DNA of 38,200 nucleotides from a virus (taxonomy: Duplodnaviria; Caudoviricetes), in the IMG/VR virus record IMGVR_UViG_3300046786_001136, positions 1 through 38,200 of that record; one strand, written 5' to 3'. Position 1 is the stretch's first letter; every line of letters begins with the position of its first letter. Under the pieces are notes generated by a model that was not told where the DNA came from, made no database searches, and saw nothing but the letters and a program-made list of their open reading frames with translations. A program made the position numbers and the translations under genes. Shown piece by piece: positions 1 to 38,200 of the stretch.

Positions 1-36
1 TGGAACATATCTTTACAACTTGAAATATTGCCATGA
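1..36 (+). CDS. 3' end of upstream gene (partial; probably a minor/distal tail protein)
   Basis: Open frame ...WNISLQLEILP* ends in TGA at 34-36 and overlaps the next ATG (ATGA coupling). The product is inferred only from position. Confidence 0.55.
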   Translation, partial: WNISLQLEILP

Positions 37-554
37 GTAGATTAACCACAATGTCGCCAGAGGCTATTAGGGCTATTTTTTCGCCTGAAGCTGACAGCGA
101 CTTATTATTTTTATTGACAGTTTACAGCCCAGACAACCCTGACGTAGTGGTTGGTAGAGTTTGTGACGGATTTACAAAACGTATTAGTGAAACTGCTGAT
201 GAAGTAGTATATGGCGTAACAAGTCGTGGACAGGACTTTGTTTTCTTACCAATGGAAATCTCATTACCTACTGAGGAAGAAGCGCAAGCTCCACGTTGCT
301 CAATAGTTATGAAAGATGTTACAAAATATATTATACCTTTAGTAAGAACTATTGTAGGTCCTCCCAAAGTAAAAATGGAACTGGTCTTATCAAAGACACC
401 CGATACTGTAGAAGCTAGTTTTACCGGTTTTTACATTAGTAGTTTTTCATATAACGCTGATTCAGTAACTGCCGATCTGTCAATGATAGATTATGAGCGT
501 GAGCCGTTTCCAATGCACTCATTTACACCAGCATATTTTCCAGGAATGTTCTAA
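33..554 (+). CDS. Minor tail protein, DUF1833-like (tail-tip gpL position)
   Basis: 173 aa with F..LPMEISLP and a C-terminal EPFP..SFTP..FPGMF pattern, directly before the NlpC/P60 and gpJ-like gene. Confidence 0.7.
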   Translation: MSRLTTMSPEAIRAIFSPEADSDLLFLLTVYSPDNPDVVVGRVCDGFTKRISETADEVVYGVTSRGQDFVFLPMEISLPTEEEAQAPRCSIVMKDVTKYIIPLVRTIVGPPKVKMELVLSKTPDTVEASFTGFYISSFSYNADSVTADLSMIDYEREPFPMHSFTPAYFPGMF

Positions 555-3500
555 TGTGGCAAAATAAATACATAGGCATACCTTTCTTAGATAAAGGTAG
601 AGATACAAACGGCATTGATTGCTGGGGCTTAGCTCGACTTGTTTATAAACAAGAGTATAATATAGATCTACCTAGTTTTGGTAACGATTATGAAGCTAAC
701 GATACTGAGCGTATGCAAGATTTACTTGCACAGTATAAAGAAGGCTGGGAAAAAATCGATGCCCCTGTAGAAGGCTGTATTGTATTATTTAATATTTTTG
801 GTGTAGAATCACATATGGGTATCGCTATTAGCGATACTCATTTTTTGCATGCGCGTGAGAAGTATACCAGCGCTATTGAAGCATTTGATTCTGTTGCTTG
901 GCGCAATCGTATCACAGGATTTTACAAGTATAGTGAAAATAAGAGTGCAATTTTAAATGTTGTACCCCATCCACTACGTACAGAGCGTTTTACTGTACCA
1001 ATTTTACCAGGTACTACACTAGATAAGTTAGCCGCCTGGATTAAACACGAATATAAAATTGCAGAAGAGTTATCTAGTAAGATTACTCTTCTGGTCAACG
1101 GTATTGTTGTTGACCAAAGCAAGTGGCATACAACCATTTTGCAAGATACCGACAAGGTGGAATATCGCGCAGTGCCTGGAAAAGGTCAAACTGCCCGATT
1201 AATTTTAACACTAGCATTAGTAGCTGCAACCCCTTGGTTGGCTACTCAAGCTGCCATCGGTACTGGCTTAACTGCCGCAGGTACTACTGTAGCACAGTTT
1301 GCAGCAAACAGTCAATTTCTGTTTGCTGGCTTATCGATGGGCGTTAATTTAGTTGGTGGTGCGCTTATAAATGCCATTTCACCAATCCGCCCGCCAGATA
1401 TTAATACTCCTGGCTCAACAATACAGCAGTACATGGTTACTGGCGGTGCTAACCAAATACATCCATATGAAGCCATTCCAGTAGTTTTAGGTAAAGTTAA
1501 GCTAACTCCGCCTCTTGGTGCGGTCAACTATTTAACTTACGAAAATGATACTGAAAGCTATTTGTCTATGTTGTTGCTTTGGGGATACGGCCCCCTTAAT
1601 ATTGATGCTTCAACTTTAAAAATTGGTAATGTTGCACTTACCGACTATACCCTACCAGTAGCACCAGTAACTCTAGATAGAAAAACTACTCCTACGGCAC
1701 AACAGTTACTTGATTTCAATGCTATCTACGGCAAAGATGTAAAAGTTGTTGGCAGTAATATTACACTAACCTGCCCAGGTCAGTACAATGCGGTATTAAC
1801 TGAAGGTACTTATGGCCCTTGGATCACAGCGTCTAGCGGTTCGCCAGTATATGATAGCAATGGAGCAGTTGTACCTATTAGTCAGTTTACTGTGTCATTA
1901 CACTTACCGCAAGGTTTACGTAGAATCCAAGCTGAAGGCAAAGATTCTGGTAAAGAAGAATCCGCTTTTGTAGCAATAGAGATTCAGACAAAAGACGGCA
2001 ATGGTCCCTGGACCACTTGGCAAGATTTTGGACTTGGAGATGGTACTGTTAAAAAGGATGCTTTTACAGTAAACAAGACTTATTATGGATTAAATACTGG
2101 CAACGAGTTGCAGGTACGTGTACGTCGAAAGACTGGTGCTGATCCTGAATGGACTAAAGAAGCTAGTGGATATGTTAAGTTTAATATTTACGCACAAGTA
2201 GTATTGTTGCAGACAGTTTTCTTGCGCAATACAACCCCTATTAAAGAGCCAATCAACTGTACTCTTGCAGGAACTGCTTTAAAGATTAAAGCAAATGATC
2301 AGCTCAATGGACAAATCGAAGGTATTAATGCCATTGTACAGACATGGGCACCTTCCTGGAATGGTACTAATTGGGTTACTACTACAACAAATAATCCTGC
2401 CGATCTATTTTTATATGTTTTAAAACATCCAGCAAATCCGCAACGAGTAAAAGATGCAGATGTAGCTAGCAAAATAGATATGACTCAAATACAGTATTGG
2501 CATTATTACTGTGGCCAAAAAGGGTTCCAATATAATAGCATATTAGCTTCGCAGCGTAGTATCTTAGAAGTACTACGTGACATTTGCGCAGCAGGTCGTG
2601 CTAGTCCGGCCATGGTTGATGGCAAGTGGTCAGTTGTAATTGATGAACCAAAATCAAATATCGTACAACACTTTACTCCACACAATAGTTGGGGATTTGA
2701 GTCGTCGAAAGCTCTTGCAAAAATGCCTGATGGTTTACGAGTTACATATATTGATGAAGATCAAGACTATCAACAGGCAGAAGTAATTGTTTACAATGCA
2801 GGAAAGTCACCCAATAATTCAGAGTTATTTGAGAGTATACAGTTGCCTGGAGTTACTAAGAAGTCTCTAGTAATTGACCATGCTCGCTGGCATTTTGCTC
2901 AAGCTAAATTGCGTCCAGAAGTATATAGATTAAACTCAGATATTGAGTATTTGGTTTGTAATCGCGGAGATCGTGTAAAAGTTATGCACGATGTTCCTAT
3001 GTGGGGCCTTGGAAGCGGACGAATTAAAAACCGATTAAGTGCCACTGAGTTCCAATTAGATGAACAAGTATATTTAGACCCATCAAAACCATGTACTTTG
3101 CGAGTTAGGTCTGCAACAGGTGCAAGTGTAGAGCGAACAGTTGATATGACTAATGTTACTTTGGGGTATACTGATACCGTAAAAGTAACAGTCAGCACTA
3201 CCCAAAGTCAGGTTGATGCTGGTGACTTATTTATGTTCGGAGAATATCAGCAAGAATCTCAAGATTTAATTGTTTTAAGTATTGAGCCTTCTTCTAATAA
3301 ATCAGCAACATTAACGCTTGTAGACTATGGTGTTACTGACGACTATAATCTTTTTACAGATTATCTAACTTTGTCAGCTGGCGTAGTATTCGAAAGTCAA
3401 GTAACATTACCAGGCAAAGAACTACGTAATAGTTTTACTGATGCAGATGTTCCTAATATAACATTAATTGCCAGTGATGAGTCTGCAGCGCGACTACTAT

Positions 3501-4123
3501 CAGCAGGTAGTTATGAACAACGAATAAAGATAAGTTATACTAATCCGCAAGAGTTGCCAAGAATAGTAGAAAGCATACAATGTAGTTATTATCTACAGAA
3601 TACTTCTACGCTAATAAATGCTACAACGGTGTCTGCACCATATAACTCTGGATCGATATATCTTACAGGCGTTGAAAAAGGTCAAGTATATAAATTAAAA
3701 CTACGTTATGTAGCAAAAGACGGTAGAACAGGTCCTTGGACCACAGAGTTTACACATACGGTAGGACAGTTCCAAACGTATTCCACAGTAGATTCAATAG
3801 AACTAGACCTAAATACGCACTTTTTAGATATGAAAGCAATTTCAAATACTGCAATTAATCCAGCTTTATTTAAACACTATGAATATAGAGTTTATAAAGA
3901 TAGTGGTACCGGAGACTTCTGGAATATAGTTCCTGATGCAACTAATCAGATAAAAACAGTAGTATCAATTGGAGTAGGAAGCCTGAGTTTGTTGGAATTT
4001 AACACTCCACGTATATCAGAAGCAGGTGTTGTTTATAGAGTAGCCTGTAGAACAGTAGATATTCATGGTAACTATAGTAACAGTAGTGCATTATCATCAA
4101 TAAAAATTAAAACAATTGTTTAA
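554..4123 (+). CDS. Fused tail-tip protein: NlpC/P60 + gpI-like + gpJ-like host-specificity/central tail hub
   Basis: N-terminal YIGIPF..GRD..GIDCWGL..HMGI..FLHA (NlpC/P60 Cys-His); a short beta-grasp-like segment ending VEYRAVPGKG; a hydrophobic Gly/Ala stretch; then J-like motifs (IPVVLGK, NNPA, GRASP, GDRVKVMHD) and an FN3-like YKLKLRYV...GPW. Confidence 0.85.
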   Translation: MWQNKYIGIPFLDKGRDTNGIDCWGLARLVYKQEYNIDLPSFGNDYEANDTERMQDLLAQYKEGWEKIDAPVEGCIVLFNIFGVESHMGIAISDTHFLHAREKYTSAIEAFDSVAWRNRITGFYKYSENKSAILNVVPHPLRTERFTVPILPGTTLDKLAAWIKHEYKIAEELSSKITLLVNGIVVDQSKWHTTILQDTDKVEYRAVPGKGQTARLILTLALVAATPWLATQAAIGTGLTAAGTTVAQFAANSQFLFAGLSMGVNLVGGALINAISPIRPPDINTPGSTIQQYMVTGGANQIHPYEAIPVVLGKVKLTPPLGAVNYLTYENDTESYLSMLLLWGYGPLNIDASTLKIGNVALTDYTLPVAPVTLDRKTTPTAQQLLDFNAIYGKDVKVVGSNITLTCPGQYNAVLTEGTYGPWITASSGSPVYDSNGAVVPISQFTVSLHLPQGLRRIQAEGKDSGKEESAFVAIEIQTKDGNGPWTTWQDFGLGDGTVKKDAFTVNKTYYGLNTGNELQVRVRRKTGADPEWTKEASGYVKFNIYAQVVLLQTVFLRNTTPIKEPINCTLAGTALKIKANDQLNGQIEGINAIVQTWAPSWNGTNWVTTTTNNPADLFLYVLKHPANPQRVKDADVASKIDMTQIQYWHYYCGQKGFQYNSILASQRSILEVLRDICAAGRASPAMVDGKWSVVIDEPKSNIVQHFTPHNSWGFESSKALAKMPDGLRVTYIDEDQDYQQAEVIVYNAGKSPNNSELFESIQLPGVTKKSLVIDHARWHFAQAKLRPEVYRLNSDIEYLVCNRGDRVKVMHDVPMWGLGSGRIKNRLSATEFQLDEQVYLDPSKPCTLRVRSATGASVERTVDMTNVTLGYTDTVKVTVSTTQSQVDAGDLFMFGEYQQESQDLIVLSIEPSSNKSATLTLVDYGVTDDYNLFTDYLTLSAGVVFESQVTLPGKELRNSFTDADVPNITLIASDESAARLLSAGSYEQRIKISYTNPQELPRIVESIQCSYYLQNTSTLINATTVSAPYNSGSIYLTGVEKGQVYKLKLRYVAKDGRTGPWTTEFTHTVGQFQTYSTVDSIELDLNTHFLDMKAISNTAINPALFKHYEYRVYKDSGTGDFWNIVPDATNQIKTVVSIGVGSLSLLEFNTPRISEAGVVYRVACRTVDIHGNYSNSSALSSIKIKTIV

Positions 4124-4132
4124 AGGATACTT

Positions 4133-6352
4133 ATGGCAGCAACTCTATCCTCAGGCGTCAATTCATTAATTTTAAAATTAGATACTCCATACGATACTAT
4201 TAGAACCACTGATATTAGAGATGACTTAATTAAGGTAATAGTTTGGTGTTCAGCAACCGATAACTTTACTCCATCTGATACCAATAAAGTATTTGACGGA
4301 TTAAGTCTATCTATCGTTATACCTAAACTAGCAGATGGAACACCTTTAGTAGCGGGCACTAGTTACTATTTAAGATATGCTTTTATTAGTGATATTGACG
4401 AAGCAGTATATACTATTTCTAGTCAATTAACAGGATCGCCAACTTCAGCATCTGCTCAAACCGTTGATATTTCTGGATATAGTGCTTTTGCTAAAAACGC
4501 TCTAGGAACTTTTACTCCAGCAACAGCTACACTTACTGCGGTATTAAATGGAATAACTAATCCTCAATATTCCTGGAATATTACAGGAGGGGTATTAACT
4601 TTAGATAACACTTCTACTACTGCTACAACAAGTTCAATTACATTAAAGCCTAATGCTAATTCAACCTCAGTAACAGTTAGTTTAAGTGTTACTGGCACAG
4701 GGCTAACAACTCCTATAGTGAAATCTATAACTATGGCAGTTGTACCTGCAGGAATTGCAGGTAACTCTGTATATGTAGCCACTATTTATAAGCAAAGTGC
4801 TACAGATCCAGGCCCTCCTAGCGCTACAACTAGTTCTTACGATTTTACTACTAATACGCTTATAGGTCCAGGAGATGGTTGGTTAACTATTCAACCTAGT
4901 ACTACTACTACACCTACTTGGGCATGTGATTATACTTTTGTAGGCTCTCCGACTAGTACCGTAACAGGTGTAGGTAATTGGGGTCCTACATATATTGAAG
5001 CAGCAAATGGTACTGACGGGGCATACCGTGATGTAATTGAGCTATATGTAGCAAGCTCAAGCGCTCCAACAGTACCTACATCTGTAGCATATACATTTAC
5101 AGGTAATACTGCTATAGTAACTGGTGGTACAGCGGGTTGGAGCCTTACTCAACCAACTACAACTACTACTCCTACATATGTAACCAAAAGTTTAGCTACT
5201 ACTACAACTCCTAACACTCCTGTTACACTAACAACATGGAGTACTCCAGTAATTGTAGCACAAAAAGGCTCTACAGGCGATAGCATTTCAGTAGAATATT
5301 CAGACGATGGTACTACAGGCTGGTCTACAACACCCACTAGCGGTACTAAATATATTAGGATTAATACTATTGTTAATGGGGTTACAACTGCTGGCGTAGC
5401 CAAAAAGTATGTTCCTACATTAGGTGTGGAATATACAGTAACTAATGGTATATCTACCTATGTTCATATTAAATATAGTAATGACAATGGAGTCACCTTT
5501 ACAACTAGTAATGGTGAAGACATTGGAGATTATTTAGGTATATTAACTAATACTACAGCAACCGATTCAACTAATCCTGCAGACTATACTTGGGCCAGAA
5601 TTAAGGGCAATCCGGGTATAAATGGAACGGGTCTTCAGGTAGAGTATTCTCCAAACGGTACTAGTGGGTGGGTTTCTACTCCTGATGCCAATACAAAATG
5701 GATTCGAGTTAATACTGTGTCAGCTAGTGGTACTATAACATATGGCACGGCTAAAAAATATATTCCTGAAGTAGGTATAGACTATACTGTTGTTGATGGC
5801 AAGAATAGTTACCTACATATTAAGTATAGTAACAATGGCGGAGTTACTTTTACAGGTCTCAACGGTGAAACACCCGGCGACTATATTGGTACTCTTACCG
5901 ACTTTAATGCAGTAGATTCTAGTACTCCTAGTGACTATACTTGGGCTAAAATCAAAGGTGAAACAGGTACAGGAACAGCAGGTGCATCTAATCATAGAGC
6001 ATATAAAGCTTTTACTACTACGTCGCCACCTACTGCCCCACCAGACCCTACTACTAGTGGAGCAACTCCCGCTACCTGGTCCGCAACCCCTGTAGCCGTA
6101 TCAACAGGGCAAGCACAGTATCAAACTGATGGAGTTACCCCTGCTGGTAGTACAGTCACAACATGGAGTACTCCTTATCTTAGTTACTTTAAAGTAGCTA
6201 ATTTAGAGGCAATTACTGCAAGTACTGGTAATCTAAATGTAACTGGTACAATTACTGTTGCAAGCGATGCTTCAGGTAGTGTAGTAATTGACAACTTTGG
6301 AATGTCCGTGTATAACGGAACAGTATTGCGAGTTAGGTTAGGAAAACTCTAA
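4133..6352 (+). CDS. Tail fibre / host-specificity accessory protein, Thr-rich
   Basis: 739 aa, T/S/P-rich, with two YxHIKYSN...GDYxG...DYTWAxIKG repeats and a C-terminal VLRVRLGKL typical of tail-tip proteins. Confidence 0.75.
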   Translation: MAATLSSGVNSLILKLDTPYDTIRTTDIRDDLIKVIVWCSATDNFTPSDTNKVFDGLSLSIVIPKLADGTPLVAGTSYYLRYAFISDIDEAVYTISSQLTGSPTSASAQTVDISGYSAFAKNALGTFTPATATLTAVLNGITNPQYSWNITGGVLTLDNTSTTATTSSITLKPNANSTSVTVSLSVTGTGLTTPIVKSITMAVVPAGIAGNSVYVATIYKQSATDPGPPSATTSSYDFTTNTLIGPGDGWLTIQPSTTTTPTWACDYTFVGSPTSTVTGVGNWGPTYIEAANGTDGAYRDVIELYVASSSAPTVPTSVAYTFTGNTAIVTGGTAGWSLTQPTTTTTPTYVTKSLATTTTPNTPVTLTTWSTPVIVAQKGSTGDSISVEYSDDGTTGWSTTPTSGTKYIRINTIVNGVTTAGVAKKYVPTLGVEYTVTNGISTYVHIKYSNDNGVTFTTSNGEDIGDYLGILTNTTATDSTNPADYTWARIKGNPGINGTGLQVEYSPNGTSGWVSTPDANTKWIRVNTVSASGTITYGTAKKYIPEVGIDYTVVDGKNSYLHIKYSNNGGVTFTGLNGETPGDYIGTLTDFNAVDSSTPSDYTWAKIKGETGTGTAGASNHRAYKAFTTTSPPTAPPDPTTSGATPATWSATPVAVSTGQAQYQTDGVTPAGSTVTTWSTPYLSYFKVANLEAITASTGNLNVTGTITVASDASGSVVIDNFGMSVYNGTVLRVRLGKL
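5264..5953 (+). repeat. Two tandem ~115-aa modules within the tail fibre
   Basis: KG..G..VEYS..GT.GW..TP...TK.IR.NT...KKY.P..G..YTV..G..Y.HIKYSN..G.TFT..NGE..GDY.G..T....DS..P.DYTWA.I occurs twice, with units starting at 5264 and 5603. Confidence 0.9.
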
Positions 6353-6669
6353 TGGCAACTTACGGTTTAAAAACATATAAAAGTGATGGCACAACTGTAA
6401 TCTTACAAAACTCCACCAAAAGTGGAGTTTTTGGCGAAGTATACACATATTCCAAATCAGGTACTGCTGGTACTAAGCCACCTATTGCTTTCCCACAGTA
6501 TGCAGGAAGAACTATAAGACCTATGCAATTATTGCCAGGTGGACATAGCTGGTCTGTAAGCTATCCTAGTGGGGTTCCTACAATAACTTTTGTTGAAAAT
6601 GCCGAGATAGCAAGCGGTATTCCTCAGTTTTATTATGGCGATACTGTTTTATATATTTTTGTTAAATAA
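6352..6669 (+). CDS. Small tail-tip accessory protein
   Basis: 105 aa. Its N-terminal MATYGL..Y..DG motif is echoed twice in the next gene (YGLRV, YGLQL) and is typical of small genes following J-like proteins. Confidence 0.6.
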   Translation: MATYGLKTYKSDGTTVILQNSTKSGVFGEVYTYSKSGTAGTKPPIAFPQYAGRTIRPMQLLPGGHSWSVSYPSGVPTITFVENAEIASGIPQFYYGDTVLYIFVK

Positions 6670-6677
6670 AGGTACTT

Positions 6678-9600
6678 ATGGATACTTACGGTCTACGAGT
6701 AATAAACGATGATTCAGAGCTTTTAGTAGATAGTAACTATTTCTCCCCTGCATTTGCCCAAAAACTAGAATTTATATCTAGTGCAATTTCAGAAGAAGCA
6801 GGTACTTCTTATATTCATCCCGGTAGAGTAAAACGAGAGTATAGAACAGCAGCTATAACTACTCCTGGTAATTATATAGTAATGTGGACTTTGCCAGATA
6901 ATGGAACAAAAGATGTTTGGTATGGATTTGGATCCTCTACAGTAAATATGGGGGGTTCTTTAACCTGTTATGTTTATGCAAATTCATCAGTTACCCCAGC
7001 TTTAACATATACACTACCAACAGCGTATATATTTGCAATCGAAACTTTACCTAATGGTTCCGCTTATGGTTTACAGTTGTATAACCAGTCAGGAATCAAA
7101 ACTTTTGATAGTAATAATATACAATTAGTTCCGTATAGTGTAAGTGAAAGCTTTACATTTTGGCAAGACTGGTCAGGTACATTTAATAGTACTAATTTAC
7201 CTACTAATATTGAATTAAGTGTACCTACTAATCCTATTTTTATGTTGCCAGATTTTAATTCTTTGCGAATTTCAACGGCATCGACAACCCATTTAGAATT
7301 TTTATATGAGCCAATGTTTAAAAGACAGGGCACTACCGTAAGTGTTTTAGAGGTGTGTACTTACTACTCAGCTGAAGATAGTGCTTGGCCATATAGTCAG
7401 ACAATATACAATACTGGTAATAGAAATGGATTAGCTATTATTGTAGCTGATGCTGATTTTTATTCAGCCCCCTCTCCTGGAAGTGGTACTGGAAGTAATC
7501 CACAATATTTGCTTACTTCTAATGTTTCTATCACTGACGAAGGTACTAATATTATAGTTACACTTACAACAGTAAATGTAGCAAATGGAGCAGTATTTCC
7601 TTGGGTAGTAGGAGGTATTGATATTGGCGATTTAAGTACTGGATCTTTAAACGGTGATTTTGTTATACAAAACAATAATGCTACAGCTACTTTTGGCATT
7701 GCAAATGACGCAAAGTTAGAGGGTACAGAAACATTTACTTTAAGTATTGTTAATACTGCGCTATCTGTATCAGTTAGTATTAGAGATACTTCTACACCTA
7801 CTCCAGTTTATACATTTTTAACAGTTAGTTCAGTTAATGAAGGTGCCACAGGTTATACTAGTTTTCGAGCTACAAATGCTAATGGCAAGATAGTTACTTT
7901 TGTTGTTGTAGCACCTTTAGCAGGTAATTTAATAGATTCACTTGACGGTACTTTACTTACTACTTCATGGACAGTACCTTCAAATGCGCAATCAACTACA
8001 ACTGTAGGATATACAGCGGCAGGAGATTATTATACTGAAGGACCAGAAACTTTTAGGCTCGCAGCTATAGTAGATGGTGTAACCGTAGCGTATAGTAATG
8101 ATATTACTGTTAACGACTTATCTACATCAAGTATTACCTGTGCAGATACGTGGCAAGAGTCAAGCACTAATAATGTAACAATTAATTCTTTAGGACCACT
8201 TAATGGAACCTTATATCTTACTACAGATAATGCTTTAGTTACGCCCAGTGTATCAAGTGTACTTGTAGATAGCGCATATGGGCCGCTAAATCCTACAGGA
8301 TTTACAACTATTGTATCTTATACAGCAGGAATCGTTACTGCTAGCACCCCAGTAACTTTACATATTAGAACAGGAAGTGCGGTTGGTCGTATTGTAGCAC
8401 AAAAAACTATTACAGTAACCAATGTTGGCGAAACATATAGCTTTGGCGGGGTATCCGCTATTAGTGAAGGTGGTACAGGCTCTGTAAACTTTAATTATAG
8501 TTATGCTGCGAACAGAACAATTACTTTTGCAATAACAGCGCCTTCTACAGGAACAGCAGCTACTAGTCCTACAGATGTAACTTTATCTACAACTAGCTAT
8601 ACTGTAGCAAATACAAATGCATCTAGTTTTGTAGCTGTAAACTTTTCAGCAGTTTCAGATGCAACAACAGAGGGCTTAGAATATTTTAGAATTTCTGCAA
8701 CAGTTAATGGGTCTACATATTACTCTGATAATATTACTATTAACGATAGTAGTATTTCGCCTCCCAGCGCAACAATAACAGCTGCTGATAGTTGGCCTGA
8801 ATCAAGTACAATTAGTGTTAGCATAAATGCAGTCAACTGTAATGGCAATACACTGTATCTAACTACTAGCAATGCTTTAGTTACTCCAGCAAGTAGTACA
8901 ATTACTCCTAATAGTGCTAACTACACAACTAATATAAACTATACCACCGGAATTGTTACAGCTGATACTTCAGTAACCATATACGTAAGATCTGGTAGCG
9001 CCGTAGGAACTATTTTAACTTCCAAAGTTATAACAGTTACCAATACTGCTGCAGTATATAGTTGGGATAGTGTTGCTTGGCCTAATGAAGGCACAACACC
9101 ATCTACTGTTTTTAATTTTAGTAATGCAGCTAACAAAAGCATAACCTTTTCATTAGCAGCACCGCCAGCAGGGTATACTGGTGCTACACTAGGTACCGAT
9201 GTAACACTTACAACTACTAGTTATACAGTTGGAAATAATAATAACGCAGGTACTGTATCCGTAACTTATTCTATTACTGCAGATAGTTCAACAGAAGGCG
9301 GAGAATATTTTAGATTAGCAGCTACAGTAGACGGTACTACTTATTATAGTGATCCAATCTATATTTATGATACTAGTCAGGGCACGCCCACATTTAGTGT
9401 TACTCCAGTTAATAGTACTTGGACCGCTGCTGATCCAAATGGTATGCCTACTACAAATTATAGCGTTACCCTTGCAGCCACTAACTATTTAGGTAATAAT
9501 GTATATTTCACAACTAATAATGCAGCTATAAATACTTGGTTAGATACTAATTTAATATATGTAAATAGTAATAATTGGTCAACTAATTATATAGTAGCAG

Positions 9601-10811
9601 TACCTGTATTTAGCTCTTCCACAACTGTACAACTGCAACTAAGAACTGGTAGTAATACGGGCACTATCGTAGCTACAGCTAGTGTTACTGTTAATCCGTA
9701 TGCTACATATTCACTTACAGCATCTCCTACTAGTGCCGATGAAACTACTAATAATAGTTTTACAGTTACATTAACTACTAATCAAACAGGTTCTTTTGGA
9801 TATACAATCTCAGGAGTAACTTCTGCTGATATTGGAGGAACAAGTTTAACAGGTACTCTATCTAATGGAGGTACTCGTACTATTACTGTAACTGCAGATG
9901 CAACAACAGAAGGTACTGAAACATTTACTCTTGCGCTGAATAACGGACTAGCCAGCGTATCGGTAAATATTAGCGATACATCTATTACCCCAACATATCC
10001 AGCTGCCGGGACTAAACTAAGCGAGTACTGTAGTGGGTATAACTTATATTACAGATATGCTGACGGTAGCGGCGGCTCATACGATACTCTTATAGCTAGT
10101 AACAGTAGTACTTGCGGATATGTTACCCCTACATATTCTCTTGGAAATACTTGGACTACTTTGGCCAATAATGGTAGTGGTACATTTTACCTACAAGCAT
10201 CAGGAAGTTTTACCAACGGCCAAACTGTAACAGTTACTAAAAGCGGTACAGGAGCAAGCCGAGTAACTCTTGGAAGTACAAGCTTTACTCTTGCCACTGG
10301 AACTAGTATATACAATGTGAGCGTAACAGCAAGCTTACCAACTGCTACAGTAGCAGAACAGAGTGTAACTATTAGCTTAAGTACTGGCCAAAGTTTTACA
10401 TTTACAATTCCAGCTTATACAGTAGGACCCGCAGGTGCACCAACTGTTACTGCTGTTACTATGAATGCAGGACAATATACTGCTGGCGAAACTGTAGATG
10501 CAGTGGTAACCTTTAGCGGACCCATAACTGCAGATACTTATGTTAATATGAAACTAACTGCAGGAGCTTATGGTAGTTTTTATATAACTTCCAGTACAGG
10601 AGCAGCAGCTCCGCCTGGAGCAAATGGTACTGGAGGAGAGTATATTGACTTACAATTAGGAGCAACTAGTGCATATTATACTGGCCCAACAAATCCAGGC
10701 CAATTAAGTGTACTCAATGCAACACTATCTGCTAGAACTATGACTGGTACAACAACAGGAGTAGCGCGACAAGCATATGTTGTTACACCTACATTTAAAA
10801 TAGTTCCATAA
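6678..10811 (+). CDS. Large adhesin-like tail protein with five Calx-beta/Ig-like repeats
   Basis: 1377 aa, S/T-rich. D..xEGxE(T/Y)F motif occurs five times (DAKLEGTETF, DYYTEGPETF, DATTEGLEYF, DSSTEGGEYF, DATTEGTETF), alternating with a second beta-sandwich unit ending R(T/S)GS..G.I. Confidence 0.75.
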   Translation: MDTYGLRVINDDSELLVDSNYFSPAFAQKLEFISSAISEEAGTSYIHPGRVKREYRTAAITTPGNYIVMWTLPDNGTKDVWYGFGSSTVNMGGSLTCYVYANSSVTPALTYTLPTAYIFAIETLPNGSAYGLQLYNQSGIKTFDSNNIQLVPYSVSESFTFWQDWSGTFNSTNLPTNIELSVPTNPIFMLPDFNSLRISTASTTHLEFLYEPMFKRQGTTVSVLEVCTYYSAEDSAWPYSQTIYNTGNRNGLAIIVADADFYSAPSPGSGTGSNPQYLLTSNVSITDEGTNIIVTLTTVNVANGAVFPWVVGGIDIGDLSTGSLNGDFVIQNNNATATFGIANDAKLEGTETFTLSIVNTALSVSVSIRDTSTPTPVYTFLTVSSVNEGATGYTSFRATNANGKIVTFVVVAPLAGNLIDSLDGTLLTTSWTVPSNAQSTTTVGYTAAGDYYTEGPETFRLAAIVDGVTVAYSNDITVNDLSTSSITCADTWQESSTNNVTINSLGPLNGTLYLTTDNALVTPSVSSVLVDSAYGPLNPTGFTTIVSYTAGIVTASTPVTLHIRTGSAVGRIVAQKTITVTNVGETYSFGGVSAISEGGTGSVNFNYSYAANRTITFAITAPSTGTAATSPTDVTLSTTSYTVANTNASSFVAVNFSAVSDATTEGLEYFRISATVNGSTYYSDNITINDSSISPPSATITAADSWPESSTISVSINAVNCNGNTLYLTTSNALVTPASSTITPNSANYTTNINYTTGIVTADTSVTIYVRSGSAVGTILTSKVITVTNTAAVYSWDSVAWPNEGTTPSTVFNFSNAANKSITFSLAAPPAGYTGATLGTDVTLTTTSYTVGNNNNAGTVSVTYSITADSSTEGGEYFRLAATVDGTTYYSDPIYIYDTSQGTPTFSVTPVNSTWTAADPNGMPTTNYSVTLAATNYLGNNVYFTTNNAAINTWLDTNLIYVNSNNWSTNYIVAVPVFSSSTTVQLQLRTGSNTGTIVATASVTVNPYATYSLTASPTSADETTNNSFTVTLTTNQTGSFGYTISGVTSADIGGTSLTGTLSNGGTRTITVTADATTEGTETFTLALNNGLASVSVNISDTSITPTYPAAGTKLSEYCSGYNLYYRYADGSGGSYDTLIASNSSTCGYVTPTYSLGNTWTTLANNGSGTFYLQASGSFTNGQTVTVTKSGTGASRVTLGSTSFTLATGTSIYNVSVTASLPTATVAEQSVTISLSTGQSFTFTIPAYTVGPAGAPTVTAVTMNAGQYTAGETVDAVVTFSGPITADTYVNMKLTAGAYGSFYITSSTGAAAPPGANGTGGEYIDLQLGATSAYYTGPTNPGQLSVLNATLSARTMTGTTTGVARQAYVVTPTFKIVP

Positions 10812-10832
10812 AACCTTTAAAATTCCAAAGCC

Positions 10833-10870
10833 AAAATACCCTGCCCAACTTATGGGCAGGGTATTTTTTT
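10833..10870 (+). terminator. Rho-independent terminator
   Basis: Perfect 15-bp stem AAAATACCCTGCCCA / TGGGCAGGGTATTTT with 5-nt loop ACTTA, ending in a T7 run, just after the stop codon at 10811. Confidence 0.92.
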
Positions 10871-10873
10871 GCA

Positions 10874-10902
10874 TTGACAAGTTACCGCCCTTGTGGTATA
10901 AT
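10874..10902 (+). promoter_or_regulatory. Consensus sigma70 promoter with extended -10
   Basis: TTGACA (10874-10879), 17-bp spacer, TATAAT (10897-10902), with TG at 10894-10895. Confidence 0.9.
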
Positions 10903-11025
10903 ATATCAAATTGTCAGAGTTTGTCAACCTTTTTTCGTGACAAGCTTTTAACTAGATGTAAAGGGCAGAGTTCCCGTTTAGAATATAATTAAATATACAA
11001 CCACTGCTAATAAGGAGATCTGATT

Positions 11026-11382
11026 ATGGTGGAGATAGATAACCACAGCCTCATTCAGACAGTTTCACTAGTTGCGTTAGCAGTTGTTGCTTTCTCAGTT
11101 GGGATACAGAAACTGCTAAAAGACTGGAAAAGTACTAATGCAGAAACTAGCGTTATTACTTTAATGCACACAGAGCTAGAGCGTATGAGCCAACAGAATG
11201 GCTTACTAGCAACTGAGTTAAATCGCTTGCAACAGGAAATGATTATATTAAATGCGCAACTAGCACAGTTGTGCGTAGAAAATCAGCAACTGCAAACCGA
11301 AGTTGTTGCACTAACTGAAGAAGTTAACAAGTTTCGAGTGTCTGCAACTATAGCAGCAGCTAAAAAGGTTAAGGTGGGCTAA
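11026..11382 (+). CDS. Membrane-anchored coiled-coil protein of unknown function
   Basis: N-terminal hydrophobic helix (VSLVALAVVAFSVGI), then a heptad-rich L/Q/E region. Strong RBS AAGGAG. Confidence 0.6.
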   Translation: MVEIDNHSLIQTVSLVALAVVAFSVGIQKLLKDWKSTNAETSVITLMHTELERMSQQNGLLATELNRLQQEMIILNAQLAQLCVENQQLQTEVVALTEEVNKFRVSATIAAAKKVKVG

Positions 11383-12272
11383 TGCAACCAGCAAAAATTA
11401 ATTATAAAATCTACCAAGGTAGCACTTTTCAAGAGACATTTCGTTGGGAATCAGAAACAAAAGTTTACGTACCCATCTCTGCAATTGCAAAGTCAGCTCC
11501 TTGCGTAATCACTACTAGCACTGCGCATAACTTGCCAGTAGGCTGGAGGTTCCGTGTAGTTGGTGCTGGTGGTATGAAAGAAATCAACAATACTGGCGAA
11601 GAGTACCATTTGTCTACAGGTGCTAGTTATATAGCACCAACACTTATTGACGAGCAAGCTTTAGAAGACACTTACCTTGGTGCTCTGCAAACCTGGTTAG
11701 ACGCTAGAGACCAAGACGCGCAAACAGTAGCGCCCACAGTAAGACCTTGGGCTACAATGACCATACAAAATGCTTATGCATTTATAATGCAGCAAAGTCA
11801 GCAGTACTCACCAGCAATACCAGCTAATTTTCCTCCTATATTAAATACAGCAATTAATGCTTATAATACTTGGCAATCAGCTATTACAACAAATCAAGCG
11901 GCCGTTGCAGCAGCTCAGGCGGCAGTAGCAAATAAGATTTCTATTAACCAAGTAAATAGTTTAGGCTATACTGCCTATACAAGTGGTGGCGTTGTAGAGT
12001 TTAATCAACCTATTTCACTAGCAGGTTTTGCAGCACGTATGCAGATTCGTGAATCAGTAGATAGTACTACAATTATTCACGAAGCAACTACACAAAACAA
12101 TCAAATTGTTTTAGACGATACAAACAAAACAATTCAGATTACAATGCTTGCAAATGTTACACAAAACTTTAACTTTGCAACCGCAGTATACAGTTTAGAA
12201 CTATATAATGGCAACAATGTTATTCCATTCATTAACGGTAACTTAACCTTAGTACAGGAGGTTACACGATGA
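11382..12272 (+). CDS. Putative virion structural / fibre-attachment protein
   Basis: N-terminal IYQGSTF and C-terminal ARMQIR...AVYSLEL...GNLTLVQEVTR resemble baseplate-upper/adaptor-type folds. The internal ITTSTAHNL..G...GAGGMKEIN...YTAYTSGG module is common in phage tail proteins. Confidence 0.6.
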   Translation: MQPAKINYKIYQGSTFQETFRWESETKVYVPISAIAKSAPCVITTSTAHNLPVGWRFRVVGAGGMKEINNTGEEYHLSTGASYIAPTLIDEQALEDTYLGALQTWLDARDQDAQTVAPTVRPWATMTIQNAYAFIMQQSQQYSPAIPANFPPILNTAINAYNTWQSAITTNQAAVAAAQAAVANKISINQVNSLGYTAYTSGGVVEFNQPISLAGFAARMQIRESVDSTTIIHEATTQNNQIVLDDTNKTIQITMLANVTQNFNFATAVYSLELYNGNNVIPFINGNLTLVQEVTR

Positions 12273-12538
12273 CAACTGAAGTAGTCGTAACGCAAAGTGG
12301 AGATACTAGTGTTGTTCAAGAACAAATAGTAAATCGCGTTGTAACAGACGATAAACCTGCAAGAATTATTACTAGTGGTATGTTACCTCCTCCTGCTGTA
12401 AACTCTATTATGGCTTCAGGTGATGTAGATATTACCAACTTACAAGATGGTGGAGTGTTGGTGTACAACACAGCAACAAATATGTGGACAGCTACTAATT
12501 TGTTGGATAAACAAATTTTTGAAGCTGGTCAGTTTTAA
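12269..12538 (+). CDS. Small virion-associated protein
   Basis: 89 aa with DVDITNLQDGGVLVYN....W, a motif common in phage fibre proteins. Confidence 0.55.
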   Translation: MTTEVVVTQSGDTSVVQEQIVNRVVTDDKPARIITSGMLPPPAVNSIMASGDVDITNLQDGGVLVYNTATNMWTATNLLDKQIFEAGQF

Positions 12539-12549
12539 AAGGATAAGCT

Positions 12550-13881
12550 ATGGCTTCTATTTTAAGAATTAAGCGAAGTGAAACGTCAGGTAATCCTGGG
12601 GTACTCGGCGCAGGTGAGTTAGCCTACTCTGGCTTAACCGATAACGGTTCAAACGGCGGTGATCGACTTTATATCGGTCTTGGAACCGAAACCGCAGGAA
12701 ATGCAGTAAATCACATTATTATTGGCGGTAAGCGTTATACTGATATGGTTGACGCAGCTACTAATGTAAACACTGTAGGCACTTTAGTAAAACGTGATTC
12801 AAACGGTGATTTTGCAGCACGTCGTATTACAGCAGATTTAATTGGTAATGCAGATACTGCTACCAAATGGTTAAATCCACGTAACTTATCATTAACAGGC
12901 GATGCAACAGCTACGCTAGCCTCAATTGACGGTTCTGCTAATGTATCAGCAGCCCTTACACTAGCAAATACTGGTGTAACCGCAGGCAGCTATGGTGACG
13001 CAACACAGATTCCTACTTTTACAGTTGACGCAAAAGGTCGATTAACTGCTGCTGGTACAGTCGCAGTTGCAACAAACTTAGCGATTGCTGGTAATACAGG
13101 TAGCGATACAGTTAGCTTGTTAACAGATACATTGACAATTACTGGTGGTACTGGAGTTTCTACTGCTGTAACTAACAACACAGTTACAATCAGCTTGCCA
13201 CAAGCACTTGCACCAAATTCAAACGTTACTTTTAACGATGTAACAGTAAACGGAGTCTTGTACTCAAACGATATTACTGCAACCAGCATCAACATTGACG
13301 GCAACGCCTCAATCACTGGTAACTTAACAGTATTAGGTACGGTAACAACTGTTAACTCAACAACTGTTGCAATTGGTGACAAAAACATTGAGTTAGCCAA
13401 AGACGCTACTTCAGCAGCAATGGCTGATGGTGGTGGTTTGACGATCATGGGCCCAACAGTTCCAGCTACAATCTTGTATAACAGTGGCGACGATCGCTGG
13501 GTTATGAACAAAGACTTAACTGTAGCAAATGTTTATGCTGAGTTAGTTGGTAATGCATCAACTGCTACAAAGTGGAAAACAGCACGTAACTTGTCATTAA
13601 CTGGTGATGCAACAGCTACCTTAACAGCAGTTGATGGAAGCGCAGCAGTTTCAGCAGCCCTTACATTGGCCACTGTTAATTCAGATGTTGGTACTTACGG
13701 GGATGCCGTAACAGTTCCTACATTAACAGTTAATGCCAAAGGTTTGGTAACAGCAGTTTCACAAACAGTTATTCCAACAGCTACTACATTGATTAAAGGC
13801 TTGTCAAAGTTTATTAGTACGCAATTTACAGTAACTGACGGATTAGTAGAACTTGTACAACTTGATGGCGGAAGCTATTAA
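12550..13881 (+). CDS. Tail fibre protein
   Basis: N-terminal ILRIKRS...P..L.AGELAY docking motif, two 69-aa shaft repeats and a C-terminal LDGGSY. Confidence 0.8.
   Translation: MASILRIKRSETSGNPGVLGAGELAYSGLTDNGSNGGDRLYIGLGTETAGNAVNHIIIGGKRYTDMVDAATNVNTVGTLVKRDSNGDFAARRITADLIGNADTATKWLNPRNLSLTGDATATLASIDGSANVSAALTLANTGVTAGSYGDATQIPTFTVDAKGRLTAAGTVAVATNLAIAGNTGSDTVSLLTDTLTITGGTGVSTAVTNNTVTISLPQALAPNSNVTFNDVTVNGVLYSNDITATSINIDGNASITGNLTVLGTVTTVNSTTVAIGDKNIELAKDATSAAMADGGGLTIMGPTVPATILYNSGDDRWVMNKDLTVANVYAELVGNASTATKWKTARNLSLTGDATATLTAVDGSAAVSAALTLATVNSDVGTYGDAVTVPTLTVNAKGLVTAVSQTVIPTATTLIKGLSKFISTQFTVTDGLVELVQLDGGSY
12844..13755 (+). repeat. Dispersed 69-aa direct repeat (12844-13050 and 13549-13755)
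   Basis: GNA.TATKW...RNLSLTGDATATL...DGSA.VSAALTLA......G.YGDA...PT.TV.AKG..TA occurs twice and is also visibly similar at DNA level. Confidence 0.9.
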
Positions 13882-13898
13882 TAACAAAGGGAACTAGC

Positions 13899-14129
13899 AT
13901 GACAGACGCAGTAATTAAATTTAAACGAAGCTCAGTTCCCGGCAAGATTCCCTTACCTGAAGATTTACAGTTTGGCGAAGTAGCTATCAATGACTACGAC
14001 GGCAATATGTATTATAAAAAGGCAGACGGAACCATTGGAGCCATAGGCTCTGGTGGCGGGGCTAGCGATGCATTGATTAATTCAATTGCAACAGAAAAAG
14101 CTATTATTATGGCTATTGCATTGGGGTAA
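13899..14129 (+). CDS. Short fibre connector/adaptor protein
   Basis: IKFKRSSVPGKIP...LQFGEVAINDYDG resembles the N-terminus of T4 gp36/gp37. Ends in AIIMAIALG. Confidence 0.65.
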   Translation: MTDAVIKFKRSSVPGKIPLPEDLQFGEVAINDYDGNMYYKKADGTIGAIGSGGGASDALINSIATEKAIIMAIALG

Positions 14130-14132
14130 CAT

Positions 14133-14453
14133 ATGGCAACAGTATTTGTAAACGCAATATCACGTGCCGTTGGAACTACCGAAGTAATTAGTTTTACAGC
14201 ACCAGAAAAATGTATTATAATTGGCGGTAGCGTCTCAAATTTAAAGAGTACGACTATTCCTTTTACATTAAAAATTCGCAGGGGAACAGAAGATACGTTT
14301 ATTCATAAAGATAAACGTATTGAAGCTGGAGATCCTTACGAGCTATCAAAAGGTAATAAGTTAGTACTTGCTGCCGGAGATAAATTAGTCATTTCAGCTA
14401 AAGTAGATAGCAGCATTGATGCAGTCTTCTCGATATTACAAGGAGTCTCATAA
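14133..14453 (+). CDS. Small virion structural protein (beta-sandwich)
   Basis: 106 aa with GNKLVLAAGDKL...SIDAVFSILQ, a pattern I recall from small genes next to fibre genes in aquatic phages. Confidence 0.55.
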   Translation: MATVFVNAISRAVGTTEVISFTAPEKCIIIGGSVSNLKSTTIPFTLKIRRGTEDTFIHKDKRIEAGDPYELSKGNKLVLAAGDKLVISAKVDSSIDAVFSILQGVS

Positions 14454-14683
14454 TGAGTGGTTTTTACGAAGGCACAGATTTAGTTGATAAAGTGTTTTAT
14501 GGGTTTCGTCTAGACCCTGACACCGGCAATCTGAACATAGAGATTTTAGACGGGGACACTCCAGTCTCGTTACCACAAGATGGTACAATTGATAAGTATG
14601 ACTACAAACAATGGGTTTGGTCAAAAGATACTATCGAGTTTGAATGGGGTAACAAAGGACACTTACTTATGAGGCTAATATAA
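14453..14683 (+). CDS. Hypothetical fibre-associated protein
   Basis: 76 aa, translationally coupled within the fibre operon. Confidence 0.55.
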   Translation: MSGFYEGTDLVDKVFYGFRLDPDTGNLNIEILDGDTPVSLPQDGTIDKYDYKQWVWSKDTIEFEWGNKGHLLMRLI

Positions 14684-14684
14684 T

Positions 14685-17600
14685 ATGAGTCAACTTATTG
14701 ATCTAGGAAAATTACGCTTCCACTTCGCTGGCCAGTGGAGCGCCGGCACTACATACGAATCTAATGATATCGTTAAGTACGGTGGTAACGTATACGTGTA
14801 TACATACGCGTTAAAAACAGCAGGAATTTTGCCTACTGACACAGCTTACTGGGCCTTGATGGTAGAAGGTTTTAACTTCACAGGCGCTTTCACTACACAA
14901 GGTAATTACAAAGTTGGTGACGGTGTTGCACACGGTGGTGTTGTTTACGTTGCTATCAAAGACTCTGTAAATATTACTCCTCCTAATGCAGTTTACTGGT
15001 CACGCTTTTTGGATGGTATCCAATATGAAGGCGAGTACTCTGGTACAGTTTCTTACCAAAAGAATGACGTGGTTCGTTACGGTGGTTCTATCTATGTTGC
15101 AAAACAAGACGGAACAAACCACTTACCCACAGTTACAGCATACTGGGACAAGTTTGTAGAGGGTGTTAGCCCTAAGAGCGTTTACAATGAAGCTACAGCT
15201 TATGTACCAAATGACTTAGTTGCTTATGGCGCTAACATTTATCGTGCTAAGGTTGAAACTACTGGCAATGCTCCAAGTAACACAACTTACTGGGAACTGT
15301 ATGTTGGCGGTATTAAATTTACTGGCAACTACAACGCAGTAACAGAATATTATGTAAACGATATTGTTGTTTATGGTAACAACATTTATCGTTCAAAGTT
15401 AACACAATCCAACACACTGCCAACAGTTGCAGCTAACTGGGAATTGTTAACTGCTGGTAACAGCTACAAAGGCAACTATGTAAACGCTACTGGATACTTC
15501 CAAGGCGACATTGTTAGCTACGGCGGTAACGTATATATTGCACTTGGCGTAACAACAGGTAACTTACCTACTGACGCTACTAAGTGGCAAGTTTATAGCT
15601 CTGGCTTCTCTTACCAAGGTGTTTGGTCTAGCGGAACAGAGTATAAGATTAACGAGATTGTTGGTTATGGTGGTTCATTATATCGCTCTAAAGCTGACAA
15701 CCAAAACGTTAATCCTACAGTTACAGCTACTTGGGATAAAGTGGTTGCAGGCTTTAAGCTTCGCGGCACTTGGGCTACTGCTACACAGTATGCAACTGAT
15801 GAAGTTGTTACTTATGGTGGTAATACCTATATTTCTATTTTACCACACGCTTCCACAGATTTCAATACTGACTTAGCTGCCAACAAATGGCAAAAGTTTA
15901 ACTCAGGTATTCGTTGGATGGGCGTTTGGACTAGTACTACGCAGTACTACAAAGATGACGTTGTAAAAGCCGGCGCTTCTAGTTTCATTGCAAATACAGA
16001 CACTATTGGTGGTAGTAACCCCGCTGGTGGAACAAATGCAAACTGGAGCAGTTTTGCTACTGGTGCTGAAGGCTTCTTGTCTAAAGACGGTGACGCAATG
16101 CTTGGTATGCTTACCTTGTATGCAAACCCCACAGACCCATTACACGCAGCTACAAAATCTTATGTAGACCAGTTTATTAATGCAGCAGCAGGCGGAACTA
16201 TCTTAGGTCCTCTGGTCGCTAGCGGTGCAAATGCAAGCTATACTGCTACAGGCGGTGCTACTATTAACATTAGTGGTGGTAGTTTAAATCTTACAAACGG
16301 TACTACTCTTACAACTGACGGCACTTCTACACTTGGTAATACTCGTGTTTCAGGTAGCTTGGATGTTGATGCAGATTTAAATATTGATGGTGGCGATTTA
16401 ACAGTTACTGGTTCTACCTTTAATTTAGCAAACACAAACGCTACAACAGTAAACATTGCTGGGGCAGCTACAACAGTTGAAATCGGTGCTGCTACTGGTA
16501 CAACTAATGTTAACAACAACCTGGTTGTTGACGGCGATTTGCAAGTAAAAGGCGGCGATCTTACCACTAACCAAACAACTTTCAATGTTGTTAATAACAC
16601 AGCTACTACAGTAAATATTGCCGGAGCTGCAACAACAGTTGAAATCGGTGCCGCAACTGGTACAACTAATATCAATAACAATGTTGTTATTGACGGCGTT
16701 TTAGATGTTTTAAGTGGCTCTACAGTTACAAATACAACTGTTGACCCTACTGGTTTTGATAATCAGCATCCTGATACACGCGGAGTTGTTGAATTTAGTG
16801 ATAATGGTACACGAGTTTACTCAATTGATAAAAACGGTACAACTACTGTTCGTGAAGACAGCAAGTTCGCTACTGGTACTGCTTACGAAACAGCAGCAGT
16901 TGCAAAAACTCTGGCAATCTATCCCGCAGCAGGACAAACAAAGTTTGTTTACTGGATTGGCGGTGTACGTTATGAAAAGTCAGCTTTAGTAACCAAAACA
17001 CTAACAAGTATTAATGGTTATAACTATTTCTATTTTGATGGTGGCACACTAGCAAGTGCTACAGTACGTACTGACGAAATTTTAACAACCAAAGCGAATG
17101 TTGCTGCTGTTCGTGGAACAAACCGTAATAATCGTGTTATCTCTGTAGAAGATCAACGTCATGGTATTTCTATTGACGGTGCTTCATTAGCATACATCAA
17201 ACGTGCAGAAGGTATTAAACTTGTAAGCGGTCATGGAGTTACTCCTGGCACAGTTGGTACAGGTACTTATACAAATACCAAAGCAGGCGAGTTGCGCGAT
17301 GCAGACTTAACATTATCAGCACCAGTTAAAACTTCTAACAAGTTCTTGGTTCGTGATGGTAATGATTGGAAACTTGCTGACTTAAACGACAATTTACTTT
17401 CTTATAAGTTAGGAGTTTTAGGTGGAGTTACAGTTACTAGTCAAGGCAGTGGATACTCTGGCTTATCTACTAGTTTAAGCGTACAAGGCGACGGTGAAGG
17501 TGCAGTAGTTACTCCCGTTTTGGCAGGTGCTCCGTTACAATCTATTACTCTTAACAGTGGTGGATATAATTACGCAAACGATGCAACAGTTACTTTATTG

Positions 17601-20600
17601 GGTGATGGCACAGGAGCTACCGCTTCTATTGTTGTTCCAGCAGGTAGAAACATTGCTTCGGCGGCTATTACAAATGTAGGTTCACGTTATACTACTGCTC
17701 CAACTGCAACAGTTGTAGGTGGTGGTGGTACAGGAGCTACATTATCTACTACCTTAAATTTAGGTACCCCAATTGCCAAAGTTCATATGGATACTTTGGG
17801 AAGCGGATATACTACAGCTAGTGCGCAGATCAATGGTGATGGTACAGGAGCAACTGCAGTAGTAACTATCGTTGCTGGAGCTGTTACTGATATTGATTTA
17901 ACAAATGCTGGTTCTGGATACACCTACGCAACAGTAACAATTACTGGTAACGGCACAGGAGCTACAGCAACTGCACACACTCTTAAAAGCTTTGTACAAT
18001 CTTATGAAATTACTAATGTTGGTAGTGGTTATACAAGTGCCCCAACTGTTACAATTAATGGTGATGGTCACGAAGCTACTGCAACAGCACAAATTACTGC
18101 AGGTGGTGTAACCGATATTGTAATTACCAATGGTGGTCACGGGTATACTTACGCTACCATTACAATTAGTGGTGGTGGTGGTACAGGCGCTACGGCCAAT
18201 CCAATTCTGAGCGGATACCCATTACAGTCAGTTACAGTTACTAACCCAGGCAAGAACTATACTAGTACGCCTTCAGTAACAATTACTGGTAATCAGTACA
18301 GTACTAATGGAGCAATTGCTCTTACACGGGCAGCAGGTAATACTATTGAAAGTATTAGTTTAGTATCACCAGGTACAAACTACACCTACGCAACAGTGCA
18401 GATTAATAGTACAACAGCAGGTACAGGCGGTAGTTTTACAGTTGCAGCTACCCCTAGCGGTATTTTAGGTGTTACAGTTGTTAATGGTGGTCGCCACTAC
18501 AGTTATGCAAATATTGTAGCAACTGATACAGGCGGAGCAACAGGTTTTGCAGCCACAACATCTCTTACTCCAGTACCACAGTATAATGGATACGTTAACA
18601 GTTCTGTAGGATATGATTTAAATAATATTCCAGCAGGCAAGTATACTAATACATATTTTGTAGCAGTATCTAGTGTAGATCGTGTTGTAAAGATACCTAG
18701 TGCTTATCTGTTCGATACTGTACGCGAAGCATTCCAGTACAGTAAGAAAGAAATTGAAGAACTAAAAACTCAAGGCATGCCTTTTGACAATTACAAGTTC
18801 TTAGGCGTATCAGTAATTAATAACTCTGGTGAGTTAGTAACTATTCCTGGTACTAACCTTGGTGATGTTTTATATTATGATCTTTTAAATAATGATTATA
18901 ATTCAACACCACTAATAGATAATGGTACTAAAGTTGGTAGGTCTCTTACTATTGGTGCCACAGGTACTGGAGCAGCATGGATTGGAGCTACTGAGTCTAG
19001 TAAAGTTTACTATGTTGCACCTCACGGTGTTGATCAACCAACAAGTGGTAGTAATATGGCCGCTCCGTTTGCAAGTATTAAATACGCTTGCCAACGAGCA
19101 GAAGAAGGTTCTACAATTTTTGTTAAAACTGGAACATACAATGAACAACTACCAATAGTTGTACCGCCTCATGTGGCTATTGTTGGAGACAATCAGCGTA
19201 CAGTTAATGTTCAACCAAAAACTGGTAATAGCGATGATGGTGTAACACCAAACAACCAAGCAACAATGTTTAAATTGAGCAACGGCTCAATCTTAAATAA
19301 AATGACTTTCAAAGGTATGACTGGTTGGGTCCCTGGTTCTACTCCAAGTGATATTACAACTTCTACAATTAAAGGTGTTGTTGTTGGATTTAATCCAGCT
19401 TCACCAATTACTACTAAGTCCCCTTATGTTTTAGAGTGTGCGTTTATCGGTTCTGGCGCTATTGGTGCTTTAATTGATGGTACAGTTCATACAACTGGTG
19501 CTAAAACCATGATTTTCCATGGTTATACTGTTATTTCGGATAATGGTGTTGGTTACTGGGTAAAGGACGAAGGTAAGGCTGAGATTGTAAGTTGCTTTAC
19601 TTATTACGCTTATTTTGGTTATATTGGTACTGGCGGTGGATTTATTCGTGCACTAAACGGCAATAATAGTTATGGTACTTGGGGTGCAGTATCACAAGGA
19701 TTCGGAGCGTCAGAAACTGCAGTAACAGGTACTATAGTTGGTCAGCAATTAAACTTTGTTTATCAAGGTGGTACAATTAATGCAGGTGATATTTGTACAA
19801 GCAGTAGCGGTGCTCAGGGTGTTGTTACAAACGTACAGTACAGCGCAAACAAAGTATATTTACGAACCACAAGCGGTACTTTTAGCCTAGGTAATACTTT
19901 AACATTTACTAGTGGCGGTACAGGTACTGTAAGCGCCGGTGCTCTAGAGAATCAAAAAGGTTTTGTTTTAGTACTCAATAATTTAACCGCAATGCCAAAA
20001 CCTGGACAAAGTATCCAGATTGCTGGTGATACCTATGCTTATGTTATACAAAGTGTAACAGGTACTTATGTTGGTACTGGCAGTGAGATTGTTGTAGTAT
20101 TAGCTCAGGAGAAACCAACAGGATCAGCAAACGGTACTGCAGTTAGTTTACGTAGTAAATACTCACAGATTCGTTTAACTGGTCACGACTTCTTGTCAAT
20201 TGGTACAGGCGGTGTAACAACTACTAATTATCCAGGCGAGCCTTTACAGTCAGCTTCGCAGGGTAATGAAACAAACGAAGTTTTCCCAGGTCGTGTGTTC
20301 TACGTATCAACTGACCAAGATGGTAACTTCCGCGTAGGTGAATATTTCCGTATTGATCAAGCAACTGGACGTGCTACCCTGAATGCTAACGCGTTCGACT
20401 TGGCAGGTTTGACTAGCTTGAAACTGGGTTCAATTGGTGCTCAACTTGGTGAAACTATTAACGAGTTCTCAAGCGATGCAACAATGAGTGGTAACTCAAA
20501 TACTGCTGTTCCAACAGAGTATGCAGTTAAGGCGTATACAGATACTACTGTTCTTGCAAATCGGGATATTTCTACACTAACACCTACGTACAACGTGGAT

Positions 20601-20792
20601 AATCAAGTATTTAATGCTAATGGTTATGTTACTACATACAAAGATAATGTTCAAGAAATTACTAATGTTGTTTACAATGCAAACTTCTTACCAACAAGTT
20701 GGTCAGAAAAAGTTGCAGGTGGAGTAAAAACTTATAGTTATACTGTTACCTACGATGTAAATAACAAAATATCTACAATAACACGCGTTTAA
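14685..20792 (+). CDS. Giant multi-module tail fibre/adhesin (CBM5/12-like repeats, Gly/Thr repeats, beta-helix-like domain)
   Basis: 2035 aa: nine Y..NDxVxYGG..Y...P....W repeats; HAATKSYVD fibre motif; a 54-aa duplication; ten (I/V)T..GSGY-type repeats; YYVAPHG.D...G.....PFASIKYA...G.TIFVKTGTYNE, which marks the start of a pectin-lyase-like beta-helix. Confidence 0.85.
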   Translation: MSQLIDLGKLRFHFAGQWSAGTTYESNDIVKYGGNVYVYTYALKTAGILPTDTAYWALMVEGFNFTGAFTTQGNYKVGDGVAHGGVVYVAIKDSVNITPPNAVYWSRFLDGIQYEGEYSGTVSYQKNDVVRYGGSIYVAKQDGTNHLPTVTAYWDKFVEGVSPKSVYNEATAYVPNDLVAYGANIYRAKVETTGNAPSNTTYWELYVGGIKFTGNYNAVTEYYVNDIVVYGNNIYRSKLTQSNTLPTVAANWELLTAGNSYKGNYVNATGYFQGDIVSYGGNVYIALGVTTGNLPTDATKWQVYSSGFSYQGVWSSGTEYKINEIVGYGGSLYRSKADNQNVNPTVTATWDKVVAGFKLRGTWATATQYATDEVVTYGGNTYISILPHASTDFNTDLAANKWQKFNSGIRWMGVWTSTTQYYKDDVVKAGASSFIANTDTIGGSNPAGGTNANWSSFATGAEGFLSKDGDAMLGMLTLYANPTDPLHAATKSYVDQFINAAAGGTILGPLVASGANASYTATGGATINISGGSLNLTNGTTLTTDGTSTLGNTRVSGSLDVDADLNIDGGDLTVTGSTFNLANTNATTVNIAGAATTVEIGAATGTTNVNNNLVVDGDLQVKGGDLTTNQTTFNVVNNTATTVNIAGAATTVEIGAATGTTNINNNVVIDGVLDVLSGSTVTNTTVDPTGFDNQHPDTRGVVEFSDNGTRVYSIDKNGTTTVREDSKFATGTAYETAAVAKTLAIYPAAGQTKFVYWIGGVRYEKSALVTKTLTSINGYNYFYFDGGTLASATVRTDEILTTKANVAAVRGTNRNNRVISVEDQRHGISIDGASLAYIKRAEGIKLVSGHGVTPGTVGTGTYTNTKAGELRDADLTLSAPVKTSNKFLVRDGNDWKLADLNDNLLSYKLGVLGGVTVTSQGSGYSGLSTSLSVQGDGEGAVVTPVLAGAPLQSITLNSGGYNYANDATVTLLGDGTGATASIVVPAGRNIASAAITNVGSRYTTAPTATVVGGGGTGATLSTTLNLGTPIAKVHMDTLGSGYTTASAQINGDGTGATAVVTIVAGAVTDIDLTNAGSGYTYATVTITGNGTGATATAHTLKSFVQSYEITNVGSGYTSAPTVTINGDGHEATATAQITAGGVTDIVITNGGHGYTYATITISGGGGTGATANPILSGYPLQSVTVTNPGKNYTSTPSVTITGNQYSTNGAIALTRAAGNTIESISLVSPGTNYTYATVQINSTTAGTGGSFTVAATPSGILGVTVVNGGRHYSYANIVATDTGGATGFAATTSLTPVPQYNGYVNSSVGYDLNNIPAGKYTNTYFVAVSSVDRVVKIPSAYLFDTVREAFQYSKKEIEELKTQGMPFDNYKFLGVSVINNSGELVTIPGTNLGDVLYYDLLNNDYNSTPLIDNGTKVGRSLTIGATGTGAAWIGATESSKVYYVAPHGVDQPTSGSNMAAPFASIKYACQRAEEGSTIFVKTGTYNEQLPIVVPPHVAIVGDNQRTVNVQPKTGNSDDGVTPNNQATMFKLSNGSILNKMTFKGMTGWVPGSTPSDITTSTIKGVVVGFNPASPITTKSPYVLECAFIGSGAIGALIDGTVHTTGAKTMIFHGYTVISDNGVGYWVKDEGKAEIVSCFTYYAYFGYIGTGGGFIRALNGNNSYGTWGAVSQGFGASETAVTGTIVGQQLNFVYQGGTINAGDICTSSSGAQGVVTNVQYSANKVYLRTTSGTFSLGNTLTFTSGGTGTVSAGALENQKGFVLVLNNLTAMPKPGQSIQIAGDTYAYVIQSVTGTYVGTGSEIVVVLAQEKPTGSANGTAVSLRSKYSQIRLTGHDFLSIGTGGVTTTNYPGEPLQSASQGNETNEVFPGRVFYVSTDQDGNFRVGEYFRIDQATGRATLNANAFDLAGLTSLKLGSIGAQLGETINEFSSDATMSGNSNTAVPTEYAVKAYTDTTVLANRDISTLTPTYNVDNQVFNANGYVTTYKDNVQEITNVVYNANFLPTSWSEKVAGGVKTYSYTVTYDVNNKISTITRV
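14718..16064 (+). repeat. Nine tandem ~49-aa CBM5/12-like repeats
   Basis: Consensus F.G.(W/Y)...T.Y..(N/G)D.V.YGG..Y......G..P.....W...G, counted by eye. Confidence 0.85.
16374..16697 (+). repeat. Tandem 162-bp (54-aa) duplication
   Basis: DL...GGDLT....TFN..N..ATTVNIAGAATTVEIGAATGTTN.NNN.V.DG occurs twice, starting at 16374 and 16536. Confidence 0.9.
17425..18570 (+). repeat. About ten ~37-aa Gly/Thr-rich repeats
   Basis: Recurrent IT(N/S).GSGYT.A.V.I.G.GTGATA units. Boundaries are approximate. Confidence 0.8.
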
Positions 20793-20801
20793 GGAGTAAT
20801 A

Positions 20802-21962
20802 ATGTCAGTAAACGTTTTAGAATATAATGAATTTGCAGGGGAAGTTAATACTCTGCGAAATACGACACTACCTGCTGCTAAAACCTGTTATGGTACCAAA
20901 GGAAATACTGAAGGTTCTGCTTGCGGAACCGCCATAAGTTTAACCAATAGTTGTAAACAAGCTAATTACGGAATCCGCTTAACCTGTGACCTACAGGTTA
21001 AGCCTTGGGATTGCAGAACTTGGGCAGCTATTCCTTCACTAAATACAGTTGATGGATCAATTAAGGTATGTGATATAAGTGCTTCTGCCTGTGCTAATCA
21101 ATTACGTTGTGGAGCTAGCTGTACTTGGGTAGTGCCCGCTGGTGTAACAACAGCACGATTCCAAGTCTGGGGTGCCGGAGCAGGCTCGCACAATATGTGT
21201 TGCTGCGGTGGCGGTATGTGGGGCGGTAGCGGAGCTTATGCTTCCGTTATTTTACCAGTAACTCCAGGCACATCATATACTACTTGCGCAGGGTGTGCAT
21301 ACTGTTGCTTTATGCAAGGTGCTGGTGCAACAGCTGGAGCAGGGGCTACAAGCTGGGTTCAAGGTCCTGGTTTATGTAACTTCTGTGCAGATGGTGGTGA
21401 ACCGAACATGTACTGTATGTTAGTGCGTCACTATGATGGTGCTGGTGGTTACTGCGTTTTAATGAATCCATGGAGTGCGGACGATAAAGCTGCTCGTGGA
21501 GTAGTATACGGCTGGTGTATGTGTGATGGTGGTGGATGGTGCTGGAGCAATACATGTTCTGGTCGCAATAGTTTACCATTTATAACAAGTTGCAAAACTT
21601 GGTATGGTTGCCTTACAGCTCCTACTAAGGGCTGTCACTTTGTAATTGGCGCTCCTGGCATGTTTAACTCTGTTAATATGGGCGGTGGCGGTGATGGAGA
21701 TAGCGTTCCAAACGGTCAACAAAACGAAGTTTGCCTGTGTTTAATACATCCACCAGTAGTTAACTTAACATGTGACTGCTACGGACACAGAATTAATGCA
21801 TCAAGTACTTGTAATGCAAGTTGCCATGGCTTTGTGCATTGTGGATGTTTCCCATTCCCAAGTCGCGGCGGATATCCAAGCTCTACGGCTGGTGGATGTG
21901 ATAACTGTGGCGGTGGATGGGGTGCTGCAGGCATGGTATGTATACAGTGGAATAAGGAATAA
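20802..21962 (+). CDS. Cys-rich glycine-rich-domain protein A (putative distal fibre adhesin)
   Basis: 38 Cys in 386 aa by manual count. Frame TWVVPAGV..ARFQVWGAG..CCCGG..GAYAS...PVTPG and C-terminal GG.G..GMVCI.W match the phage glycine-rich domain. No signal peptide. Confidence 0.65.
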   Translation: MSVNVLEYNEFAGEVNTLRNTTLPAAKTCYGTKGNTEGSACGTAISLTNSCKQANYGIRLTCDLQVKPWDCRTWAAIPSLNTVDGSIKVCDISASACANQLRCGASCTWVVPAGVTTARFQVWGAGAGSHNMCCCGGGMWGGSGAYASVILPVTPGTSYTTCAGCAYCCFMQGAGATAGAGATSWVQGPGLCNFCADGGEPNMYCMLVRHYDGAGGYCVLMNPWSADDKAARGVVYGWCMCDGGGWCWSNTCSGRNSLPFITSCKTWYGCLTAPTKGCHFVIGAPGMFNSVNMGGGGDGDSVPNGQQNEVCLCLIHPPVVNLTCDCYGHRINASSTCNASCHGFVHCGCFPFPSRGGYPSSTAGGCDNCGGGWGAAGMVCIQWNKE

Positions 21963-21966
21963 TTTT

Positions 21967-22599
21967 ATGGAAAAAACTTTTAATAAAGCTGTGCCAGATG
22001 AGCTGTATATTGACTCTTTTGCACAAAACAAAACAGAAACCTATACTTATACAGGCCCCGAAACTGTTAAAGTTATAGTAGATCGTATCTATGGAGGAGT
22101 ACAACATGTACTCCTTCCTGGTGAATTAGATACACATAATCAAGAACTAAGTACAGTAATTGTAGTAGATGCTGAAACAGCAACAGATGTTGCATATTTT
22201 TTAACAAATACAGCTACTGGAGCACGTGAGTTTGAAACAGAAAATTTACCTGGTGACTATACTTACCAAAAGTTATCTAATCCAACAATTCGTGATTACT
22301 ACAAAGTAAACTATGATTTTGAAACTAGTACCTGGAAATGGGCACTGATTACACGGTTAGCAAAAACACCTTTAAATGATTTAGCAGATAAATATAAACA
22401 ATATATTGAAGACAACAAATCTAAAGTAAGCTCTAGTGCTGAATTAACAGCATTAGCAAATACATACCTACAACAGTTAAATGATTTTAATACTACAGGT
22501 ATTGGCAGCATACCTTCATGGAAATTTATAGAAATATCCTTAGCAGATGTGCCAACACCTCCATCACAATTAGTAGTAGCATTTAATGTACTACCATAA
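21967..22599 (+). CDS. Hypothetical protein, possible fibre assembly chaperone (start revised to 21967)
   Basis: ATG at 21967 follows an AAGGA RBS and avoids a 190-nt overlap. The resulting 210-aa acidic, Cys-free protein sits between the two Cys-rich paralogs. Confidence 0.6.
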   Translation: MEKTFNKAVPDELYIDSFAQNKTETYTYTGPETVKVIVDRIYGGVQHVLLPGELDTHNQELSTVIVVDAETATDVAYFLTNTATGAREFETENLPGDYTYQKLSNPTIRDYYKVNYDFETSTWKWALITRLAKTPLNDLADKYKQYIEDNKSKVSSSAELTALANTYLQQLNDFNTTGIGSIPSWKFIEISLADVPTPPSQLVVAFNVLP

Positions 22600-22614
22600 T
22601 CAAGGAGTACATTA

Positions 22615-23802
22615 ATGGATATTTTAGTATATGCTGCTAAAAAGAACATCAATGATTTAAATACTTGTATTAACACTTATGTTCCTACAACTTTTTATCA
22701 AGGATGTTTTGATGCAGCTAAAACATCGGCTAATGATGGAACCTTATGGACCGCCAATAGCGGTCTGTATTCAAACTATCAAAAACAAGGCGGTTCAGCA
22801 TGTATTTGGTCTAGACCTTGGTGTACAGGTACTTGGACAAGCATACCAACACTTCCAGGAGGTACAACTTGTACAGCAGGTACTAATCCAGCTACTAGTG
22901 CAGAATACTTAGGACTTAAAGTTTGCAGTACTAATCTTTATGGAAGTACTCCAGTTTGTACTTGGACTGTTCCAGCTGGAGCAAGCATTGCACGATTCCA
23001 AGTCTGGGGTGCCGGTGGACGTAGTGGTAGTGGATGTTGCTGTGGAGGTTCTACTTGGGGCCAAAATGGTGCCTATGCTTCTATAATTATACCGGTAACT
23101 CCTGGTTGTCAGTATACACTTACAGCTGCTTGTGCTTGTACTACTCCAGTATGTTGGGGTCAAAATTACGGAGGTAGATCAGATGCTTCTTCTGTAACAG
23201 GATATGGATTGTGTAATTTCTGTGCTATGAGCGGTACTGATGCAAATCATTGGTGCTTTATGACCTATGATATGGGTATTACTCAACGTTTTAGCGGTTG
23301 CTGCCGCTGGTCAGTAGGAGATTGTTGGTCAGCAGGTGCCTGTATTTGTAATGGACAAAGTGACTTCTGTCACCAAAGTTGCAGTACTTGCGGCTGTATT
23401 AATCGTAGTTGCAGTAATACAACTAAGTATTATGGCTGCAGTACTTTACCGTTTGTTGGTAGTGCAGAAAAACTCTATGGTTCACAAGTAGCGGGTATCG
23501 TTGGATTAAATGGCGGTATGTGCTTTAATACTAGTTTCTACGGTTGTGGAATAGCTGCCCCCGTATATGGATTCCATTGCACTAGTGGTGGCGGAGAACT
23601 AGTAGCATTTCAAAATGGTAATACTTGTGGCGGATTGTTATGTAACCATGCTTCAACATCTTTCCGTAGGTATCCTGGAGCTGGAGGTACATTAGTAGCT
23701 TTATTTGGCGGATGTACTCTTACGTGTGATCCTGCTGGCTGTATTACTGCCTGTGGCGGAGATATTGGTCGAAACGGTATGGTTTGCGTAACTTACGCTT
23801 AA
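22615..23802 (+). CDS. Cys-rich glycine-rich-domain protein B (paralog of A)
   Basis: 38 Cys in 395 aa by manual count. Shares CTW.VPAG...ARFQVWGAG, CCCGG, GAYAS.I.PVTPG, GLCNFCA and GMVC with protein A. RBS AAGGAG. Confidence 0.65.
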   Translation: MDILVYAAKKNINDLNTCINTYVPTTFYQGCFDAAKTSANDGTLWTANSGLYSNYQKQGGSACIWSRPWCTGTWTSIPTLPGGTTCTAGTNPATSAEYLGLKVCSTNLYGSTPVCTWTVPAGASIARFQVWGAGGRSGSGCCCGGSTWGQNGAYASIIIPVTPGCQYTLTAACACTTPVCWGQNYGGRSDASSVTGYGLCNFCAMSGTDANHWCFMTYDMGITQRFSGCCRWSVGDCWSAGACICNGQSDFCHQSCSTCGCINRSCSNTTKYYGCSTLPFVGSAEKLYGSQVAGIVGLNGGMCFNTSFYGCGIAAPVYGFHCTSGGGELVAFQNGNTCGGLLCNHASTSFRRYPGAGGTLVALFGGCTLTCDPAGCITACGGDIGRNGMVCVTYA

Positions 23803-23815
23803 ACTGTAGTTCAAT

Positions 23816-23849
23816 TATAAGTTTGGGGATTGATCTCCCCAAACTTATA
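23816..23849. terminator. 14-bp perfect hairpin (possible weak terminator or processing/stability element)
   Basis: TATAAGTTTGGGGA-TTGATC-TCCCCAAACTTATA, followed by TCTTGATTTTT rather than a clean U-run. Confidence 0.6.
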
Positions 23850-23879
23850 TCTTGATTTTTAAATTTAAATAATAATAAT

Positions 23880-24905
23880 ATGAAAAAAGCCTTTTTTATT
23901 AACGGTGGTATTGGCAGAGTGTTGTGTGCTATACCTGCATTAGAGCACTATGTGACTAATGTCGATCCTGAAGCCGTTATTGTAGTAGAAGCATGGATGG
24001 AACTATTTTTAACTAGTCCAGCCTTAAAAAATAATGTATATCAAATAGGTCAAAAAGACCTATTTAGAGATAAACTGTTAGATAGGGAACTTGTAAGCCC
24101 AGAACCTTATAGACTTAACGCATACTTTAATCAAAAAGCTAATTTAATTCAGGCTTTTGATATGCTTATTAATGATCTTAAAGAAGTACCGGAAACTAAA
24201 CCTATCAAGACTTCGTTGGGCAAAGCGGACCAAGTATTTGGTCATAATATGTTAGCGCAAGCTAGACAGAACTTGCAACGAGAAAAGATTGTAGTATTTC
24301 AGCCTTTTGGTAGTGGTGCGCGACAAGACGGTAATTTTATAATCGATGAAAGTGGTCGTAGTTTTGAATTAAAAGATATTTATAAAATATTAGAAGAACT
24401 TGGTAAACATTATGGAATTATCCTAATGAGCCATATAACTCTTCCTCAAAATAAAACACTTCCAGTTATTGCTCCAGAAAGCGTAAGTACTTTACAGTGG
24501 CTAGGCATTATAAATGCTAGCGATTATTTTTTAGGGTGTGATAGTGTTGGGCAACATTTTGCTCATGCACTTAACAAACCTGCAACCGTTGTTATTGGGT
24601 CAACTTTTCCAGAAAACATTAGTTACCCAAGCAATAAGCAATTTACTATTATTGATAATGGTAAAGAAAATCGTCAATATTCACCAATTAGGATTACAAC
24701 TGATCCATTTATTGATAGGGCAAATGAAGATTTAATGATTTTATCTGATAAAAATTTGGAAAAAGTTATTAAAAGTGTTACAGATAAGTTAGGTAAAACA
24801 AAACAAAAAGAGTATAAAATACCTAATTTAAATGATACTCACGTACATACTGCTAGTTGTGAGCATAATCAACCACCTTTTGCAAAGAAACAAAATTTAA
24901 TTTAA
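23880..24905 (+). CDS. GT9-like (heptosyltransferase-family) glycosyltransferase
   Basis: N-terminal GGIGRVLCAIPAL (compare GT9 GIGD....P), central VVFQPFGS and C-terminal FLGCDSVGQHFAHALNKPATVVIGST (compare GxDSGxxHxAxAxxxP). Confidence 0.75.
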   Translation: MKKAFFINGGIGRVLCAIPALEHYVTNVDPEAVIVVEAWMELFLTSPALKNNVYQIGQKDLFRDKLLDRELVSPEPYRLNAYFNQKANLIQAFDMLINDLKEVPETKPIKTSLGKADQVFGHNMLAQARQNLQREKIVVFQPFGSGARQDGNFIIDESGRSFELKDIYKILEELGKHYGIILMSHITLPQNKTLPVIAPESVSTLQWLGIINASDYFLGCDSVGQHFAHALNKPATVVIGSTFPENISYPSNKQFTIIDNGKENRQYSPIRITTDPFIDRANEDLMILSDKNLEKVIKSVTDKLGKTKQKEYKIPNLNDTHVHTASCEHNQPPFAKKQNLI

Positions 24906-24906
24906 T

Positions 24907-26697
24907 ATGAAAAAAACAAGATATATCTTAGGAATCAGTCGTGGACATAATGCAGGCGTATGTTTGCTAAAAGACGGAGAGATTGTATTTGCAATTGAAG
25001 AGGAACGATTAAGTCGCACTAAATATGATGGTGGCCCTTATGCGGCTATGGTTAAAGTACTTGAGTACACAGACAAAATTGACTTTTTGGTTATTTCACA
25101 TACGCAATCATTGGATGAAACGGCTGGTCGAGTAGATTTTACAGGAGACGATGTATATACAGGTTTAGCTCGTAAATTGGGTTTAATATCTCGCAAAGAA
25201 GACCCCCGCAATCACCCACAAGTTGTTGATTTAAGTCACCTACATCATAAAATTCATGCAGCTGCAGCGTTTTATCGCAGTGGTTTTGAAGAAGCAGTAG
25301 CAGTTGTTGTAGACGGTGCTGGAAGTTCTATTGATGGCAACTTTAAAGGTGAAGCATTAAAACTATGGGAAGTAGAGTCTGTTTTTGACTGTGCATACCC
25401 CAATATGTTAAAAACAGTATATAAACATTATGGATGCAGATCACCTATTCCATCCCACTTTAATCCAGAAGACTCTAGTGAACGATTTGGCGAACCAGGC
25501 ACACACGCTACTTTAGTTACCGGTCATGCAGGCATTACAAAAACTTATGAAGCTGTAACCGAATACTGCGGATTTTCAGCAATTGAAGCTGGTAAAACTA
25601 TGGGATTGTTTCCTTATGGTAAGCCCAACGATAATATTCCTCCACTATTTAAGAAAATGTCAGGAATTAATTTATCCGACCGTAATTTTATTGTACCTAC
25701 GTATCCTAATAGTGCAGTTGTTAATGTTGGATTAGTTGAAGAGTTGCAGGAAAGCAATGCAGAAGATGTAACTTTATTGCAGAATAGACGAGACTTAGCC
25801 TATGCTTGTCAAACACAAACACAGCAACAAGTATTAGAGTTAATTATTAAAGCCTCAGAATTAACAGGTAAAAAGAAAGTAGCACTTAGTGGTGGATACG
25901 CATTAAACTGTGTAGCAAACTACTTTTACTTAACTGAGTTAAATAAACATGGGATTGAGCTTTATGTAGAGCCTGTTTCAAATGATGGTGGTACTGCTAT
26001 TGGAGTAGCCCTTTTATTCTATCATGGCACAGAAGGCAGCACAAAGAAACATCCACGAGAGATTTACTTAGGACCCGTAATTAAGTATACTGAACAAGAA
26101 ATCCAAAACTTGGCAGATCAGTACCAAGCTGAAGTTACCACAGCAAGCAAAGAAGACATTGTTGATTTAATGACTTCTAAAAATATTGTTGCAATGTTTC
26201 AAGGCCGAAGCGAAAACGGACCACGTGCACTAGGTAATCGAAGTTTAATGTTTGACCCTACTTTTGTAGACGGCAAAGACTTTGTAAATGAAATTAAGCA
26301 TCGCGAATATTTCAGGCCTTTTGCAGGTTCTATTTTAGAAGATGATGTGCATGAATGGTTTGACTTGCGTGGAATGAAAAACAGTCCACATATGATGTAT
26401 GCTGTAAATTGTCAACCAGGTGTTGAACATAAAATCCCCGCTATTATTCATGTAGACGGAACTTGTCGTATTCAGACTGTTAATCAAGAAGAAAATCCAC
26501 ACTACTACGAAGTAATTAAAGCTTTTAAAGAAAAAACAGGCGTACCTATTATCTTTAATACTAGCTTTAACCTAGGTGGAGAACCTTTGGTAGAGACTCT
26601 TGACGATGCACTGTGGACCTTAAGTAAAACTGGTATTGACTATTTGTACTTACCAGAGTATAATAAGCTAATTACTGTAAAAATTAAACAACAATGA
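24907..26697 (+). CDS. O-carbamoyltransferase, NodU/CmcH/TobZ family
   Basis: HNAG..., EEERLSRTK, HHKIHAAAAF, VVDGAG, GKTMGL, SGGYALNC, NDGGTAIG, GPRALGNRS, KHREYFRPFA, HVDGTCRIQTV, NTSFN..GEP. Confidence 0.95.
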   Translation: MKKTRYILGISRGHNAGVCLLKDGEIVFAIEEERLSRTKYDGGPYAAMVKVLEYTDKIDFLVISHTQSLDETAGRVDFTGDDVYTGLARKLGLISRKEDPRNHPQVVDLSHLHHKIHAAAAFYRSGFEEAVAVVVDGAGSSIDGNFKGEALKLWEVESVFDCAYPNMLKTVYKHYGCRSPIPSHFNPEDSSERFGEPGTHATLVTGHAGITKTYEAVTEYCGFSAIEAGKTMGLFPYGKPNDNIPPLFKKMSGINLSDRNFIVPTYPNSAVVNVGLVEELQESNAEDVTLLQNRRDLAYACQTQTQQQVLELIIKASELTGKKKVALSGGYALNCVANYFYLTELNKHGIELYVEPVSNDGGTAIGVALLFYHGTEGSTKKHPREIYLGPVIKYTEQEIQNLADQYQAEVTTASKEDIVDLMTSKNIVAMFQGRSENGPRALGNRSLMFDPTFVDGKDFVNEIKHREYFRPFAGSILEDDVHEWFDLRGMKNSPHMMYAVNCQPGVEHKIPAIIHVDGTCRIQTVNQEENPHYYEVIKAFKEKTGVPIIFNTSFNLGGEPLVETLDDALWTLSKTGIDYLYLPEYNKLITVKIKQQ

Positions 26698-27104
26698 AAA
26701 TCTTTGTAAACGGCACTTTTGACGTCTTACATCCAGGCCACCTAGACTTGCTTAATTATGCAAAAAGTCTAGGTGACTTTTTACTGGTAGCAATAGATTC
26801 GGATGAACGAGTCGCCAGCAAAAAGGGATTGGACAGACCGCTAAACCCACAATATAATCGAATGAAATTATTACAAAACCTAAAAGCGGTTGATGAAGTA
26901 GTAATTTTTGATAACGATACTGAACTAGCACAAACAGTAAAAATACTAAGGCCTGACATAATGGTTGTTGGGTCAGACTACCAAGATAAAACCGTAATCG
27001 GTTCGGAATATGCTAAACAACTTAGATTCTATACTAGATCAACACCTCACTCAAGTACCCAAGTATTGGAAAATTTTATTGCTAGGCGACACTTGCACAG
27101 ATAA
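26694..27104 (+). CDS. hldC: Cytidylyltransferase-family nucleotidyltransferase (RfaE/HldE domain II-like, heptose-1-P adenylyltransferase)
   Basis: NGTFDVLHPGH (HxGH motif), DSD..V...KG..RP, VDEV, PD..V.GSDY and C-terminal SST. Confidence 0.8.
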   Translation: MKIFVNGTFDVLHPGHLDLLNYAKSLGDFLLVAIDSDERVASKKGLDRPLNPQYNRMKLLQNLKAVDEVVIFDNDTELAQTVKILRPDIMVVGSDYQDKTVIGSEYAKQLRFYTRSTPHSSTQVLENFIARRHLHR

Positions 27105-27795
27105 ATATGTATACGGTACTATTGACCGTTTAAGTCCAGAAGCGCCAGTGCCTGTTTTTGTACCTAAGTACGAAGAAAATCGTCGTGGTATGGCAGGAAA
27201 CGTAGAAGAAAATTTAAAAGCTTTTGGTTGCGATGTTAGCCTGTTAACTTTAGAAGGCGGTACAAAAACTCGGTTTATAGATGAACGCAGTAATCAGCAC
27301 ATTATGCGTTTAGATCAGGATGCCAAAGGCGGTCCGATAGAGCTTGCAGTTACTATACCTCCTATCTATGACGCCATAGTAATATCAGATTACAACAAAG
27401 GTTGTATTAGTTACGAATTAGTAGAACAAGTACTACAACAATTTAATGGCCCTGTGTTTATTGATACAAAGAAAACAGATCTTGCTAGATTTGAAGGTGC
27501 TTTTGTAAAAATCAATAGCTTAGAAAATTCATTGGCTAAAACACTGCCTTCGCAAACTATAGTTACACTAGGTAAGCAAGGTTGCGAGTACGCAGGCCAA
27601 ACATATCCAGCACCACAGGTAGAGGTAGCAGATGTGTGCGGAGCAGGAGATACATTTTTAGCTGCGCTAGTCTACAGCTTTTTAGAAACAAATAGTATTC
27701 CAGAAGCACTTGTATTTGCTAATCGTGCTGCTGCGGTAACAGTAAAACATATTGGTGTGTATGCACCTACATTGAAAGAAATAAATGAGGCTTGA
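27010..27795 (+). CDS. hldA: PfkB-family sugar kinase (RfaE/HldE domain I-like, heptose-7-P kinase)
   Basis: GD...D.Y.YG...RLSPEAPVPV, GMAGNV..N, TKTRF, ISDYNKG and DVCGAGDTF. The start codon is uncertain because of a 95-nt overlap. Confidence 0.85.
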   Translation: MLNNLDSILDQHLTQVPKYWKILLLGDTCTDKYVYGTIDRLSPEAPVPVFVPKYEENRRGMAGNVEENLKAFGCDVSLLTLEGGTKTRFIDERSNQHIMRLDQDAKGGPIELAVTIPPIYDAIVISDYNKGCISYELVEQVLQQFNGPVFIDTKKTDLARFEGAFVKINSLENSLAKTLPSQTIVTLGKQGCEYAGQTYPAPQVEVADVCGAGDTFLAALVYSFLETNSIPEALVFANRAAAVTVKHIGVYAPTLKEINEA

Positions 27796-28141
27796 AGGTT
27801 TTGTAGAAAAAGGCTGGGGTTCAGAAAATATTTGGGCTACCAATGACAAGTATTGTGGTAAGTTACTACAGTTTAATACTGGTTCAAAATTTTCTATGCA
27901 TTTTCATGCTCGCAAAGACGAAACTTGGTATGTACTTAGTGGCAAGTTTGTTGTAAAGTATATTGAGACGCATAACGCTGAAGTATACGAAAAGACACTG
28001 ACAGTTGGTGATGTATGGCATAACCCTCCATTGTTACCACATCAACTAATCTGTGTAGAGGCTGGCACTATTATTGAAGTATCAACACCTGATTCAGTAG
28101 AAGACAACTATCGAGTTGGCAAAGGCGATAGTCAGCAATGA
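27785..28141 (+). CDS. Cupin-fold protein (sugar-phosphate isomerase-like)
   Basis: KGWG.E, SMHFH..KDETWYVLSG, PHQL and EVST form a cupin metal-binding H-x-H...E...H motif. Confidence 0.8.
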   Translation: MRLEGFVEKGWGSENIWATNDKYCGKLLQFNTGSKFSMHFHARKDETWYVLSGKFVVKYIETHNAEVYEKTLTVGDVWHNPPLLPHQLICVEAGTIIEVSTPDSVEDNYRVGKGDSQQ

Positions 28142-28431
28142 AATATATTGTAGACATAGATGGTACAATATGTACTAATACTAATGGCGACTACCCAAAC
28201 GCAGAGCCTTATTTATATCGTATAAAGCATTTTAATAATCTTTATGATGCTGGTAACGAAATTCACTATTGGACAGCTCGCGGTAGTAATAGTGGCAAAG
28301 ACTGGTTAGAACTCACACTCAAACAGTTAAATGACTGGGGTGTTAAATATACCACTGCTCAAACAGGTAAACCAGCATACGACATTTGGATAGACGACAA
28401 AGCCTTTAACGTAGGCACATACTTTGAATGA
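28138..28431 (+). CDS. Small capless HAD-superfamily phosphatase
   Basis: DIDGTIC (motif I), WTARG (II), GKP (III) and IDDKA (IV). Confidence 0.85.
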   Translation: MKYIVDIDGTICTNTNGDYPNAEPYLYRIKHFNNLYDAGNEIHYWTARGSNSGKDWLELTLKQLNDWGVKYTTAQTGKPAYDIWIDDKAFNVGTYFE

Positions 28432-29213
28432 AAATTTTATTAACAGGACATAAAGGCTTTATTGGACAGAATATGTTACAAGCCTTGCAAAATACTAACC
28501 ATGAGATTAGTACTTTTGAGTGGGAAGATGGAAACATGCCCAGTATTATGGAACAAGAGTGGGTTATTCACATTGGCGCAATCAGCTCAACCACAGAGCG
28601 TGACGTTGATAAGGTTATGCGTCAAAACTATGATTTTAGCCGACAGGTATTTAATGCTTGCAAAACATATGGTGTAAACTTACAGTACTCTAGTTCAGCA
28701 AGTGTATATGGTCTAGGAACAGATTTTTGTGAAACTGCTCCAGTAGATCCACGAAATGCTTATGCTTGGTCAAAGTATTTGTTTGAACGCTATCATCAAC
28801 AGCATCAAGGCGGCAACGTAGTACAAGGCTTTCGCTACTTTAATGTGTACGGTCCAGGTGAGGATCATAAAGGTTCACAAGCTAGTCCTTACCATCAGTT
28901 TGGTAAGCAGGCTCGCGAAACCAACAAGATCAAGGTATTTGAAAACAGCGAACAGTATTTACGAGATTTTGTACCAGTTGAGCAAGTAGTTGCTACTCAT
29001 CTGGCTTTTTTAAACAGTCAAGAATCAGGCATATTTAACGTTGGTACCGGCACTACTAAAAGCTTTTTAGAAGTTGCTGAAAGTTTTGGAGTTCCCATTG
29101 AAACAATACCAATGCCTGAGCAGTTAACCGCAAGTTATCAAAAGTATACTTGTGCTGATATGACAAAAACAAACAAAGTTTATGACCACTTTAAAAGAAT
29201 TAACACACGATAA
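28428..29213 (+). CDS. rfaD: ADP-L-glycero-D-manno-heptose 6-epimerase-like extended SDR
   Basis: TGHKGFIG, HIGAISSTTE, YSSSASVYG, YAWSK (YxxxK), FRYFNVYGPGEDHKGSQAS, RDFV, YQKYTCAD. Confidence 0.88.
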   Translation: MKILLTGHKGFIGQNMLQALQNTNHEISTFEWEDGNMPSIMEQEWVIHIGAISSTTERDVDKVMRQNYDFSRQVFNACKTYGVNLQYSSSASVYGLGTDFCETAPVDPRNAYAWSKYLFERYHQQHQGGNVVQGFRYFNVYGPGEDHKGSQASPYHQFGKQARETNKIKVFENSEQYLRDFVPVEQVVATHLAFLNSQESGIFNVGTGTTKSFLEVAESFGVPIETIPMPEQLTASYQKYTCADMTKTNKVYDHFKRINTR

Positions 29214-29721
29214 CCACGTGCTTGCAGAAGCTCATCCTTTTACCAAGCTGTTATTAAGTGGTAAGATTTCTGAAGCTATATATGCTGATTTTTTATACAA
29301 TCAGCAAGCGATTTATTATTCCCTTGAAGCAGCGGCTAAAAGAAAAGGCCTTTTAGACGGCTTAGATGGAATAGAGCGAACCCTGAAAATCGGCGATGAT
29401 TTTGATAATTTACCAAAGTGTAAAACAAACTTGTACCCTAGTACAATAAAATATATCAACTACATCATCAATCGAAATTTAAGTGCAGATCAAATCTTGG
29501 CTCACTTATATGTTCGTCATATGGGCGACTTATACGGCGGTCAAATGATTAAACGAGTTGTTCCTGGTGATGCCACTATGTACGACTTTGATAACCGCAG
29601 TGAGTTGATTGCTGCCCTACGACAAAAATTAAACGTATCAATGGCGGCAGAGGCAAATGAATGTTTTGCTTTTGCTATAGAACTATTTACTGAGTTAGCC
29701 AATGAGTACAATATTCAATAA
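29182..29721 (+). CDS. hemO: Heme oxygenase
   Basis: LKELT...H..AE (proximal His), AHLYVRHMGDLYGGQMI distal helix and EAN..F.....LF. Confidence 0.92.
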   Translation: MTTLKELTHDNHVLAEAHPFTKLLLSGKISEAIYADFLYNQQAIYYSLEAAAKRKGLLDGLDGIERTLKIGDDFDNLPKCKTNLYPSTIKYINYIINRNLSADQILAHLYVRHMGDLYGGQMIKRVVPGDATMYDFDNRSELIAALRQKLNVSMAAEANECFAFAIELFTELANEYNIQ

Positions 29722-30388
29722 ATTAAAAGCTCATGCCAAAGAATTGGAAGCAATTCTTGAGGCACGGGCTTTTTCTTCGCCTTCAGAAAACACCTCAGAA
29801 TGGTACACCAAGAACTTTACTAGTTGTTGGATACGTCGTGCCAATTTAGACGTGATTGACGTTAGCCAAGAGAAAAAATTATATATGATGCACTTGTGTG
29901 TATTTCCAAAAGTGTTTGATGCAGCACCTATTTATGGTTTTGACATTGTAGCTGGCACTAATAAGATAACAGGTGCATTTTTAGATTTTTCACCAACAGG
30001 TAGTCCAGACCATCCACTTTGCAAGTGGTTTGAAGAGTTTGTAGAGCCTACCGAGTGGTCAAAGCCACGACAACTACCAGAGTGGGCACGCAATATTTTT
30101 AGTCCGCGCATGGTAGCAGCAGGAAATATTAACTCAGAATTTGAACTTAGTTTAATCCTAGAAATATCAAAAAAATCGTTGATTTATTACTTGGATAATA
30201 TTTCAAAATACAGACCTAAGTTAACATACGAACAAATGGTAGAACAGTATAACTTTACTGAACAGCAGAATTACTACTGCCAACAGCAAAAATGTAACCC
30301 ACATACTCCACGAGTATTAAAATCGCTAGGATTCAATGATGATCAAGTCCATGATTATATACATAAAGAACTATTTCCTGAAGTATGA
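29702..30388 (+). CDS. pcyX: Ferredoxin-dependent bilin reductase, PcyX/PcyA-like
   Basis: RRA.L, MMHLCVFP, PIYGFDIVAG..KITGAFLDFSP, R.LPEWA..IFS, QNYYC.QQ..NPHT.RVL..LG, LFP. Directly follows heme oxygenase. Subfamily assignment is from recall. Confidence 0.8.
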   Translation: MSTIFNKLKAHAKELEAILEARAFSSPSENTSEWYTKNFTSCWIRRANLDVIDVSQEKKLYMMHLCVFPKVFDAAPIYGFDIVAGTNKITGAFLDFSPTGSPDHPLCKWFEEFVEPTEWSKPRQLPEWARNIFSPRMVAAGNINSEFELSLILEISKKSLIYYLDNISKYRPKLTYEQMVEQYNFTEQQNYYCQQQKCNPHTPRVLKSLGFNDDQVHDYIHKELFPEV

Positions 30389-30433
30389 ACAACAGTGGGT
30401 AGACTACTGGTACCACTATGGAGGCCCTAAATA

Positions 30434-30853
30434 ATGTGGATTTTAAAATTTTTACCTAACTGGTTATTCTATTTAACCTTACTAGCAGGTATTGCGGCAT
30501 TTTTGGTTACATACTTTGTTAAAGTACTACCACAAGCAAAACTTGTACAAGCAGCTAGTGCCGCAGTTGTTGCGTTTAGTATTTACATGATAGGTGCTAT
30601 TTCAAATAACGATGCGTGGTTAGCTCGTGTAAAAGACTTAGAAGTCAAAGTAGCTGAAGCAGAGGCCAAGTCGGCAACTACAAACACTGATATTGTAGAA
30701 AAAACAATTGTAAAAACGCAAGTAGTAAAAGAGCGTGGACAAGATATTGTTAAGTATGTAGATCGTGAAGTAGTTAAGTATGATACTAACTGCACAATTC
30801 CTCAAGAGTTTGTAACAGCCCACAATCGTGCAGCGGAGGCACCAAAGAAATGA
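30434..30853 (+). CDS. Inner-membrane spanin (Rz-like)
   Basis: N-terminal TM helices, a coiled region and a C-terminal C.IP..FV..HN.AA, followed by a lipoprotein and an endolysin. Confidence 0.7.
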   Translation: MWILKFLPNWLFYLTLLAGIAAFLVTYFVKVLPQAKLVQAASAAVVAFSIYMIGAISNNDAWLARVKDLEVKVAEAEAKSATTNTDIVEKTIVKTQVVKERGQDIVKYVDREVVKYDTNCTIPQEFVTAHNRAAEAPKK

Positions 30854-31116
30854 AATTACTAGTAATTGCACTAGCTTTAGGATTAAGCGCCTGCTCCACA
30901 ACTGTTCCAGTTACAGCAAAATTCCCAGCTGCACCAGGCAAAATAGTACAAGAACCTTGCTCAGACCTTAAAAAGCTTGAAGAACAGGCCAAGCTATCTG
31001 ACGTGGCAAAAACGGTTACAGTTAATTACTCAGAATACTATATGTGTGCCGTTAAGCTAGATGCTTGGCAACGTTGGTATCGAGAACAAAAAGTTATTTA
31101 TGAAGGATTAAAGTAA
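30850..31116 (+). CDS. Outer-membrane spanin lipoprotein (Rz1-like)
   Basis: Signal peptide with lipobox LSAC, Pro-rich mature region and additional Cys residues. Confidence 0.75.
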   Translation: MKLLVIALALGLSACSTTVPVTAKFPAAPGKIVQEPCSDLKKLEEQAKLSDVAKTVTVNYSEYYMCAVKLDAWQRWYREQKVIYEGLK

Positions 31117-31730
31117 TGGAATTACGAATAGATCAATTAAAACAAATTGTTCCTAAAAATCCATATATTGAATACTGGCACAATGCACTAGTTAAACTAT
31201 TGCCAGATTATGAGATTAACACTCCGCAACGTATGGCAGCGTTTTTAGCACAGTGTGCTCATGAGTCAGGTGGATTTACAGCAATCAAAGAGAATTTAAA
31301 TTATCGTGCAGTCACATTACGTAAGATTTTTCCTAAGTATTTCCCAACAGACGAGATGGCAGCCCAGTTTGCAAACAAGCCCCAGGCAATCGCAAATAAA
31401 GTGTATGCTAACCGAATGGGCAATGGTCCTGAAGAGTCTGGAGACGGCTATCGTTACTGCGGTCGCGGTCTTATTCAGCTAACTGGCAAAGATAACTACT
31501 TTTGGTTTGCCGCTAGTTTACAAATCACACCCGAAGAAGCTTCCGACTACATGGAAACTTTTGAAGGAGCCGCTCAGTCAGCATGCTGGTTCTGGGAAAC
31601 AAACAACTTAAATCAGTGGGCCGATAAAGATGATATCGTCACATTAACTAAACGTATCAATGGTGGTACTATAGGATTAGAAGATCGTAAAAAACATTAT
31701 GAACATGCAAAGCATGTACTAGGAGCGTAA
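31116..31730 (+). CDS. Endolysin, glycoside hydrolase family 19
   Basis: AAFLAQCAHESGGF..ENLNY, YANRMGN, GRGLIQLTGK.NY, SACWFW, TKRINGG..GL.DR. Confidence 0.93.
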   Translation: MELRIDQLKQIVPKNPYIEYWHNALVKLLPDYEINTPQRMAAFLAQCAHESGGFTAIKENLNYRAVTLRKIFPKYFPTDEMAAQFANKPQAIANKVYANRMGNGPEESGDGYRYCGRGLIQLTGKDNYFWFAASLQITPEEASDYMETFEGAAQSACWFWETNNLNQWADKDDIVTLTKRINGGTIGLEDRKKHYEHAKHVLGA

Positions 31731-31731
31731 T

Positions 31732-32847
31732 ATGGTTAAACAGGTTTTAGCAGCTTTATTAATAGTAATAGCAGGGAGTGCGAGTGCTCAAACCCTGATT
31801 AACCAAGGAACTTACGATTCAAAGTCGCTGGTAGATACAAATTCTACCAGTAACTCTACTAGTACAGTTAATACCACAAATAATAGTACTAGTACAAGCA
31901 CTGCTACCAGTAATTCAACAGTTAATAGTACAAATACTAACAATAACGTTAATACAAGTACCAGTACTAGTACAAATACAAACAACAATATCCAGTCAGG
32001 AACTGTTACCAATAACAACAACAATGTTAATTCAGGTTCAATGACTTATACCAACAATAATATTAATTCAGGTACAATGACTTACAACAATAATAATGTA
32101 AGTACAAGTGTAAATACCAACAATAATATTAATTCGGGTACCATGACGTATAATAACAATAATGTTAACACGTCAACTGCAACAAATACTAACAATAACA
32201 TTAATACTGGCGATATGACCAATCGCAATATCAATACCAGTACTTCAACATCTACTAACAACAATATCCAGTCAGGCTCAATGACTAACATTAATCAGAA
32301 TACTTCAACAGCAGTTTCTACAAACACTAATGTTAATCAAAATACAAATGCTAATACCAATGTTAATCAAAATATTAACTCAGGTGAAATGACCAATCGC
32401 AACATCAACGAGTCTACGATTACACAACGTGTAATTCAACCACCTCCAACTGCTGTAGCGCCTACAATGATGAGTGGCGGCAACGCTGATCTTTGCTCAA
32501 CAGGTACTTCAGGAAGTGTACAAACACAGATTTTTGGTGTTTCAGGAGGCGGAACAACTCGTGATATGAACTGCGAGCGTTTAAAATTATCAAAAACACT
32601 ATTTGATATGGGCATGAAAGTAGCAGCAGTTGCCACAATGTGTCAAGATCGTCGCGTGTTTGATGCCATGTTAGCCGCTGGTACACCCTGCCCTTATGAA
32701 GGCAAAATTGGTGAACAGGCTCGTGCTGCATGGGAAGCAAACCCCGATAAGTTGCCTAAGTTAGACAAAGTGGAGAAAATAGATGACACTGCTAAGAAAA
32801 TTGGTATCGGTGCTTTGTTGGGCGTTCTTGTGCACAAGCTATTCTAA
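31732..32847 (+). CDS. Exported protein with an Asn/Thr/Ser repeat region and a 4-Cys C-terminal domain
   Basis: Signal peptide ending ASA-Q, about 200 aa of NNNINSG.MT repeats, C..C..C..CP domain and a hydrophobic C-terminal tail. Confidence 0.7.
   Translation: MVKQVLAALLIVIAGSASAQTLINQGTYDSKSLVDTNSTSNSTSTVNTTNNSTSTSTATSNSTVNSTNTNNNVNTSTSTSTNTNNNIQSGTVTNNNNNVNSGSMTYTNNNINSGTMTYNNNNVSTSVNTNNNINSGTMTYNNNNVNTSTATNTNNNINTGDMTNRNINTSTSTSTNNNIQSGSMTNINQNTSTAVSTNTNVNQNTNANTNVNQNINSGEMTNRNINESTITQRVIQPPPTAVAPTMMSGGNADLCSTGTSGSVQTQIFGVSGGGTTRDMNCERLKLSKTLFDMGMKVAAVATMCQDRRVFDAMLAAGTPCPYEGKIGEQARAAWEANPDKLPKLDKVEKIDDTAKKIGIGALLGVLVHKLF
31840..32420 (+). repeat. Imperfect Asn/Thr/Ser coding repeats
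   Basis: NNN(I/V)(N/Q)(S/T)G.(M/V)T.. recurs about 7 times, separated by TSTST spacers. Boundaries are approximate. Confidence 0.85.
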
Positions 32848-34450
32848 TAGTCAAGAATTAGTACCAGGTCAAACTTACACAACAGGCAATATTGTTATCC
32901 CAACAACTACTGCAACTGGTTCAACATGGACAGGTGCAGTATATCAAGACAATTTAACTTGCTGGGCGTATGGTGATCCAGGATACTGCGGACCACAAGC
33001 TATTGTACGTCCAGGCAATAACTTAAACTTTAGTTACGGCTCTACCTATGTTTATCAACAGCAATATGTTAACACACTACTGCCAGAATCAACAGGTTTG
33101 GTAGTTAATGGTTATAACTTTGGGTTTACAGCTAAAAACGGCAATGGTTGGGACAATGGAATGACAGACCAATTAACGGCACTTGTTCGTTTTTGGGATA
33201 ATACTGGTGGCCGCGGCGCATCAAACTTGCTGTACGGTAATGCTTGGAATTTAAGTTACAAGTATAATTGGACAAACTTTAACTACTCAGACACATTTCA
33301 AACCCCATTAGCAGCTCCTAGTATTGGTCAAGTACAGTACGGTTTTATTGGTCGTGATAACAATGGTTGGGCAGGGCCTTATGGCCCCGAAGTTTACAAT
33401 GTTAGTTTCTCACTAAAGTACTCAGTTGATCCTTGTGCATCAAACCCACTGTCTTCTCCAACGTGTAAAGGTTATTTAGATGCATTAGCAAAACTAGTGC
33501 CTGCAACCTCAACACCAACCACAACACAAGAAACTACACCTGTGTCACAACCCATACTAGAACAAGCTACTGCACCCGTTACACAACCAGTAGCCACAAC
33601 TAGTACTAGCACTGTTGCAGTACAACAACCAGCACAAATTCAAACAACGGCCACAGTTGCCGTTACACAGGAAAAATCTGTTGCAACACCAGGTAACTTA
33701 AGTTTTGCACTGAATTTAATTTCGCGTAATAGTGACCGTGAAAAAGCTATACAGCAACAAGCAGTAGCTACTGCTACTGCAGAGGCACAGGCCGCAGGCG
33801 ATAAAGCCGTAGCAACAGCCACCTCCACCGCAGCCTCCTCTGCTAGTGCTTCTATAACAAGCGATACAGCTTTTACAGGTACGGGAATACAATTAGCTAG
33901 TTCTAGTAGCAGAACCTCAGCTGCATCAAGCATACAACAACAGCAAAATGCTGGTACTGGACTACAGGTATCCCAAGCGTTTAATACTGCCACACAACAG
34001 GAACAGCAAGGCCAGTTGCAGTTAAGTGCTCCAGTAACTGTGGAAAGTATACAAAGTACTCAACCACAAGGATTGTTTGAAGCGCAAGCTCAAAAGCAAC
34101 AAGAAGCAGAACTACCACAACAAATTGCAGGATTTATTGCAGATCGTAATAACTTACTACGAGAAATAATCTTGCCAACCTTGCAAAATGAAACACAGCA
34201 AGAGCAACCTGTGCAACAAGTAAATCGCAACGCACAGCCAAATGAAGCCGCAGTGGGAGTGGCTTTAGAACGTATGATGGTAGTACCCCAAGGTTACGCC
34301 AGCTACACAAACTTTGCGTTACGTGACGCAAGTTTTTATGAGCCACGGGAAGTTTACAAAAATCAAACAGTTGTAGACAATGTTAGAGTTTTACGCGGTT
34401 TAGGGTCGGATCAAAAGCATCAAGACTTAGTAAACCTGCAATACAAATAG
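32783..34450 (+). CDS. Exported protein: N-terminal beta-rich domain, T/Q/A-rich linker, C-terminal domain
   Basis: Probable signal peptide, Cys pairs (CWAYGDPGYC; DPCASNPLSSPTC), G.D.GWAGPYGP motif and a long low-complexity linker. Overlaps the upstream gene by 65 nt. Confidence 0.65.
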   Translation: MTLLRKLVSVLCWAFLCTSYSNSQELVPGQTYTTGNIVIPTTTATGSTWTGAVYQDNLTCWAYGDPGYCGPQAIVRPGNNLNFSYGSTYVYQQQYVNTLLPESTGLVVNGYNFGFTAKNGNGWDNGMTDQLTALVRFWDNTGGRGASNLLYGNAWNLSYKYNWTNFNYSDTFQTPLAAPSIGQVQYGFIGRDNNGWAGPYGPEVYNVSFSLKYSVDPCASNPLSSPTCKGYLDALAKLVPATSTPTTTQETTPVSQPILEQATAPVTQPVATTSTSTVAVQQPAQIQTTATVAVTQEKSVATPGNLSFALNLISRNSDREKAIQQQAVATATAEAQAAGDKAVATATSTAASSASASITSDTAFTGTGIQLASSSSRTSAASSIQQQQNAGTGLQVSQAFNTATQQEQQGQLQLSAPVTVESIQSTQPQGLFEAQAQKQQEAELPQQIAGFIADRNNLLREIILPTLQNETQQEQPVQQVNRNAQPNEAAVGVALERMMVVPQGYASYTNFALRDASFYEPREVYKNQTVVDNVRVLRGLGSDQKHQDLVNLQYK

Positions 34451-34458
34451 GAGTTAGT

Positions 34459-34983
34459 ATGGCAGAAGATTTAAACAAAAAAGTTGACGAACTAGAAGCC
34501 GCAGCTAAAAAATACGCATCAAAAGATACTGTTATTAGCGTTGGCGGCTACGAGTTTACTCCGGCTAAACTAATGGTAGCATTTACAATTGTAAGCTCTA
34601 GTTTAGGTGGTTTATATGGTACTTTTGAAATATACAAAGACTATATGGGCATGAAGAAAAAGATTGCTGACTACATTACTCCAGACTTAAGTGAATTTGA
34701 CAAGCGTCTAGCAGTTATTGAACAGAACTCAGCAAAAACTTCAGACTATACTCGTGACATTAAAAATGACTTAAAAAACGATTTGCGTAGAAACGAAACT
34801 GTTACTGAGCAAATTGAGCGAAGTGTAAAACAATCACAACGTGAAATTGAGCAAGATGTAAAGAGTGTTCAGCGTGAAATGCGCGCAGATCAAGACCGTA
34901 CTCGTGCCGAGTTAGAAAAACTACGGCGTGAAGTAGACTCAAAAATACAAAAAGCTATAGATAATCCTTTAGCTAACAAGTAA
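34459..34983 (+). CDS. Single-pass membrane coiled-coil protein
   Basis: TM segment LMVAFTIVSSSLGGLYG, a long charged heptad region and C-terminal AIDNPLA. Confidence 0.65.
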   Translation: MAEDLNKKVDELEAAAKKYASKDTVISVGGYEFTPAKLMVAFTIVSSSLGGLYGTFEIYKDYMGMKKKIADYITPDLSEFDKRLAVIEQNSAKTSDYTRDIKNDLKNDLRRNETVTEQIERSVKQSQREIEQDVKSVQREMRADQDRTRAELEKLRREVDSKIQKAIDNPLANK

Positions 34984-35111
34984 TGTCCGCCCTAATACTA
35001 ACATTCGTGTTAGGGTACACTAAACCAGAATATGAATGTGTAAGATGGAAATGGTCGGGAGACGTATATAGTAGAAAAGTAGTTTGCCTAGAGTGGAGGA
35101 AGAAAAAATGA
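34983..35111 (+). CDS. 42-aa small protein (missing from the ORF track)
   Basis: MSALILTFVLGYTKPEYECVRWKWSGDVYSRKVVCLEWRKKK*. Coupled by TAATG upstream and ATGA downstream, so it fills the gap exactly. Confidence 0.8.
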   Translation: MSALILTFVLGYTKPEYECVRWKWSGDVYSRKVVCLEWRKKK

Positions 35112-35605
35112 TTGATCCGATGACGGCACTAGCAGGCTTGCAGTCTGCTATTTCAATGGTTAAAAAAGCCAGCAAAGTTGCAAATGATTTAGGATCCCTT
35201 GCTCCAATGATTGGCAAAATGTTTGATGCTAAAAGCGCGGCTACCAAAGCTTTAATAGAAGCAAAGAAGTCCAAAAAAGGTTCAAACTTAGGTGCAGCTC
35301 TTCAAATTGAAATGGCTCTTGAACAAGCCAGAGCATTTGAAGAAGAACTTAAAATGTTATTCATGCAAACAGGCAAAATTGATGTTTGGAATAAGATTAA
35401 AGCTCGCCAAGCAGAAATGGATCGTGACGATGCCATTGAAATGCGTAAATTGCGTGACGCAGAAAAACGCGAAAAAGAAAAAGAAGCAGAGTTAAATCAA
35501 ATGGCTATTATATTGTCAGTTTCTGCTTTTGTTTTATTTATGATGTTTGTTGGCGTTAATGAAATGATAGATTTCTGTCAAACCACTCACAGGTGCGGAC
35601 GATGA
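35108..35605 (+). CDS. Helical protein with a C-terminal TM segment (start revised to 35108)
   Basis: ATG at 35108 follows a GGAGG RBS and gives MIDPMTALAG. Coiled region, then MAIILSVSAFVLFMMFVGV. Confidence 0.7.
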   Translation: MIDPMTALAGLQSAISMVKKASKVANDLGSLAPMIGKMFDAKSAATKALIEAKKSKKGSNLGAALQIEMALEQARAFEEELKMLFMQTGKIDVWNKIKARQAEMDRDDAIEMRKLRDAEKREKEKEAELNQMAIILSVSAFVLFMMFVGVNEMIDFCQTTHRCGR

Positions 35606-35751
35606 ATGAATACCAAAAACAATTTGATATGTTCTTAAAAGTATTTATCTATGGTTGTATAGCTTGGTGGTTCTTAGGATTATTACAATTTTTACCAGAC
35701 GATTTATCAAATAGAATCGTTAATTTACTATTAGGAAAAGTAGGCTTATAA
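35602..35751 (+). CDS. 49-aa membrane protein (missing from the ORF track)
   Basis: MNEYQKQFDMFLKVFIYGCIAWWFLGLLQFLPDDLSNRIVNLLLGKVGL*. ATGA overlap with the upstream stop, ending 3 nt before the next ATG. Confidence 0.75.
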   Translation: MNEYQKQFDMFLKVFIYGCIAWWFLGLLQFLPDDLSNRIVNLLLGKVGL

Positions 35752-35754
35752 GAG

Positions 35755-36039
35755 ATGCATAATGATTTAAAATTATTTAAATGGGCAATTATTTTGCTTG
35801 TATTACCTCTGACTTTAGCATTTTGCGGCAAAGACAATTTTAGATACCCTTGTCAAGACCCTGCTAACTGGGATAAAGATTTTTGTAAGCCACCAATCTG
35901 TGATGTTACACGAACTTGTCCAGAACACATTTTTAAAGGCCAGCGTGATCCACGTCTTGGGCCTCCATCAACAAGTACAGCACCTGTAGCACCAGCTCAA
36001 TGTACTACTCCAACACAAGGAACTAACTGTGGAAAGTAA
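35755..36039 (+). CDS. Small Cys-rich exported or lipoprotein-like protein
   Basis: Hydrophobic N-terminus ending LAFC (atypical lipobox), then RYPCQDPANW...CKPPIC....C. Confidence 0.6.
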   Translation: MHNDLKLFKWAIILLVLPLTLAFCGKDNFRYPCQDPANWDKDFCKPPICDVTRTCPEHIFKGQRDPRLGPPSTSTAPVAPAQCTTPTQGTNCGK

Positions 36040-36487
36040 CTCAATTATTTATACTGAAGATCAGTTAATGGCGCGCCTAAAATTCTTTATTGGCATTTGT
36101 CTTGCGCTGACATTAACGGGCATTGTATTTGTAGTTTTATACTCAATTATTTTCATTACCCAGCCCCTAAACGCTATTAGTCCAATTGACCAAAAGTTTT
36201 TTGAGATGATTATTCCAATTGCTACTTTCTTAACAGGTACATTGTCAGGAATTATGTTAGCTGGCGGTAGTAAAGAAGAAATGGAAATGAAGCGGGATAT
36301 GATTAAGCAAGCACAGGAAAATTCAAATACCTATGCTAAAGCTAATCCAATGAAAATAGAGCCCGCATTTACAGCACCTATTCAAACTACAGCTGGATTT
36401 AACGGAACTAGCGCTGCTCCTGTTACTAATATTACTTATATTAATGGCAAACCTGCACCAGTTCAAGCCCCACAGCCCGAACTTTAA
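36029..36487 (+). CDS. Two-TM membrane protein (holin candidate)
   Basis: GTG start with AAGGA RBS and two hydrophobic helices (FFIGICLALTLTGIVFVVLYSIIFI; MIIPIATFLTGTLSGIMLAG). Confidence 0.6.
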   Translation: MESNSIIYTEDQLMARLKFFIGICLALTLTGIVFVVLYSIIFITQPLNAISPIDQKFFEMIIPIATFLTGTLSGIMLAGGSKEEMEMKRDMIKQAQENSNTYAKANPMKIEPAFTAPIQTTAGFNGTSAAPVTNITYINGKPAPVQAPQPEL

Positions 36488-36706
36488 ATGAATAAGTTAA
36501 AAATTATGCTATCAGAGGATCCTGCTATTAGCAGTAAGCGAGTAATTACTTTTCTTGCTTTTTTCTTGTGTGGTTCCGCTTTTATAGCAATGATGTTTGG
36601 ATACCCAATAGATCAAAAATTATTTGATTCTATGATGTATATTGTAATTGCAGGTCTAGGATTTACAGCAAGCGAAAAGTTTGCATCAACCAAGGAAATT
36701 AAATGA
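36488..36706 (+). CDS. Small two-TM membrane protein (holin candidate)
   Basis: SSKRV, two TM helices and a charged C-terminus (GLGFTASEKF...K). Confidence 0.6.
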   Translation: MNKLKIMLSEDPAISSKRVITFLAFFLCGSAFIAMMFGYPIDQKLFDSMMYIVIAGLGFTASEKFASTKEIK

Positions 36707-36912
36707 AAAAAGTTATTGTAGCAATTGTTGCTAGTTTGGCACTTGTTTCAGCATTTGCGGAAGCAGAAACCAAAAAAGTCTGTAAAGAAAAAACAGACAA
36801 AGCTGGTAAAGTTGTGTTAGACAAAGCAGGCAAACCACAAGAAGAGTGCAAGACTATTAAAGTCCACCAAAAACTTGAAGGTACTAAAGTTGATGATGTA
36901 AAGAAGAAGTAA
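36703..36912 (+). CDS. Small exported basic protein with a Cys pair
   Basis: Signal peptide ending AFA, then KKVC...ECKTIKVH, Lys-rich. Confidence 0.65.
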   Translation: MKKVIVAIVASLALVSAFAEAETKKVCKEKTDKAGKVVLDKAGKPQEECKTIKVHQKLEGTKVDDVKKK

Positions 36913-36920
36913 ATTTATAT

Positions 36921-36949
36921 TTGACAGATGCACGTTGGTCTGCTATAAT
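36921..36949 (+). promoter_or_regulatory. Consensus sigma70 promoter with extended -10, upstream of phoH
   Basis: TTGACA (36921-36926), 17-bp spacer, TATAAT (36944-36949), with TG at 36941-36942. Confidence 0.9.
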
Positions 36950-36991
36950 ATAAATTGGCAGACCGATTTTATCAACCTTACAAGGAAGTTT

Positions 36992-37678
36992 ATGGCAAGT
37001 GGTAAAAGAGCAAGACGCGACAACGTAGTACAGTTGGAACGTAACCCAATAGAGTATGGATTTACAGATGTAAAACCACTAAACTTTATACAAGCGGAGT
37101 ATCTAAGAGCAATTCAATCTAATCAAATCGTATTTGGTGTAGGAAGTGCTGGAACAGGTAAGACGTATGTAGCAGCAACGTATGCAGCGGGAGAACTCTT
37201 TCATAGACGTATTCAAAAAATTATTTTAACTAGGCCCAACGTTGAAACAGGACGGGGTCTGGGATTTTTACCAGGTACACTAGAGGAGAAGTATGCTCCA
37301 TATCTAGAACCATTTGATAGCGTATTTACTCGTAGCCTTGGAAAAGGCTTTTATGAGTATGCATTAAAAGCAAAAACCATTGAGCCTAAACCACTGGGCT
37401 TTATGCGAGGTGCAACTTTTGACAATTGCATCGTTCTTTTAGATGAAGCACAAAATGCTACTAAAGAAGAAATGAAAATGTTGCTATCACGAATTGGTAA
37501 AAATTGTAAGATGATTATTTCAGGAGATGTAGATCAAGCCGATATTCCTGATTCAGGATTATCAGACGCAATTCATCGTTTAGACCGAATTCCAGACATT
37601 GAAGTTGTCAGATTTATGGATGACGATATTGTCAGATCTAAGATGTGTAAACAAATTATTTTAGCTTATAGAGATTAA
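36992..37678 (+). CDS. phoH: PhoH-family ATPase (start revised to 36992)
   Basis: GSAGTGKT Walker A, LGFLPG, FMRGATF, LLDEAQN, GD..Q.D, SGL, DIVRS. The ATG follows AAGGAAG, and the longer ORF-track start lies inside the promoter. Confidence 0.95.
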   Translation: MASGKRARRDNVVQLERNPIEYGFTDVKPLNFIQAEYLRAIQSNQIVFGVGSAGTGKTYVAATYAAGELFHRRIQKIILTRPNVETGRGLGFLPGTLEEKYAPYLEPFDSVFTRSLGKGFYEYALKAKTIEPKPLGFMRGATFDNCIVLLDEAQNATKEEMKMLLSRIGKNCKMIISGDVDQADIPDSGLSDAIHRLDRIPDIEVVRFMDDDIVRSKMCKQIILAYRD

Positions 37679-37680
37679 TT

Positions 37681-38052
37681 ATGGCAGAAATGTATAAACC
37701 CACAGAGGGTATGGCTAGTGCAGCCAAACGTGCACTTAAATGGCACGAAGAAGGTAAACCAGGCGGTACTTTAGTTGGTTTAGCACGAGCCAATCAATTA
37801 AAGAATCGTGAAAATCTATCTGCTTCTACAGTACTACGAATGTTTTCATTCTTTAGTCGTCATGAAGTAGACAAAAAAGCAACAGGCTTTAACAGTGGAG
37901 AAGAAGGTTTTCCATCAAAAGGTCGAGTAGCTTGGGATATGTGGGGCGGCGATGGTGGCTTTAGTTGGAGTCGTCAAAAACGAGATCAGATTATGGCAGA
38001 ACGCGCACTACTTGTACATGAAATTATTAAACTTCAAGATTCTGTAAAATAA
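37681..38052 (+). CDS. Conserved-looking phage hypothetical protein
   Basis: GGT.VG.ARA.QL, RM.SFF.RH and G.VAW..WGG..G..W motifs, which I recall from phage head-associated proteins. Function unknown. Confidence 0.55.
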   Translation: MAEMYKPTEGMASAAKRALKWHEEGKPGGTLVGLARANQLKNRENLSASTVLRMFSFFSRHEVDKKATGFNSGEEGFPSKGRVAWDMWGGDGGFSWSRQKRDQIMAERALLVHEIIKLQDSVK

Positions 38053-38055
38053 AAG

Positions 38056-38089
38056 AAAAGCCCCGTATAGCAATATACGGGGCTTTTTT
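38056..38089. terminator. Bidirectional rho-independent terminator
   Basis: AAAAGCCCCGTATA-GCAA-TATACGGGGCTTTT: 14-bp stem, GNRA loop and A/T runs on both sides, between convergent genes. Confidence 0.93.
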
Positions 38090-38090
38090 G

Positions 38091-38198
38091 TTAATTACGA
38101 TTTGTAATATGCCAAGCACTTTGAAATAATACTTGTAGTGCTTCGTACGGATTTGTAAGTATAATAATACCTACGTTATCTATATTTGTGCCAGATTT
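38091..38198 (-). CDS. 3' end of a convergent minus-strand gene (partial)
   Basis: Open frame ...KSGTNIDNVGIIILTNPYEALQVLFQSAWHITNRN* stops at 38091-38093, right beside the terminator. Confidence 0.5.
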   Translation of the reverse strand, partial: KSGTNIDNVGIIILTNPYEALQVLFQSAWHITNRN

Positions 38199-38200
38199 GA

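Follow-up and report, generated by a model that had tools for sequence, protein, structure and literature searches.

Linkage of a phage GT9-fold transferase to cysteine-rich fibre tips points to a candidate virion S-heptosylation system

Relatives of a GT9-fold transferase (GT) encoded by a lake phage almost always adjoin Cys-rich fibre proteins of unrelated kinds, and it is therefore likely that the Cys residues of the phage's own fibres are sugar-coated. We infer, with about even confidence, that GT S-links heptose or carbamoyl-heptose to Cys of the predicted fibre tips. In the window, i.e. the whole stretch of 38,200 nt analysed, the fibre tips are followed on the + strand by GT, a carbamoyltransferase, HldC, HldA, a cupin, a HAD protein and RfaD/HldD (Table 1). 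Family and ORF searches found the genes named in an initial annotation of this DNA where it had placed them and on the + strand; its coordinates also took in 29182–30388, left unnamed there, which encodes a heme oxygenase and PcyX and lies outside the sugar cassette.

Table 1. Features of the fibre-tip and sugar-cassette region (positions in the window)
Feature	Position	Strand	Basis
Main tail fibre, 2035 aa, 4 Cys	14685..20792	+	PHROG 9851 tail fibre, E 2e-224; Cys count
CysA, glycine-rich fibre-tip adhesin-like, 38 Cys	20802..21962	+	Predicted-model fold match
Cys-free 210-aa protein, likely tail-fibre assembly chaperone	21967..22599	+	Same-slot proteins elsewhere match Phage_tail_APC
CysB, CysA paralogue, 38 Cys	22615..23802	+	33% identity to CysA; PHROGs 35878 and 4205 common to both
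14-bp hairpin, terminator-like	23816..23849	+	Followed by TAAATA box, 23866-23871
GT9-fold transferase (GT)	23880..24905	+	Fold search; Arg13, R160 and D221-S-x-x-x-H226 (the last two retained)
NodU/CmcH/TobZ-type carbamoyltransferase	24907..26697	+	PF16861 E 1e-58; PF02543 E 1e-26
HldC-like heptose-1-phosphate nucleotidyltransferase	26694..27104	+	TIGR02199 E 7e-34, below cut-off
HldA-like heptose-7-phosphate kinase	27010..27795 (start possibly 27043)	+	TIGR02198 E 9e-42, below cut-off
Metal-site cupin (H-x-H-x4-E ... H)	27785..28141	+	PF01050 E 2e-5
97-aa HAD phosphatase (mini-HAD), EcbF/BcbF-like	28138..28431	+	TIGR01689 E 1e-5; matches 9iqw and 1xpj
RfaD/HldD-like NDP-heptose 6-epimerase	28428..29213	+	TIGR02197 E 7e-64, below cut-off
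Heme oxygenase	29182..29721	+	PF01126
PcyX-type bilin reductase	29702..30388	+	PF05996; 5owg PcyX

The linkage of GT and Cys-rich fibres runs both ways. A Cys-rich ORF lies beside GT, as it does in this phage, in 75 of 78 clusters (all but L184, L203 and L244), which is the co-occurrence that the initial annotation had put forward as a test; the carbamoyltransferase lies beside GT in 87 of 91. Reciprocal tests were anchored on PcyX, the cupin and the carbamoyltransferase. Loci anchored on the carbamoyltransferase contain GT in 64/64 cases and a Cys-rich protein in 62/64, the other two being cut before the tips. Among the PcyX-anchored loci, some of which share their contig with GT loci, a Cys-rich tip is found in 8/8 with GT and in 0/38 without it; the Cys-poor tips of the GT-less relatives are also Gly_rich_2 proteins, and the GT/Cys-rich state switches at least five times on the PcyX tree. 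GT was found elsewhere in 0 of 13 GT-less relatives, in a search run without a positive control. These counts are not independent events, because linked genes can travel as a block without acting on each other.

Cys enrichment beside GT recurs in fibre proteins of several unrelated folds. The tail protein of Vibrio SBP1 has Cys at 19 aligned positions, none of which is Cys and 15 of which are polar in the homologue of a GT-less phage; these Cys lie scattered along a helical stalk. No Pfam match was obtained for the HJ05 tip, for nine large Cys-rich neighbours that are Gly-poor or divergent, or for two others like them. No Cys-rich protein adjoins the Asp-type GT9s that phages encode beside heptose genes. 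The carbamoyltransferase is linked as tightly as GT and weakly matches HypF, and the Cys could instead be S-carbamoylated by this enzyme, or be protected by a non-catalytic chaperone with the GT fold. Loci L203, L244, L249 and L256 have neither the carbamoyltransferase nor a strongly Cys-rich ORF, and the loss of the catalytic Asp from GT (see below) would fit a pseudo-enzyme. We nevertheless hold both variants to be improbable: four Vibrio/Aeromonas phages combine GT with Cys-enriched fibres and have no carbamoyltransferase in their genomes, and the cleft and donor-site residues of GT are invariant as far as the Vibrio and Aeromonas phages.

Concerning the fibres themselves, the description "Cys-rich fibre proteins" in the initial annotation applies to two ORFs only, CysA and CysB (9.8% and 9.6% Cys), which are predicted fibre-tip adhesins; the main tail fibre is not Cys-rich and is predicted to carry the tip proteins. 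The two ORFs flank the chaperone-like gene, whose product matches no family among Pfam, PHROG and NCBIfam profiles and has an Atlas lead alone (score 0.81). The CysA model (pLDDT 72.8) has the TNF-like plus glycine-rich domain fold of Gly_rich_2, Pam3 gp24 and gp38-like adhesins: its matches are the fibre of Pam3 at Z 12.2 (187 aligned, rmsd 3.5) and the Bxb1 tail tip at Z 11.9 (rmsd 3.5–4.1 over both matches). The Gly_rich_2 Pfam domain is detected in 16/55 members of the CysA family, CysA itself being without a match. Both proteins are the putative acceptors of the sugar. Of the 38 Cys of CysA, 15 recur in half or more of the family members, which is compatible with structural disulfides such as Pam3 fibres use (PMC9942802). 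CxxC metal sites were rejected as the reason for the Cys, since the Cys-rich tips have no CxxC excess (1.15x; CC 1.5x).

GT has no Pfam match of its own, and sequence searches against solved structures found nothing; the fold search alone succeeded. It bears out the earlier label "GT9-like transferase": the predicted GT-B fold is of GT9 type (3tov, Z 22.5, rmsd 3.6, 279 aligned; WaaF 21.2, TibC 19.2, WaaC 18.9; next family 11.9), with a Foldseek match to GT9 at E 5e-9. A protein of GT9 fold can also be structural, as in the plant NDH subunit 7wff_a, which matches GT at Z 19.1. The C-lobe donor motif D-S/T-G-x-x-H is recognisable, D221-S-V-G-Q-H226 aligning with D-T-G-L-S-H of WaaC; a profile comparison with single WaaC and WaaF sequences aligned this motif only. 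The catalytic Asp of GT9 LPS heptosyltransferases is missing. In WaaC this is Asp13 after beta-1; at the corresponding position of WaaC, WaaF (also Asp13) and TibC, GT has Arg13, in a register that rests on sequence alignment at ~15% identity and not on superposed coordinates. Arg13 is found in 190/192 locus homologues, the other two being truncated, and the 91 full-length distant representatives have R (81), K (4) or an unmatched position (6), and D in none.

The closest solved folds of GT are LPS heptosyltransferases, and carbamoyl-heptose occurs in the Pseudomonas LPS core. Remodelling of host LPS or another surface glycan against superinfection was the alternative named in the initial annotation, and such a hypothesis has been published for the P-SSM2 'LPS genes' (PMC1079782). 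It is weakened by the lost Asp and by the phylogeny, in which GT forms its own clade apart from WaaC/F/Q/U (SH-aLRT 98, long branches), as the self-decoration idea had required; GT also scores 15 bits against an NCBIfam equivalog cut-off of 170. Searching 185,579 prokaryote genomes gave 11 matches, all on MAG contigs with phage-like neighbours. Marine Synechococcus LPS contains neither heptose nor Kdo (PMC4515613), which speaks against such a role in cyanobacterial hosts. LPS remodelling also offers no reason why Cys-rich fibres track GT, and we judge it decidedly improbable.

A different acceptor on the tips is unlikely but carries more weight. TibC, one of the tied fold matches, modifies adhesins (PMC4358343), and GT might similarly glycosylate the tips on Ser/Thr or another residue with Glu75 as base, the Cys serving disulfides or metal binding. 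E75-P76-Y77 is invariant among GT homologues, CysA and CysB contain 14–19% Ser+Thr and 11–15 conserved Cys, and in L357 a GT with Arg13 and the carbamoyltransferase adjoin Cys-poor, Ser/Thr-rich repeat proteins. With such an acceptor, however, there is no explanation for a rise of Cys that is confined to the neighbours of this GT across several unrelated folds, or for the scatter of Cys over polar stalk positions; the lack of CxxC excess also counts against this reading.

Both Carbam_trans_N and Carbam_trans_C of the carbamoyltransferase score above Pfam cut-offs, as in NodU/CmcH/TobZ O-carbamoyltransferases, and it also matches TobZ, NovN and GdmN. The kinase, nucleotidyltransferase and 6-epimerase of the ADP-heptose pathway are represented by HldA-like (30% identity to HldE domain I), HldC-like (45% to E. 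coli HldE domain II) and RfaD/HldD-like (37% to E. coli RfaD) proteins, whose best NCBIfam matches are all below equivalog cut-offs. GmhA was found neither in the window nor in the loci, nor in any of 10 whole records (the E. coli positive control was detected). A cupin is present in 31/31 clusters with HldA or RfaD and GmhA in 0/31, and the cupin Atlas clusters are auto-named ManC/lyxose isomerase; the cupin likely substitutes for the isomerase GmhA. GmhB is absent here, mini-HAD and GmhB occur together in 0/67 clusters, and the mini-HAD likely substitutes for GmhB. HldA lies near GT in 30/67 clusters; 74/80 cupin-anchored loci are without this GT within 8 kb, and 3/20 cupin-anchored genomes carry it (1/4 of the near-complete ones). 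The heptose genes thus form a looser, separable unit and, because of this loose coupling to GT, the identity of the donor is less certain than the initial annotation implied, although HldC, HldA and RfaD genes are indeed present.

In the proposed pathway, the cupin would convert sedoheptulose-7-P to heptose-7-P, HldA would form the bisphosphate, the mini-HAD heptose-1-P and HldC NDP-heptose, and RfaD would yield the 6-epimer. GT would then transfer heptose from this predicted donor to Cys of the neighbouring Cys-rich predicted tips, and this sugar would be carbamoylated by the carbamoyltransferase. Arg13 may favour a thiolate ionised beforehand, and we propose that no Asp base would therefore be needed. 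Modification would occur in the cytoplasm, prior to assembly. The coated tip would represent one of a pair of interchangeable modules for host recognition, which close relatives exchange as whole blocks. Hypermodification of phage DNA with carbamoyl or heptosyl bases is, by our estimate, highly improbable. A phage carbamoyltransferase making 5-carbamoyloxymethylcytosine exists (PMC8670742), and heptose genes lie amid replication genes in many large phages (seen by eye, from N-terminal sequences). The DNA-modifying enzymes co-occur with thymidylate-synthase homologues, however, and no such homologue was recognised beside GT in the clusters scanned, where 30 neighbour proteins included none of thymidylate synthase or dCMP hydroxymethylase; the fibre-tip position and the Cys linkage would also stay unexplained.

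Self-decoration of Cys-rich fibres, as first suggested, gains from co-occurrence and phylogeny and loses its argument from co-transcription. No promoter had been seen between fibres and enzymes; the 77-bp CysB–GT gap (23803–23879) contains a hairpin (z -4.6, reached in 0/200 shuffles) and a TAAATA box. Because the hairpin and GT's own promoter-like box separate the tips from the enzymes, that argument is unsound. TAAATA is found upstream of GT in 38/95 homologous loci versus 12 expected and is not enriched in the whole window (64 found, 64 expected); a sigma-70 scan gave no more matches than chance would (36 against 39.5 expected). RNA-library contigs span the region (30/30 bins in X1); one of depth 30 stops at 23775, and contigs of depth 3 to 4 in two runs bridge the hairpin. 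They were left out of the evidence because contigs cannot reveal transcript ends or levels.

The last gene matches 5owg PcyX at E 7e-52 and PcyA at E 1e-11, and its RRANLDV aligns with RRAHLDV of 5owg, placing by alignment an Asp at the Asp55 position that defines PcyX (PMC11480375). The last two genes match the phage hemO-pcyX cassette; HO-PcyX lies here behind fibre genes, as in 44/49 informative loci, independently of the sugar cassette, and loci without the GT cassette still have the heme oxygenase in this place. Since HO-PcyX stays where tips are Cys-poor, its membership of the sugar cassette and the attachment of bilins to tip Cys were both rejected.

The cyanomyovirus T4-GC 299-308 string (P-SSM2 PSSM2_304-313; S-CAM1, S-CAM3, S-SSM7) has this gene set behind the tail fibre in almost unchanged order, annotated there as hypothetical or 'LPS' genes; GT is 55% identical to PSSM2_307. 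The string lies here in a lineage that has a lambda-J-like tail tip and, in 4 related genomes, no sheath, and HO-PcyX comes after it. GT shares with WaaC, WaaF and WaaQ (GT9, PF01075) the fold and the D-S/T-x-x-x-H donor motif and differs in Arg at Asp13, ~15-20% identity, separate clade and fibre context. The glycocin S-glycosyltransferases SunS and ThuS also glycosylate Cys, with a GT-A/GT2 fold, hexoses and small secreted peptides; a GT-B enzyme and heptose on fibre tips are predicted here. The BAHT enzymes TibC and Aah have a GT9-like fold, a gene beside that of their adhesin and the ADP-heptose pathway nearby, as well as an Asp110 base, an iron finger and an N-terminal beta-barrel (PMC4358343). 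GT has Arg for Asp110 at the G-x-L-G-D motif, no beta-barrel (its match begins at TibC residue 97), no four-Cys iron finger (3 Cys in the whole protein) and no TIGR04414 match at E 0.1, and its predicted acceptor is Cys of a phage fibre tip. Mycobacteriophage glycosyltransferases coat virion proteins, on the capsid and tail tube C-termini according to the cited account (Freeman et al. 2023, as cited in PMC12619734); what is predicted here differs in targeting numerous fibre-tip Cys, in the phage making the donor itself and in carbamoylation.

More broadly, and more tentatively than for this phage, the widespread, phage-only GT9 clade may consist of protein S-heptosyltransferases that place carbamoyl-heptose on tens of Cys per subunit of fibres that bind receptors, in phages of sipho-like, T4-like, N4-like and jumbo type. 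Stretches of 8-20% Cys would then have evolved repeatedly as attachment sites in fibres of unrelated folds, cupin and mini-HAD would replace GmhA and GmhB, and the cyanophage 'LPS genes' at this locus would serve virion coating. The open-access article texts searched contain no description of such a system for any virus. The proposal offers a testable answer to two questions stated as open: what role the P-SSM2 'LPS' cluster plays (PMC1079782) and for what purpose viruses synthesise NDP-heptose (PMC11573728). The cupin route also proposes a non-homologous GmhA. If true, a GT-B enzyme would densely S-glycosylate a structural protein, and the system would be a new kind of host-range module and might serve as a tool for glycoengineering directed at Cys.

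The sugar genes of the window, a complete 38.2-kb virus record, lie between its fibre and lysis genes, as listed in the table below. The lineage is siphovirus-like, with genomes of about 100 kb, because a J-like tip is common to four of five related genomes and a sheath was found in none of four, while the positive control P-SSM2 gave one. The same gene string is present in P-SSM2, S-CAM1, S-CAM3 and S-SSM7. For the sugar genes of P-SSM2, Sullivan et al. 2005 (PMC1079782) offer host-surface alteration as a guess; two clusters are described there, which may not coincide with the present string. The loose ends and the joint of the RNA-library contigs may reflect fibre variants in related phages.

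Features of the window, in positional order
Feature	Position	Remarks
Fused tail protein	554-4123	Single 1189-aa protein with NlpC/P60, ThiS-like and J-like tail domains
Region inside the main fibre gene	16880-20530	RNA-library contigs end loosely here, and about 3.6 kb is skipped at one joint
CysA, predicted fibre-tip protein	20802-21962	After lambda-J-like tail tip and 2035-aa fibre
Chaperone-like gene		Between CysA and CysB
CysB, predicted fibre-tip protein	22615-23802	Followed by a 77-bp gap holding a 14-bp hairpin
GT, GT9-fold transferase	23880-24905 (+)	After the gap, first of an overlapping run: GT, carbamoyltransferase, HldC, HldA, cupin, mini-HAD (97-aa HAD phosphatase), RfaD, heme oxygenase, PcyX
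HO-PcyX	29182-30388	Heme oxygenase and PcyX-type bilin reductase
Lysis genes		3' of PcyX
Secreted-looking protein	31732-32847	371 aa, long Asn/Thr/Ser repeats, directly after endolysin

In a fold search with the GT model (pLDDT 90.7), GT9 enzymes scored Z 18.9-22.5 vs 11.9 for the next family, a clear gap; WaaF, WaaC and TibC are close matches, as is one plant NDH subunit. The start of GT (NGGIGRVLCAIPAL) aligns with that of WaaC (TSSMGDVLHTLPAL), which therefore places Arg13 on Asp13. In TibC, Asp110 is the catalytic base (PMC4358343); by count along the sequence, it is the last residue of the counterpart motif G-T-L-G-D. Arg is found in 190 of 192 locus homologues (the remaining two are truncated), and the 91 full-length distant representatives comprise 81 with Arg, four with Lys, six in which the motif was missed and none with Asp. 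Thirteen residues (R13, E75, P76, Y77, Q141, P142, G144, R160, S161, D221, H226, T242, R271) are invariant in all 11 divergent GTs checked and suit a predicted active site.

The initial annotation, which proposed that the phage decorates its own virion, looked to phylogeny and gene neighbourhood, and both fit that idea. In a 34-row tree, 27 phage Arg enzymes form one branch (SH-aLRT 98, with long branches and quick-mode support only); the seven GT9s used for comparison, of which five are bacterial and two are Asp-type enzymes of phages, lie outside it. Remodelling of the host LPS, a host-surface reading of the kind retained in PMC12801897, is weakened by this separate clade, by the loss of the catalytic base in GT and by a host LPS described as without heptose and Kdo (PMC4515613). 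About 1,825 relatives of GT were found, and each of the 11 loci detected among prokaryote genomes sits on a MAG contig and has phage-like genes around it; the contigs of L168-L178 are phage-like, reach 335 kb and are binned into bacterial and archaeal MAGs. A second phage GT9 clade (L324:5435-6304, L333:3966-4850) is Asp-type and lies beside heptose genes, without Cys-rich neighbours.

As for the neighbourhood, GT co-occurs with Cys-rich ORFs (a Cys content of 8% or more across 150 residues) from all four anchors. The GT-anchored set (175 loci, 98 clusters at 90% identity) contains a Cys-rich ORF in 75 of the 78 clusters having 4 kb upstream and a carbamoyltransferase in 87/91. L184, L203 and L244 have no Cys-rich ORF at this threshold, and neither has L347; in L357, GT and carbamoyltransferase are intact and the neighbours are Cys-poor repeat proteins. 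At L357, L244, L249 and L252, GT position 37 is Ala or His, a sulfotransferase is often nearby and the adjoining proteins are Cys-poor; such GTs may use another acceptor. Starting from the carbamoyltransferase, 64 of 79 loci have 4 kb upstream; all 64 contain GT and 62 a Cys-rich ORF, the contigs of the other two ending among oxygenase genes. Around GT and carbamoyltransferase, L050-L080, L083 and L372 have a varying set of tailoring enzymes (2OG-Fe oxygenases, extra carbamoyltransferases, methyltransferase, sulfotransferase, halogenase). Phage DNA modification is a weakened alternative, since the gene context speaks against it (compare PMC8670742).

The PcyX-anchored set was picked independently of GT (80 loci, 34 dropped with no fibre gene visible, 46 kept; six are the same contigs as GT-anchored loci). 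A Cys-rich tip is present in 8/8 loci with GT, one fused to the fibre, and in 0/38 without (Fisher p 4e-9, kinship ignored); on the PcyX tree of 44 rows, 7 switches are needed, at least 5 of them forced. Many GT-less tips at these loci contain 24-34% Gly and 0-2% Cys and match the same Gly_rich_2 family (13 such tips among 30 proteins scanned), as does the fused GT-positive tip, below the cut-off. From the cupin, a Cys-rich ORF is found in 5/6 loci with GT and 0/74 without; GT9-like neighbours occur at four loci (two are Pfam-confirmed, with Asp), and none of the four is Cys-rich.

CysA and CysB contain 38 Cys each, of which 15 and 11, respectively, are conserved across half of the family or more and 16 and 18 across less than a quarter. 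By structure comparison, the CysA model resembles the Pam3 fibre and the Bxb1 tail tip; Pam3 gp24 is described as a gp38-like fibre, TNF-like and glycine-rich (PMC9942802). Among 224 Cys-rich neighbours, CC occurs 1.5-fold and CxxC 1.15-fold relative to local shuffles. That the tips are glycosylated on Ser/Thr or another residue, with Cys serving for disulfides or metal, is a less likely alternative; a carbamoyl-only Cys modification or a GT acting as non-catalytic chaperone is a still less likely one.

The strongest argument for Cys as the acceptor is the enrichment in unrelated folds, because inheritance of one module as a block cannot explain it. Distant GT clades adjoin Gly-poor proteins of 500-1,450 aa with up to 20% Cys, and the CysA profile had no match in these large neighbours. 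At L212:3325-7494, L198:4979-7459 and L233:1719-3986, the fibre region encodes proteins of 755-1,389 aa that contain about 10% Cys and match no Pfam family. In the N4-like Vibrio phage SBP1 and in D505 and K479, GT is followed by a Phage_Tail_Tip protein whose stalk has 6-9 Cys per 100 residues; the genome of phage 1.188.A lacks GT, and its homologue (23.8% identity) has no Cys at the 19 positions aligned with Cys of the SBP1 protein, 15 being D, E, Q, T or S. In Aeromonas phage HJ05, the gene preceding GT has a Cys-rich C-terminus. Cys enrichment thus tracks GT, since these four GT phages are Cys-enriched and contain no carbamoyltransferase.

Concerning the donor, among 67 clusters HldA is near GT in 30, HldC in 26 and RfaD in 30. 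HldA was found in 5/19 genomes (mostly partial), two of the five being GT-less controls, and this GT in only 3/20 cupin-anchored genomes. The heptose genes are loosely tied to GT; phage heptose therefore also serves other purposes, and the donor may come from the hosts. In many large phages (L322, L336 and similar cupin-anchored loci), cupin-RfaD-HldC-HldA lie among replication-like genes with no GT9 nearby. GmhA was found in 0/10 records and in none of the loci scanned. The cupin is present in each of the 31 clusters that contain HldA or RfaD; it carries a metal site and is similar to the C-terminal cupins of mannose-6-phosphate isomerase. The reaction of that enzyme has a seven-carbon counterpart in the conversion of sedoheptulose-7-P to manno-heptose-7-P, and by this analogy we infer that the cupin would provide the route. 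The mini-HAD is found in 16 and a GmhB-like gene in 21 of the 67 clusters, both together in none (p 0.0009, kinship ignored). A commentary on Tang et al. (PMC11461863) gives the phosphatase as absent in viruses; for phage DLP3, PMC13326640 gives sugar-phosphate dephosphorylation as the role of a 1xpj-like HAD. HldC here ends H-S-S-T, unlike the promiscuity motif G-R-S-T-T of PMC11573728.

The hairpin between CysB and GT (z -4.6) and the TAAATA box, which is overrepresented ahead of GT homologues (38/95 loci vs 12 expected), suggest a separate transcription unit for the enzyme genes. By analogy to T4, this box may be a late promoter. In 44 of the 49 informative loci (L088-L167 and the window), HO-PcyX follows genes of the fibre module, whichever tip type is present, which suggests a late or virion-linked role and not photosynthesis; hemO-pcyX is covered in PMC11480375 and bioRxiv 2020.02.13.942896.

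The genes themselves can be found in public genomes, and both NDP-heptose synthesis by viruses and the glycosylation of virions (Freeman et al., as cited in PMC12619734) are already known. The module was not found described as a fibre-coating system in the main texts searched; the supplements of Tang et al. may list these phage enzymes. The system is real and conserved. Glycosylation of the fibre at some residue is predicted as probable, and the most likely reading, with moderate confidence, is that heptose is S-linked to the tips of the phage's own fibres.
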